The notes under the pieces are model-generated. The model had not been told where the DNA came from and made no database searches. It was given only the letters and a program-made list of their open reading frames with translations. From the NCBI GenBank assembly GCA_964187785.1, contig OZ076410.1, forward strand, positions 8,866,001-8,930,000: DNA of 64,000 nucleotides, given 5' to 3'. This DNA is from Amphiscolops sp. MND2022 (Eukaryota). This document shows positions 1-64,000 of this stretch, piece by piece; the stretch's first letter is position 1; every line of letters starts with the position of its first letter. The position numbers and the translations under genes were made by a program.

Positions 1-159
1 CGCCCGGCCCGGTCACATTCAGGCCCGGCCCGCCCAAGCGCGGTCAATTCTTTTGAAACTCCTAATAGACAGAAAATGAATATAATTTGGACCCTTTTTG
101 TTCACCTACCGAAAACACAGGCCCGGCCCGTTTTCAAGCCCGGCCCGGTTCCAACTCTG
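1..159. mobile_element. Right end of a probable hAT-type MITE with GC-rich subterminal repeats (left part outside window)
   Basis: GCCCGGCCC motif repeated about 5 times, ending in GGTTCCAACTCTG (reverse complement starts CAG, a hAT-like terminus). Partner end and TSD are not visible. Confidence 0.4.
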
Positions 160-399
160 TCTACGCTTATAGCCGAATGATGGTGGACCCTCACACAGCA
201 AAACGTTGGAACTTTCAAACAGAAGAAAGGAAGCGACAGGGTAGAAAGCAGTCAACACAGGGTATTACGGGATTTCAGTAGAGCTGACAAAGCTTCAACT
301 GACTAAGAAGTTTGTCAACAGGTTGATAAACAACGCATTTTGACTTTGATTCTCGCCTCGAATCCTTTCATCAAACGGTCTTGTGAGAAATCCATTGAA

Positions 400-635
400 T
401 TGTTATTTTCCGCCCACATATAATGGGGGAAGAAAATCATAATCTGTGTTGCGTTTGTTGTTTACATATTCTGCCAAATCTCTACTTTATTTCTACATTT
501 AGTAAATTCGAGTCACCATGGCGCACTTGGTAGTGCGTCTGCCAGGCAGACACAAGCTCGTGGCTTCGAACCCGTGCTGATGGGTTACACTTTTAGCGGA
601 AAATACACCGGTGCTTAGCGGGCGCCTTGTTCTCT
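400..635 (+). repeat. Dispersed repeat with tRNA-derived SINE-like head, copy 1
   Basis: A-box-like TGGCGCACTTGG (519-530) and B-box-like GGCTTCGAACCC (562-573). The body GCGGAAAATACACCGGTGCTTAGCGGGCGCCTTGTT and the upstream block GCCCACATA..TGGGGGA..AAAATCAT are shared with 46095-46380. Confidence 0.6.
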
Positions 636-714
636 ATCTATTGTTTTCAAGGAAGCTCAACAGCAAGTCATACTAAATTGAATTATTAGAAACAACAACT
701 ATGAATCTTGAGAT

Positions 715-792
715 CAGATGTTGCTCACGGTTTAACAAAAACGAGAAACTTTTCAGATGTTGCTCACGGTTTAACAAAAACGAGGAACTTTT
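715..792. repeat. 39-bp tandem duplication
   Basis: CAGATGTTGCTCACGGTTTAACAAAAACGAG(A/G)AACTTTT occurs twice with one mismatch. Confidence 0.85.
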
Positions 793-1023
793 CAACACAA
801 GATTTGAAAAAGATTTTGGAATTATCCACAGCATTGAAATGATTTCTATCGGATTCAATATTTGTAACAGCTGCTATAATTCCTGGATATTCTGTCGCAA
901 AAAAAATTGTTTTTGTTCAAAATAATACATGGAAAACGCTTGCGCACGGTAAGTAGTGGCTTCCCTAGTCAAGATTACTTGAACTTTTTACATGCTGCAT
1001 GGAAACATGTAGGTTAATTGTTT

Positions 1024-1433
1024 GGCTCTTTTCTGTTTTTCCCCCCACCACCAAAATTTTTTTGGAAAATTAGTGAAAATCGTATAACAAAAAGACGAAT
1101 ACAAACCAGAAAGTTTCAAATTTACATTGATTTTTAGTGTGACAGTCTAGGATTCAGATACAAACTTTGTTCGCAATTTTTAAAAATTGTAGTCACGCAT
1201 TTTTGATGAAGAAATCAACAGCTTCCTGTTTTGAGTCATCAATAAACACTCAATACGAACATAATTATAGTCAAAAAGCGTGAACAATGTTTTGTTAAAG
1301 CAGAGCACTATTCCAATAGACGTTAACTTCCCATTATGAAAGAAGGTTTCACTTTTAATTAGGCTAGTCTAAAGTTTTTTAAGGAAATTTACTGCCAAAA
1401 ATTTTGTTGGTGGGGGGGGAACAGAAAAGAGCC
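1024..1433. mobile_element. MITE with GG termini and 8-bp TSD (Merlin-like by inference)
   Basis: Imperfect TIR of about 37 bp (GGCTCTTTTCTGTT...CCCCCCACCACCAAAATTTT and its reverse complement at 1397-1433). Perfect TSD AATTGTTT at 1016-1023 and 1434-1441. Confidence 0.85.
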
Positions 1434-3084
1434 AATTGTTTTTTACAAAACATGGAAAATTCAAAGAGCATACATGACAACATTTTATAGGATTACAATG
1501 CACCTTCCACTATTTCAATTAAAACTGAAAACATTTCCACTTCTTCACCACCTCGATCACTGTTTTCACGCACAAGTTTCTCAAGTAAATACCTTATGTA
1601 ATCACCATTAGCCAAATAGCACGCTGAATTCACTGTCAAAGTTTTAAAATAAAAAACAACGAAGACCTCAGAATTAGAGCATTTTCTATCGTTAAATGCT
1701 TCATCTCCACAAACATTTTTCTTTTGGGGACCCCACACGCTAGAAAACGCTTTCCGTAACTGAAAACATCAGAATGTCAATTGATGAAATAAAAAGGTTT
1801 CGAATAAAGTCGCACTAAGTCCAAAACACCTTTTGGTATCGTCTAGCTTTGCAAAAATTTGATCCTGTGAGAGATTTGAACCCAAAAAGCAAAAATATGG
1901 AATGTAAAATTCTTTTTGCTGTCAAAACGCTAGATTTTTCATTGAAAGACAACACCTAAAATTGTGACAATTCAGCCACGCCATATGGCTCAAAAAGAAC
2001 AAAGACGTCAAAATTTGCTGAAAACATGATTTTTCTTGGTAGCAGCATGTCGAAATAATCACAAACGAACCCTAAAGCAAACCGGCAAAAGTGTAAAAAA
2101 ATTCCATCTCAATAAAATCAAAAGTGGAACTTGGATTTTTGGGCTTGTTGGAAAGATAAATGGCCGAAGTGAAGTCGTGCATTTTCTAAGGAAGTTACGA
2201 AAAAAATAAGTCCTCAAGAAAAGCACCGGATAGTTTAGCAATATTGAGAGCGAGCAAACTAGAAAAGCGGGAAACCTTCTCTAAAAAATCCAGGTTTCAC
2301 CTCGGAACGTCAAATTGAAATGTCATATTCAATGATAATTTCTCATTTGAAAGCAAACGTTATTTATTCTACAAAAAATGTGAAAAACGAAAATAAATCA
2401 CAGCATTGAAGCGCTCAATTTGATCCCTATTTGCTACCGAAAAAAGAAACTGCCTTCGTACTATTGCTTTTTTGTCTTTTCGAGGTATAAACGTCTAGAA
2501 GTTCAGGAATCTAAACTTCCGTTTTTTGTGAGAGATCAAAATGGCTTCAACTTTTCTGAATTTCTAGAATAGGTCTTAAATGCTAACGAATGATTTGTGT
2601 TGACAGTAAATGAACACTCATGAATATTATTAAAAGTAAACTCTACGCCTCTAACAGGCAAAAGCACACAAATTGAAGAAAAACAAAGAACAAACAATAG
2701 ACAGCAAGACCTTTTATGCAACGTTTAAGGTTTGTCGAAATACATACTGGCAAAAAGTAAGATATTTCGAATGAGTGGTTATTTTTCCTCCAAAACGTTC
2801 TCGGCCTCGGGAAGCGTACCTTTTTGCGATTATGTGCTAATGATATACTTTTTGTGCCAAGATGTTTTATTAGTTGTTTATTTAATCTTAGCCATATTGC
2901 TACGCAACATCCTCTGGGCCAAAGAAGACGGGGAAGGGTCAGAGGCCAGAACAGACCTTATTCAATTTATTTTTTCCTTTTATCGATTGCGAACCAAAAC
3001 CGACTGATATTTGCGTTTTAAAGAAACATCTGATTAAACTGCTAGAAGTTATAGTATTACAATTTACTTTAAATCAGTAAACGC

Positions 3085-3900
3085 AGGGGAGAAACTAACT
3101 GGACGAACGATACCTTGGGAGCAAGCGACGGCATGGATGCCAAAGTTGATGTTTATAACGTTGTAGTTCTCAGGGGGTTGTGGTTTCCACCATCCAAACA
3201 AATTCTCTGGTTTTCACTTGTCTGCCAGACTGTGTAAACCACTTTGCGGGACGATTCAACATCGGTATATACTCTTTCAGTCAATTGTTCTGGAGGACGC
3301 GAGAATATGCTTGAGCTCTAGCGTATCGTTTGCAGAGGTGCGGTCGGAGTTCAATTGGGACTGTAGAGATGAGCCAGCTGTTCCAACCTCGAAGTAGATG
3401 CGCGCCAAGGCATCCCATTTGCTGCATCTGCAGGAGCTAACGGGCGAGCGATTAGACTCTGCTCTACGAGACACAAAACAGTTGGCAAAAGATCATCAGC
3501 GAAGCGTCGGCTGCCGAGTATTACATGCGAGAAATTGCTCAAAACATCTCACTGGCCTTCGATTTGTTACTTTTCTTTACCATAAAGTCTGTGCTCGCTT
3601 GCTGATTCCAATGGAGAACATGCTGGTGTAGTCCTTACAGTTGCAATGAATTTAGCTTTAATGTCCGACCAGCACAGGGATATCAGCTTATCACTTTCCA
3701 TGACGCAATTGTTGATGTCAACTAATATCTCAAATTCAAATTGAGACGAATAGTCAAGCATATGAAGCTCCTCTGTGGAGAGTTTAACAGAGACATAAAA
3801 AGGACCACTGTACTTTAATTCAGTGTTCGTGAATGGTCGCGATGCAAAGGTAAGATGTTCTCTTGTCAAGTTTGCGAAAATGGGTCATGATTTCCGCATT
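3085..3900 (-). pseudogene. Decayed BEL/Pao integrase and C-terminal fragment
   Basis: Minus-strand peptides REHLTFASRPFTNTELKYSGPFYVSVKLSTEE, LPTVLCLVEQSLIARPL and LKEYIPMLNRPAKWFTQSGRQVKTREFVWMVE align by eye to the pol of the 49833-59184 element ([81 protein letters not shown]). Many stops and frameshifts. Confidence 0.85.
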
Positions 3901-6331
3901 GCATTTGGGATTATGAACTTATTTTCTCACAAACTAGCTCCCAGGTAATTCGCATCTAATCAGCTCAGCCACTAATTTCTGCATCTTTTCTAATTACTGT
4001 ATGATTTTCGATATAGCGCCCGCTCCGATGAAAGCTAATTGTTTTGCCAGTTGTTGATGTCGGTTGTTTAGTTTAGTCGATATTGCCACAATCTAGTCCG
4101 TTTCGAACTTTCGCATTGTTCCTAAGTAAACTATAACATTTTCGTTCACATTTAAATATAAATGATTTAAAAAGTTGTATTTTGGCAAAATTGACTTTTT
4201 GTCGACTTTAGATCTTGACCATTTAAAAATGTTGTAAATACTCAATCCTTTTGTACATGAACTAGTTTTCAGATCTGCAGTGGCGTTTTTAGTTGAGAAT
4301 ATTCCATTACTGTTTCTTTTCACCTCTTTCTCAGCTCATCAGTGATCTCTTCCCCAAGAAACCTAAAAACGGGAAAACAACTTTAATTCACGAACAACTG
4401 AAGAACGAAACAATATTATGTTTAACATTGATAGTTCAGATAATATCGAGAACCAGCAAGGACGAGAAAAGTCTCCCTTTCATCTATCAGCCATCAAACC
4501 CAATGTGAGAATGAGGAGAGGTTTGATCGGTTACAAAGTGACATTTCTACTCTCAAATCCTTGATGGAAAAGTTAAAAGTTGATCGAGCACAAAAGCTAT
4601 TCGGTTTGCCAAGACTATGCAAAACTTTGCACCCAAGACCCATTTTGAACACTCCCTGCGAATCTGTACAGATCTGAACAGATCCTTGCAGATATTCCGA
4701 GATTTGTTAAAAATTAACAATACGAAAATGATCAATAAATTACTATAACGTATTCCAAGTTTCCAGCAATTACTAAAACTACTCCAGCAAACCATGTTCC
4801 CAAAATCATACAACCACAGCACTTTATCAATACCTCTATCAACCCAGAAGGTTACCACATGTCAAGTTTCATCCGTCAAAACGAAGTCAATAAGGCAAAC
4901 GAGTTTCCAAAGTTGAAAAACCACTTCTGGAAAGTTCAAGTGAAAAGGATAAATTACCGTGTATAACCAACACCGAACATTCCCCAGATGCCAAAATTAC
5001 CGTGATGGGGACACGATTTCGTGAATCAAGAATTTTTGGTGATGGAGAGTTTCAACTGACTGAGCCTTGGTCAGCAAAAATATTTATTGAAGGAGCCCAA
5101 AAATGAAGTGCATAGTTTCACTAGAAGGTCTGGAAACAATTTTTCTGAAAAATCTGTACAGAAAATCTTTGAACATCTGTAAAGATCCTTGCAGATCTGC
5201 AGTTGTCCTTACGTAGCAGCGGCACGATCTTTACAGATCCTCAAGGAAAATTGGCTCACAGATCTTTACAGATTCTCAAGGAAAGCTCAACATGGGGACA
5301 TCTTCCCATCGCGTGCAGGCGTCTGACAACAATTACATTGCTTCTCTCAAAGCGGAGAATCGAAGTTCTTTCTCCGAGATTTAGAATTTACGAATGCCTG
5401 TCTACTACTGTACGATGTGGTTTCACAAAACATAACATTACCAAAACCAATTTTCTGAAACAGTGTTTTCTTGAAAAGTGATTAATGATCGCTCCTGCGT
5501 TCAAGTGCTTGAACGTAAAAAGTGAAACAAACTGCTAGTCTGCTTGTCCTATAGGATGGATTATTTTCAATATCAAAAAAATTGTATTTAAAAATCATAA
5601 TCTAAAAAAAAGTAATTTTTTGATACCGTTTTTTCCACGCTAAAAACAATCCATGTTTCGATTATCTACCTCCGGTTTGATTTAACATTCGGCCTAATCA
5701 AAACTTGACGATTATGTTTACGAAGTACGAAACGTGAAACAATATCATTACATACTAAATGACATAACAAATAACAAAAACGAAATAAGTCCCATTTACC
5801 ATAAAAATTAAAATAGTTTCATATAACATAAAATAAAACCGAATACCCGGTTGAACAATCAATCTCACGAAATTTGATCTGTAAGTTTCACACTTTTTCC
5901 AGTGAATCTTTTGAATTGTGAATGCTTTTGGCCACTAAACTTTCTTGTATTTGTATGTACAGTGAAACTCATTTCATTTTTATGTTATTTGGGACTAATT
6001 TAGTTTTTGTTATTTGCTCTTATGTTATTTGGGAATCCACCAAACAATATGGGAACTAACTCTGAAAGGATGCGCGAACTTTCCTGTTTGTACCAAAAAG
6101 TAAAAGAAACAAACAGCAGCCACCAGAATAAATCGAAGATGTTTTTTCAAAGTTTTCTCAACCGTAAGCACTTGAAGAAATAAATCATTATCGTAACCAG
6201 TTTTCTCTGAATGGCTGCATTCAGACCAAATATGATGACGTCATTTTGGAGTTGTACAGCCATCATCAGCCTAGTATAATGCTCTACACGAGATGTTATA
6301 CAGATTTCAAACGAGTTGGGGAAGGAGGTGC

Positions 6332-6684
6332 TAGGGCCAGCTAAAATCGCGAGCGTGAAAAAGCGTGATTTTCTAGCCAATTAGAGTGCTGCGTGATATG
6401 GCGTGATTTTAAAGTTGAACTAGAAATCGGCGGAATATGATAGTTTTGAATAACTATTCTAGTTTTCAAATATTGGCACTTCAGACCGCCAAAGTTTGGA
6501 CCCAGAAATTATCAAACAACTGCCGTGTTTTGTGCAGAGTTGTGTATAAACTCTGCGAAATTGAATTGAAGTCAGCAATTGCTCCGATTTTTTGTCCGTG
6601 AATTTAAGGTGATTTTCAATTCAAAATAGCGTGAAAAGTGCATGATTTTTGGGCATGTTCGCGCGTGATTTTATGCTGGCCCTA
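6332..6684. mobile_element. hAT-type MITE (353 bp)
   Basis: TIR TAGGGCCAGC(A)TAAAATC(G/A)CG at both ends. Flanks GGAGGTGC and GATGGTGC match at 6 of 8 positions (decayed 8-bp TSD). GCGTGA subterminal repeats. Confidence 0.75.
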
Positions 6685-7199
6685 GATGGTGCTTCCAACG
6701 GAAGGCATGAAATGTTTGCTTTTGATGAGGCTCAGGGCTACCCCCACGCTGTCAATCACCCTGAATTCTCCAGACCGGGAGAAAAGTACAAGAACAAAGC
6801 TGTTTTCAAACTTTACTCGTGTCAAAGCAGAAGAGGATACAAATGCAACACGAATTATCGGAACTCGGCTCCAAGATAACTATGAAACTCCTGTATTTGA
6901 CCTAAAAATACTCGACCGGAAAGTTCTTCTTTAAACAAAGGTAGAAATCTACCAATTAGGACGCCGTGACAGTAAAAATATTCTCGACGTTTGGAAAATG
7001 TTTGGAAAACGTTAGGAAATTCAATGACAACCAGAGCCGCATGTGCGTTTAAGGAGTAGGCTTAGGTCTTTTTCCTTTTGACTCACTCGAATACCAGTCA
7101 TACGATGCTGATGAAATTGCACATTTTAAGCCCTTATATGGTGTAGAAAGACTCCATAAAAGTTCTTTCGAACCGTGAAGCGTATTTGAGAAAATCGAA

Positions 7200-7257
7200 A
7201 AATGTCCAAAAATGTATGTTTTTTGGCCAAATGTCCAAAAATGTATGTTTTTTGGCC
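7200..7257. repeat. 29-bp tandem duplication
   Basis: AAATGTCCAAAAATGTATGTTTTTTGGCC occurs twice. Confidence 0.85.
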
Positions 7258-9030
7258 ATTTTTGGGCTAGTTTTGGCTATGTTTCTCACATCCCAGTCAT
7301 ACGATTCTGATGCCATTGCGCACGCAGGAGCACCTTTGGGTGTAGAATGACTGTGAAAAAATTTGTGGAAATCATATCGACTGTTTTTGCGAAATTTGAA
7401 ATTTTCATTGAATGATGGGGAGAAAAAAATGATTGCATAACCCGGGTTTCCCGACCAGGCCGATCATAATCTGACCATATCATGGCACCATAAAATCATA
7501 CAAATTTCCTTACTATGATCGTGCCATGATCAGCCTGGAATCACAGATTGTCCAGAGTATGGACAGAGTATGGACAGCCTGAAACCATAAAAGTTCCAGA
7601 GTATGGACAACCTGAAATCATAAAAACCTAAAAGTTCAATTATAATCAGATAAATGTCGGACATGGCAACCACTTGTGCACAAAGTGCACAGAAATTTGT
7701 TGCCGAGGTCCTTATGCTGTATTTTTAGGGAGGCGCTCAGCTCGTAAGATACATAGTATCGCACTCGACAAGACCCACGACAAGAACGTGGCCTCCTTCG
7801 GGTCTCACAAAAAGTAAAGCACAATAAGCTCCAGGGGTTTGGTACTGCAGTGAAATCTTAAATCGAATTTAGAGGATTTTACCAGTATCATGGTAGTTGA
7901 TGCAATTGAATGACTCTAAAACCTGTTTTATCATGGCCGAAAAACTCTTTCAAAATCCCAGGTCATAAAGTCAAAAATTGACAACGACAGAATTGAAAAA
8001 TGAAAATGTTATTTTACACTGCAGTGAAATTTTTTATCAAACTTGGTGAAATTAACCGGTATGAAGGTAGTTGACGCAATTGAATGACTCTAAAACGTGT
8101 TTTCTTATCATAATTTTCTCATGAAACTAAATTAGGTGGGATAAGGCAGGGAAACCCGGGTAGTCGAAAAATTTTTTCCGATTCCTAAAAATTATCTCAG
8201 CGATCCAACTGCAAATACCACCCATTTTTGACCTATAGAGCTTGACTGGCTAATCGGTTTCTCAGTTAATCGGATAAAAACTATTTACAGGTTAAAGAGT
8301 CTTTAGTTGATTAATCGGAAACTCACGGATTAATCAGCTAATGGGATTAATTGCATTAATCACATTTTTCAAGTAACCGTGTGCGACGATAAGCTGCGAC
8401 TGCATTTCATATATTGCCTCATGTGGTGTTTCTCACAAGTCCGAAAATTAATTTTAACTACCACGAGTGCGAAAATTATTCTTGCACAAACAAAAAAATT
8501 CATATAAGAAGCCAAGCTAAATTGTTAGACAAAACAAACAATACCCAGCGTCCAAAATTTCAGCCTGATTTACTATATGAATGTGCATTTTGATAGAGAT
8601 TAACTTTCGGAAAGGCAGTCATTTTACCAAATATTTAGATAAAATCGATTTACATATTCGTTCTTTTGACGCGCAGAACAGTTAATCTTAATTGAAGGCC
8701 TGGATGAAGTTGCAACATGACAGTAAAATACAAATAAAACTGCTCAACAATCTTTCGGAGTCGTGAGAATTAAAATTTATTTTCAGACTCGTTGATAGCA
8801 ACCGCTCACGAGGCACTTCAATGTTGTCACTACTGCAAACAATTTCGTCGTCAACTTGAATGAAATTTTTTCTCAACTTAAATGTCCAAACTTTGTTAGA
8901 ATTTTCTGATGATGTTTTTGGTTAATTGTTTATTTTGGTCGTTTTGTTTCGGATAACCAGTTACGACTATTGTATTCTGCGGGTTCCCCTGCCATAAAGA
9001 AACAGGTTGATCATACTCTGTCATGATAAA

Positions 9031-9103
9031 AAAAAGGTTGATTCCAGGCTGATCATACACTGGACCCGGTCCAGTGTATGATCAGCCTGGAATCAACCTT
9101 TTT
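9031..9103. repeat. Perfect palindrome, 36-bp arms, 1-nt centre
   Basis: AAAAAGGTTGATTCCAGGCTGATCATACACTGGACC-C-GGTCCAGTGTATGATCAGCCTGGAATCAACCTTTTT. Confidence 0.95.
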
Positions 9104-9118
9104 GATAATAATCAACCA

Positions 9119-9317
9119 ATTGATCATAATATGGGCCATATATGGAAACAGGGTAATCACATACTGAACCATATATGGTCCAGAGTATGTCCAGCATAGA
9201 ACCATAAACCTTTATGGGCCATAAAGGTTTATGGTTCCATGCTGAACATACTCTGGACCATATATGGTTCAGTATGTGATTACCCTGTTTCCATATATGG
9301 CCCATATTATGATCAAT
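9119..9317. repeat. Near-perfect palindrome, 99-bp arms, 1-nt centre (9218)
   Basis: ATTGATCATAATATGGGCC...CCTTTATGG-G-CCATAAAGG...GGCCCATATTATGATCAAT; two mismatches found by eye. Confidence 0.9.
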
Positions 9318-10875
9318 GAACTAAACAGACTCACCAGATACTGAACCATGTATGATTCGCCTGGATCCATAAATAGAAAACTAGCATAGCGTAGTCAATT
9401 AACGCATACACTGATAAATTCACAAAATTTCTCAATCAAAGTGCCAATACAATCACAAAACTGAAAACAAGGTCGCAATCATCAATTTTTGGGAGCTTTT
9501 GGTGAATTGTGGGTAATTGTTCTCGAAAGAATCGGAAATCACACTGACAAGTAGGTACTGCTGTAAGAAAAAAGTTTATGATCAACTAAGGAGTAGCTGA
9601 AAACAAATTGTGTGTGGATAAAATTTGTCGTTAACTCCGCGGAGTTGAGACCTGCAATGTATTGTTTGGAGGTACAAAAGGTCGAACGAGGTTCTATTGC
9701 TGGTTCTGCATTCAGCCTATAAAGCTGGCGGCTTTCATTCTGAATTTTTTTCTCTAAATTGTATGTCACGGGCAACAAAATTTATGATTTCAGTTTGATC
9801 ATAGTCCGGGCCATTTGTGATTCCAGACTGGACTATAGACGTTTATGGTTTCAGGAGAACCATAAACTGAATCATATATAGGATTCTAGATTGATCATGG
9901 TTAGATCATAGAAAAAATGTCTATGATTTGTATTGTGCCATATATGATCAGAGTATGATCAACTTTGTGGGAAAACCCGGGCTCGATAAAAGCTCTACTC
10001 ACGAATAAGTCTCAGGAATTTAACAAAATCTTGAAAATGGAACCCGCTAAATCTCAAAGTTCGTTTTTCCATTTTACATTAGATTCTACATTGTATCGCC
10101 CAATGTAACAAAACTACAAGAAGCAAACTGTTTTTTCGTGGGCTGGTAAAATTGTAAACCTCATTTCAAAGTTAATCGATCCGTACAAAGGATACTTTGT
10201 ACATATTTCAGTCACAGTTTCAAAGTTCCAATTTCTCTAAATTGATCTTGGTCAACTTAGACCTATGACAGTTAAGTGAAGTTCACTCTGATAATTGAAC
10301 TTCAAACTTAAGTTCAATCAATATCTCATGTCTTGGGTTGATAACAAGGCTCCATATGCAAAGTCAAACTGCTTGCAAATTTTGGCCCTAACATCACGGG
10401 GTCCCAAGTGTGACGCAATTAATGACCCCCCAAAAATGGTCATGATGAGTTTAGTTCCAGCAAACACTCTTATTAACCTGTTTGTTATCAATCCAAAAGT
10501 GAACAAATTTGAAGTTTTGCCCATGTGATTGCAAAATTGAAGTCGGGTTGCGTTCCAAAGTCATTCTGAAACCATCACATCTGGCTCTAGTTTCAAATCA
10601 GAGCCAGTCAGGAAATTCTTCATTCCTCTAAGTCCCGAGCTTTGAGCATACTTTATAAACACATGCAGCTTTTACTGGATGTTCTAAATAATCAGAATTT
10701 AGCTTCTCAACTTTGTTACTAAATATATTCTCAAAATCGTTATTGATTGCAACTTTGATAAGTATCATTTTTGTATTTCTCACTTCGAACATATAACCCG
10801 AACAGACAGCACCTTGACTCGAACCTATCGTTGACAATCTAAATGTTATTTCCGTAGGTTTATTCTCTAATTTTA

Positions 10876-11521
10876 TTGATGGACCTTGCATATTACGATC
10901 GAGGAGAAAAAATATTGGCATCTACCGGAATCGGCAACCTTATTGGCACATTGGTAAATATCAACGGGAAGTATGTAGCCCGTTTTTTGGGAATCCCTTA
11001 TGCAAAGCAACCTACTGGTGACCGCAGATTCAAGCCCTTGGAACCTCTGGATTGTTTTGTGGCAACAGAATCCAAACCTTATGACGCAACGAAACCTGGA
11101 AATGCAGCTATCCAAAGAACTGACTTGGCCCAATCCACACTGTTTAAAACCAGCGAAGAATGTATTTTCCTGAACATATTCATTCCACTGGACTGTAAAA
11201 ATCCTGGCAGTCAAATAAAATTAGGTCATACTGAAGGAATCGAACCCAAGCCGGTGTTGTTTCACCTCCACGGAGGTGCCTTCATCCTTGGCAGCGGAAG
11301 CGCGGCACAATATGACCTGAGTAATTTTGCAGCTCTGCATAATTCAATAGGCGTTAGTATCAATTATCGCCTGAACGTCTTCGGGTTTCTGAGTTTCCCA
11401 CCTGCTATTGAGGAAAATTTGGGTTTGCGTGATCAACAAATTGCTCTCAAGTGGGTGCATGAGAATATTGGGAGTTTTGGGGGTGACCCCAGCCGAGTTA
11501 CGCTGTACGGCTGTTCGGCAG
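10876..11521 (+). CDS. Type-B carboxylesterase (alpha/beta hydrolase), exon 1
   Basis: FLGIPYAKQP, SEECIFLNIF, oxyanion-hole HGGAF, NYRLNVFGFL, NLGLRDQQIALKWV, FGGDPSRVTLYGCSAG (nucleophile Ser). Donor G|GTCAGT at 11522. An additional 5' exon cannot be excluded. Confidence 0.92.
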
Positions 11522-11972
11522 GTCAGTAGTCTAGAGTCAGATTTTATAGATTTCAGGTCAATTTATTCGTGTCTTTAGAAAACTGAATTTCCTTTCCGTG
11601 AAGTCTGACGTCTTTTAAACATAGATTCGATTCGAGACCTCCGGTTTCCATTTTCAGTCAACGTAGATACTCGGTTGCGCTGCAGGTTAAAATTTAGAAT
11701 GTTCCAATTAAAGTTTTTAGGAAACAAATTAATTGCTTACTGCGCTATGTTGTAACATCAGTGAAAACAATATTAGCATCAGCAATATGCACTAATTGAA
11801 CGTAACTTTGTAACTGATTAACTAAAGAAGCAATGGTTTGAGTTTGTTTGTCAACTTTCTGTTGTAGTTAATAACCTATAATGATGTGACAGATACTTTG
11901 ATGCACTGCTCTTGTTGAGTTATGCGCCCATGTTTTGAAAGTATTGCTTTTTTAACTCAATGGGGTTTTGAT

Positions 11973-12394
11973 CAGTGAATTAGGTCGCTTGTAGCGAAAG
12001 CGCAAAAAAAGCGAAAGCGACGTAATATCCAGATAAGCGCCGACAGCGAAAGCGACGACTGAATTTTGCGCTTATCTAATTGGTCAGAGATTATAGCTAT
12101 TTTGGTTACAAAAAGTGCCCAACTCTAACATTGGCAAGTTTTTTGTACTGAGAATTTCACCCGACACTGGCACAATAGAAAAATTTGTCTCTGGTGTTGG
12201 TAGTTTGTTGAGATAAGGAAGTAATCGATCGAAATTTTCAAAAGTTCGTAACGTTTTTCAAAAAATTGCAGCTTTTGAGAACCAAAATTCGCTGAGCCAG
12301 CGTTTTCTTCCAAAAAGCGCCGCTTAATTGTAAACGTGCCAGTCATAAACGCAACAAGCGATAAGCGCGTTTTTTGGGAAAACCTAATTCACTG
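11973..12394. mobile_element. hAT-type MITE (422 bp) in carboxylesterase intron 1
   Basis: TIR CAGTGAATTAGGT / ACCTAATTCACTG. Perfect TSD GTTTTGAT at 11965-11972 and 12395-12402. AGCGA subterminal repeats. Confidence 0.92.
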
Positions 12395-12791
12395 GTTTTG
12401 ATCATGTTTGTAATGAGTGCTTGAGCTCTTGTCTTCCAGGGTGAATAATTTTCCTGGGTTATCTATCAACGCAAAACGTAATATTCCTGATATTTTTTGA
12501 AAGGATGGTGGTATAGTTCCGCTCTTGATCTAGGAGAACAAAGTTGGAATGAATCCTTGTCATTTACACTCCTCAAATTTATGGCCTTATTTTCGTTGTA
12601 TTTGATGAAATAATAAGGTTTTTTTAGTCGGCCCTTCTTCCCTTGAGGAAAAAAGCCCGACTATTACGGTGGGTAGTTTTTTTTTCAGCTGACAATCTCA
12701 CTCTATGTGGCCCACTTTTCTTACAATTTTCATCTTGCATACAATCTTGCAACGTATTTTACAGCATCTAAGAAACTCAACGAGACCAAAA

Positions 12792-12967
12792 AAACTCGGA
12801 TATAACGTTTTCAAAGTTCGGATATAACGTTTTCAAAGTTCGGATATAACGTATTCAAAGTTCGGATATAACGCTTTCAAAGATCGGATATAACGTTTTC
12901 AAAGTTCGGATATAACGTATTCAAAGTTCGCATGTAACGTTTTCAAAGTTCGGATATAACGTTTTCA
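12792..12967. repeat. 22-bp minisatellite, 8 copies
   Basis: Consensus CAAAGTTCGGATATAACGTTTT, head-to-tail with no spacers. Degenerate monomers also occur near 13520 and 13600. Confidence 0.92.
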
Positions 12968-14016
12968 GTTTTTCTCCAATTTTGTTCGGTCTTTTCCGCT
13001 AAATTTCACATTATTTGTTGAGCTTTAGATATGGCACCGATTTAGGCGGTTCCCGGCTTGTTTTAATCTAAGACCGGACTGTTGAGTGCTCACTTGTTGA
13101 GATCTGTTAGAGTGTGTATATCCAATGCGTCAAAAAGGAAAGGAAGCGACTGCAGTAAAAATTTAACGTCTTCAAAGCCGGAGTTGACTTCCTTAATTTA
13201 AAGGTGTGAGTCTGTAAATTGAGCAGAATTACACTGAAGTTTCAGAACTGATCCTACCCCAATGATCATAATTTCAATTTCTCCAGCAAATCATTTTTGT
13301 TTCCTAATAGAACTTGCGCGCAGTACAAACAGTACCATCGCTTCGTTTTCAATTTTTGGCTCTCGGACTTGAATTGGTCTAATTAAAACAAGTCGGTGCT
13401 TTACTTAAGGCTCAAAAAGCGCAATTTTTCTAAAATATGCTGAGGACTGTTTCTGTGAAAAACTCACAAAAAGGTGTCGAAACATCCAAAGAGCGCTTTT
13501 CGTGCTCGGAAAAGGCTTCAAAACTTCGGATATAGCGTGCTGGACCACATGGCAGCGCTTCTCATGAATCTCGGCTTTCTCATCAGTAAAACGCCACTTA
13601 CTTCGGATATAACGTCAAAAATTCGGATAGTATTGAAAAAGTCTCACAGTGGCAAAAAACATCAAAAGGTAGACCTTTACTCTCGTCCGGTTTTGTATGT
13701 TACATTGAAACGGAAACAAGACGGGACCGGTCCAAGTCGGCGCCATATGTTCGCAACTTTCGAAATATGACTCATAACTTCTAAAGTATGATTCAAAATA
13801 TCAAAACGTATTGTGACTTGTTTTATGTCTTGTATTCCATTGACAAATGCATGATATTATCTTCATTATTCTGCAATCTCAACACATGAATGTCTCAAAT
13901 AAATGAATCTCTTTTTGTAACTATGATTTTTCGCCTGAACAAGCAGGATGGTCCGCTGAAATGAAGAAAACAAGAGTCCGTGATTATTATAACTGAGCAC
14001 CGGCGAGACAATTTTT

Positions 14017-14029
14017 TGGTGCGCCGACC
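14017..14029 (+). promoter_or_regulatory. Primer-binding site of element 1 (tRNA-Gly-like by inference)
   Basis: TGGTGCGCCGACC is complementary to ...GGUCGGCGCACCA, which resembles eukaryotic tRNA-Gly 3' ends. Not checked against the host tRNA set. Confidence 0.55.
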
Positions 14030-14371
14030 TCCCCGGACATCTAAAGACTACAGTCCCAAGATTTTTACCCGTCTTCAAAAACCTCTTAGTTCCAATAAGA
14101 ACCTATTGACATAGTGAATGAGGGGATTCTGAAATTCGAATTTACGATATTTTAGATTTGAACAGAAGTGAGATTTTACAACTTTTTACGATAGTTTATT
14201 CCATAGGTGGATATTTTTGCCGAGTTAATTATAAAACTGAATTGCGGAATTTTTTGTGAAACTGGTTCAAGTAAAGTTGGCATTGCATACTTGATCAAAT
14301 ATTCAATACCCTTGTCCAAATGACCATTTTGAGAGGTTTCTGAATGTCTGCACCAAGACAGTCACGTTATC

Positions 14372-15106
14372 ATGTCTACAGAACTTCATCCACGAAAACC
14401 CTTTTGATTGCCGACTCACAGGCAAGGAATTTGGAAGCAGGCAATTTAAATATACTTTCTCTCTCTGCCTTTTGCTTGTGTCCGGCACGTCTACAATTTT
14501 ATTCCCCCCAAATATATTTTTGACATCATCATTCTTTTTGATGGGGGAAACGATTTATATTTTTTCAAAAACCCAACTACGACACCTGCCCTTCAAGTGT
14601 CGCACGAGATTACAGATCTTGCAAATCTCTTGTGCGATCGTGCCAAAGTAGTTTACGTTCTTGGCATCCCTGAATGAAACGAAAATAAAGTACGTTCGAA
14701 GCAAGTAAACGATTTCTTGCAATCAGTAGGAGAGCGCAAGACCAAAGACCAGCACCTCGTTACGTGGAGGTATCGAACTGTAGCCCGATATATCACTGGG
14801 GCCCGTTGTTTTCATCCCCACCACGCCACACACCTCAACGAAAACGGTCTCAATAACCTTAGAAATCTTTTTGAAGAAAAAATCCTATACAAAACCTACA
14901 AAAAGGAGCTGAACAAGCGTGGTAATGACAAATTCGTTGATTGTAAAAGAGATGAGTGCCAGTGTCCATGCAGTGACTGGTGCAAATATACCCCACAGCC
15001 TTTAAATGTTAGAATTTTCAACTTTTGCTTTCACTTAAAGGTTACCTTGAGGTTCCGCTTAGTGAATTTAAAGTTGAAATTTTGCTTTTTTTGTGTGTCT
15101 GAGTAG
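14372..15106 (+). pseudogene. SGNH/GDSL-hydrolase-like accessory ORF of element 1 (frameshifted, one TGA)
   Basis: Block I TLLIADSQARNL (Ser codon 14416). After a frameshift near 14470, block III DIIILFDGGNDL, then VVYVLGIPE*; TGA at 14675 is probably from CGA. Block V HHATHLNENGL lies in the 14717 ORF. Confidence 0.75.
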
Positions 15107-15321
15107 CTAAAGGTTACCTTGAGGTTCCACCAGCTATCTCAGATCACTTTCACAGTAGCTCTGCGCATCAAGACTACTACAAGAAAAGGCATCTCATGTA
15201 CTGCTTGTGAAATCTGCTTACTTCAACAGCCTTTTTACTGTTGCTTCTTGATTCCCGGAAGGCTGATAGCGACCTTGAAAAGTCACTGTCATAGTCCCCC
15301 TTTACACGTTGATCTACCTCG

Positions 15322-16713
15322 ATGATGACGGATCCCATTCATTCATCCAATCCTTTACGAGCTGATGAAAAACGACTTTCAAGGGTTATGGGTGCGCTCA
15401 AGGGTGCCTTCACAAAGCTCGAAAAGAAAGTGGATGACTTCTTAACTACGGTGATTGCAACGCCAAATCAACTGGTTGAAGCCGAAGCACTTCTAAAGAC
15501 GCTTCAAGACAAGATTCAAGTCATCCATTGGTATGACGCTGAGATAGAACTACTTCTTGATGATGATGATCAACTGTCTCAAGACACGGAGCTTTCGACA
15601 CAGTTCCATCACAACGCAAGTGTGGCTGTTGCACGTTTGTCGGCCCTGACTGACACATATAAGAGACAATCAGAAGCCACGGTGAACTCTCCACGTACAT
15701 CTACAAACGATGGGAGCCAGAATTCAAGCAAACTGAAACTCCCGAAACTTCAACTTCCATCATTTACGGGTTCTTATATGGACTGGATGAGCTTTGCCGA
15801 CCTTTTCAAAGCATCAGTCGACTCCAACAACCAACTATCAAACTCTGAGAAGTTGAACTATTTAATGGTTTGTGTCAAAGGAGAAGCAGCCAAGCTGATT
15901 AGCTCAGTTACGATCACTGATTTTAACTACGAAATCGCTTGGGAACTCCTGCACGAACGCTATGAAAACAAAAGGAGCATTGTTCAAGCCCATTTACAAG
16001 CAATTTGGGTTCAATGTTCTCTGAAGTCTGAATCCTCAACCGGTCTGAGAAAACTACTTGAAACAGCAAACGAGAATCGCAGAGCCTTGACGGAACTGGG
16101 ACAACCAGTGGAGCATTGGGACGCAATTGTCGTTCATTCTCTGTCTGAGAAGATGGATCCCGAGTCACGCAAGCAGTGGCAGCTGGACCATCCCGGAACA
16201 GACCTCCTCACATGGAAACAGCTTTGAAAGTTCCTCGATACTCGAAGCCGTGCACTCGAGATTGGTGGTTCCAAGCCATCAGGTCAAGTAAACACAACTC
16301 AAAACCCCCAACGGCCTGATAAGCGAATCCAATCATATTCGGTATCCAGTCCATCGTGCGAAAATTGTAGTGAGGATCACAAGTTGAATTCTTGTCCTCA
16401 GTTCAAAGCCATGTCAGTTGCCAATCGACATCAATTCGTCAAACGAAAAAGACTCTGTTTCAACTGTCTCCATCCTGATCACTCTTCCAAAGATTGCCAG
16501 TCAAAGTTCTCTTGCCGCGAATGTAAGATGAAGCACCACACACTGCTCCATCGAACTCGAAAACCTTCCAATCCACCACAAGTCGGTGACAACGGGAGAA
16601 ACACTTTTCAAGCAAGCGGTAGTTCGGCGTCTCAGAAAGACTCCAACTCTAAGTTCACAACAGGGCATTTGAACACTGATAGTCAGACGATACAGTACTT
16701 CTCTCCACTGTAG
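15322..16713 (+). pseudogene. gag: Element 1 gag (DUF1759-like region and zinc knuckles)
   Basis: KLPKLQLPSFTGSYMDWMSF motif; in-frame TGA at 16225. Cys/His knuckles CENCSEDHKLNSC, CFNCLHPDHSSKDC and CRECKMKHHTLLH. Confidence 0.88.
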
Positions 16714-16751
16714 TTGTCTCTATACGAAATGGGAGTGGTGAGCCAATCAGA

Positions 16752-19700
16752 ATGCGAGCACTCTTGGATTCCGGGTCCCAAGCCAGTTTTATCACTGCAA
16801 ACATGGCGAAGGCCCTAATGCTTTCGACAAGAAGTAATCAAGCCACGATTACGACATTTGGTTCAGCACAGACCCAAAAGACTTGTGGAACTTTGTCGAC
16901 CACAATCAATGAAACAGTAGATGTCAGTTTGCATCTGATTTCAAAAATTACCAATGTGATACCCTCTCGGGAGATCGATATTTCACAAATTAGACACATC
17001 AACCGAGCTTCAACATTCCGAGCAAAGTAGATGTACTTCTAGGAGCCGATGTTGTTGAAGAAATCCTCCTCGAGAACAAAATCAAAGACAATGGACTTTA
17101 TCTAAGAGACTCCATTCTTGGCTGGGTGGTATCCGGTCCAGTCGCGACCTCGGATGCACACTGCATCACAACACATCTGGCAATTTCTTCTGAAGCAGAC
17201 ACAGACCAGTTGCTGTCCAAATTTTGGGAATTGGAAAGCTTCCCCGAGCAAAAACACTCGACTGTTGATGAGCGAAAGTGTGGAGAGCATTACAAGGTCA
17301 CTACTCAACGAAATACTGAGGGAAGTTCAGTGGTCCAAATGCCATTCAAGGAGGAATCACAAAAACTTGGCTACAGTAAAGCAAATGCAATGAAGCGATT
17401 TCTTCGCTTGGAGCAGACTCTGCATCGAGATGAGTCTCTCCTCAAGAAATACTCAGCTTTCATTCAAGATTTTCTTGACCTTGGTCATCTCGAAAAAGTA
17501 GACAGCCTGGAACTGGATGTTTTCCCAAACTACTACCTCCCACATCATTGTGTGCTGAAGGAAGATAGCTCGACGACAAAATTACGTGTTGTTTTTGACG
17601 CAAGCTCGAAAACAACCACAGGCGTCTCTCTGAACGAATGTCTACTTGTCGGTCCCAAGGTTCAAGAAGACCTCATCGACATTTTGCTCAGGTTTCGCTT
17701 CTTCAAAGTTGCCATGTCAGCCGACATTGCAAGAATGTATCGGCAAGTGGAACTCTCCAAAAAAGACAAGGACTATCATCGTATATTTTGGCGATTCGAT
17801 AGGCAGCAACCAATCGACACCTACAGGATGACACGCGTAACCTACGGTGTCGCAAGCAGTTCCTTCCACGCCATTCGCTCACTCGTCGAGTGCGCAAATC
17901 TTGAAGGAGTTTCTTTTGAAGCTCAAATCTCGATAAAAAGAGACTTCTATGTTGATGGCATACTCACTGGAGCTAATTCTGTAGACGAAGCCAAGAAATT
18001 ACAATGATTTGATTGAGGCACTGAAGCAGGCTAAATTTGACCTTCGAAAGTGGACATGTAGTGAAGCCTCACTCGTTCTTTCTCTACCCCCCGAGTATAG
18101 AGAAGCCAACGACAACTTAGAATTTCTCGAAAATGACCACACCATAAAAACACTGGGGATCGTTTGAAACCCTACTCAAGATGTCTTCCTCTTCGAAGTT
18201 GCTCATGTTGAAGAAGACACATTTGACAAGAATAATGTCACAAAGCGACAAATGCTGAGTGACTCTTCTAAAATTTTCGATCCGCTCGGTTGGCTTTCTC
18301 CTGTAACAATTCAGCTCAAGCAGATGATGCGGAAGACTTGGGAAGCCAGCGCAAATTTGGATGACAAGCTCCCCGACCATTTAGTCAACATATACCTCGG
18401 ATGGCGATCAAAGTTAACTTCTCTGAAGGAAATGAAATTGAAACGATTGGTCCTCTTGGATGGATTTGCAGACAAGGTGGGTGTTCACCTGTTCTGTGAT
18501 GCCTCCGAAAAGGCATACGCTGCCTGCATTTACATTGTCGCTTCAACTAACTAGGGCAAAATAGAATCTTCTCTTCTGGTGGCCAAAACAAAAGTAGCCC
18601 CAATCAAATCTCAATCAATCCCACGTCCAGAGCTCTGCGCGGCCCTTCTCGGTGCGCGCCTCCTAAAGTCAACATCGAAAGCTACCAATCAATTGAACCT
18701 TCAAATCGGAACTCAATACGCCTGGACTGACTCAACAATCGTCTTGAGTTGGCTTTCTCGTGAACCAAGCCATTGGTCTACATTCGTGAGCAACCGGGTC
18801 TCAGAAAATCAGGGCCAAAAATCAATTGGATGGAATCACGTAAGATCTGAAGACAATCCAGCCGACCCTGCATCACGAGGCATTGATCCAGATGCAATCC
18901 AGGCACACTCAGTGTGGGGGAATGGGCCTGACTGGCTTATCACCGGAAATTTCCCTGAACCCTTTTTTCCAGACGAAGTTCTCGAAGAACAGAAAAAGGC
19001 AAAGATAATATCTTTTCACTCTTCCGCTGCTCTCGATCAAGATGCTCTCGATTTGTCAAAATTTAATCCCCTTTACAAAGCTTTACGAGTTCTTGCGTAC
19101 GTTAAACGTTTTGTATCGAAACTGAAAAAAGAGTTGAAAGACGTCCCTCGATACGTGACAGCCTCTGGACTTGCCGACTCGACGATGACATTACTGCGGC
19201 AGGAACAACGCAAGGCATACAGTGAAAAAATCAAGACCCTGGAAATAGCCCCGCAAGTGAAAAAAGAAAGTAAAATCTTGAAACTTTATCCTTTCCTCGA
19301 CGATGGCGTGCTTTGTGTAGTAGGCGGAAGACTAGCCCACGCTAACTTTCCTGACGAAAGCAAGTATCAGCGTTTGATTCCGCAAAATAGTCATTTAGCC
19401 AGACTGGTTGTGTCAAACGCTCATCTGTTGACACTTCATGGAGGACTAACCCAAGTGATGGCGCACATCCGCACTCGTTTTTGGATCCCAAGCTGCCGTT
19501 CACTTGTAAGAAAGTTAGTTCTAAATTGCGTCGGCTGCAATCGATTCATTGTCAAGCCCCAATACCCCTTAATGGGAGATCTACCCAAAGAACGTGTCGA
19601 TGTCCGAACAAAAGCTTTCGAAAGTGTAGGAAGTGACTTTGCAGGCCCGTTTCTATGTCTCTCGAAAATCGGCACGGAATGTTGTCAAGTCATATATGCC

Positions 19701-20568
19701 ACTCTTTGTCTGTTTTGCAAGTAAAGCTGTGCATATCGAGGCAGTGTCCGACATGACTACACCGGCATGCTCCGCAGCCTTGAGAAGATTCGTTGCCAGA
19801 AGAGGGTGCCCGAAGACCACTTACAGCGACAATGGAAGCAACTTTATTGGAACCCGAGCAGAGATCTCACAATTGCAAAAAATCTTGAAGGCCGAACATG
19901 AAGATTCCTTACAAACCGTTGCAGCTGGCCTCCTAATCAATTGGGCCTTCATACCTCCAAGAGCTCCGCATTTTGGAGGTCTGTGGGAGTCCGCAATCAA
20001 GCGAGCGAAGCAACATCTACGAAAGGTGATGGGCAACAAGGTACTTTCGTTTGAAGAACTAACCACACTCTTTTGCCAAATTGAGTTGATTTTGAACTCA
20101 CAACCGATTTGCCCGCTCTCTGAAGATCCCAACGATGACACAATTTTGACTCCTGCCCACTTGTGTCTTGGTGGTAAGCTTGAATCACTGCCGCTCAAGG
20201 AAAGTGTTGTTATTCCCAGATCCGAAACAATCGATGACGGGAGTGACGCAACGTCAGTCAAAAAGTGGACTCCTTTGCAAAATCTAACCATCCACTTCTG
20301 GAAAAGGTGGACAAAAGTGTATGTGACGTCCCTCCAGGAACGCAATAAATGGAAACAAGAGACTTCCAATCTAAAAGTGGGTGATGTCGTCTACGTGTCT
20401 GACGATAACACACCTCTTCAGTGGCCCCTAGCAAGAGTATCTTATGTCTACAGTGGCCCTGACAAGTATGTTCGAGTGGTAAAAATCAAGACGGCCAACG
20501 GAACATACAACAGATCAGTCCACAAACTGCGAAAACTCTTTGGCAACCGGCAAAACGATAATCACTAA
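16752..20568 (+). pseudogene. pol: Element 1 pol (protease, RT, RNase H, integrase), fragmented
   Basis: ALLDSGSQ (protease); YYLPHHCV...KLRVVFDAS and RDFYVDGIL (RT, YVDD mutated to YVDG); HLFCDASEKAY (RNase H); SDNGSNF and HFGGLWESAIK (integrase). Several stops and frameshifts. Confidence 0.92.
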
Positions 20569-20989
20569 AAAACTTTAATCAACAACAAACTTGTAGTTTT
20601 GATTTTCCTTTGTTTCAAATGTTTCGCTTAATTTCCTATAGGAAATCAAGGCGGGCGGTATGTTCGCAACTTTCAAAATAAGACTCATAACTTTTAAAGT
20701 ATGATTCAAAATATCAGAACGTATTGTGACTTGTTTTATGTCTTAAATTCCATTGACAAATGCGTGATATTATCTTCATTATTCTGCAATTTCAACACAT
20801 GAATGACTCAAATGAATGAATCTCTTTTTGTAACTATGATTTTTCGCCTGAACAAGCAGGATGGTCCGCTGAAATGAAGAAACTAAGAGTCCGTGATTAT
20901 TATAACTGAGCATCGGCGAGACCACCATATCTAAGGCTCAAAAGTAGCAAAAGGACTTCAAAATGTCAAAGTATTGGTGAATTGGGAAC

Positions 20990-21290
20990 CCTTTCATGGG
21001 AAAAAAATTTGAAAAAAAAGAAGTCTCACAATGCCAAAAAACTGAGAGGGAGGACATTTTGGGACTTTTCAACATTCATTCTGTCGCAAAACTCCAAAAC
21101 AAATTGAACGGGGGACCCTTTGGTGGAAAAGGGGGATCTTTTAGACTCGCCCGGTAAAGTATGTTACGCGGAAAAAGGTATGAACTTTTTTGGTTCAGTT
21201 CCCTGGGCCAAAAGGTGCAATACAAAAGTTTGTAGAACTTTTGGTGGAAGTATTGTGGTCACTTCAAGTGTATCGAACAAACATTTTCAA
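20990..21290. repeat. Copy of a dispersed repeat family
   Basis: AACATTCATTCTGTCGCAAAAC matches the reverse complement of GTTTTGCGACAGAATGGATGTT near 36530. Related blocks occur at 36430-36700, near 885-900 and about 59320-59400. Confidence 0.55.
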
Positions 21291-21309
21291 AAACACTGAC
21301 AAAAAGCCA

Positions 21310-22212
21310 TGACTATAGTGGCTCTTTTCGTTGGTCTCGTAGCCTGACGTGGCCAGTCCGGTAGTTTAGTAGTGTCGTAATCACTTTCACTCATTTGGGG
21401 CTCCACTGAGTCGTCCCAGTTTGTATAGATCCGATTACTTAATTTAAATTCAGTTTTGGGGCTATTTGCCGTCATTTCTCGAGCGATTCCAACTTCAGGC
21501 TCCCTGTGTTGCCCACAGGACCGTCGGTCCACCACGGTGAAAATTCCCTTTCATGCATTCCCAGAGTATTTTGAATAGTAGGACGCACCTTTTCAGCAAC
21601 TGCAGTGATCAACGCTTCTAATAACTGAGAAGTTAAATCAGATCTGATCTCATCTAATTTTCTAGTAATCTGGGCGGTAATTTCATTGTTGATCATCCTA
21701 GCAGTTTCAGTAGATAATTCACTATTTTCTCTAAAATTTGTATTTAGAAAAGACGTGAAATTCTTGGTGTTTAAGTTGTTATTTCTAAGCAGTTCATCAG
21801 ACTCTAAGTCTTCATCCAAATGACTATATATCTCAATTCTAGAGTAAAATCCCACAAATTATCAACATTTTTTATATCAGATATTACGTCTGATTGTCTA
21901 GAACGCTTCTCTTTAGCCTTTTGCTTTCTAGTAGAAGGTATTTGGAAGGGTATCTGCTCTTCAAGAATCAATTTCTGAACAATTCAGAGAAAGCGTCAGT
22001 TTACACTCATGTAAGAAATATAGATTTTTTGCAACAGAGATATTAACTGATAGCAATCAAAGTGTCAGTATCAAATTCGAAAGAGATTGTGTTCTCAGGA
22101 CAACGGGTTCCCTCAGTTTTTACTTAGCAAACCATCACAAGCAGAACCATACCTGTCCTGTTACTCAAAAAATCTGCTAGGGTTTTACAGAAAGTGAGCC
22201 ATTTGGGTGACA
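21310..22212 (-). mobile_element. Solo-LTR-like fragment with decayed MPSTR(K/R)QKAK-family ORF
   Basis: Minus strand (I)PSTRKQKAKEKRSRQSDVISDIKNVDN...ITAQITRKLDEI...LITAVAEKVRPTIQ matches ORF 39542-40105. Minus-strand ends are TGTCACCC...ATAGTCA. No TSD found, so boundaries are tentative. Confidence 0.45.
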
Positions 22213-22860
22213 TAAACATTACGTTATGGTTATATTTATACTATATATAGCAATAAAAGGATTTGCGGTATAAAAGGTAGTCAGTCCCCTTGGTCTAAAC
22301 TTGACATGAAATCTACAAATTTACTGTTTACATGCTTGTAAAGATTGATAACACCACTTCATGTACTCTAGTACGAAAGCAAATAGTAGGCGTCTAATTT
22401 CACAGTGATGGAAGTATAGTCCGTCAGGCGAGAGGAAGCATATCTGAGCTGAGCTCTGATTGCATAATTGCGCTTGGAACAGCGCGTACTTTTGACTAGA
22501 AAACCATTTAAACGCGTTTCGTACTATTGTATTGCATGCTATTGATTCATTCTAATATAGCAAACTTTTACATTTTCAGTTTAATTGCATTTAACCTTTC
22601 ATTCATCAACAGTATTCCACCGATACAACAGGCACATGATTGATTAATTACGAATAAAATGTAGCTCCGTGTGTGAAGATACTTTTTTTTACTGTAGCCG
22701 TCCGGACTGAAGGTCCACATGGTTAAAATGGGAAATAACCAATGGGGATTAATTCACATGTAGCCGAATGTACTGTAAGTCATTGCGGTTTAAATGGGTT
22801 GAACTCCTGGTGGGGTCTGTTAACTTCGTAGTGTTCTGGCGGAATTTGATAATACTTCTC

Positions 22861-22888
22861 GTCGCAGGCGGCAGCCTGCGACAAGTAG
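22861..22888 (+). repeat. GC hairpin resembling a Helitron 3' end
   Basis: GTCGCAGGC-GGCA-GCCTGCGAC followed by AAGTAG. The same hairpin occurs at 41171-41190 and 49073-49096. Confidence 0.5.
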
Positions 22889-23277
22889 TTTCTGTAAAAA
22901 GTGTCCACGCATACATTCTGCTATCTGACGAGAAAAAAATTGCCAGTGTAACAGTCGCGCCCATTTTCTAGTGAAATGCGCCGACTAAAAAGAAGCTTCT
23001 TATGAGCTCAGGGTTCTTTTTTAAAAAGTTTTCGATAACAAGATTTCTCCGGTTTTATTTGTATCAGACACCAATAACTTTTCAAACACTTTGCGCTTTT
23101 TGAGTTTTACACTGGGGCAACATGGACATTTTGTTCATATTTTTGAGGTCATGTAGAGGAAATTTTTCATTTATGTAAAAAAAGCTCTTGGTTGAATGGA
23201 TTTTTTGAGTTTCGAATAAATTTGATAACAAAGTTATTTCTCTATTTGTTTATTTTTCAGTTCACGTTTTTTTTCAG

Positions 23278-23689
23278 GTGGAGCAAGCGTCCAATACCAC
23301 TGTTTAAATGCAAACAGCTCCCAATATTTCCAAAACGCCATTATTTCCAGCGGGGTGCTCACAACGCGTTGGAGTGTGCAAACAAAAGCAGTCCATAGGA
23401 AGTGCCTAAAAGACGCCTTGCAGTTTTTGGGGTACAGAGCTCCCTTGGACAGTGAAAACGTTCTCACTTTTTTACAATCTCTTCCGGTCGAGCGGTTTGA
23501 GGACTTGTTGCATGATAACTTGGAATGGGATTTCCAGTTCCATCCAGTGGAGTCCGAGGACCTCAATATTAGTAAACTGGACTCATGCTCGCTTTCCAGA
23601 AAACCAATTCTCGTGGGCGTCACAGCGGAAGAAGGAACCTTAATCCCAGATACGTTCTTTCCCAGAGAGGACATGTCTAGACAAACACG
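23278..23689 (+). CDS. Carboxylesterase exon 2
   Basis: Acceptor TTTTCAG at 23277. Splicing restores GCSAG-GASVQYHCL...YFQNAIISSG in frame. Contains GVTAEEG (catalytic Glu). Donor GTACAA at 23690. Confidence 0.88.
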
Positions 23690-24241
23690 GTACAATTTTT
23701 AGTCGAATTTTGACGTTATAACCGAAGTAAATAGTGTTATACTAAAAAAGCGTCGGCGGTTCCTCGATTTTTCGTTTTTTGAGAGGTTTTCAGTAGAGCA
23801 AGATAGTTTTTTTTGTTGTTTCCAGTTGGGGAAAAAGTGGTTTTCGAGTCTTATGTGTATCCCTTGGGGTATTTTTGGCACTCTAAAATTGATGAAAGCA
23901 TATATTAAAAAACAATTTTTTGAACCTTGAGCGGGGCGCCAACTTGGGCCGTTCCCGGTTTGTTCAAGAATGTGATGTCACTATGAAATTCTGAACCTAT
24001 ATTACAACAATATTGTGTGTGATCATAGTTTTTGGTGTAATAACGATATTCGACTGTCAATTCACAAAAAAAACTATTCGCATTGAGAAAAACTTTGAGT
24101 CGACAGGTTTTCAGAAATGTTTTTAAATAGATTGCTACTTTTATATGACAAAAAATGATAAAGAAGGATTCAATGTTCTATTGTACTTTCCCCTTCACTA
24201 GATACTACTGCAACTAAAACTCTAAATTTTTCCAATTTCAG

Positions 24242-24746
24242 TATCAGAAAAGCGTTTGGACTTGGAGCCGCCGAATACCTGTTCTACCAACCAGCCAGAA
24301 AATTTTGCCGACAACTAACTAGTCTACCTGGTTTACCATACCCCCTCTACTGCTGTGTATTTGACTACAACTGCCAAACTCGGGCTCCCATGTTTCCCGA
24401 GAGCACCTTCCTTAAAAGGTACGGGAAGTATCACTCACTTGACACAATGTTCTTTTTGGGTCATTTCTCTCTTGGATCATACTCGGTGCCAGCTGCGAAT
24501 GACCTTGACCGCTTCGTGAACAATGTTTTAGCCGAAGTCGTTGATCAGTTTTTGTACGCTCAGGGCGACAATGCGAATATAGAGTTACCAGTTTACGAGG
24601 AAAAGACTCGCAAATTCGTTCGCATCACAGAAAATGGCATCAAAGTAGCACAAGGCAAACGATTCCCTGGGAAAATTAGCTTGCTCGGCTGCATACAGGC
24701 ATTGGCTGCATACGAACTCCTCAGAGCTTTCCCAGGGAAGTTATAG
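24242..24746 (+). CDS. Carboxylesterase exon 3 (terminal)
   Basis: Acceptor TTTCAG at 24241, in frame with ORF 24390-24746. EYLFYQPARKF and LYCCVFDY, then GKYHSLD (catalytic His). The three exons total 1563 nt, or 520 aa plus stop. Confidence 0.85.
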
Positions 24747-27122
24747 ACTTAGTTTGTAGATATTTATTTATTCTAATGGATGTGCTTTAAAACTAGCCTA
24801 ATTAAATTAAGTTTTTGCTAATGTTGTTGACAAAGTTTGATTTTGTTCAAGGGAATCCTGAAAATTGAAAAAAAATCCCCGTGGAAATGTGATTTCTTCA
24901 AGTTTCAAGTATAAACAACAATGAATTTGCTGGAAAAGAAACAGAACTCCATAGCTAGTTTTTACTGGTAATCACAGCTTTGCTCGCACTAAATTTTGCT
25001 TCACCGTTCATGAAAACACTTTGTTTCTTCCACAAGGACACTTCAAGTTCAATTTCAAAAGCGTTTTTTTGTTCTTAAAAAAGGCATCCACCACAATCCG
25101 AATTTCCGAAAAATAGAAATTTTTTCGTTACTTTCTGAAAACACGTGAAAAACTAGCAAATAACGTGAAAGAACCAGAAATGATAACAACGAAAGATTTA
25201 GGTCATTTCAAGTCTAGTTTGCTAAGAAGCAGTTGCTTATGGGTGTGAGGTGTAACCGCGTTATGGTTCAAACCAATTGCTAGCTTTCATTTCGTATCAA
25301 TGTTACCGAGAACGTGCATGTCATGTCTTCACACCTCCGATTGCATGTATATTTTGAGCACCATTCAAAATCCTCAACACTCGCCTTTTGGTCATTCCAG
25401 CTTTTCCAACTGGTTTTGGTTTTCTGGTTCAAATGCCTCAACTCTTAAACTGTTGAGCAAAATTTTCAACAATGCAAACTTTTTTCATCTTTTTGAACCC
25501 GGGTAAACAGCAGTTCAATTTCATATCAGACTGGTTTTAATGAGCTGCAGTTTTCGCACCATTGGAGCTGTTTTTCAGTACTTTAAACAAGCCTTCGCGA
25601 TGCGCGATGCTTGCTTCTGAATTAAATTATTCTTTTCGGAAAATTCTTTGATAAAAGTTAGCTAAAAAACAACGAAGTGTGAAAACTTTTGTGAAGGAAA
25701 ATTTCAGCTACGGAAAAGAAAACGGCTTATGGTGTTTGATGCAGCAGAAAACGATTTCATTCACGCTTTCATCCTGAATTACTTCCGGAGTTCTGTGAAT
25801 AACACTTCACTTGGAATTAAATTCAAGCCGCTCTGCAGTTCTCGTGGAAGGAAAGTTTTCGATTGGATATTAAAATACTATTTCATCATTCTTTCTGAAA
25901 GAGAAACTAAAAGTACATCCAGGCAGGACAGAGGATGACCTTAAGCAGCTCTTCTACCCTCTCCTTTTGCCAATGTATGTGAAACGCAAAAATATAGGTC
26001 ATATCTCTACTATTAACCCTATTTGACCCAGGTGTTTATGCAAATTTTCAGAAAATCTGATTAAAAACATCAAATTAAATCACCAGTACCTCCGCAACTA
26101 CGCATTTCAGAGAAATAAACTTTCTTTGGGCTTTATTTTCGTTAGGTGAACCTGTCGCCGCGCGCCCCATTTTCCAGATGTTTTTTTTTCGGTATTCCAC
26201 ACTTCTACGCGGGGCTTGTTGCTCTTTTCTATGGGTGAAAGACTGAGAAAACTTTCTTGCCAAAAACGGAATTCTGGAAAAGCAATTTTTGTGAAAAAAA
26301 AAACTTGAGACAAATTCACTTATGCTTCTGCCATTGAAGTCACTCTAGGTACTAATGAATCGTTGACAAAAATTTTGAAAAGTAAACCCGTGAGGGATAG
26401 TAAACCTTTTTACTCTCGTATCATATTGATAAAGGCTGATAGTCTTGAAAACAGGCAATTCTACTTTTTTTGAGAATTTATATCATAGCTTTAATGGCTA
26501 GCAAAACATCCAACTTAACAAAATTTCAAGTACCGTCATTTATTGGCAAGAAATTTCAAAAATTCCTTGTGGTATTTCATCAAAACACGGGAAATCGACA
26601 TTTTTCATTCTATTACTTTTATTGAAACGATCTTTTTGAAGATTTGAGAACTCGTAGGGCGGATTCGGAGGTAGAGTATCTTCAAGATGGCACTCATTTA
26701 TTCATTGATTTTTTTACCAAAAAGTCGCAATTGTCCGAATACGAATATTCCATCTTGAATTTCAAAACTTTTCTAGGAATTTTTCCGCAGCACTGAGTAA
26801 TTCAGTCCGGAGCAGAACTTTTGTCGGCTAGGAATTAATTCCTGTTAACATCTACCTGGCTGATTAGTTATAACTCAGAGAAACTTCATTCTACGAAAAT
26901 AGATGTAATATTAATATACATCATAAACTTCAAAAGTATTTCAACAAAAATCTACAATTGAGAAAATCGTTATTTGTAATGAACGAGTTTCTGTTTAACA
27001 CAAATGGAGCATGGATAGTCTGAACAATAATACTGTGACATTTGTATCTGCTTGTCTTCTCCATTGCCAGCTAGTCCAGACATAATTGGCTCGGATTTTG
27101 GCTACTAGAGGCGACCATTCGC

Positions 27123-27392
27123 TTAACCCGACTTGAAGAGCAGGATGGCGACTTGACCAAGGTAGAAGTAAATGAAGTGCTTCGTCTCGTGGGTTACGTA
27201 ACTTCCGAAGTTTCGGCCCACAATGCAATGCCAAGTAGGGTTGTATTTTTTGTCGAATTCCTTCTTGATGTAAGCGGCGATGTCCTTTTCAATGTTGAAC
27301 TTCTCCATACTCTGTGTTGCGCAGTCAATAGCGTCTTGCTGCATGTCCTCGGACATGTCGGCATTCTTGATGACAGCTTTGCGGTCAGTCAT
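27123..27392 (-). CDS. DYNLL: Dynein light chain LC8 (89 aa), CDS without introns
   Basis: [21 protein letters not shown]...[56 protein letters not shown] is the characteristic LC8 sequence at full length. Confidence 0.98.
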
Positions 27393-29116
27393 TTCTAATT
27401 CGGCAGAAAATCAAATCTGGAATTGTAATTTATAACAACAAATTGACGCAAGGACAGCAGTAGATTTTGTGTTTGTGAAGCAGAAATTACCGAAGAACGC
27501 AAAGCAAAGGTTCAGCAGCGTGTATCAAGCATGATCGTGAAGCGCGTCACAGCAGCGCGTATCACAAATACTCGATTTTGATTGGCTAGTCGGCAGCGCG
27601 TACCACGATACGAGCGCGTCAGTGTCTCCAAGATGCAGCAACGCGTAGCTTAAGCTGAATCTACCGCGGCTGAACTCTTTTTGTCCTCTGATGGTATGCT
27701 GGTAATAAATGCAGAAGGTAAATTGGTAGAATTACAAATAATTATCGGTTTTTACGGTATAATATATTTCCATTCATTTCCATGAAGTATCAAACAAGCA
27801 GGAAAACGTTACGGCATTGAAATCAAAACCAAGCAGCTACCGTTTTTATTTACTACTTTGCTGCAGCTTTTAAATTATCTGCGACATGCGAAAGGATACA
27901 TTTTCTGTGATGTCTACTGTAGCGTTCTAAAATATCGCAACTCCATTGCTTAAAATTGCCATTTTCGAATCCAAATATTTTGAAAACTGCTAGGAAAACT
28001 GTACTCTATTTCGTGTCTATGAACACTGCAACACATGTATTAAGATGGCTATAGGAATTATGATTTAGAAAATTGAAAATGGGGGGAATATGGGGGGAAA
28101 TAAGGCAGAAGGTTCAAATAGCATTATGTCGACATAGTTTGCGTTGAAATTTTGGTCCAATAAAATAATTGATGTCGACATAATCCTATGATATATGCAA
28201 TACATTAGATTTTATAGCGGACAAAATTTGCGCTGAAATAAGGGCCTTTTTATGCGATTTTAGCTTGTTTAAAACGTGAATTTTAAAACGGGGGTGGATG
28301 ACATGGGCCGCAGTGACAAATTGGCAAATTTCGGTTTTAACAGCCTTTACGCTCGGGACGTGCTGTGATAATTTCATATCAAAATGATATCTACAAAATA
28401 ATATGAAACACCAAAAGCGCCCTTTCTGTCAGCATCAGACTGTCAGCATTTGTTAATCGTAAAACCTCATCTTGAAGAGCCCTTTGAAATTCCACTAAAA
28501 AGATATGTCATGCTGTTTATTACCACGACAATTTTTTTCATCAGGCTCCTCTTGATAGAAAGAATTTTGAGGAATGTAAATTTGGTAAATGATGAAAGTA
28601 TTAAATGATGACAAACCTGCAGTTTTTTGGAAAAGAAGCATTTGAAAGCTAAAGATCTTTATGGCGGCATATAAAAATATATACTTTGTTACATTCAGGG
28701 GTGTGAAATATTGATTTAAATATATTTTTCAAAAAAATAAATATATTGTTCGATTCAATTTCAGCAATAAATATATTGTATTTATTGTCCTGCAATATTT
28801 TAGAAAAACAATAGATTGTGAAATATTTTATTGGGCAGAGAAACATTCATTTACAAGGCAAACATCCCAATGTTGTTATTTGTATAAAGAAAGACTACAC
28901 TCTCGAAATTAATAGTCAAATTTGTCGGCAAGAAGTGTTGCTTCCAGTTCTTTCAAAGCTTCGTCCACAAAATCTCCCATAATAGTCTTTCACTTCTAGT
29001 CAGTTTACAATGCATATTAAATGAAATTTTATTTCTATTTTGCAATGATTTTTTGCGCAATATATTGTCGAGCTCTGACAATATTTGCCTTATTTCAATA
29101 AATATATTGTATTTTT

Positions 29117-29423
29117 GGATCTCTCACTATATCCCCCCTACAGCAAAAAGGGACATAGTGAAACGCTATTAAATACATGTATTGCACATTCTAATAGCGC
29201 AGATCTGCTCTTATCTAACAACGCTTCTGATTGGCTGAGTGGGGATTTTGATAATAAGAACCAATAAAAAGTGTCGTTAGTTATGACGAGATCAATTGAT
29301 TGACAGAATAGCATGTGAGATAAGCCAATAGGAGATAAATATAAATGAGCCACAAACATTCTTTCTCTCTAGGGGGGACATAGTGTAACGAGTGATATAG
29401 GGGGGACATAGTGAAAGAGATCC
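29117..29423. mobile_element. MITE with GG termini and 8-bp TSD (Merlin-like by inference)
   Basis: TIR GGATCTC(TT)TCACTAT(A/G)TCCCCCCTA. Perfect TSD GTATTTTT at 29109-29116 and 29424-29431. Confidence 0.85.
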
Positions 29424-29591
29424 GTATTTTTGCTCCAACTAAATAAATATAATAATTGTATTTAATTGCAATATTTTGCAATACAATATAAATTTTTACA
29501 CCTCTGGTTACATTTAAAAGGGGAAATATGTAAACTGAACAACGATATACAAAACTATATTTCATTATAATCTTTTTATGCATGCATCCTT

Positions 29592-29636
29592 TAGATTAGC
29601 AAGCCAATGCTTTAACCATTCGGCCATAGCGCCTTG
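29592..29636 (-). pseudogene. 5' half of a tRNA-Ser(GCT)-like sequence or SINE head
   Basis: Minus strand CAAGGCGCTATGGCCGAATGGTTAAAGCATTGGCTTGCTAATCTA has an A box and a GCT anticodon-like loop, but no T arm or B box. Confidence 0.55.
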
Positions 29637-29662
29637 AAAATGAGCGATTTTAATCTTATTTG

Positions 29663-30102
29663 GGTACTCCTGACTAAGTGTGGTCCCAAGCGATTTCTCC
29701 TTTCTAAGTGTGGTCCCTCAATACAAGTGTGGTACCTGCATATTTCGTCGGAATAATAATTATAACGTAGTCAGCTATGTTCACATACCCCTAGTGCCCT
29801 AAATGCAGGAGCGAAGCGAAGCGGAGCGACGTGCCATATAGCCATGCCTCAATGTTGCTACTTGGCGAAGGGAGCGAAGCGACCGGAGCCATACAATAAA
29901 TATGCTAACCTCTTCAAATCAAGTTCCATACATATTCGCTGTAACAGCACTAAAAGCTAGTAAATTGAATTCTGCTGTTTTGAACTACATGTAATGTTTG
30001 CTTTACGTTGGCTCTTCTAAATTTGCTAGGGACCACACTTAGTCAGGAGTTTTCAGGCCGGCTGCATAAATTTTGTAGGGACCACACTTAGTCAGGAGTA
30101 CC
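29663..30102. mobile_element. MITE with GG termini and 8-bp TSD (Merlin-like), containing a GCGAAGC-repeat module
   Basis: Perfect 25-bp TIR GGTACTCCTGACTAAGTGTGGTCCC. Perfect TSD CTTATTTG at 29655-29662 and 30103-30110. Confidence 0.9.
29756..29952 (+). repeat. About 200-bp dispersed repeat rich in GCGAAGC (copy A of 4)
   Basis: TTATAACGTAGTCAGCTATG...CCCTAGTGCCCTAAATGCAGGAGCGAAGCGAAGCGGAGCGAC...TGTAACAGCACT. Also at 42001-42090 plus 44019-44132 (split by the hAT), about 43470-43606 (minus) and 44891-45093. Confidence 0.85.
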
Positions 30103-30858
30103 CTTATTTGTAAACAAACTTTAATTGCGCACGCAACACGAGGTAATGTATATTTCATATACGTAGCCTGGCCTGTAAGAATTCATAGTTACTATTAGTT
30201 AGCATTAGTTAGCGTTTTTGCACTGACTATGAAGGCCGTACAAATTGGAAACTAGCACAAGGTGATGCAAAATGGTTGTTACCTTATAGGAGCTACTGAT
30301 GACAAATTTTATGGAAATAGTGAAAGAACTTTTATACAACCAAAAAGTGAAACGCTTGCAGCATCATAGGCATAATCACAAAAAACAATTTTGGCAAATA
30401 GTAGTGGCAGATACCCTTTCGAATGCCGAGCTATTCAAGAAGTGAGTTTGACCTGAACATCCCGAAATTTTCGAACCTTTAATTCTGCCTGGTTGATTGG
30501 CGAACCGGACCAGGTGTTCAATTCCACCCCAGGTATACCTTGTTGCGAATTCCCCCGCATTTTGTTCTTGAATAAAAATATTTCACTAGTAAAAGAATAT
30601 TATATGAATGTAAACACATAGAGGATTCAGGCACTTCAGGCAAAAAATTTACCCTATTTTTTTATATTATTGTCCAAAACAGCAGAAATTAAAGCTTGGA
30701 AGAAGCTAAAGTTGTATAAACTGACCCCTATTTCAACGCATGTTTTCTCCATGATAAAATCTAATGAGAACATCTAAATGACAAGTTTTCCGGGTAGCTT
30801 CAAATTTCTCAGCTTGTCCATAACTATATGAATGTTTTATTTGATTAAGATTCATCTT

Positions 30859-32720
30859 GTAGTTTTGCTTGCCCTGCTAAGTTGAATATGTGGGAGGCGC
30901 AGCCCAGAAGAGGTAAATTGAGAATGGTTGAAATTGCTTCCTTGGTTTTGATAACACAACTCAACAAGTTTTGTAGCTGTGAAAGAAGTTTCATCGAAAA
31001 ATTCTCTTCTCTACCCGTTTTGTCACAATCTCCATGTATTTTTAAAAAAGATTTCCTTGAAATTCTTCAAAGTTAGAATTATTTTTAGTGAAAGTGTTCC
31101 ACAAAACTGAAGGGCTTCATCTTGAACATACCCAGTCGAGCCATCCATGACTTGGTACTGTCTTTTTTTGAAACAAAGGATTCTAATTTGGTTTGTTTTA
31201 AATCATTTTTGTAAACTGGATGCTGCGATATAATGTGGTTGAGTAATATTGTCCATTAAGAGTTTTTCTTCTGAATAAGTTCTTACCGCATTTGCATGTC
31301 CATGAATTTGGTATATACTCATTTTGAGAAAAATACTTCACGCAAATTTCTCATTCCAACGTTAAAAGTCAATTTTGTTCGTGCAACGTTATTTTTCATT
31401 AAGTGGCTGGCTATGTTATGTTTTGGGCAATTCTCATTGGCTAAAATATTCAAGCCACAGCCTTCATAAAATCGCGGCGCGAATTCTCGTTCGAGTGATA
31501 AAATCAGCGTTTACAAGTGTCGGACAATAATTTTTTTAACGCAAATAGTCCAGTCTTGTTCTGGAAGGTATCCAATCAGGCAATCAAAATGGTGGATCGA
31601 AACAATCTGCGTCGATTGATATATTATATGTGGAAATTAGGTATGACTGATTCATTTTGCCAATAAAATTTGTCTCGGAGTCAATTTTCACGGCAAGGAT
31701 AAAAAACTCGATTCACTATGAAAGCTTAACTGATTTTCGTTCCAAGTTTTTGTTTCAAACAATTTTCATTTGTTTTCCGGCTAGCTTCAAAATTTCGAAG
31801 TTTTCCGGCTTGCTTCAAGTTTCTCGGCTTGACCATAAGTTTATGATTTTTTTTATTCAGTTCAGAGTCATATTGTAGTTTTGCTTGCTTGCACTGCTAA
31901 GTTGAATCTGTGGGAGGCGCAGCCCACAAGAGGTAAATTGAGGAGGGTTGAAATTGCTTCACTGGTTTTACAATTATCAGCAACCAGGGCTATTACACTC
32001 TTCATTGATTTACCAAATAAATATCACACCCATTCAAGAAACTAACATATTTTGTACCTGTGAGAGATTTTCATGGCAAAATTCTCGTCTCTACCTCTTT
32101 TGTAACAATCTCCATTTATTTTTTAAAAAATTCATTGAAATTTCTCCCAAGTTAGAATATTTTCAAGTAAAAGAGTCTTCCCGTGAAGTGAGGGGCTGCA
32201 TGCTTGAACATACCCAGTCGAGCCATCCATGAATTGAAACTGAAACAAAGGAATCTAATTCGATTTGTTTTGAATCATTTTTGCATGTCCATGAATTAGG
32301 TATATACTCATTTTGAGGAAAATACTTTAGGCAAATTTCTTTCATTCCAACGTTAAAAGTCTGGCTATGTTCTGCACTGGGCGATTCTAATTGCCTAAAA
32401 TATTCAAGCCAGAGCCTTCATAAAATCGCCGCGCGAATTCTCGTTCGAGTGATAAAATCAGCGTTTACTAGTGTCGGGCAATAATTTATTTTTTATGCCA
32501 AAGTTCCAGTTTCATTCTGGAAGGTATTCAATTAGGCAATCAAAATGGTATATCGAACAATCTGCGTCGATTGACATATCATATGTGGAAATCAGGTATG
32601 AACAACTCATTTTGCCAATACAATTTGTCTCGGAGTCAATTTTCACGGCAAGGATCCAAAAATTGGTGCAATCGACACACCATGAAAGCTTAACTTATTT
32701 TCGTTCCAATTTTTGTGTTT
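30859..32720 (-). pseudogene. Tandem duplication (about 1.0-kb unit) of a decayed hAT 5' fragment with BED finger
   Basis: Units start at 30859 and 31876 with shared blocks such as TGTGGGAGGCGCAGCCC and CTTGAACATACCCAGTCGAGCCATCCATGA. Minus-strand NSWTCKCGK...WTILLNHIISQHPVY resembles the BED finger at 43090-43335 (GFTNLFNHIKSQHPEY). Confidence 0.7.
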
Positions 32721-33807
32721 TTAAACAATTTCTTTAGTTTTCTTTGATGCTCATTGAATTTAAAGCATCATCCCTTCAAATTATACATGGATAATTGGCT
32801 TCCTGTAACTTAGTTGCCTCAAGCGAATTCATAAATAGGAAATAATTGCAATGATTTGCAGAGCTTGCAATCAATAAATTGTAATTGAAAATTCTGTGCA
32901 ATCAAATAATTGGACCCAATTACTTGCAAAAAATTGCATTGCATTTAATTTTTCCCTAAACCTGAACGTATGCTACCAAGATTTGATAGAGAAGTCTTTG
33001 TGAAGTTTAACAAGACTCTGAAAATGACAACAATGCTGCAATTGAACAATGAAGAGGTTATTGTGTCACTGCAAATTTTTCACTAATCTGTGAATTGGAA
33101 GAATTTAAAGATCGTTTGGATGTCAGCTGTTTGGTTTGGGGGAAGCTGTCAAGGCCCTGGAAGCTGAGGAAAGAGAAATCTGAAACTCATGTCATAGTGA
33201 ATGCCTTGTGTATGATTATTGGTTTTCAGTAGCTTTAACTATATGTTGAGAATAGCTCCACTACAACTCAATTCAACCCGTGGGTACCATGCACGAGACA
33301 AGGACCGGCTGAGTATCTACAAAAATTTCTATTTTCTTCGAAGGCAAATAAGAATCAAAACAAACGCAGACGGCGGGGGTGAGTGTGACAAGGAAATCAC
33401 GCTCTTTAGCTAACTTCGTGATCTGACCCTTTTCCGGGGGTTGTCTCGTTACTCTTAAAGTGTTTTGGAGGGAAAGGAGCAGTTTGAACATCTTTTAATA
33501 CACAATACTAATATATGACGATTATTAGACACAAACACAATTTCACAACCACGAATAATAGAATGTATTTGGTCATAACATCGATAAATACGAAGAAAAG
33601 TACGACTAATATTAGGAGGCACAACAATAACACAGCAATCAATAAGTGTTTCAGCAAGGTGTTCATTTCTATTATCCGTGAGAATAGTATGTGATATCTG
33701 CAAGATATCTAATATTGCAACTCGTCGCAATTCTTCTCTATCGGTCTTGAAGTGAAAGCAATCAGTGAATTCGAGGGCCAATGAACCCGTATTACAAGTA
33801 GAGATGA

Positions 33808-34230
33808 TAGGCCAACAGACCACCCTGCTCCCGGGTCAAAATTCGTGCTAAGGGATGGCGAATCAGCAAAATGACAGGCAACTTCTAGAAGAAGGCACGG
33901 GCGTCACGGCCAATCAAAGCAACTCTGCAATCTTAATAATCCAGTGTCTAATGCGGAACGTATTGACGACGCAAAGTAGCCACCTGGTCTCTAGGGGCAA
34001 ACTCGCGTTAATTATAGTCAGTAGGTCAACAGACCACCTGTTGCTGGGTCAAAATTCGTGCTATGAATGGCGGATCAGCAAAATGACAGGCAACTTCTAG
34101 AAGAAGGTACAGGCGTCACGGCCAATCAAAGTAATTCTGCAATTTTGACAATCAGGTGCCTGATGCGGAACGTGAAGACTCCGTAACAACAGCAAACTGT
34201 CTTCTAGAGAGCAACTCACGTTGTGCGCTT
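33808..34230. repeat. Diverged tandem direct repeat, about 214-bp unit, 2 copies
   Basis: Shared CAACAGACCACC, GGGTCAAAATTCGTGCTA, CAGCAAAATGACAGGCAACTTCTAGAAGAAGG and GGCGTCACGGCCAATCAAAG at 33808-34021 and 34022-34230. Confidence 0.85.
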
Positions 34231-36937
34231 TCGTAATGGCGTACACTTCGGCCCAAGTTATCGTTTCGGCAATTTAGTCATTAAAGTATTTGTATTTCGT
34301 CATGCTTTCTTTTCTGGTGCCTGACTAAGTCTTGAGTAAGACAGTTTTTCCTACTTCAGTACTAAAAGTTCATCAGAAGTACATTTTCTCATCATTAGTC
34401 GGGTCTGGTTCTACCTTTCTGTCCATCATGACCAGTGGTTTTGCTTCGTTTTCAATCAGATAAAAGGGGAGGAATCACTGTCTCAATTTTTCTCACTTTT
34501 GCAAACACGACTTTACTTTCGGCTGTATGATTGACATTTGCACTTTTTGTCAGGTCCCTTTTTCTCACACGACTCTTGACAACTCTCTTCGGCAAAACAT
34601 GGCTGAAGGAAATAAATCCCAACAATTTACAAAGACCTAGAAGACACTTTTATTTCACATCCCAATAAGCTACAAAAACGTTTTTTGTTCATATCTTTCT
34701 AATTAGACTCCTTCACGGTAAAAAACGTCCTGAAGGTAAAGTAGTCAAAAGTCAGGTATCGACAATTGCAAAACTACTCTCAACGTTGGAGGGCTCGCAA
34801 TCGTTCAATTTGAAAGGTACAGCGTGGGAACTTATATAGTCTTGTGCGTCTACCCTGAAATTTTCAGCTCGATATCACCCAAATCGAGCGAAGGGGTTTG
34901 CATTTTGGTAGGTCGAACTTCCTAATAGCAAAATGAAAACACAACATTCAATTCTTGGGGATTTCTCGCTAGCGCGCCACAGCGCTCTATTCACAATTTA
35001 ATTCACTCATCTGTTTCAGTTTGCAAGTATGCTGCCGAGAAGGGGGCTATTGTACGCTTGTACGTGGAGTACTAGGTTATAACATGCTAAAAACAGTTAT
35101 GTCGGCTAGTTTTGGGCCTTTTTTAACGTTTGATGGCTCAGATCTCGAAAACGTCTGAATGTTATTTTTTTCCAATCAACCAAAATTTAGGCGAATCATT
35201 TATCGTTACTTCCAGCCATATCCGAACCTTTTTTTGACAATTGTACCGGTCACGCGAAAGTTTTGAATGAAAGTAATTTTTGGAAACTAGTTAAATTTTC
35301 ACATGCACTAGTTTTCAAAACCCTCGGCCAAGTTTTCGTTGTCACACGGGGCTCATTCTTTCAACTTGGGCTCTTATGTGGCCAACCTATCGCATGATGG
35401 AAACCGTTTGTTGATATCTTTTTTCCATTTTTGAGAAATTGTGTTTCAATTTTTACTTCGTATTAAGAGGGATGGGGGTAATTCCAAAGTGTACCGCGGC
35501 CGTTTTTTTATTAGCTATGCATACAGTCACTCACAGCTTGTTCTCAATTTCTTTCCTTTTGCTTTCTGACACGCTTTTGTGAGTTGCATTCTATGCCTTT
35601 TCGGCTCAATGTAAAGTTTACTTTCTCAAACCCATGTATTAACATAGTACTTTGACTGAAATTTTGTTCATAGGTACTTGTGACTTCCAGTTCAACTTTT
35701 GTATGAAATCGATTCCCAAAAATCTTTAACGTTTATTCAACACGTAGTCAGGTCGAATAGGAACATTTGTTTGTTTTATATTTTCTTATATTCCCAAAAG
35801 CTGCCGAGAAATTCGATGGCAAAGTTTCCTTCCGATTAAAATTTTTATACACAGTTTTAGGTGGTGGCGGCGGCCGTATAGCATTAATACGTTGCGCGAT
35901 CGCTTCATATCAGCTAGCAATGGTTATTTTGGTTGTCAACGTGACGAAAGACAATAATTTTGACATTACGCCTATAAGGCGAGGTACCTGAAGTACTTAC
36001 TGTTAGCTTCATGTTCCTAGATATCACATCCGAATAATTTACTTTGCTGAAGGTACAAAATTTAAATACACCTCATAACATGATCAAAAGTTAAAAATCC
36101 TACACCTTCTTAGCAAAATCCATGAAGCGAAAAGAGGAAGCTGCTATTGCTTGAACAGACATGAATGAACAGAAGTCAAACCTCAGAGGTAGAATTTATA
36201 ACATATCTTGTGTAAATCGAATTCTCTTTCAAGGATATGTTAAGATTCCAGTTTTTAGTCGTCGCTTCATGAAGTAAAACGCGACTATCATAGTGACTGT
36301 TTTTTTCAATACACACGACCTGACCAAAATAGTTCTACAAAAGTTCAGCGAATCTTTTTTGGTGTCAAATTGAACCATTTGGCCTAGCGAACAGAATCAA
36401 AAAGGTTTTTCCTTTTTTCCCTCTTAACATAATACCGGGCGAAACTAAAAGGTCCCCCGTTTCAGGTTGTTTCGGCATTGTGCGTCTTTTTTCCGAAAAA
36501 AATTCCCCCCTTCAATTTTTTAAATGTTTTGCGACAGAATGGATGTTCAAAAATTCCAAAAACCCTTTCAGTTTTTTTCGACATTATGAGACTTTTTTCG
36601 GGAAAAACTTTTCTTCCCAAAGGTTCCCCTCAATTTTTTCGATGTTTTGCAACAATGGATATTTGAAAATCCGAAAGGGTTCCCTCCTTTTACCGCACAA
36701 GGACTGACTGTCAGGAGCCAGTGGAAAACATTTAACGTGGCCTTGACATAGTAATAAGCAATTGCGGTGGCTTATTCCTTCCTTTCATGTTGCGCTCAGT
36801 TCGGCAATGGTTAAAAAATAGGCACGTGATTTGTATTGGTGAAGGAATAAAAATTTAGCACTGACTTATAGAACTTCATGTGATACTGCATCGTGTATGT
36901 CGAGATGACCTTTATGTAGTTTTACTAAGAAACTCAA

Positions 36938-37390
36938 TGTTACGACTATTTACCGATGTTGTTTTTTGAGTAGTAGTTTTAGGTCTAATTGGGGTTGATG
37001 TATTGGTAGAAAAGAGTTCTCAGGTTCAGAGTCAGTATTTTCTGAGTTCTGGGAGTTAATCGGGTAATCGGGTTTCTCGCAACTGGAGTTTCAGCATTTC
37101 CTTTCGATTTTCGGTTAATCATTAAGTGAGATCAGACATTATCTCCTTACTGAGTGACGATTTTATATCGTCCAGATTTTTGGAGTATGTTTTCGGATTT
37201 TTACTAGGTCCTGGTATTAGTTCTTCAGCATGATTATTTTCGGCTAAAAGAGTTTCAAGGCTTGTGGCATTAGGCTCAGCAGTAGTTTTTCTCTTCTGGC
37301 TTCTAGTAGTCGTTTCTAGTGAAATGTGAGGATCTTTGGAAAGAGTGAATTCTTCAAAGAAAATCGTTTTTGTTTCAGCAACGTTAACAA
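36938..37390 (-). mobile_element. Solo-LTR-like fragment with decayed ORF running to a TAACA terminus
   Basis: Minus strand TTRSQKRKTTAEPN...NLDDIKSSLSKEIMSDLT...TSTPIRPKTTTQKTTSVNSRN ends at AGTCGTAACA (plus strand TGTTACGACT at 36938). No TSD found. Confidence 0.4.
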
Positions 37391-39561
37391 AGTAGCAAAA
37401 CAACGGAATGAATCAATTTACATGTCTTTACATCTTTATACATTCCTAGCATCATTTGCTCCTCACCTAAAAATCCCTTAGGTATCGCAAAATTGGGATT
37501 GTTCATAAAAAGAGCTAAGTGATTCATATTATTTCAGCCTTGTATCATAAATTCAGGATTCAAAATTCCTAGTTGCATCGTTAGTTTGTCACCTTTGTTG
37601 AAAACATTTCTGTTCAGTCAAATGTATATCCTGTTTGGCTCCTGAAATGGCGGCAAAATAAAGGTCCTCTCTTTTGTTTTATCGACGCAAGCACGACGGC
37701 ATGACCACTCAGTCAACTTCCAAGTTAGGAATTTCAAGTGAATCGTGATAAAAGCATGACTTGCAAAAATGCTGACGTAATCAAGACAAAATGATTAGTT
37801 TTTTGAGGATTGGAACATTTCGCAATTTTGATTAAGCAAAGGAACAAATGATACTAAGATTGCTAGCTAACTATTTTTCATGTATAAAATCAAATTGACA
37901 TAATGCACAAAATTATAGCGTACACTCTACGCACAAAGCATCAACAGGGTTTAAATATAGCAATAACCTTCATTTTCAATCTTTCAGACTCAACAAATTA
38001 CGTTGATAAAACACAAATTAGCATATCATGGTATTAACAAACAATAATGATTGCACTCATTGGTAATGACTTTCAAACAAGGAATTCTAAAAATGCATGT
38101 TGGTGAAGGTTAACGTCAGCCCTTCGTCACAATTATAATGTTGGAAGAATTATTGTTATAACCACATAGTTGATATCTCACGATAGAAAATGGATTTAAC
38201 GTTTGCTTAACGTTTCCGTTCAATATGGTTTTTGCACCTTTCAAATGAATGCACCAAGAATTGACTAATCTTGATCTAGCCTAAATCCTACTTTACAATG
38301 CAGCTTTTTCTATATCATGATGTTTTCGAATTCGGATCTACGCCGGGATTTCAAAATACCACATTTCCAAAGGCTAGGGTAGGAAGCCTATCTGTTCATT
38401 AATTGCCATCTTAAAGTGCCACGTAGTAAGGACGTACTTATTAAGATTTGTTTTATTTTATTCACGGCTTGACGTAACTGCTACGTCAAGCAATGGTGAA
38501 AATCATTCTAGCTATCTAGTTGATGACGTCACGAGGCCATTCTTGTTTATCTGAGCACAACTGGTACGGCCGAGAAGCGATGCTAATTGTTAACGATAAT
38601 AGCAATACCGGTTATTAACTTAACTGCGTGACGTTCTCATAGCGTTTTGATTATTTTCTTGAATTACTTGACTGTACTTTAAGTGAATTTTGATAACTGT
38701 CTCAGTACTCTAAAATGCGTCAATGTATTCATTTCGTTTTAGATTTTATATCTTATGGCGGAATAACGACCTTTGGCGTTTTCCTAGTTTTCATTTCAGG
38801 TTGAAGAGGAAAAGAAAATCAATTCCTTTTTTGATCTTTGTCTCTGTTTTCCTTTTTAGATTAGCTCATGAATTCGAGAAAAGTGTAACCGGAAACAAAT
38901 GTGTTCACCTGTAAAAATGTTAAACCGTAAGTTTAAGTTCATTTCTTTGAAGTTTTAGATCTTGCGTTGTACCTCATCAACTTGTCTCATTTAAAACCCT
39001 TCATGATTTATTTTGCTGCATTGTAAGTAAGATTTGAACTAACTTACGCAACGTTCGTGCGCCCATGTCCTCTCCCAAGCAATTGCCTATGGATTCCGTG
39101 CTGGCAGTGCAACCTCTCGGAGCAACATAACTAGTAAAAAGCGGGAAGAAGTTTTTTTCTTGAAATGTTGGTACTTCTGCTAATAGTCACAGGAACTTCT
39201 GGAAAGTATTTTTAGCTGTGTCTAGAGGTCAAGGCGAGTTGCGGTTAGTGTTGAGTAAGTTTCGTTTCGTGTACGTGGGTTAGAGTACCGCGCACACGAA
39301 CTAATTCCGAAATTCTCGGAAATGTAGAGGGGCGCAAAAGCCCACCTATTTGTTATTTTTGGCACTATGCGACTTTTCTTCTGAAGTTTTTAAAACAGCC
39401 CCTTGATTTGAACAGAAGTAAAGCTTTTTTTGACACTGCGACCTACTGAAAAAAAATTTGAAACATTTTCTGTTTGAATTTTCAGTTTTCCGAGATTTGT
39501 TGTTACAGAAAATCGTTTTCAGAATCTCAATGGTGACCTATTTAGTCATTTTTGTCCTGTG

Positions 39562-40262
39562 TGTAAGAGCCACGTCCCGTGGTGTCTCTCAAATCACCAA
39601 CGGACCGTGAATCCTTTTTCAATAATTTTGTTTTCAAGCCAGATGGGTTTTCCCTATTTTCCTGACTGTCAGGGGACATGCTAGCCTCAGTGTCCCTGTT
39701 CCCAGAGGAAGACATTGAACTCACAATATTCTGAATCTCCGGTAACACCTTCTCTGATATAGCAGCACTGATTGCTCTATTTATCTGACTATGTACCATG
39801 GCCATCATGGAATCCATCTCTTGAGATAACCTAAGATTAAATTCATTTGAAAAGGTTTCAAAGGATTGTCTTATGTCGTTTCGACCATGGGGCTCATTTC
39901 CTTGAATGAAATTTCCAAGATCATTCCTTGAGTGACTACCAATTTCTATGTCACCATTAATGGAAGATTGGTCTATTACATCTGCTAACTCTCTTTCTAA
40001 AGGATTTTCACTCCCTATCATCACGTCTAAATTATCCATATCGGACAACATGTCCATCTCTTTGGATTTTCTAGCTTTCGCTTTCTGTCTTCTTGTGGAA
40101 GGCATAAGAGTTTATTGCAAGAGGTAAGAATTTAAATTAAGTTCTCAGGCTTGCAAACAGAGTATGTTGGAACGATTTTTACAAGTTTGAGTATTACGGT
40201 ATCAAGGAAATTGAAAAAGTCCTTGGGACCTAGGGTCCACGGTATATATACTCAGGCTTACA
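39562..40262 (-). mobile_element. Solo-LTR-like element containing the open MPSTRRQKAK ORF (39542-40105)
   Basis: Inverted ends TGTAAGAGCC and GGCTTACA. The 187-aa ORF is predicted helical and crosses the left terminus. Homologous fragments lie at 21470-21950 and 47400-47870. No TSD found. Confidence 0.5.
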
Positions 40263-42090
40263 TGACTTGCAAAATAATGAGGGTCACGTTCTAAAAATAG
40301 CCTTCACAGCTATCTAAAAATAGCACCTACTATTTATAGCCATGAAGGCGGCATGACGAAAGGGTCACTTCAAAGGGGTGATTTATTCAAGCGCCTTCAA
40401 TAATTCCATATATAGAAGGATTGTAAGTCCAAGCATCCCACAAGGCCTTTCATATGTGAGGTTAAGCAACATTACATGTAATCATATTTGATCAATCATA
40501 ACTTGCATGTACTAACTCATTAATCTGAGTATTCATGTAAATTATTAATATCTAGCATCAAATGGTACAAATGGTCCAGTAATCTTCATCAAAACGAGTA
40601 TTTATTAGAAACACCAGTCATAGCCTTTATTTACCACTGTAAATTGCACTTTACTTTAATTTGGACTCAGTGTCCATTTGCCGTAAATAGGCAGCAAATT
40701 ACTACTAGCTGACGGCGCGTGGCCTTAGAGTCCTTTAATTTAGAATACTGCGCACAGTGAATGAAATGAATGGCGTGTTCTGATTGGCTAAGAATTTGGA
40801 CGGACTGCGTGTCCAGCGAGACAGGAGAGGAAACATTTGAACTCGTTTCCTTTCCTGTACGCCTTGGTGTCCAATTTCTTAGCTAATACATTAAACATAC
40901 AGTGTTTTCATGCATCAATGTATTAAAATCAACTTCGTAGTTTTCAACTAACCAAATGGTATTTCCGATTAATAATTTGCACAAGATTTTATATATAAGG
41001 CTGTCAAAACTGAAAATAGAATAATAGACATGCCGTAAAAATATTACAAATTCAGTTTGAAGTTTTTGTCCCGTCATGACAATGGGACACATGGTCCTTT
41101 CCTCTAGTTTATTGGTAGAGTACCTGGGAGGGCGCGAAAACAGCTGTAATTGATGGTGTAAAAGTTCCCATCGCAGGCGGGAGCCTGCGACACTGTGCGA
41201 GTTAGTTTTTTCTCAAGAGCACTGGAAAAAACCTACAAAACCCACAGAACAAAAACCTTCTTGGCTCCTTAAGAAATTTCTTCCCTTCACTAAGGGTGCG
41301 CTGCTTCAGTTTAGTAAACGCGTTTTTTGAACCCAAATGTTCACACCTTTTGGTAATTGCGGAATTTTGCGTATTTTTGAATAAAAAAAGTTCACAGAAA
41401 TCCTCAATATCGGGTTTTTGTGATAGTTTCAGCTCAGAAAAGGGCTTTTTCACCCTGAAGTGCCTCTCGGAGGTTTTCTGTTCTAACAGTATACAAAAAA
41501 TATTGCAGTGCTTCTGCGGTTTTTGTTCAAGCGTAATATTTCAGTGACAAGCAACTAGTGTTTCATTCTGTTCGTTTCTGCCCATATTTATTTTTCGTTC
41601 AATTTTGTATTTAGTTGCGCTTCAAGTGGACCAACGAGTCTTCAAATCATAAGATTTTTAATCAACATAAACAGCACCATCATACTGCATAATGACTCAT
41701 TGCGAGAGTCTTGTCTGATAAATGAGTTCATAGACGTGAACAAGTTTCCTTCATTTTCGAATTGTCATTCAAACTTAACAAATTTTCAATTGTTTGTGAG
41801 TATGAGTTGGCTCTCCATGCCGAGAAAAGGATGCATTTTGAGCGGGGAATTCCCACACGGCAGAAGTCTCATACAGCAGAAAATGAAATATCGGTCCCAT
41901 ACAGCAGAATATTTGTTTACGCTGCAATCTGATTGGCGGGAATTTGAAATCGAATTGAATTCGCTATGTTGAAAACGCGTGTCACATTTTGCCAGAGTTA
42001 TTATTATAACGTAGTCAGCTATACTCACATACCCCTAGTGCCCTAAATGCAGGAGCGAAGCGAAGCGGAGCGACTGCTATGTGGCCATGC

Positions 42091-44018
42091 CAGGGGTGCA
42101 CAAAAATTAATTGCAATTAATCGCTGCCACTTCAGCAATAAAAATCAATTAATTTTAATTGCTATTCTGAAAAAATAATTTACTGCAATTAATTGCAATT
42201 AATTGTATCTCTACTCTATAAGTAACAACAAAAATAATAATCACAAAAATGAATTCAAGCAACAATTGATGCAAGAAATTGTTCGTCCCAAATTCTTCGA
42301 TTTGTCTTCAGGAAAAGTTGCATCTCCAAATTAATTGGTAGCAGACTTTGACGCAAATCACCGGATGAATATGTAGCCGAACTGAAGAATCTCTCCACCA
42401 AATTAGATGCGGGCAATATGAATTTGACCTTCATATACTGCCATCCAGCTTTTTTCAATTTTTCGTTTTTTAAGAAGGGTCGTAGCAAAATCGATTGTAG
42501 TTTCATTATTTTGATAATCGCAGCTTCAAAGTCCGGACTGTGAACATTATCGGACCGCGACCCACGATGTGACTCAAGTCCTGGAAATTCCTTGATAATT
42601 TCATCGAACAGAAAACGAACATCAGCACTATCCGTAGATTCGTTTTCCAAAGCAAGTGTTACTGAATCCAGTTTCTCCAAATTCTGATTTAGAAAGATTT
42701 CATGGTCTCACAGTTGTCTCCAATGATAGCTATAACGTTTTCGTGCATAGTCTTTCCATAAAAGTTGAAGAACGAATTCCAGATGTTCCATATGCTGTTG
42801 AGCTGTAAATGATGTTTCAACAACCATTGGAGAAATTGACTGCAAGGCATATTCATATGCAACTTCATCTTTTGCGGGGTAAGTAGCAAAAATGCCAATA
42901 AAATGGGGAGATTTCTTAGCCCATCCATCCACGACAAGCAGAAACTTTGCACGCAGAACAAGACTTATCTTTTGCTCCACTTCTTAGGTCAGTGAATCCA
43001 TGTATTTTCTCAAAGTCGTTTCCAGAACAGAATTGGCTGTAGTCGTGAAAATTACCGGGTCAGGGGGTCTTCAAAGAAATCAAATGGCTTCATGCCCACA
43101 CAAATTGATTTAATCCTTTAAATAAAGCGTAAATATTGTCTCCTTTCTTGCACGAAGATGGGGCTACCGCAAAACATGAGCTAATGCTCGGCTGAGATCC
43201 ACTGGACGCGTATTCAGGATGTTGAGATTTGATATGATTGAAAAGATTGGTAAATCCAGTGCTCTTATTCTGCGATAAAACCCTCCCACACGAACATTTC
43301 CGCAGGTTATCAGCTTCTTGTACGAAATAACGCATAACAATATCTTTTTACGGGTGCTACTTCAATTCGTCGAACATTCTAATCGTCGAAAATGAAAAGC
43401 TATTCAATGCGTCGGAAGGATTCCATATCAGCGATTATTTTCATTTGGTTATATTTCGTGGTGATAAGAATATTTGTTGTATGGCTCGGTCGCTTCGTTT
43501 CATTCGCCAAGTAGCAATATTGAGGCATGGCCATATGGCACGTCGCTCCGCTTCGCTTCGCTCCTGCATTTGGGGCACTAGGAGTATGTGAACATAGCTG
43601 ACTACGATATCGTAATTTTGAATGCTCGAATTTGATTGGCGGTAATCAATTCATTCAATTACGTCATACCATGCTCGCTAAATTAATACATGTTTGACTA
43701 ATTGAATTTTCGACGAATTGAACAGTCCCCCTTGTTACGCTGGCATAAAACTAACTGGCACAATGCAATCTGAAAAGCTCACACTCTTTGTTAACTGTAA
43801 ACAGAAACTCACTGCTTCATTTCAGGTCAAATTGCGTCATCGGCTGCAGCCGATTCACTTGCAAGTTGAAAATGCATGAAATACATGTATTACACGAATT
43901 AATTGCAATTAATTGGAACGAAAACATTTTTTAATTTTAATTGCAAATTCTAGCAATCAATTAATTTCTAGCAATTAGTTGCAATTAATTTTCAATCAAT
44001 TGTTTTTGGGCAGCCCTG
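42091..44018 (-). mobile_element. Decayed hAT DNA transposon (1928 bp)
   Basis: TIRs CAGGGGTGCACAAAAA and CAGGGCTGCCCAAAAA (14/16). Perfect TSD GGCCATGC at 42083-42090 and 44019-44026. Transposase pieces: BED finger (43090-43335), LLVVDGWAK, IIGDNCET and PASNLVERFFS. Confidence 0.93.
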
Positions 44019-44759
44019 GGCCATGCCGCAATGTTGCTACTTGGCGAAGGTAGCGAAACGACCGAGCCATACAACAAATATGCTATCTTCTTCAAATAAA
44101 TCAAGTTCCAACATATTGGCTGTAACAGCACTGAAAGCTTGTAATTTGAATTCTACTGTATGGGACCGAATTTTCATTTTCTGCTGTATGAATAGGCCCC
44201 TTTTGTGCGCGGTCTTCCTCTCGTTGATAACGACGCCAATGTGATAACAACGCCAATAGTGTTTGAATTTCTCCCATTTCTCGTTGTATATTGGCAGTTT
44301 GAATGCTAGCGCCATTTTGAGGGTGCGCTTGAGATTTTGGAGTTTGGCCATATTGGTTCTCTAAGTCGAATTCAAAATCAATATTAGTTTCCATTTTTTG
44401 ATGAGTTTCAGATGGATCTATGTTAGAATTATGGATAGCTTTTCCTTTACGGAGTCTAAGTGCAGACCTTTCTTTTTTTTTTCAATGGAAAATGGACGGA
44501 TTGCACAACAGGTTAATTTATCTTATTTTCTAGTCAGCCTTCTTGGGATAAATAGTAAATTGATTATATGTATTTGGTAAATGGTAAATCAGTATTAGAT
44601 AACTGCTCAAATAGTACATTAGATAATGTACAAATTCTGGATGATACATAAAATCTATTGAGGAGAGACTTGACTGGTGTGTAACTCGTGTAATCTGTAG
44701 TGTTTAGTTTCGTTGGCTCACTTTCGGGCGCATTTAGGTAAGTCATGCCAGGTGGCAAG

Positions 44760-45742
44760 GGGAGCGGGACAAAACAGCCGATTTTCAAAATAGGACAAAA
44801 CAGTCAATTTTAAAACAGTACAAAATCGCCGATTGGTAAAAATGAAAATCGCCGATTTGGTCAATGCGTAAGATTAGCAGTCAATAAAACTATTATTATA
44901 ACGTAGTCAGCTATGCTCAGATACCCCTAGTGCCCTAAATGCAGGAGCGAAGCCAAGCGAAGCGGAGCGACGTGCCATATGGCCATGTCTTAATGTTGCT
45001 ACTTGGCGAAGGGCGCGGAGCAACCAAGCCATACAACAAATATGAACCTCTTCAAATAAATCAAGTTCCATGCATATTGACTGTAACAGCACTCCCCCAT
45101 TCAATCCCATCGATGGGATTTGAATTATCGCCCAGCGCATGGGGGCACTTTTGGAACATTTTAGGGTTAAATAGAGAGCAGAGAAAACATCTGCTTGTAA
45201 GAAGAAAAAATGTGAAATATGCCGAAATTTGACTCTAAAAATACGTATTTATATCAAAAAAATTGGAAGTTTTTCTCTGGAAAATCAACAGAATCCGGTT
45301 TTTCACAAAGATAAATAATATGGATAACTATGTATAATTTCATTTCCGAATAAAATGTTTGGCAAATTCAAATAAAATCCCCAACGAAGCTTAAATAGAC
45401 TGAAAAACTTATTATAAGGCGAGAGTTTTGTTGAAATTTTGAACATGGCCAAGTCAAACGAATTTTTGTGACCTGAAAATTTCGATTCCCATCGATGGTC
45501 CATCGATGACCCATCGATGGGATCATCGTTAGAAAAACCTCATCGATGCACATCGATGGTCCATCGATGGGCCCCATGGGACTGCGATGGCCTTCGATGA
45601 ACTGCGATGGGATCTCAGAACGAGTCATTTTGTTCCGTTTTGAAAATCGGCTTTGTCTCGTTTTGAAAATCTGCTGTTTTGTCTCGTTTTGAAAATCTGC
45701 TGTTTTGTCTCGTTTTAAAATCGGCTGTTTTGTCCCGTATCT
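44760..45742. mobile_element. Mutator-like non-autonomous element with nested repeats
   Basis: Inverted subterminal arrays GGGACAAAACAGCCGATTTTCAAAA and TTTTAAAATCGGCTGTTTTGTCCC. A 9-10-bp flanking direct repeat GGTGGCAAG(G) lies at 44751 and 45743. It contains GCGAAGC repeat copy D and a CCATCGATGG cluster. Confidence 0.65.
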
Positions 45743-46094
45743 GGTGGCAAGGCGTAATTTTTGTCGCCTCAGCTTACGATTGGCAAAATTAGTAAGGTGT
45801 TAATTATAAGTCACGTGACTACACCTAGTTGCACCACAAGATGGCGGTACACTAAACGCATCGTAATTATGGACTGTATAATTTGTGTTGAATAAATTAT
45901 CGCACTTCCATCGCAGCTATACATCATCCAAATAGTAATCTACTAATACAATAGACTACATAGAAAGGGTTTATGATGAATTCACGATGAAACATGAAGT
46001 TAATAGTCCTGATGAATTTTGGATAGATCCAGTCATAACAACTTGGGGTACAAGAGGCTTTAACCTGGTGGTTTGTGATTTCACATGCTTTTTA

Positions 46095-46380
46095 TTTTCC
46101 GCCCACATAAATGGGGGAGGAAAATCATGATCTGTGACGCGTTCTTTTTTAACAAATTCTGCCAAAACTCCACTTTATCTCCACTCCATCGAGTGAGGTA
46201 CACTTCACTTATTGCTTTCCCAGCCAGTAGGTCGTGGGTTCGAACCCGGGCTGGTGCTTGAAATTTTTTCGTTTTTCCCAGCCAGTAGGTTGTGGGTTCG
46301 ATCCTCTCCTTCGCCATACTTTTTTTGCAATAAGAGTGTCGCGGAAAATATCCCGGTGCTTAGCGGGCGTCTTGTTTCAT
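46095..46380 (+). repeat. Dispersed repeat with tRNA-derived SINE-like region, copy 2 (duplicated B box)
   Basis: Two copies of CCCAGCCAGTAGGT(C/T)GTGGGTTCGA (B boxes at about 46236 and 46294). The body GCGGAAAATATCCCGGTGCTTAGCGGGCGTCTTGTT is shared with 596-631. Confidence 0.6.
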
Positions 46381-47399
46381 TTTCCAGTGTGCTTGTGAAG
46401 GAACATTTCTCACAAGTTACGATCAGCTCTTTGTTTAGTGCAATTTTTGATGAAAGAACGCAAGATCAGGGACGCATTAGAATATACATATCATATCTCA
46501 AATGCTCCGAGTACATTATTTCTATACAGTGAGAGTATTAGAAATTTATGTACATAGTTTGAAAGCACCACGTAGCGCAAAAATCAGGAAAAAGGGGCAT
46601 ATTGAAATGTCAAATAAACGTAACATAATCACAGGGTTGGCAAAACGCGTGTTATCTTCGAAAAAAAACCAAACTCAATGTAATTTACAAAATCACGTTA
46701 TTCATGTCAGAATTGTTGTTTTTCAAGTCACAATGAAACGACAATTACAAATTCAATTGTCTAATTAGAGAAGCCAGTTTTTTCTTTGTTTTCCCGTTTG
46801 ACATGGCCCTTCAACTTGCAATAAGCGAATCCGAGAGTAGAAACCATTCGTTCCAGGCCGATTTCCACCAAGTCTTTGGGGACACATTTGCATTACTTTC
46901 GCCGAAGAAAAAACAAATAATCACAAAAAATGTTTAAAAAAACTAAATAACAATGTTAGTTGACTAACATGTTAAATACCATGCCAATCTTGCATAATCA
47001 CAATTGAATTCGTGACAATTTGTAAGTATTCTATTTTTTACGTCGTGTTGAACTTGGCACTCTTATACAAGTACCAAGGTTCTGGGACTACTGCTGCCTT
47101 GCTGGGTACAGAGAAGAGATTCGGTCGGAAGCATCGAACTGTGATGTTTCTTCGATGTCCCTCATTGAATTGTTTCTTCGATGCAGAATTAGAATTTCTC
47201 CAGACTCATTACTTCAAAATGCTTGAAGACAAATACGTTGAATATTCTGTACATACTTCTTTGAAACAACGTTTTTACGAAATTGGATTGACAATCACTC
47301 GAGGGAAAATTTTGGGAAATAGTAGTCTGGCCAGTTCATCTGCAATTTATTATAATGCTGAATGATTCTTTTGGAAGTTACTCTTTTCCCAAATATTTC

Positions 47400-47870
47400 T
47401 AAATATTTGCCTACTTCCCATCTTCTTTCTAGCATCCGTCCGTGTCCGGACCTTAATGTAGCTTGGATCTGAGGCAATATTTGATCACTTATTGCTTCAT
47501 CTACGGCCCTTTGGATATGAGAACTTACGGAGCTCATAAAATCTTCCATCTCTTGAGTAATTCTTTGATTCAACTCTCCTGACAGTCTATCAAATTCTCT
47601 ATTGGAATCACTTTCCCTCAAACTTTGGCCATTTTGGGCATAAGTTCTAATTTCAGCTTCACGCGAGTTAGAAGGAGAGTTAGTATTCAGATTCACCGAA
47701 GTATCATAACACGGACTATCAGGGTTTCTGCCGAAGTTACTAGATTCACTTTCCTCTCTCTCTCTCTAAATTATTTCTCCCTGACATTAGGTCAAGGTTT
47801 TCAATATCAAATAACATAACTGCCTCTCTAGATTTCCTTGCTTTCTTTTGCTTCACGAAAATCTTCTTGT
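47400..47870 (-). pseudogene. Third decayed MPSTR-family ORF fragment
   Basis: Minus strand VKQKKARKSREAVMLFDIENLDLMSG...ITQEMEDFMSSVSSHIQRAVDEAISDQILPQIQ aligns to 39542-40105. Confidence 0.7.
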
Positions 47871-49876
47871 AAATAGTAAATTAATATAATCAGAAAAGAT
47901 ATTTCCAAAACAGGTTCAGAACAGATATAATTTTGATGAGGTTTGTAACAATTGAGTCAATTTTGGGGAGTAAGAGCTATATATACTGCCGTCAGCATGA
48001 CACTCACTTTTTTGACATGATTCGATAAATTAGTCAACATTCCCTGTTTCACATGTACAGAAGGTTACACATACATCAAAGCAAATTCTTTACAAGCGCC
48101 TGATTGGGACACGAGTCCCATGTCATCCTGACAAACGCATGAGAGTTCTTTTGAAATGTGACATTCTAAATATTTCCTTAGTCGGCACAAAGCAATAATA
48201 AATGTCCACAACGCATCAATCAAAGGATCAGATTGCACTCAGAGTGATAGGACTGCAAACATTCATTTGCAAGCACGTGCCTACGCATGCAGGCTGAATA
48301 TTGGTTCGAAATGTTTCGCTCAGCACCATAAAATTTATTTTACATGCTAGGAAACCTTTACTTCTTGTTGGCCAGAAAGGGCCGTCGGACTTAAATCCAG
48401 GCCTGACATTTCTGTCAGAGAGGTTCTGATAGTAGGTACATTGTATATTTAGCATCAATAGGCAACAGATCATTATTATTCTTGCCAAATACCAATATGC
48501 ATGAAAGAAAACATTAAGTACTTTCTGATTAAAAGCACTATTTTGTTGGTCAAGTAAGACATTCCTCATAAATAAAACAAGTATTGGCCGGCATAGGCCG
48601 ATTGACTGGTATCACTAGAGTAGCAGCTGTGTTTGGTCAATTGGCCGTAACCAGCATAATGAAAGATACTGCATAGCAACAAAGTATATGTATACTGCAT
48701 CCTGATTGGCTACTTTCTGAACTGTAAGCAACGCTGCCGAGAACACGTTTGCGCTCTTGAAAACGTTTCTTTTCTGTTGATTAATTGAATACAATTTATC
48801 AGAGCTCTTTTCGATACAACTTACACACATTGCAACTTCAATATATTTGACTTCTTGACTTGATAACCACAAATCGTAAAATATTAACAGACTAATCTAA
48901 ATACTTGAATGCAACAAGAATATATAAAGGTAGCAACATCTAAAATGCAAAGTGTCCCCATTAAAGTAAAAAGTTCTAGTTTGTTCGATTGCTGGGTAAG
49001 GTTTACCTTAATAGATTGGCAATGTTCCGGGTTCGATTTGCTGTCCAATTGTTGTCGTTGTAATTCTCCTTCTGTCACAGGCGGCAGCCTGCGACAACCC
49101 TTAAAAATAAAAACTTCTCCCAGGAATGTTTTTTTCTTGAACATATGAAAAATCGATGTTTCAATTGATTTTTTATTGTTGTTGCTCTATGTCTCAAAAT
49201 TGTCGAAAAAAAACGCAATATTTTCAGAGGTGTAGAGAAAGTGTTCAACTGAGTTTTTTCTGAAGGTCAGTTTATGTTTGCAAATTTCAAGCTCATCAAA
49301 GTGTGGTCAAATTAACTTTTATTTGTTTTTGTTGGGACTATTTTTGATACAGAAGGCGTGTTTCCAATTACTTTTTATCATTGATCTTTTGGTGTGAGAG
49401 CCTCTGGTTGCTCCCATGAGGTGTCATTTTCTCAAGGCTTCTTTGTCTCAAGATAACAAACAGACCGCAACAACGTCGGTATGCCCCTTGTTTTTGGTCT
49501 ACGCATTTTGGAAAAAAGTGCCCTACTGTAACAGTGATCACTATTTGGTTTCGTTGGATAATAATGTATCTGTATGGTCCACTCCAAAGACTTTTCGCTA
49601 AAGATCTAACAGATTATATCCTTGTGAAATTCTGTAGAAAAGTTTTTAGTCGGCGTTTTATGAAATGAAACGCGACTATTCTTGTGACTTTTCGTCGTGT
49701 TTTTTTGTTTTTTTTTTCAATCCCGTCGAAGTGACCATTTCGTGCCAAATGCCTAAATCCGAAAATTCTACAACAAAAATTCTGTAAATTGGCAAATTAG
49801 TCGGAAGGGTCTCGTCAATCGTATTTTGACATTGTTGTGTACACAATATGATTGGATTAAAACAAACTAATCTTTG

Positions 49877-49950
49877 GGCGCTATGGCGAAATAGGTTAGT
49901 GCGTTCGGTTCCTATTCCAAAGGTCCGGAGTTCGATTCCCGGAATCTGCG
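49877..49950 (+). promoter_or_regulatory. tRNA-like Pol III module inside the 5' LTR (also 58830-58903 in the 3' LTR)
   Basis: GGCGCTATGGCGAAATAGGTTAGTGCGTTCGGTTCCTATTCCAAAGGTCCGGAGTTCGATTCCCGG has an A-box-like and a B-box-like motif at tRNA spacing. Stems are imperfect. A T5 run follows about 45 nt downstream. Confidence 0.7.
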
Positions 49951-51162
49951 GAACCTTTGGTAAAAAATACTAAAATACCGTTTTCGACTAAAATACTTTT
50001 TGAAATAATATATACGAAACTTTGACCTTGCTATCTCGAAACTTTAATTAATGTTTGATAATATTTGTAAACAACCTTTGTGCCTTTGTCAGTTTCGTTA
50101 ATTTATACAGCTTTATCATTGTTCTATTGTGTTGCGTTCGAAAAAACAGAAACGTTCGAAATATACCATTCATTTCTTAAAGTCTTTTGCAAAACGATCT
50201 GTAGAATTGCTCCGAGACTACAGCTATTTTATGGTGGCCATAGAGAGGCATATACATTACACAGATTTTTATCGAGGCTACGGTTGAAGTGGACAAATCA
50301 GAGACTGGACAAGCTTTAACTCCTGAACTCGTGACGTCTGACCCCAAGACATGTGCGACCCTTGATGTGACCCAAGCGAAGAATCAACTGCCCGAACAAC
50401 GTCTTCCACCCCTCCTATCGCCCGCCCCAGACGTCCGCTGGGTGAAATCATCCACAGAACGGGTTCAAATTAGTGGGCATGTTCCACCTAAGGGAGACGA
50501 ATCCTCCCCGCCGAAGTAAACGAGATTAAACCAGATATTATACGCCCAAAAGCAGACCGAATCGAATGAACAACTATCATTACTGATTCAGCCGAAGGTT
50601 CGACGAAATCTTAGCAACTTTCTCGACACCACTAGAACTTCCCCCCACTGATGAGCTACCCCCATACAACCCACAGAAGATCCCCTGGTTGTTAGTAACC
50701 AAAAAACTTGAAACACATCGCGATTCTTCAGGATTTAAAATTCCTGAAAAGTTCTTGATCAAAATTTTAAACCCAGAGGCTTTATTATTTTAATTATTGT
50801 GCTAATCTTCGAGATAGCAAAGTTTGTCAAATTCGGGACACTTTTGTGTTATGTAAAACTTCCAGTTTCTTATGAAATTTGGAAAGGGTGATTGATGAAA
50901 AAACACATAGTAACACTTTCCTAAAAGGCACAAAAAAATTGACACCCTTCTTTCAAACAGAACCCAAAAAAGGGTTCAATTCGTAATTATCAACTGAAAC
51001 TCGGCATAAAATTTAGAAAACTGAGCGCTAATTGCATTTTGCTTCTTGTAAAAAAACTTTGTCCCGAATTTTCCAGGTAATCTTGTTCCAATTTGAAAAA
51101 TTGTTGGATCCGCCTTTTGATAATCCGTGTAGCCAAAAGAAAAAATCACAAAAAAATCAGTT

Positions 51163-51939
51163 TTGCGCGAAGTGTTGCAAAAAAAACGCATGGTTTTCAT
51201 ATTGGCTGCTAGTTCTTTGCACCATGCAATAGAAACGTTAACTCCCGATGAAAAAGAACGTTATGAAAGCAAAATTGTCTCTATCCCGGGCCTAAGTCTC
51301 AATCCGAACACGAAAAATCCCAAGAAGATTGTTCAAAATTTACTTTCGAAAGATCTGAAAGATAAAAAAGACATTGTGATTTGGCATGATGTTTTGAACA
51401 ATAGTATTTCGAAACATGATAGCAACAATTTACGTGCGTTATCAGTGTTGGATCTAATTAAAACATTGAAAAATCTTCAAGACAAGCTTTGTGCTCTGGT
51501 GTATTGCCAACGTTACCGCACCCCGTACATTTTCGAAGAATTGAAAGTTTTGCAATATGATCATGACATCAAAGTGTTCAGTATCGTCAAAGATTTTATA
51601 TCCGTGAAAAAACGAAAGGATCCCGAGATTCTTAAACAATTCAAGGCGTTGCATCAGAGCCCAGAGCTTGAGCTGAAAAATTTGGATTTCGTTCTTCGTA
51701 AAGAGAATCAACTCTCTGCAATAACCGATAAAAACCGACCCAAACGGCCAAGTAAGCGTGCCCGGAACGCTGCAAAGAGAGCCGCTGCCTTCTTTTACTC
51801 TCAGTTGACAACACCCCCCCCCCGCTGCTTCCAGCTGTCGAGACAGTGTCCGAACTTCACTGATCGGTTGAAGTTTCTTCAGCTCTTCCTCCTTCTTTCA
51901 GAGTTGTGTCCAGTCTTGACTGACTGGTTGATACTCTGA
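51163..51939 (+). CDS. Accessory ORF of element 2, derived SGNH-hydrolase-like fold with basic C-terminal segment
   Basis: Open frame, likely ATG at 51190: VFILAASSL (block I), KIVSIPG (II), DIVIWHDVLNN (III), ALVYCQR, FKALHQSPE (V), then RPKRPSKRARNAAKR. The SGNH assignment is by motif order only. Confidence 0.6.
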   Translation: MREVLQKKRMVFILAASSLHHAIETLTPDEKERYESKIVSIPGLSLNPNTKNPKKIVQNLLSKDLKDKKDIVIWHDVLNNSISKHDSNNLRALSVLDLIKTLKNLQDKLCALVYCQRYRTPYIFEELKVLQYDHDIKVFSIVKDFISVKKRKDPEILKQFKALHQSPELELKNLDFVLRKENQLSAITDKNRPKRPSKRARNAAKRAAAFFYSQLTTPPPRCFQLSRQCPNFTDRLKFLQLFLLLSELCPVLTDWLIL

Positions 51940-52214
51940 AAGATCGTTTCGTCCCTCACCAGCACCACCGTCAACTGAGACCGCGTTGAGTCGACGCGAC
52001 TTTGAGTTTATCGTGTTCCGTCCTCGTAGTCTGTGACTACTTTTAACTTAAAACAAAAAAAATTGCCAGTTTCTTTGTAGAAGCACTGTACAAACACAGT
52101 GTTGTCACCGATAAACACCGTTCTTTCTTCTACCGAACTTTTTCTTGAACTGTGTCCAAACTTAATTGTTTGGTTGACGTCTGAAAAAGTACAAACGCCC
52201 ACCGATCCTCAAAT

Positions 52215-54560
52215 TTGGCTACGGTCATGTCTGACCCCGTTCACGAAAAGGTGCAAAAGTTATATGACAGTCGCGCGAAAGCCGAAGCCGACCTGAACAG
52301 ATATCAAAAAGACGTGACAGAAGCAGTAAACAATGCCGATAGACGAGTACGCGTCGAACGGTTGGTCACTTCTTGCGAAGAGGCTATGACAAAAGCTTTC
52401 GCTAAGAACGAACAGCTACTCGAGCTTGCCAAAAAAACCAACGACCCGGCAACTGTCACTGCAGACCTAGAAAAATGGTTGAACGTCACGAGCATACAAA
52501 ATGACGGAATTTTGAGAAGCGCAAGGGAATATATCGATCAATGTCCCAAAACAGATAATTCTTCGCAAACTTCAGTCAAAGCTGCCACCGTAAAGACTAA
52601 GTCTAGCAAAGTTTCAAGCAGCAAAGCGTCGAAAACTTCAAGTCAGCGCCAACGAGACTTGCTTATTGCCAAACACAAGCGAGAAGAAGTAGAAAGACAA
52701 AACGAAGCTACGTAGCTAAGCAAAATCAAGAGCTCGAGCTCGAACAACTGCAAGAAGAGAACCGCAAACGACTTGCAGAGGCGCATCTAGCTGAACTTGA
52801 ACTTCAAGAAGACCCCTCTGAAGCTAACGAGGATGCTCACGAAACTCTTTCGCGTTTGAGCAGAACAACGAACGCTAGCGAAACACGCCGAGTTAGCGAC
52901 TGGGTTAACAACTCACCAATCGTTGCCACGACTCAACACGAGACGGCAAAAGCGGTGTCTGCAAGTCTAGCGACTTCGGTAACAAACACCACTGTTTCGA
53001 TTCCATCTCAGCAACCTCCGGTTAATGTCTCCCAGCCGACTTTCGCACCAGGTGATCCCAACGAAACAAACGTGGCAGTACAACTACCAACAACTACCGT
53101 TCCATCAATGAGTTTAAATCACACTCCTGCGATACAAACTCAGACTCCTCCATTGACAGCGCAAAACTTGGGGAATATCGGACCTTCAACATCAGCTGTC
53201 ATAGTACAACATCAAGTTCAACCGACAACCATCCCGGCCCAAACTGGAAGCTTTAATGCACAAGTATTAACGCCACAAACGACATCACGTATGCCCACAT
53301 TCACAATGCCGGTGAACCACATCCCCCCCCAACTTGTCCGCTTGGACCTTCCCGAACCCGACCGTTACCACCGCACCGATTGTAACAACAATTCCATCCC
53401 CGACACAGCCGACGGCACCTACATTCATACCGGTTCCTCACCTGCCAACCTGTGCCGCTCCGACAGTACCCGTTACCGCTGGTGGAACTGTATATTATGT
53501 ACCACCAGCAACCGTTACAACGCCAATTGTGTACAGTACAGTAGCACAACCGACAACTTCTCTCAGTCCTACAGCCGCTACATTTGTACCAGCCGGAACG
53601 TCAACGACTATGCAACCAAGTGCAACCGGATTCACGATACAAGATCTTGCATTGTTGTTAGCTTCAACGAAGAAAGACCATCTGCCAGAGTGGAAACTAG
53701 CACAATATAATGGTGACCCGATACAATGGCATGAATGGTTTGGCCAGTTCAAAAGTGCCATAGACTCAGCACCACTCACCGATGACGTCAAGTTAACATA
53801 CCTCAAGACTCTTGTTACAGGTAAAGCAAAAACTGCTATCGCTGAGTTTGCTTACTGCGGAGCAATGTATAGAGACGCCCTAAAGACACTAGAACGGAAG
53901 TTTGGACAGCCACAGGCTGTAGTAACTGCCTATCTGGATAAGTTGGCAAACTTTCCACCCGTGAAGATGCACAACAGTGAGAGCATCATCAGTTACTCAG
54001 CAGTAATTTGTTCTCTAGTCGAGGTCTTCCGATCTCTAAACTACGTCCAAGACCTGTCAAGCGCATCATTGCTTGGACAAGCCGTTCAAAAGCTTCCGCC
54101 AAACATGAAAGAAGCATGGTCACTGCACACAGTGAGGCGAACTTTGGACAGATCGACGCTCATTGATTTCAATGACTGGCTCAAAGACAAAGCCGGAGCG
54201 CATGAGCGCATGAAGTCTCTGCCGAACAAAGCGAAACCTGAAGAAAGTAACAACGTGACTGTAACTAAGACCAAGACTGCTTCCAAGGTTTTCGCAGCGA
54301 CGACTTCTAGTCAACAAAGTGCCAGCGCCAAAGTTAAGAATGGCAAACCGCCCAACACTTGTGCCGCTTGTAAAAAAAACATCCTTCGTGGAGATGTCCA
54401 GCATTCAGAGGAAAAACACCCACAGAAAGAGCAAGAATTGTAGCTGACAATAAGCTTTGCTTTTCATGCTTCAACCAGAACCACACGTTTCGCCAGTGCC
54501 CGCAACCCCGCAAGTGTACAAAAGATGGATGCGGGAGTTCACACAACACTTTCGTGCACG
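52215..54560 (+). pseudogene. gag: Element 2 gag (coiled-coil N-terminus, long P/T-rich linker, DUF1759-like core, zinc knuckles)
   Basis: HLPEWKLAQYNGDPIQWHEWFGQF and KLTYLKTLVTGKAK; knuckles CAACK... and CFSCFNQNH...C. Disrupted near 52713, 53330 (C8 run) and 54370 (A8 run). Confidence 0.88.
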
Positions 54561-57500
54561 GAGCTGACAGGATTTTTGCTAAGAAAGTCACTAGCGTGAA
54601 CAAGGACAAAACTGAAACATCTGGTTGTATTGGAACATCAATGAACAACGAAAAAGCAGACGAGAGCTCAGGCATGCCTTCCGTTGCCGATGTCAAAGGC
54701 CTGTTACAAGTAACGGAAGTTGAACTTCACGGGAACGGCAAAAGCGAAAAAGTCCTAGCACTGTGTGATTCTGCCTGCAGCCATTCCTGGATCTCAACAA
54801 ATCTGGCAACGAAGTTGAACGTTCACGGTACCGCAACCAAGCTTACTGTCCATGGCATAAATTCCAACCAAGTCGTAGACACCCAACTGGTGGAGCTTAA
54901 GTTGACACCCGTTCATTCGGGTGGCTCTTGCTCTTCCTTTGTTGTTAAACCGTACGTCAGGGAAGACCTCAAAATCGGAACTGACACCATCGATGTCGAA
55001 CTTTTGAAAACAAAGTACCCCCATTTGCAACCAATCTCTTTGAAAAAGTACAGCTACGCCGATGTTGAAATGATCCTAGGTCAGGACGTTTTCCACTCGA
55101 TCCGCCCGCTGGAGTATTTTGATTCCGACCGCAAAAATGCTCCAGTTGCCGTTCGTTTACCGTTGGGCTGGGTTTTGAGTGGACCGCTCCCCTCGTCCTC
55201 AGGTCTCTATTCAACTTGTTTTAAAGCTGTTGCTTCTAACAAGGAATTGGACTCCGAACTTGCCGACCAACTCCGAAGCTGGTACTATATCGAATCGTAT
55301 GGAGCGTACAAACAAGTAGATTCACGTTCCGCAGCCGATGCGAGAGCGTTGGAAATACTTGAAGAAACGACTTACCACGATGGTAACCGATACCATGTGG
55401 GAATGTTGTGGACCGAACAAGACAGTAGTTTGCCGAATAACTACTTTTCCGCGCTCGTGTAGCTGAAGTCGTTAGAACGTCGCCTCGACAAAGATCCTGA
55501 ATTGAAACAACTTTATGCCAAAACAATTCACGACGACTTCGACAAAGGTTACATCATCAAAATTGACAAAAGCGACTGTTTCAAATTAGACCAACCCCGC
55601 GAGTGGTACCTGCCACACCATCCTGTAGTGCACCCGCACAAACCTGGCAAAGTTCGCAGAGTATTGAATGGCGCAGCAAGGTTCCAGGGCCAATCTTTGA
55701 ACAACGCCTTGTTAACCGGACCGGACTTGCTACAAAGTTTGATACACATACTGATCCGCTTTCGTCAACACAAGTACGCCGTCTCTGCCGATATCGAAGG
55801 TATGTTTCTTCAAGTTGGAGTCATACCAAAAGATCAACCTTCACTTCGTTTTCTGTGGCGGGGAGACCCAGCTGCAGAAATCGCTGTGTATCAGTACGTC
55901 CGGCACATCTTCGGGTCGAAGGACTCACCAACATATGCGAACTACGCACTGAAACGTACTGGTAGCGATAACCAAGACGCTTTCCCTGAAGCAGCGAAAA
56001 GCGTTCATCGCAATTTTTACATGGACGACTACTTGGAATCAAGCCCTACGGTCGAAGAAGCCAGTAACAAAGCAAAGGACTTGGTGGCACTGCTTGCAAA
56101 AGGTGGCTTTAATCTAACTAAGTTTGTTTCCAACATTAACCACCTTTCAGCCGAACTGCAACAAAGCGGCGAACTAGCACCGACCGATGAGAAGGTGATT
56201 CCGAAACCAGACGAGTCCTCACATGTCTTGGGACTTAAATGGAATCATGCCTGTGACACTCTCGTTGTAAGTCGGGGAACGAGCCCTGCTACGAACAAGA
56301 AACTTACTCAACGAGTGGTACTGAGCGTAGTTTCAGCTGTCTACGATCCCATTGGACTCGTTGCTCCGTTTACCGTCCAAGCAAGACTGTTGTTGAAAGA
56401 CATCTGGAGATTAAGTGGTCAACAGTGGGATGACGATCTGCCAGACGAAGTCGTAACTAAGTTCAACGAATGGAGCAAGGAACTGCCAACTTTGAGCGAA
56501 ATTCAAATCCCACGGAGCTATTTCGAAGCGCGAGTTGAAACCTTGGAGCTTCATATGTTCGGTGACAGCTCTCAAGATGTCTTCAGCGCCGTCGCCTTTC
56601 TACGAGGAAAAGTTGCCACCACGACTGGTTATACAACAGAGTTAGCTTTCGTCTTTGGGAAAGCCAGAGTAGCACCCATGAAAGCCCTTACGATCCCGAA
56701 GCTTGAACTACAAGCCTCGTTGCTTGCTGCACGACTCCGAAAAGAAATTGAAAATGCGCTAACGGTCAGAGTTGCTAACACTTTCATGTGGACGGACAGC
56801 ACGACGGTCCTTCAGTGGCTCCATTCATTAGAGAAGCAACCGGTGTTTGTAACCAACCGCGTTGCCGAAATCTTGGAACTAACAACAGTGGATGAATGGA
56901 ACTATGTTAAATCAAGTGACAACCCCGCTGATGCAGGAACGCGTGGTCTTTCAGCCAACTCACTTCGTGACAGTCCTTGGCTCAAAAGTCCTTCATTCTT
57001 GCGAACACACGACTGGCCGTTCAAACCACCAAAAGAAGTTGAGGTCAAATTGAAAGCGAAAAAGTCGGACACTCCCATTTCGGAACAAGAAACTTCAGAA
57101 TTTTTGACAGCTTTAAGTGCAACCGTGATCGGCATCGCGACAACTTTCGAGTGGCAGAAGTACAGCTCGTACGAGAAACTTCTGCGCGTTGTTGCTTACA
57201 TTTTGCGCCTACTGCCAAAAAACGAAGGTTACCGATCCGACTCTGGTTTAGTAACTGACCCAAATGAAATGCGAAATGCTGAATTGAGACTTTTCTATCT
57301 CATCCAACAAGAGTCATTTCCCGTCGAACTGAAGTGCTTGCTGAAAAAATCCCCCGTCAGCAACTCTTCTAAACTTTCCCAATTCTCCCCTTTCATTGGG
57401 CCTCAAGGCCTACTGCGAGCAACCGGTCGGACCAAACAACTAACAGTTTCCAACTTCGACGCAAAACACCCTATTTTACTGGACAGCCGTCACCCCGCCG

Positions 57501-58627
57501 TACGCTTGTACTTAGAGCAGCTCCATGAAACGCATTGCCATCAGGGTGTCGACTACATGAGGGCGTTGCTGCAGCAACAGTTCGCCATCGTCAAGCTTAG
57601 AACCGCCCTGAGGTCAATTGTCTCCAAATGTGTCACTTGCCGCAAACGTCGAGCGGAAACTCTTGACCCGATAATGTCCGACCTTCCTCGGGAAAGACTG
57701 GCATTTCAAGAGCGTCCATTTACGAACACCGGAATTGACTATTTTGGCCCGTTTTACGTAGCTGTGAAAAGATCAACCGAAAAACGATGGGGATTCCTAT
57801 TCACTTGCTTAACAACCAGAGCTGTCCATTTTGAAGTTGTCCCGTCAATGGACACTAGTAGCTGTGTTATGGGAATAGAAAGATTTGCTGCCCGCCGGGG
57901 CGTCCCATCTGTTTTGTGGTCTGACAACGGAACCAATATCATCGCCAGTGAAAAGGAGTTGCTACAAAACGTGTCAGCGTGGAATCAACAGATTCTGTCT
58001 GAAGCTTTGGTCAAAAAACGGATCCACTGGAAGTTCAATCCTCCCAGTGCTCCCCACCACGGAGGTGTCTGGGAACGAATTGTCAGGAGCTTCAAACACG
58101 TTTTTTACGCAATTCTTGGAAACAGTCGCCTAACTGATGAGATACTAACAACTACCTTCTGTCTGGTAGAGCAGAGTCTCAATTCCCGTCCACTGGTACC
58201 CGTTAGCTCCGACGCTACGGATTTGGATGCCTTGACACCAAACCACTTCCTCTTGGGAACCGCGGGTTCCACAATGCCATCGCACCAAAGAGCCGACGTA
58301 GACCACAGAAAACGCTACGCACGCGCGCAAGCGTACTCAGATGCAATTTGGGACCGTTGGCTCAAAGACTACGTTCCGTCGCTTAACCGCCGTTCGTTGT
58401 GGTCAACCCAACCAGATCGAGATCTCAAGACCGGTGACCTTGTCTGGATTGTGGAGCCTACGAGTCCACGAGGACATTACCCACTTGCACGTGTGGTCAA
58501 GCTGAACTACGGTACCGACGCTGTCGCTCGTTCTGCGGAACTGAAAACCGCAACAGGAAACCTTGTTCGACCCGTTGTCAAACTTGCACCCGTTCTCCCG
58601 TCCCCCGATTCCCCCAATCTTACTTAA
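54554..58627 (+). pseudogene. pol: Element 2 pol (protease, RT, RNase H, integrase) with one in-frame stop
   Basis: ALCDSACS (protease); WYLPHHPV and NFYMDDYL (RT); HMFGDSSQD (RNase H); HETHCH...CVTC, GIDYFGP, WSDNGTN and HHGGVWERIV (integrase). TAG at 55460-55462. Confidence 0.95.
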
Positions 58628-60013
58628 TCTTTAACCTTCTTCGTTTTTGTTTTCTCTTGTAATCATGCCAAAAATGAATAAAATGTAACATGTACATCAA
58701 AAACCCATGTAATCCGTTTTCAAAAAAAGTTTCCGTTTCAATTCAAATGTTTTTTTTGCATTCACATCTTCTTGGGCCCGGAGGATGTTGTGTACACAAT
58801 ATGATTGGATTAGAACAAACTAATCTCAAGGCGCTATGGCGAAATAGGTTAGTGCGTTCGGTTCCTATTCCAAAGGTCCGGAGTTCGATTCCCGGAATCT
58901 GCGGAACCTTTGGTAAAAAATACTAAAATACCGTTTTCGACTAAAATACTTTTTGAAATAATATATACGAAACTTTGACCTTGCTATCTCGAAACTTTAA
59001 TTAATGTTTGATAATATTTGTAAACAACCTTTGTGCCTTTGTCAGTTTCGTTAATTTATACAGCTTTATCATTGTTCTATTGTGTTGCGTTCGAAAAAAC
59101 AGAAACGTTCGAAATATACCATTCATTTCTTAAAGTCTTTTGCAAAACGATCTGTAGAATTGCTCCGAGACTACAGCTATTTTAGACATACTTATTCGAA
59201 TTAGAATAATATTGAGTTATTTTCGGAACTGTGCTACTTTTATTCATAAAAATTTCAATTTTCCAAGAAGGTCGTCCTTGTTTTTTTTCAAAAAAAAATG
59301 GGTAGAAAAAAACTTTCTTAATCCAAAAGGGTATATCGTGAGTTTTTCGGCATTGTGCTATCTTTTCGGGAAGTTTTTCATTCCACGAAGGGGTTATCGT
59401 TTTGGTTTCTTGATGTTCCTGGTGATAAAAAGGTAAAGAAGCATTTTAAAAAGCCAGGTTCGCTCTTTCTCTCGGTGAATCTCTTTTTGCTTTAAAAAAG
59501 GAGTCTCATTGTGCCCGGAGAGCGTCGCTCGGAAATTAGATTAAAAACGACAGTGCCATTGCGTCTCTTTTCTGAGTCAATTTTCAAAACTTACTCAAAA
59601 CTTACTCAAAACAGACTCCAATAGTTATCGCATGAAAACGTTTTTCCTTTGTAATTCTTCAATATATATCAATGATAATTGTTATCGGAAGAAAATTGTT
59701 TGGATAGGGGTTGTCTGAAATTCAAATAGGATTTGATTGTTCACCGCGGTTTATTTATGTACCAATGTAAACATAGGTTTGTTTCAAATACACTGCTACA
59801 AACTGAAATTATTTTAATGTGCCTAAGACGAAACAGTGGTTTCTGGGACTATTGGCAGTTTATCGGGAATTCGGATTGAACGGCGGTTTTCAGTGGAAAA
59901 AATTGAACACTTCAAAAAATTCTACCACTTTGGAAACCAGCGGTGGAAAAGGCGATTGATTTTGTTTCTTATTCAGCGCAATATTCATGATTCATCAGCA
60001 GAAGATATCATTT

Positions 60014-62452
60014 TCATTTATTGTCCTTTTTCGAGTTTTCCAGCTGCATTAATCTTTCCTTCACAATCGGAGGTAAAGAAACTTCCTGTCTTTCGATCTT
60101 TTTTGACGGCTTCATTAACTCCAGGATTTTCTCGACCATTTCTTTGGTTTCTTTCTTCGAAGATGATGATCGTTCCACTCCATTTTCATCAACAAACCGA
60201 ACTTCCTTCTTCATAAGATCTATCATTTGTTGGTTGTTTCCATTTTTCATTTGTTGTAATGCCTCTGATACAATTGGCGGTAATTCCACGTTCATTTTAC
60301 CACCACTTTCTTGTCCTGATTTCATGAGATCCAACAAATTTTTCACTATTTCTTCTGTATTGACGCTAGTTATGTCTTTTTGCTTCTTATTAGAACCATC
60401 GGTAGAAGTAGCTTCATTTTCCACTGAATTACTGTACGCAATGGATTTTTCGTTTGAAGTAGCATTTTCCCGTGGATTTATTTCATCGTTTTGATTATAG
60501 GAGTTTTCAGAGACATATGTTACGGATTTCAAACCCACAGCTTCCTGGTTTTCTAGCTTCGTTTCGTTCTTCGGATCTTCACTAGTTGTTTGTACCAACG
60601 ACTCATGTAGTTGATCAGACAAGTTTACTTGCTCAACAGGAGGGTTTGATGACTCAGCTGATAGTTCATCATCTAGCTCCGAATGATTCTGAGAAAGCAT
60701 TTGGCCAACTTTCTCTCGGCTAGAAGTTTCATCTCTCTCGAGACCTGTCACCCGAATTGCCGCTGGTTCCAGCTCCTGTATTTTTGACTTCGGTTCCAAC
60801 TCGTTTTCAGCAGTGCATTCAGCTGATTTTGATTCCAACTCTAGTGTTTTCGCGTCGTCTTGACCAATACCGTTGTTTTCTGTTTCATCTGTTTCCTTGG
60901 AGATTTCTTTGGAATTTGCCTCGCCATCAAAAACTACATTACCAGTTTCTTTGCCTTCATCCATTTCAGCAGAACTCGTGGAATTTGTTCCATCAAAACT
61001 GCCTATTGGGTTAGAGTCAGTTTGGGCTCTTTTGTCAGCTTCCATGCTAGCAATCAGGGAATCGAGTTCTTCTCGATCGCTATCGCTGTGATAGTCGGAG
61101 CACTCTTCGATTATCATCGTTACTGGAGGCACTACTTCAATTACGTCATCCGGGTCTGAAGCAGTTATGAAATCATTTACATTCGAAGCAATCGTTGCGT
61201 CATTTGGGTCCGAAGCGACAATGATGTCATTTGGGTCCGAAGCAATGGTTACACCATTGGGATCCGAAGTAACAGTTACGTCGTTTGAGTCCGAAGCGAC
61301 AATGATGTTATTTGGGTCCGAAGCGATGTTCACAACATTGGGGTCCGAAGTAACAGTTACGTCGTTTGGGTCCGAAGCGACAATGGTGTCATTTGGGTCC
61401 GGGGCGACAATGATGTCATTAGGGTCCGAAGTAACAGTTATGTCGTTTGGGTCCGAAACGAGAATGATGTCATTTGGATCAGAGGCAATGGTTACGTCAT
61501 TAGAGTCCGAACTGATCATTGGGTCAGTAGGGTCTGACCTTGCGTTATGATTGGCAGGATCAGGTATGCTCATTTGATCTCTGCACAAAGAAGTTTCTGC
61601 TCTTCCTTCGTCGTCTGGCAGCAGTTTAGGATTTTCAGCAGTTTGTGCACTTGCGAATTCTTCAGTTTTTCGTAAAATATTGAAAGCTATCATGAATATA
61701 GCGGGACTGACTATGTCGTATCCTCTTCTGACCAAATACAACCAAAGCTTGGTCTTGCGAGAAACGCTCCAACTCGCCAGCAGAGCGGAAAACGCTGGAG
61801 ACCAAAAGAGAATCCAGCACCCAGTGGAAATAGCTGAAGCCGCCATGAGGATGCGAAAGTGTTGCATGTTGCCCCAGAACCTCATGAATGGGACGTTGAT
61901 AACATAAAATGTCGCGGTAAAAACCGCGGGTATGAGATAAAAAAGGACCCACACGACTTTATCCAAAACTCTGACTTTTGTAACTAGCGAATTTATGCAT
62001 ATACCTTCTCGCGGGTTAGAATAACCCTGTTTAGTACTTACAGCCATGACAATCGTCATTCCTGTGATAAGTAGGAGCGTCAACCCGACAAAAATTTTGT
62101 TGAATTTCGATGACAGCTGAACTTCATTGCCTCTCAGTCTCCTTATATGGTAAATCTTGATTGCGTGGAAAATTGCAACAGCTAATAAGAGGTAGCCTGT
62201 TACGTAAGTTGGAATTTCATTGGTTGTCAACTCTAAGAGGCAACTGTACCATTTTGGGCGGAAAGGTCCCGAATCGGAGATGATGACCAAGTGACAGTAA
62301 TTAATGGTCCCAAAAACACCGCCTAGCAACAGTTGAATTGCAGATAAAGTGGAAATCAGAATAACTGCCGGTGAAAAATCAAAGGCAGGTTCGGCGAAAG
62401 TTCTGAAGAGGAAAGTTCCGTTGAGGATGGCAGAGAAAACTGACAAGGCCAC
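60014..62452 (-). CDS. Terminal exon of a divergent class-A-like 7TM receptor with a long (over 500 aa) acidic tail
   Basis: Acceptor TTTTTCAG at 62453. Seven hydrophobic segments, with ILNG (TM1), WYSC before TM3 and GIC in ECL2 (disulfide pair), FYLIP..FY (TM5), FWSP (TM6) and SPAIF (TM7). The N-terminus must come from an upstream exon that was not identified. Confidence 0.75.
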   Translation of the reverse strand: MALSVFSAILNGTFLFRTFAEPAFDFSPAVILISTLSAIQLLLGGVFGTINYCHLVIISDSGPFRPKWYSCLLELTTNEIPTYVTGYLLLAVAIFHAIKIYHIRRLRGNEVQLSSKFNKIFVGLTLLLITGMTIVMAVSTKQGYSNPREGICINSLVTKVRVLDKVVWVLFYLIPAVFTATFYVINVPFMRFWGNMQHFRILMAASAISTGCWILFWSPAFSALLASWSVSRKTKLWLYLVRRGYDIVSPAIFMIAFNILRKTEEFASAQTAENPKLLPDDEGRAETSLCRDQMSIPDPANHNARSDPTDPMISSDSNDVTIASDPNDIILVSDPNDITVTSDPNDIIVAPDPNDTIVASDPNDVTVTSDPNVVNIASDPNNIIVASDSNDVTVTSDPNGVTIASDPNDIIVASDPNDATIASNVNDFITASDPDDVIEVVPPVTMIIEECSDYHSDSDREELDSLIASMEADKRAQTDSNPIGSFDGTNSTSSAEMDEGKETGNVVFDGEANSKEISKETDETENNGIGQDDAKTLELESKSAECTAENELEPKSKIQELEPAAIRVTGLERDETSSREKVGQMLSQNHSELDDELSAESSNPPVEQVNLSDQLHESLVQTTSEDPKNETKLENQEAVGLKSVTYVSENSYNQNDEINPRENATSNEKSIAYSNSVENEATSTDGSNKKQKDITSVNTEEIVKNLLDLMKSGQESGGKMNVELPPIVSEALQQMKNGNNQQMIDLMKKEVRFVDENGVERSSSSKKETKEMVEKILELMKPSKKIERQEVSLPPIVKERLMQLENSKKDNK
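61136..61513 (-). repeat. Coding 27-bp minisatellite (9-aa unit [AT]SDPND[IV][TI][VI]), about 14 copies
   Basis: SSDSNDVTI ASDPNDIIL VSDPNDITV TSDPNDIIV ... ASDPDDVIE, in frame within the receptor tail. Confidence 0.92.
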
Positions 62453-63012
62453 CTGAAAAATGATGAAATCATGATGGCAACAAAAAAGACACGGGCTGAA
62501 ACCTTGTGTGCTTTTGCTGAAACATTGAAAAAAATCTACAAGCGGTGATAGAAGTGCACGGATTATTGCAAATGGTTAAACAAGTTGCTTTTGGAACACT
62601 AAGTCGAGTTTTTTGCCAATAAGGAATTTTTCATGAAATTCTCCACAAAAAATAAATAAACCTCATTTGGTGGTGAAACTATCAAGTTGATATCATAAAA
62701 CCTCAAAAAGCTAAGTTTTTCTTTATTTATGCTGTCTAATTGCTCTTAGAAAATGGGATCGTCTCTGTTAATTCCCCCTCCATGCATTTACCGTGTTTCT
62801 CCTTTTCTAAGGCATGCTCCGATTATCAGACACCTCTAAGGTCTTATTGCTCGCTCCAGAAGACAGCCCCCCCCCCAAAAAAAAATAGAGCCAAAAACAC
62901 TCTTCCGTGGGAAAGAATGACCAGAGTAATTATGACAGGGCTCAAGACAGAAGATCAAAAACTTCAAGATCAAAGATTAAAAAAAAAGACTTTTAAATGA
63001 ACTGACAGTTGA

Positions 63013-64000
63013 ATGTCAATTGAACAACTTTACTTTGAATTATGTGATGTGCTGCCACAAACAGCGTATTCTTCGGGGTCCACCAATTGTGACAAAACTT
63101 TGTTTATAGAACCCACTGGAGAGTTTGAAGTTGCAAGTATCATCAAAGCAATGAAAAACAAGAATAGTTGTGGAATGGATGGGACCAGTAGTGAAATTTT
63201 GAAATGCTGCTCACCCATTAGTGAACGTCATCTTGCACTTGCCTTCAATAAATGCATAGATGAAGGTGTATTCCCAGACATTTTCAAAATTGCCAAAGTT
63301 GTACCATTGTTTAAGAAGGGGGATAAAAAAGATCCCGCAAATTATCGTCCAATTAGCCTCCTAAGCTCTTTGAGTAAAGTGTTTGAGAAAATCTTACATA
63401 ATCGATTGATACGATTTACTGAGAAAAACGACTTGATTTGTCCCATGCAATATGGATTTAGAAACAACATGTCTTGTGTTGATGCTATCGCTGCAATACT
63501 TCAGAATTCGTTCGTACTGAAATAAATAAGAAAGCACAAGGCCAAGCTTGCTTTATTGATTTGCAGAAAGCTTTTGATACGTTGGATCATCATATTTTAT
63601 TGAAGAAGTTGGAAGATTATGGCTTTAGGGGGAAACTTTTCGAAATTTTGAGAGATTATCTTTCAGACCGTTGGCAGTACATCAGTCATAATGACGTTTG
63701 CACGGAAAAGCTTAAAATTGTGTCAGGCGTTCCCCAGGGTTCCGTCTGGGGTCCATTTCTGTTTCTTTTGTATCTTAATGACATTCATTTGTGTATCGGA
63801 AATTGTACCATGGCCATGTTTGCAGATGATACAACAATTTTAAGTTCAAAGCGCAAAGGTTTGTGTTCAATTCAATCAGATATGGACAATTTATCGCAGT
63901 GGTTCTGTCAAAATAGACTCAGTATAAATAGAGATAAATGCCAAGCAGTTGCATTCGGACGCGGTCATCCCAGTGAAATTTTGATATTAGACAAAAAAAT
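63013..64000 (+). mobile_element. Non-LTR retrotransposon (CR1/L2-group) RT fragment, frameshifted, running off the window
   Basis: GMDG, KIAKVVPLFKKGD..DPANYRPISLL, QYGFR; after a frameshift near 63500, FIDLQKAFD, GVPQGS and MFADDT. No endonuclease domain seen upstream. Confidence 0.92.

Follow-up and report, generated by a model that had tools for sequence, protein, structure and literature searches.

A predicted SGNH-type esterase ORF ahead of gag in a BEL/Pao retrotransposon family, and its relatives in other transposons of Amphiscolops sp.

Known transposon esterases and the BEL/Pao element in the window

Esterases have been reported in several kinds of transposon, including CR1/L2, RTEX, Penelope, Ngaro and Helitron elements and, as ORF3, the LTR elements of rotifers (PMC3905857, PMC5408684, PMC9210276, PMC4021074, PMC5718144). 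The esterase of ZfL2-1 has enzymatic activity, attaches to anionic liposomes and promotes retrotransposition without being required for it (PMC3905857), and the rotifer ORF3 esterase is described as a case of gene sharing between element classes (PMC5408684). Why unrelated transposons repeatedly acquire SGNH esterases has been an open question since the CR1 and ZfL2-1 work. An initial annotation of the locus studied here had named the CR1/L2/RTEX non-LTR elements as precedents, which is correct, but it missed the LTR precedent in the rotifers (PMC5408684), the occurrence of the gene in several transposon classes of this genome and the exchangeable nature of its slot. The standard Belpaoviridae profile consists of gag, pol and an optional env only, with LTRs of 0.2-1.2 kb (PMC8742986). 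In the main text of PMC3118150, esterase, hydrolase and lipase are mentioned 0 times, and a search of titles and abstract starts found no report that places an esterase in BEL/Pao or Copia elements, ahead of gag or inside an LTR (Repbase and subscription papers, outside this search, may contain such entries).

Here, we investigated a 64,000-nucleotide stretch of Amphiscolops sp. MND2022 DNA, referred to as the window. All features of its first BEL/Pao element (element 1) lie on the + strand. The 5' LTR (13748..14010) has TG...CA ends and is 95.0% alike to the 3' LTR (20661..20924) over 262 nt, and the 5-bp target-site duplication CCATA at 13743..13747 is repeated at 20925-20929. A PBS-like sequence, TGGTGCGCCGACC, is found at 14017..14029 and is exact in many family copies. 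It is followed by a leader (14030..14343) with two upstream ATGs (14118 and 14320), which is collinear in family copies. The gag-pol region (15313..20568) is in pieces, comprising gag, zinc knuckles, protease, an RT region, Peptidase_A17, integrase and DUF5641, with Pfam matches to DUF1759, Peptidase_A17, Integrase_H2C2 and DUF5641. The element is recognizable as BEL/Pao by its LTRs, PBS, DUF1759 gag, Peptidase_A17, integrase after the RT, and DUF5641. It shares with standard Belpaoviridae the LTRs, PBS, gag, PR-RT-RH-IN and 5-bp duplication (PMC8742986). Unlike that standard, the elements described here have a pre-gag gene or gene-bearing LTRs of 1.3-1.9 kb, which adds to the gag-pol-env plan known for BEL/Pao genomes.

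Two further features lie upstream of element 1. A host carboxylesterase exon at 10858-11529 (COesterase, E 5.8e-53) is 2.2 kb away; it was rejected as the source of the element-1 esterase, as it has another fold, and its position beside the element is likely a coincidence. A tandem array of 22-nt units occupies 12747-12988, and lone units recur as far as 13640.

The ORF of interest, which we call type 1, occupies 14344..14980 (+) and is supported by family copies, Pfam, a structural model, selection and fold searches. It has 211 codons in open copies and is broken in the window copy. Its location between the PBS and gag of an LTR-bounded BEL/Pao element agrees with the initial annotation, given the LTRs, the PBS-like site, the Pfam domains and the CCATA duplication. 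The decayed frame described there, with a frameshift and a TGA, is also present: a 4-nt insertion in a TC run near 14460..14470, private to the window copy, shifts the frame, and an in-frame TGA follows at 14675..14677. The first frame holds TLLIADSQARNL, and the next holds DIIILFDGGNDL, VVYVLGIP and HHATHLNENG, so that the four proposed SGNH motifs occur in the proposed order but are split over two frames. The window copy has a changed catalytic-acid position, and its frame continues to 15106 because the stop of the open copies at 14981-14983 is absent. The span first assigned, 14372..15106, therefore had to be shifted at both ends, to 14344-14980; the ATG at 14372 belongs to another frame.

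A DNA search of the genome for family copies, in which 40 of the 52 candidates were scored, found 42 matches, and the top 30 loci, including the window's own, were fetched. LTR sequence, leader, ORF, spacer and gag follow each other in this order in 30/30 copies. The ORF is uninterrupted in five of the 30; four of these five lie between LTRs 97.7-99.6% alike, and the second LTR of the fifth is outside the fetched stretch. The window frame is one damaged version of a 211-codon ORF that the whole family carries. A LINE fragment inserted into one copy alone, the alternative raised at the outset, was rejected, as the segment is collinear in all fetched copies and its 3' spacer, where we looked for a target duplication or poly(A) of its own, has neither.

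The predicted protein

A natural open copy of the type-1 protein (P0001) matches Lipase_GDSL_2 with an E value of 3.8e-4 and 21.4 bits, below the curated cut-off of 32.9. Among 38 aligned relatives, 32 match the same family at E<=0.1, and one relative is above the Lipase_GDSL cut-off (27.1 vs 23.6). Pfam gave no match for the window's own ORF fragments. A sequence search of the PDB with the single protein gave 0 matches, and a profile search gave weak GDSL matches (E 0.66-1.5). The Atlas places type 1 with GDSL clusters at 0.93, which we treat as a lead only.

Next, an AlphaFold model of P0001 was built on the alignment of relatives and reached a pLDDT of 90.8. The model has the flavodoxin-like alpha/beta/alpha SGNH fold. 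Foldseek gives PAF-acetylhydrolase as the best match (E 1.1e-6) and also finds the ZfL2-1 esterase (4c1b; E 3.1e-4, TM 0.31, 20% identity). The top VIA match is a sialic-acid O-acetylesterase with a Z score of 16.0 and an rmsd of 3.0 over 162 aligned residues. All of the top 50 VIA rows are SGNH-type proteins or their relatives, including the OSK domain of Oskar at Z 12.8. The SGNH likeness seen by eye is not chance, as the fold search is decisive. A lack of any SGNH profile or structure match would have told against the initial annotation, and the fold match removes that objection. The top VIA match names no substrate because the Z values of many SGNH enzymes lie within 1-2 units of each other.

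The catalytic positions are well conserved in alignment A1, with S25, G42 and N68 each in 36/38 sequences, D159 in 32/38 and H162 in 33/38. Block I reads ADS, not GDS; the Gly of block II, the Asn of block III and the DxxH of block V are present. Across ten types of carrier element (see below), Ser25, Gly42, Asn68 and Asp159 occur in 10/10 and His162 in 9/10. His10 and three C-terminal Cys columns are also present in 10/10, and the model includes strands at residues 10-14 and 195-200. His10 and the three cysteines likely form a zinc site. All ten carrier-type proteins are basic (pI 8.7-10.0), and none has a signal peptide-like, transmembrane or strongly hydrophobic segment (no segment above 1.73). 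We predict that the ORF encodes a soluble SGNH serine esterase that is small and basic.

Like the ORF1p esterases of ZfL2-1, CR1/L2, RTEX and Penelope (PMC3905857), the type-1 protein has an SGNH fold, an intact triad, a 5' accessory position and a basic charge. Unlike ZfL2-1 ORF1p, it is a stand-alone ORF of ~200 aa ahead of a normal gag or a PHD-type ORF1. It has no evident N-terminal coiled coil fused to the esterase, as the model is esterase from residue ~10 and ends in a short Cys tail; the His/Cys tail with its predicted zinc binding is a further difference.

Selection, spread and exchange of the esterase gene

We compared variants private to one copy with variants found in at least three copies. 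Private variants comprise 297 non-synonymous or stop and 82 synonymous changes (pN/pS 1.03-1.41, depending on the mutation model), and the shared variants comprise 21 and 36, respectively (pN/pS 0.17-0.23; Fisher p 7e-10). A gag control over 241 codons gives 0.94-1.32 for private and 0.13-0.19 for shared variants. Therefore, the ORF was conserved while the family multiplied and decays after insertion. Ratios for close pairs of type-1 sequences are mixed (0.27-1.85), as few changes were counted. The initial annotation had proposed an accessory gene of an LTR retrotransposon and had called for its openness and selection to be checked. With the ORF open in 5/30 copies and a shared-variant pN/pS of about 0.2, the proposal is well founded: the ORF is an element-encoded accessory gene under purifying selection as strong as that on gag.

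These data bear on the reading that the ORF is a passive passenger, either a piece of a LINE ORF, taken up a single time and carried along without selection, or an insert able to move by itself. The closest in-genome relative of the window-family esterase, among the candidates scored, is indeed LINE-borne, with 72 nt of DNA similarity at 82% in the 5' part of the window ORF, and 25/30 family copies are broken. Neutral carriage is nevertheless largely refuted and barely credible, given the gag-like selection on shared variants, the saturated synonymous sites relative to the LINE copy (pN 0.35), the precise ORF-sized module in every copy, and breaks that are private and so reflect decay after insertion.

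Searching the genome at the protein level, with 150 of 951 candidates scored, yielded 151 matches; 29 loci outside the window family, hand-picked for diversity, were fetched. The type-1 protein family is 35-48% identical across carriers. The 29 loci comprise 14 in BEL LTRs, eight in LINEs, four in Gypsy elements, one in Copia, one 3' of a BEL pol, and one in a transposase-like element. Searches with two intermediate relatives added no new carrier in this genome. Many database relatives may come from this same species, as P0015 is identical to an in-genome ORF.

The 14 in-LTR loci belong to two other BEL lineages, and the esterase is found in both LTRs or in solo or partial LTRs. These LTRs are 1270 and about 1670 nt long and up to 99.6% alike, and one pair flanks an open 2226-codon gag-pol. 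Protein-coding genes are here seen to be spread by solo LTRs. In one in-LTR family (L091:4600-4660), the LTR has no clear CA end and no AATAAA, and about 50 nt separate the end of the ORF from the PBS. Polinton-like genes with a Pox_A32 ATPase lie beside a solo esterase-bearing LTR at L114:4445-9068, which is adjacency and not carriage.

Four loci precede a Gypsy-type gag (with RVT_1, RNase H and rve), with 148-nt LTRs in the one checked. The Copia locus precedes a gag-pol with rve and then RVT_2 and has 136-nt LTRs; the stretch from ORF to gag is common to four further copies over 1.2 kb. LINE carriers have the esterase as an ORF of its own, in front of a PHD ORF1. Three copies of one LINE family are alike from the same point, ~90 nt before the frame, through the esterase, the PHD ORF1 and the endonuclease-RT. 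The transposase-like carrier (L105:5767-9063) has a 1099-aa ORF behind the esterase with DUF1258, a weak Transposase_21 match and an N-terminal SET domain (E 1.3e-5). It has a second, interrupted locus, making two loci in all; this is probably carriage by a DNA transposon and is the least secure of the carriers. Within a single genome, one esterase family occupies four positions (pre-gag, both LTRs, post-pol and pre-ORF1) and is carried by at least four superfamilies of retroelements.

In the BEL element with the esterase directly 3' of pol, within identical 258-nt LTRs, the gene sits where env would be. This suggests a reading in which the esterase acts at the level of the cell, altering host glycan or lipid esters (e.g., O-acetyl groups) in favor of element-carrying cells or of cell-to-cell spread, as a stand-in for env. 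The sialic-acid O-acetylesterase as top VIA match agrees with it, and an env-substitute role is discussed for rotifer ORF3 (PMC5408684). We consider this quite improbable, as the proteins have no signal peptide-like or transmembrane segment and the tied Z values point to no particular substrate.

The bdelloid Vesta elements offer a close comparison, with a GDSL ORF3 common to Athena and Terminons, that is, an extra LTR-element ORF found across unrelated retroelement classes of one host. The Vesta ORF3 is downstream of pol, belongs to rotifer-specific lineages and is reported to show no significant departure from neutrality (PMC5408684). Type 1, in contrast, occurs in BEL/Pao, Gypsy, Copia and LINE elements, mostly 5' of gag or in the LTR, under clear purifying selection. 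The Ngaro SGNH ORF (PMC9210276) and the Helitron-linked texim (PMC4021074) are likewise transposon-carried SGNH hydrolases, but their elements are tyrosine-recombinase or rolling-circle types and not LTR/integrase types, and texim has introns. Transposon esterases and their sharing between element classes were known before; BEL/Pao and Copia carriage and the pre-gag and in-LTR positions do not appear in the papers searched.

We then examined trees of natural open esterase ORFs, which are unrooted and mostly unresolved. The window-family esterase groups with a LINE-borne copy (support 99/95 in the within-family tree and 100/99 in the joint tree). A single clade of the six BEL-borne rows, a group chosen after viewing the first tree, is rejected (p-AU 0.0007). 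No direction of transfer can be read because the esterase tree is unrooted. Integrase and RT trees place the window family within a sister group of BEL elements (100/100 and 100). In these trees, the BEL elements with an in-LTR esterase cluster with element 2 of the window, which bears a different accessory ORF (type 2, below).

For the sister group, we drew a sample of 20 elements from 150 gag relatives, which are 57-76% identical. The type-1 esterase is present in 0/20. Instead, the pre-gag slot holds a type-2 ORF in 13, and five have an antisense JmjC-like ORF in LTRs of 1.3-1.9 kb; the remaining two have neither type-2 nor JmjC-like ORF in the fetched stretch. Taken with the pol trees, this accessory-gene content means that accessory gene and pol do not travel together. 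In the simplest reading, the window family replaced a type-2 ORF by a type-1 ORF. The type-1 esterase is dispensable, as many BEL families of the sister group lack it and are abundant all the same. It is a likely helper gene that unrelated transposons exchange, and we are confident that an accessory gene kept by selection was swapped into the pre-gag slot from a pool common to LINEs and other transposons. Its replacement by other genes in sister lineages offers natural with/without comparisons, along with small soluble proteins for assay.

Other accessory ORFs and possible functions

Element 2 is a distant BEL/Pao element at 49833..59085 (+) with 300-nt LTRs 99% alike. Its type-2 ORF occupies the pre-gag slot at 51190..51795 (+), and the frame continues to 51939 in the window copy. 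The type-2 ORF is followed by gag in 30/30 fetched copies, with a shared-variant pN/pS of 0.19-0.28, and it is also found in many other BEL families and one LINE (2733 candidates in the genome). The protein has conserved S, N and H at plausible places and a basic tail. Its model reached a pLDDT of only 63.6; the top four VIA rows are SGNH proteins at Z 7.9-9.1, and a dehydrogenase also scores 7.9. Foldseek gave no match at E<=0.001, Pfam none and the Atlas no usable match, and a profile comparison of type 1 with type 2 was not significant. Because the model is poor and the SGNH match no more than suggestive, we do not file type 2 as SGNH; it is possibly a divergent member. Copies of element 2 that are 94-98% alike in LTR, ORF and gag have different leaders upstream of the type-2 ORF (50250-51180); breakpoints recur near 50250 and 51180, the picture of a recombining leader.

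The antisense JmjC-like ORFs lie in the LTRs of two sister BEL lineages (L180:1084-1905, L192:1066-1887, L181:7805-8683, L182:1283-2161 and L191:7915-8721). Pfam JmjC matches three of these five (best E 2.6e-5), one above the cut-off (25.1 vs 24) and two below; the other two have no match. An HxD...H motif is seen in these ORFs. The genome holds 137 matches, many of them open and paired about 7 kb apart, and the pair L180-L192 has a dN/dS of 0.10. A literature search of titles and abstract starts found no report of JmjC in LTRs.

A short inverted-repeat motif is found at 15039..15056 and again at 15111..15128 (both +), downstream of the type-1 ORF. It is reminiscent of a histone-type stem-loop. 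By a strict pattern, defined after inspecting the sequences, it occurs behind the type-1 ORF in 4/9 carrier types, plus two variants, and in 0/14 type-2 loci. Gypsy, Copia, LINE and BEL-3' carriers have similar motifs behind the ORF, in-LTR copies have none, and loci with the motif include L104, L101, L113, L099 and L095. Rfam has no family for the motif in four loci.

These neighbors raise the possibility of counter-defence, in which the esterase, or its fold as an RNA-binding module (cf. Oskar), would blunt host silencing or protect element RNA and so aid any class of transposon, with the hairpin-like motif as a cis-acting site. The JmjC-like ORFs in the slot or LTR of 5/20 sister elements, the SET domain of the transposase-like carrier, the range of carriers over both RNA and DNA transposons, the match to the OSK domain and the distribution of the motif are all consistent with such a role. 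The intact catalytic set points instead to an enzyme and not to a dead RNA-binding fold, the motif pattern is post hoc and missing behind in-LTR copies, and the ZfL2-1 esterase neither deacetylated histone peptides nor bound oligo-A (PMC3905857). We therefore regard counter-defence as unlikely.

Our best overall explanation, held with moderate confidence, is a selected, swapped-in SGNH esterase gene that helps its element. By analogy, its job may be the removal of acyl groups at membranes, a mechanism suggested by the intact catalytic set and the ZfL2-1 precedent. Translation of the esterase would be separate, from the first ORF on the element RNA, and the positive charge of the protein (pI 8.7-10) may attract it to anionic membranes or ribonucleoprotein particles. 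At these sites it would hydrolyse an acyl ester, most likely of a lipid, and thereby aid the element in cis during particle assembly, traffic or cell exit, as proposed for ZfL2-1. The N-terminal His and three C-terminal Cys would bind zinc as a structural clamp. The gene was most likely exchanged where element RNAs or DNA copies came together, through template switching or recombination.

Several findings count against a lipid or membrane role. Unlike ZfL2-1 ORF1p, the protein has no evident coiled coil or other anchor to membranes, and its structure matches ZfL2-1 (TM 0.31) less well than it does cellular SGNH enzymes. The best fold matches are acetylesterases, not long-chain lipases, and the transposase-like carrier and the sharing of the slot with JmjC-like ORFs fit poorly. 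We give a lipid or membrane job for the type-1 esterase slightly less than an even chance.

A broader and more tentative idea, which we find on balance somewhat unlikely, is that the transposons of this genome share an exchangeable pool of enzyme genes (the esterase, the second esterase-like protein and JmjC dioxygenases). These would move among pre-gag/ORF1 or LTR slots of BEL, Gypsy, Copia, LINE and DNA transposons with their own cis-element in tow, serving as class-independent counter-defence or fitness factors, like the accessory genes of phages and plasmids.

Two other features were seen in the window. An 853-codon frame at 60014-62575 (-) contains a 27-nt tandem array at 61138-61542 and has no Pfam match. 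A dispersed 90-150-nt repeat, SINE- or MITE-like and present in both orientations, occurs at 29739-29885, 41983-42074, 43467-43617 and 44875-45043.

Follow-up and report, generated by a model that had tools for sequence, protein, structure and literature searches.

An open reading frame upstream of gag in a BEL/Pao retrotransposon (element 2 of the 64,000-nucleotide stretch of DNA analysed here, referred to below as the window) is a conserved gene of its element family, kept in a fixed place and under purifying selection. This gene, ORF0, is probably a true accessory gene of BEL/Pao elements, which would encode an SGNH-type domain of about 200 residues with a basic helical tail, likely a serine hydrolase, and which forms a module present in three superfamilies of LTR retrotransposons. 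The ORF0 family is large, so far unannotated and invisible to sequence models. SGNH esterases are already known from LINE ORF1 proteins and from Penelope-like, Ngaro and rotifer Vesta elements, where their role in retrotransposition is still unexplained. What is new is a separate family of nearly 800 clusters, unseen by sequence models, which precedes gag in BEL/Pao elements and is found in gypsy-type and copia-type elements as well. In addition, the same 64-kb window harbours a second BEL/Pao lineage (element 1), the upstream SGNH gene of which has no detectable sequence relationship to ORF0 and has a relative in a LINE.

Element 2 and its upstream gene

Element 2 is a young BEL/Pao element, with LTRs that are 99.0% identical over 399 bp (blastn) and a 5-bp target-site duplication (Table 1). 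Its assignment to BEL/Pao follows from the domains of the downstream ORFs (DUF1759, Asp protease, RVT_1, Peptidase_A17, Integrase_H2C2 and DUF5641 in Pfam), which stand in the order gag (DUF1759), protease, RT, Pao peptidase A17, integrase and DUF5641 between the LTRs. Measured against an intact relative of 2135 aa, gag-pol is disrupted by one in-frame stop and by three indels that shift the frame; it shares 94.2% identity with that of the relative L002. The PBS-like stretch begins TGGTGGCC..., and the identical sequence is found behind the LTR of L002. The LTRs and the PBS of element 2 had been described as unlike those of element 1, and direct comparison confirmed this: the LTRs share no similarity, and the post-LTR sequences differ too. 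From ORF0 to pol, element 2 and its closest relative are 90–94% identical, whereas their leaders cannot be aligned. A tRNA-like stretch lies at about 49880–49955 within the 5′ LTR, in which nothing was called by ARAGORN or Rfam. The GC content is 39% in the ORF0 region and about 47% in gag-pol.

Table 1. Features of element 2, and of the upstream ORF of element 1, in the window.
Feature	Position	Strand	Basis
Target-site duplication GACAT, 5′ copy	49828..49832	+	Read directly from the sequence
5′ LTR of element 2, 399 bp	49833..50231	+	blastn against 3′ LTR
PBS-like sequence TGGTGGCCATAGAGAGGC, directly 3′ of the 5′ LTR	50232..50249	+	Read from the sequence
Long leader, PBS to ORF0	50250..51189	+	Unalignable to the leader of the closest relative
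ORF0 as in the window, 249 codons from first ATG	51190..51939	+	Open frame, relatives, dN/dS
Predicted SGNH-fold domain, residues 1 to ~177	51190..51720	+	AlphaFold2, Foldseek, column shares
Basic C-terminal tail, residues 183–202 (RPKRPSKRARNAAKR...), predicted helical	51736..51795	+	Model, K+R share
Spacer from family-typical ORF0 end to gag ATG, 428 nt, no ATG	51799..52226	+	
gag-pol of element 2 (BEL/Pao), broken	52227..58627	+	Pfam domains; comparison with intact 2135-aa relative
3′ LTR of element 2	58786..59184	+	blastn against 5′ LTR
Target-site duplication GACAT, 3′ copy	59185..59189	+	Same five bases after 3′ LTR
5′ LTR of element 1	13733..14009		
Remnant of upstream SGNH ORF of element 1	14344..14980	+	Intact 211-aa relatives P0270, P0271
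gag of element 1	from 15322		

The frame of ORF0 is open over positions 51163–51939 of the forward strand, and its first ATG, at 51190, gives a protein of 249 aa. The first-pass annotation of this DNA had reported an ORF of about 250 aa upstream of gag; the frame and its place hold, but this length belongs to the window copy only. Relatives end after 202–205 residues, the length typical of the family, and the last 47 codons are therefore a run-on of this one copy, which has itself lost the usual family end. Counted from the family-typical end, ORF0 lies about 430 nt upstream of gag, and its 202-codon core is free of lesions. That the frame is open while gag-pol is lesioned had been observed correctly, but it carries no weight as an argument, because the lesion density of gag-pol predicts about 0.4 lesions in 0.6 kb. 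All the motifs quoted for this ORF are present in the frame, namely (counted from the ATG) VFILAASS at 2–9, SIPG at 31–34, IVIWHDVLNN at 62–71, LVYCQR at 103–108, ALHQSPE at 153–159 and the basic segment RPKRPSKRARNAAKR at 183–197. No second copy was found by tblastn of ORF0 against the whole window, and there was no match in element 1.

Conservation of the ORF0 family

Sequence searches with ORF0 found 254 relatives at E<=0.01, mostly of 202–205 aa, the closest at E 1e-114. A profile search with the family reached 794 clusters (50% identity) at E<=1e-3 and 478 at E<=1e-10. The ratio dN/dS is 0.24 between ORF0 and the 91%-identical copy L002; against the more distant L001, pN is 0.21 and pS 0.79 (saturated). 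Mean column identity is 26% in an alignment of 64 members (A2).

The ORF is also conserved in its position. Relatives lie 425–490 nt upstream of an intact or near-intact gag-pol, which is unbroken (2134–2135 aa) in L002, L003 and L005; in L002–L005 the LTR pairs are 100% identical. Other arrangements are those of L012, with the relative 24 nt upstream of gag, and L013, with the relative upstream of the remains of a BEL/Pao gag-pol. Identity falls together in ORF0 and in gag-pol, to 65% and about 64–73%, respectively, in L001, and to about 40% and 56% in L012. The family is thus what the first-pass annotation had supposed it to be, an ORF kept among the copies of its element.

On the other hand, sequence models do not recognize the family. 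The SGNH/GDSL models of Pfam (Lipase_GDSL, Lipase_GDSL_2 and related) gave no match at E<=0.1 to the window protein or to the 64 members, and the Pfam scan of the same proteins returned only scattered sub-threshold hits to TPR_ZFYVE26 and KaiA_N, with no esterase family. Nothing significant was found for ORF0 in a sequence search of the PDB or in profile searches with the shallow alignment A1 and with A2. The best PDB match of the shallow profile, the ThsA Macro domain, was insignificant (E 0.077) and was dismissed. There were no NCBI or UniRef entries among the matches listed and the 20 clusters looked up. The literature library searched, in which 'BEL/Pao' could not be queried as a phrase, contained no account of an SGNH ORF carried by BEL/Pao elements.

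Predicted fold

The fold of ORF0 is confidently predicted to be an SGNH-type alpha/beta/alpha sandwich. AlphaFold2 with the 64-sequence alignment gave a model with a pLDDT of 96.2 and a pTM of 0.88; an earlier run with a shallow alignment of 19 sequences (pLDDT 52) was unusable. The model consists of alternating strands and helices, including a strand at 3–6, a helix at 8–15 and a C-terminal helix at 189–201. The first-pass annotation had suggested that the protein could help particle–membrane interaction in place of env. The protein begins directly with its first beta-strand and thus leaves no room in the model for an N-terminal signal peptide.

In a Foldseek search of the PDB with this model, 42 of the 50 listed matches were SGNH/GDSL enzymes or design scaffolds. 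The top nine listed matches, and the only two at E<=0.001, all fall within this set, and so do the best twenty, with probabilities of 0.97–1.00; examples are 3p94, 4ppy, 4iyj, 7ddy, 6xpg, 7pzg, 1vyh, 1wab and 6lfb. SGNH-domain proteins were again among the best matches in BFVD, a viral library. The resemblance is a modest one, at a TM of only about 0.5, an rmsd of about 5 A and Foldseek E values of 5e-4 to 3e-2. With this reservation, the model has the three-layer alpha/beta/alpha arrangement around a central parallel sheet of five strands that characterizes the SGNH/GDSL superfamily. The SGNH-like sandwich proposed earlier is in this way borne out by a model of high pLDDT and by the best matches in two libraries, most of them SGNH/GDSL. 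The LINE esterase 4c1b is absent from the 50 listed PDB fold matches, and neither the single ORF0 protein nor the profiles A1 and A2 matched it in the PDB at E<=10. By this measure ORF0 shows no sequence relationship to the esterases of non-LTR elements, a monophyletic group with conserved positions specific to transposons (PMC3905857).

Candidate active site and basic tail

The candidate S, G, N and H residues that had been pointed out in the ORF are present and are kept in 92–98% of 64 diverse members (S8 in 61, G34 in 59, N71 in 59 and H155 in 63). Their placement in an active site is based on motif order and on secondary-structure register, which agrees with that of SGNH blocks I, II, III and V, and they are treated here as candidates. 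Ser8 follows the strand at 3–6 and stands at the start of the helix at 8–15, in a block I that reads G/A-A-S-S and has no Asp. Gly34 follows strand 2. Asn71 follows strand 3 but lies inside a predicted helix, and W65-H66-D67 come directly after strand 3, so that the equivalent of the block III Asn is ambiguous. Block V consists of His155 only; position 152 is K, R, Q, S or A, and never predominantly acidic. The spacing S8-G34-N71-H155 is close to that of S10-G44-N73-H157 in E. coli TesA. Other near-invariant columns are A7 (61 of 64), W65 (60), H66 (60), D67 (57), H76 (57), Y105 (57), R108 (57) and E161 (58). The basic segment that had been noted behind the motifs is likewise a conserved tail: over 64 members, K+R account for a median share of 0.42 among the 30 residues that follow position 178. 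A G-A-S block I and a missing DxxH Asp could fit a non-catalytic protein.

Our model of catalysis, of the substrate, of what the tail does and of how the gene is translated is an inference. The product would be a protein of about 200 residues, cytosolic or nuclear, and most likely a serine hydrolase (an esterase, a deacylase or a lipase-like enzyme). Ser8, which opens the helix that follows strand 1, would act as the nucleophile, and His155, located in the loop ahead of the final long helix, as the base; Gly34 and Asn71 may form the oxyanion hole. The acid may be dispensable, or another near-invariant residue, for example Asp67, His66 or Glu161, may supply it; the basic tail may serve nuclear import or nucleic-acid binding.

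A more far-reaching version of this model, which we put forward only tentatively, makes ORF0 a retroelement-specific branch of the SGNH proteins with a rebuilt centre, in which Ser8 and His155 would work with an acid or second base from His66/Asp67 or from Glu161. The branch would be exchangeable among BEL/Pao, Ty3/gypsy and Ty1/copia elements and, taken with the unrelated SGNH ORF of element 1 and the esterases of LINE, Penelope-like and Ngaro elements, would indicate that an ester-hydrolysing step has been recruited repeatedly. If the module and its rebuilt centre are true, ester hydrolysis on lipids or acylated host molecules would be a general and unexplained need of animal retrotransposition.

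It is rather unlikely, although it is the strongest of the rival readings, that ORF0 encodes a pseudo-enzyme, which would use the SGNH fold for binding lipids, glycans or proteins or as a scaffold and would leave the main work to the basic tail (as an RNA chaperone, in RNA packaging, or in bringing the pre-integration complex into the nucleus). Such a reading would account for a block I of G-A-S instead of G-D-S, for the absence of the DxxH acid from the whole family, for the failure of every SGNH profile to recognize the sequence and for the conservation of the tail; catalytically dead GDSL derivatives have, moreover, been reported in Athena-L retroelements (PMC5408684). Against it, Ser8 and His155 are kept almost throughout a family of such low column identity, and with them a polar cluster (H66, D67, N70, N71, H76, R108, E161) in a pattern typical of an active site and not of a scaffold. 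Losses of these residues fall in degraded copies, e.g. P0129.

Spread of the family and the upstream ORF of element 1

The ORF0 family is not restricted to BEL/Pao elements. A family ORF is followed, 105 nt downstream, by a gag-pol of Ty3/gypsy type (CCHC knuckle, protease, RT, RNase H and rve), and at two loci, L017 and L018, a pol of Ty1/copia type (rve before RVT_2) lies upstream of a family ORF. ORF0 is in this respect probably a module of three LTR-retrotransposon superfamilies, and not an invention of BEL/Pao that element 2 has in common with element 1.

Element 1 also carries an SGNH-type ORF between the PBS and gag, but the copy in the window is a remnant, broken by at least one frameshift and one in-frame stop. 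The family of this ORF (alignment A3; intact members of 211 aa, similar in length to ORF0) differs from that of element 2 in several respects. All checkable SGNH blocks (I, II, III and V) are present, including DxxH; Lipase_GDSL_2 of Pfam matches weakly (E 1e-4, below the curated cut-off); and the C-terminus is Cys-rich, whereas that of the ORF0 family is a basic helix. A PDB profile search with the element 1 family gave only insignificant matches to GDSL block III. The first-pass annotation had found the Asp of DxxH missing in both elements. For element 2 this is true family-wide; in element 1, the Asp is kept by intact relatives and was lost only in the window copy.

The same annotation had taken the two elements as evidence of a clade-level system with the layout PBS-[SGNH]-gag-pol and had expected the two ORFs to be homologous in profile–profile comparison. 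Both BEL/Pao elements do carry an SGNH-like ORF before gag. The homology, however, was not detectable: hhalign of the two family profiles gave probabilities of 0.03–0.3% and E 0.03–0.97 in four modes (among them local, global and low-threshold), and a single element 1 relative against the profile gave a probability of 1.7%. The gag-pol proteins of the two elements are only about 32% identical, and one member of the element 1 ORF family is the ORF1 of a LINE with APE and RT, whereas the element 2 family extends to gypsy and copia types. The common layout therefore seems better accounted for by genes of SGNH fold having been acquired repeatedly or as modules than by a single inheritance in BEL/Pao.

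Descent of both genes from one SGNH gene in the ancestor of a BEL/Pao clade, with that of element 2 diverged beyond recognition, is accordingly improbable. The two genes do agree in length (about 200–211 aa), in strand, in their place between PBS and gag and in being SGNH-like, one by sequence and the other by fold, and each has a C-terminal appendage (Cys-rich or basic) that possibly binds nucleic acids. This likeness is outweighed by the profile comparisons, to which the empty tblastn search adds, by the different retroelements in which the two families occur and by the distance between the two gag-pol proteins.

Relation to known SGNH proteins

A known counterpart is the SGNH esterase domain of ORF1p in CR1/L2/RTEX non-LTR elements, such as ZfL2-1 (PDB 4c1b); the published protein had hydrolytic activity and bound acidic phospholipids (PMC3905857). 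Like it, ORF0 lies upstream of the polymerase gene of a retroelement and has an SGNH fold (here a predicted one), no signal peptide and a set of active-site-like residues that is kept despite low overall identity. The LINE esterase, in contrast, is recognizable by sequence, has the full S-G-N-H set with the Asp, is joined to a coiled coil and replaces gag (PMC3905857), whereas the element of ORF0 has its own gag, and ORF0 stands apart from it as a small ORF that encodes a basic tail and gives no SGNH signal in sequence profiles. The position of a LINE ORF1 is, as described above, taken by a member of element 1's family and not of element 2's. If the ORF1p esterase of CR1/L2-type LINEs is taken as a guide, the ORF0 protein may act on lipids or acylated host molecules in particle assembly, trafficking or nuclear entry.

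In bdelloid rotifers, Vesta LTR retrotransposons and Athena Penelope-like elements encode a GDSL esterase/lipase as ORF3 (PMC5408684). These too are extra SGNH-type ORFs, found in LTR retrotransposons and common to unrelated retroelement groups; like ORF0, they are without transmembrane or coiled-coil segments, and an auxiliary role has been proposed for them (PMC5408684). They lie downstream of pol in Ty3/gypsy-like rotifer lineages, are identified as GDSL by HHpred and keep the invariant residues. ORF0 differs in being upstream of gag in BEL/Pao (and downstream of pol in the copia-type L017 and L018), in forming its own sequence family and in lacking the Asp. The Hydro-SGNH ORF of Ngaro-like tyrosine-recombinase retrotransposons, which has no proven function, is likewise an additional retrotransposon ORF with an SGNH hydrolase domain; unlike ORF0, it follows the tyrosine recombinase in an element of DIRS order and is detected by standard domain models (PMC9210276).

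The cellular matches of the model are GDSL-like acylhydrolases of Bacteroides (3p94, 4ppy, 4iyj), sialate O-acetylesterases (6xpg, 7pzg), alpha subunits of PAF acetylhydrolase Ib (1wab, 1vyh) and E. coli thioesterase I/TesA (6lfb). ORF0 resembles them as a single domain of about 200 residues with alpha/beta/alpha topology, about 200 aligned columns and a similar order and spacing of S...G...N...H, at an identity of 8–15% and a TM of about 0.5. It departs from them in reading G-A-S and in having no acid at His-3, where these enzymes have G-D-S and DxxH, and in the additional invariant residues W65, H66, D67, H76, R108 and E161.

That TM value, the few non-SGNH folds low in the Foldseek lists and the Macro domain of ThsA, which was the best PDB sequence match of the shallow profile albeit an insignificant one, might suggest that ORF0 belongs to another superfamily, a generic flavodoxin-like or Rossmann-like sandwich (Macro-like, nucleotide-binding) with a superficial likeness to SGNH proteins. 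We regard this as very improbable: the first twenty places in the PDB list are taken by SGNH/GDSL enzymes and interspersed design scaffolds, the non-SGNH matches have a TM of only 0.28–0.39, the viral library returns SGNH-domain proteins independently, and the four signature residues have the expected order, spacing and secondary-structure surroundings. The low GC content of the ORF region and the unalignable leader might point to a frame open by chance, to foreign DNA nested in the element or to a host gene picked up by this single copy. These readings are already refuted: the ORF recurs at one and the same site in many independent copies whose LTR pairs are identical and whose gag-pol is unbroken, purifying selection is evident, and there are hundreds of divergent family members.

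The recruitment of one fold, repeatedly, by all major retroelement classes argues that its activity matters for the life cycle. With the ORF0 family, numerous naturally occurring variants become available for comparative and structural work, and in annotating genomes a common 'hypothetical' ORF can now be marked as transposon-borne.

Translation of ORF0

As an accessory gene ahead of gag, ORF0 could have a transcript of its own, or it could be the first of two cistrons on a genomic RNA on which ribosomes reinitiate at gag. Reinitiation might be reflected in the spacer from ORF0 to gag, which has no ATG. Its lack of ATGs is suggestive, yet not clearly beyond dinucleotide shuffles, which the depletion of ATGs exceeds only weakly (fractions 0.07, 0.29 and 0.05 in three elements). 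The 958 nt of PBS and leader ahead of ORF0 (50232–51189) contain 8 ATGs, against about 14 expected.

Element structure and the length of ORF0

The domains encoded by the ORFs downstream of ORF0 (DUF1759, aspartic protease, RVT_1, Pao peptidase A17, an integrase zinc-binding domain (Integrase_H2C2) and DUF5641, all by Pfam) identify element 2 as a BEL/Pao retrotransposon. Some of the single-base indels in its gag-pol could be assembly errors. The first-pass annotation had noted that ORF0 is open beside a broken gag-pol; the open frame carries no weight by itself, because four lesions in 6.4 kb lead one to expect only about 0.4 per 0.6 kb. The same annotation gave the ORF about 250 aa, which holds for the window copy but not for the family: relatives are mostly 202-205 aa and match the query over its first ~200 residues, so that the window copy overruns the usual family end by 47 codons and the greater length is a feature of that copy. 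The sequence 3' of the usual end (51796-51939) is a poly-C, proline-coding stretch. A few relatives (P0018, P0064 and P0118) run on into a common downstream peptide in a frame different from that of the window run-on, and this region may be no more than conserved non-coding RNA preceding gag.

Coordinates of elements 1 and 2 in the window
Feature	Position	Strand	Remarks
ORF0 open frame	51163-51939	+	first ATG 51190, giving 249 codons
Element 2 LTRs	49833-50231 and 58786-59184		99.0% identical
Target duplication GACAT, 5 bp			flanks element 2 on either side
PBS-like TGGTGGCCATAGAGAGGC			immediately 3' of element 2 5' LTR
Element 2 gag-pol	52227-58627		3 frameshifting indels and 1 in-frame stop relative to an intact relative
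Element 1 LTRs	13733-14009 and 20647-20922		94% identical
Element 1 broken upstream ORF, in leader	14344-14980		at least 1 frameshift and at least 1 in-frame stop

Conservation of ORF0

ORF0 is a gene rather than a chance frame, and it is conserved among family copies, with numerous relatives, a recurring place ahead of gag and a low dN/dS. A word-indexed search returned 254 relatives at E<=0.01 (closest E 1e-114), and among 1.84 billion cluster representatives a profile search recovered 794 clusters at E<=1e-3, of which 478 reached E<=1e-10, with a typical length of ~200 aa; further members originate in marine metagenome scaffolds. Among the matches listed and 20 clusters looked up, none bore a name beyond 'hypothetical protein', and none had an NCBI or UniRef source. 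At five loci of a single ENA assembly, ORF0 precedes gag-pol by 425-490 nt, and the gag-pol frame is unbroken (2134-2135 aa) at three of them (L003, L005 and L002, the closest relative of element 2). The LTR pairs enclosing ORF0 at L002-L005 are 100% identical, and these copies are therefore very young. Selection on ORF0 is purifying: dN/dS is 0.24 between the window and L002 copies (DNA identity 91%), while the comparison with the L001 locus gives pN 0.21 and pS 0.79 (saturated). Among BEL/Pao relatives, ORF0 identity drops roughly in parallel with that of gag-pol, which fits long co-inheritance inside this lineage.

Predicted fold and function

No Pfam family was assigned to the window ORF0 protein or to any of 64 members, and neither sequence nor profile search matched ORF0 to a PDB entry. 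A structure model from a shallow alignment was useless (pLDDT 52); AlphaFold2 with an alignment of 64 diverse members (mean column identity 26%) gave pLDDT 96.2 and pTM 0.88, with strands alternating with helices and a helix at the C-terminus. In a Foldseek search of the PDB, all of the nine best matches and most of the top 50 were SGNH/GDSL enzymes (as for example 3p94, 4ppy, 4iyj, 7ddy, 6xpg, 7pzg, PAF-AH alpha 1vyh and 1wab, TesA 6lfb, and yeast Iah1 3mil); the best of these had a probability of about 1, a TM of only about 0.5 and E values from 5e-4 to 3e-2. The viral library likewise returned SGNH-domain proteins. The model thus favours the SGNH-like sandwich that had been proposed. The LINE esterase 4c1b (PMC3905857) was absent among the best 50 PDB matches listed.

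The motifs quoted in the first-pass annotation were all found in their reported order. Across the 64 members, the candidate residues Ser8 (61/64), Gly34 (59/64), Asn71 (59/64) and His155 (63/64) are kept, as are A7 (61), W65 and H66 (60 each), E161 (58), and D67, H76, Y105 and R108 (57 each). In the model, Ser8 follows strand 1, Gly34 strand 2 and WHD..NN strand 3, and the last long helix comes after His155; this predicted register matches SGNH blocks I, II, III and V. The spacing resembles that of E. coli TesA, with Ser10, Gly44, Asn73, Asp154 and His157. The candidate residues would thereby be placed at a putative active site, in which the counterpart of the block III Asn is ambiguous (N71 or H66/D67). 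Three positions before His155 the family carries K/R/Q/S/A; the DxxH acid is therefore missing family-wide, as had been noted for this copy. The basic C-terminal segment is likewise a family trait (median K+R 42% in the 30 residues beyond position 178). Since strand 1 starts directly at the protein start in the model, the protein would have no signal peptide.

ORF0 is best read as a retroelement accessory gene encoding an SGNH-fold protein with a basic tail, probably a Ser-His hydrolase, which selection acting on the elements would have kept. It parallels the SGNH/GDSL ORFs of other retroelements: ORF1p of CR1/L2/RTEX LINEs, an active esterase that binds acidic phospholipids (PMC3905857), the GDSL ORF3 common to the rotifer elements Vesta and Athena, which are of different types (PMC5408684), and the Hydro-SGNH ORF of Ngaro elements (PMC9210276). 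No description of an SGNH ORF in BEL/Pao was found in the literature searched.

Probably two SGNH families rather than one system

Intact relatives of the element 1 upstream ORF (P0270 and P0271, 211 aa) carry blocks LLIADSQ, LPGA, GGNDL and D..HL, then a Cys-rich end; by sequence these blocks look textbook SGNH. Both have weak Lipase_GDSL_2 matches (E about 1e-4), and several relatives are already annotated PF13472. The DxxH Asp, reported missing in element 1, is indeed absent from the window copy, but these relatives retain it, so it was lost in that copy only. In an intact relative this ORF also stands between LTR and gag in a BEL/Pao element (L014, 10001-10636), and one family member is followed directly by APE and RT genes, holding the ORF1 position in a LINE (L015, 10001-10651), which points to LINE-BEL/Pao exchange of this family.

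The LTRs of the two elements are unrelated and their PBS differ, in agreement with the first-pass annotation. The homology of their upstream ORFs that it supposed was not recovered by profile-profile comparison in any mode (probability below 1%). With gag-pol lineages only about 32% identical and the L015 member in a LINE, a single clade-level BEL/Pao system is not upheld; the two lineages probably acquired different SGNH genes.

The element 2 family is best read as a module moving among LTR-retrotransposon superfamilies. One member (P0267, 28% identical, all key residues retained) is separated by 105 nt from a downstream Ty3/gypsy-type gag-pol (CCHC knuckle, protease, RT, RNase H, rve) on a circle-assembled contig of 4.76 kb (L006-L008 are Logan SRR228242xx/3xx contigs). 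In the gypsy-type contig L006, an 85-bp direct repeat (776-946, 94% identical) covers the end of the SGNH-like ORF together with the start of gag-pol. The P0255 cluster (34% identical) is found 3' of a Ty1/copia-type pol, with rve before RVT_2; at L017 (9001-9639) such an ORF stands just before an 89-bp repeat also present upstream, and the arrangement downstream of pol recurs at L018 (8001-8639). Both loci belong to the same assembly as the BEL/Pao copies.

Leader, LTRs and neighbouring sequence

The element 2 leader has 8 ATGs where about 14 are expected. Three elements have 0-1 ATG in the 425-490-nt spacer that separates ORF0 from gag, a scarcity only weakly beyond that in shuffles; in the BEL/Pao-type relative L012 the spacer is 24 nt. 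The leader (50232-51189) is not alignable with L002 9203-10000. From ORF0 to pol the window and L002 are 90-94% identical; their LTRs are about 70% identical and the PBS identical. The 5' part of element 2 is either a recombination mosaic or very fast evolving. Both element 2 LTRs contain a tRNA-like stretch with a GGTTCGATTCC T-loop box (49880-49955 and about 58833-58908), as do the L002 LTRs (about 8910-8985); it may represent a promoter derived from a tRNA, or a piece of SINE-like sequence within U3, and received no call from ARAGORN or Rfam at gathering score.

Elsewhere in the window, a 27-bp tandem repeat is present in about 15 copies, 65-83% alike (61138-61542), inside a minus-strand open frame of 812 aa (60014-62452), and another BEL/Pao pol fragment (3173-3884, minus strand) shares about 36% identity with the element 2-type gag-pol.
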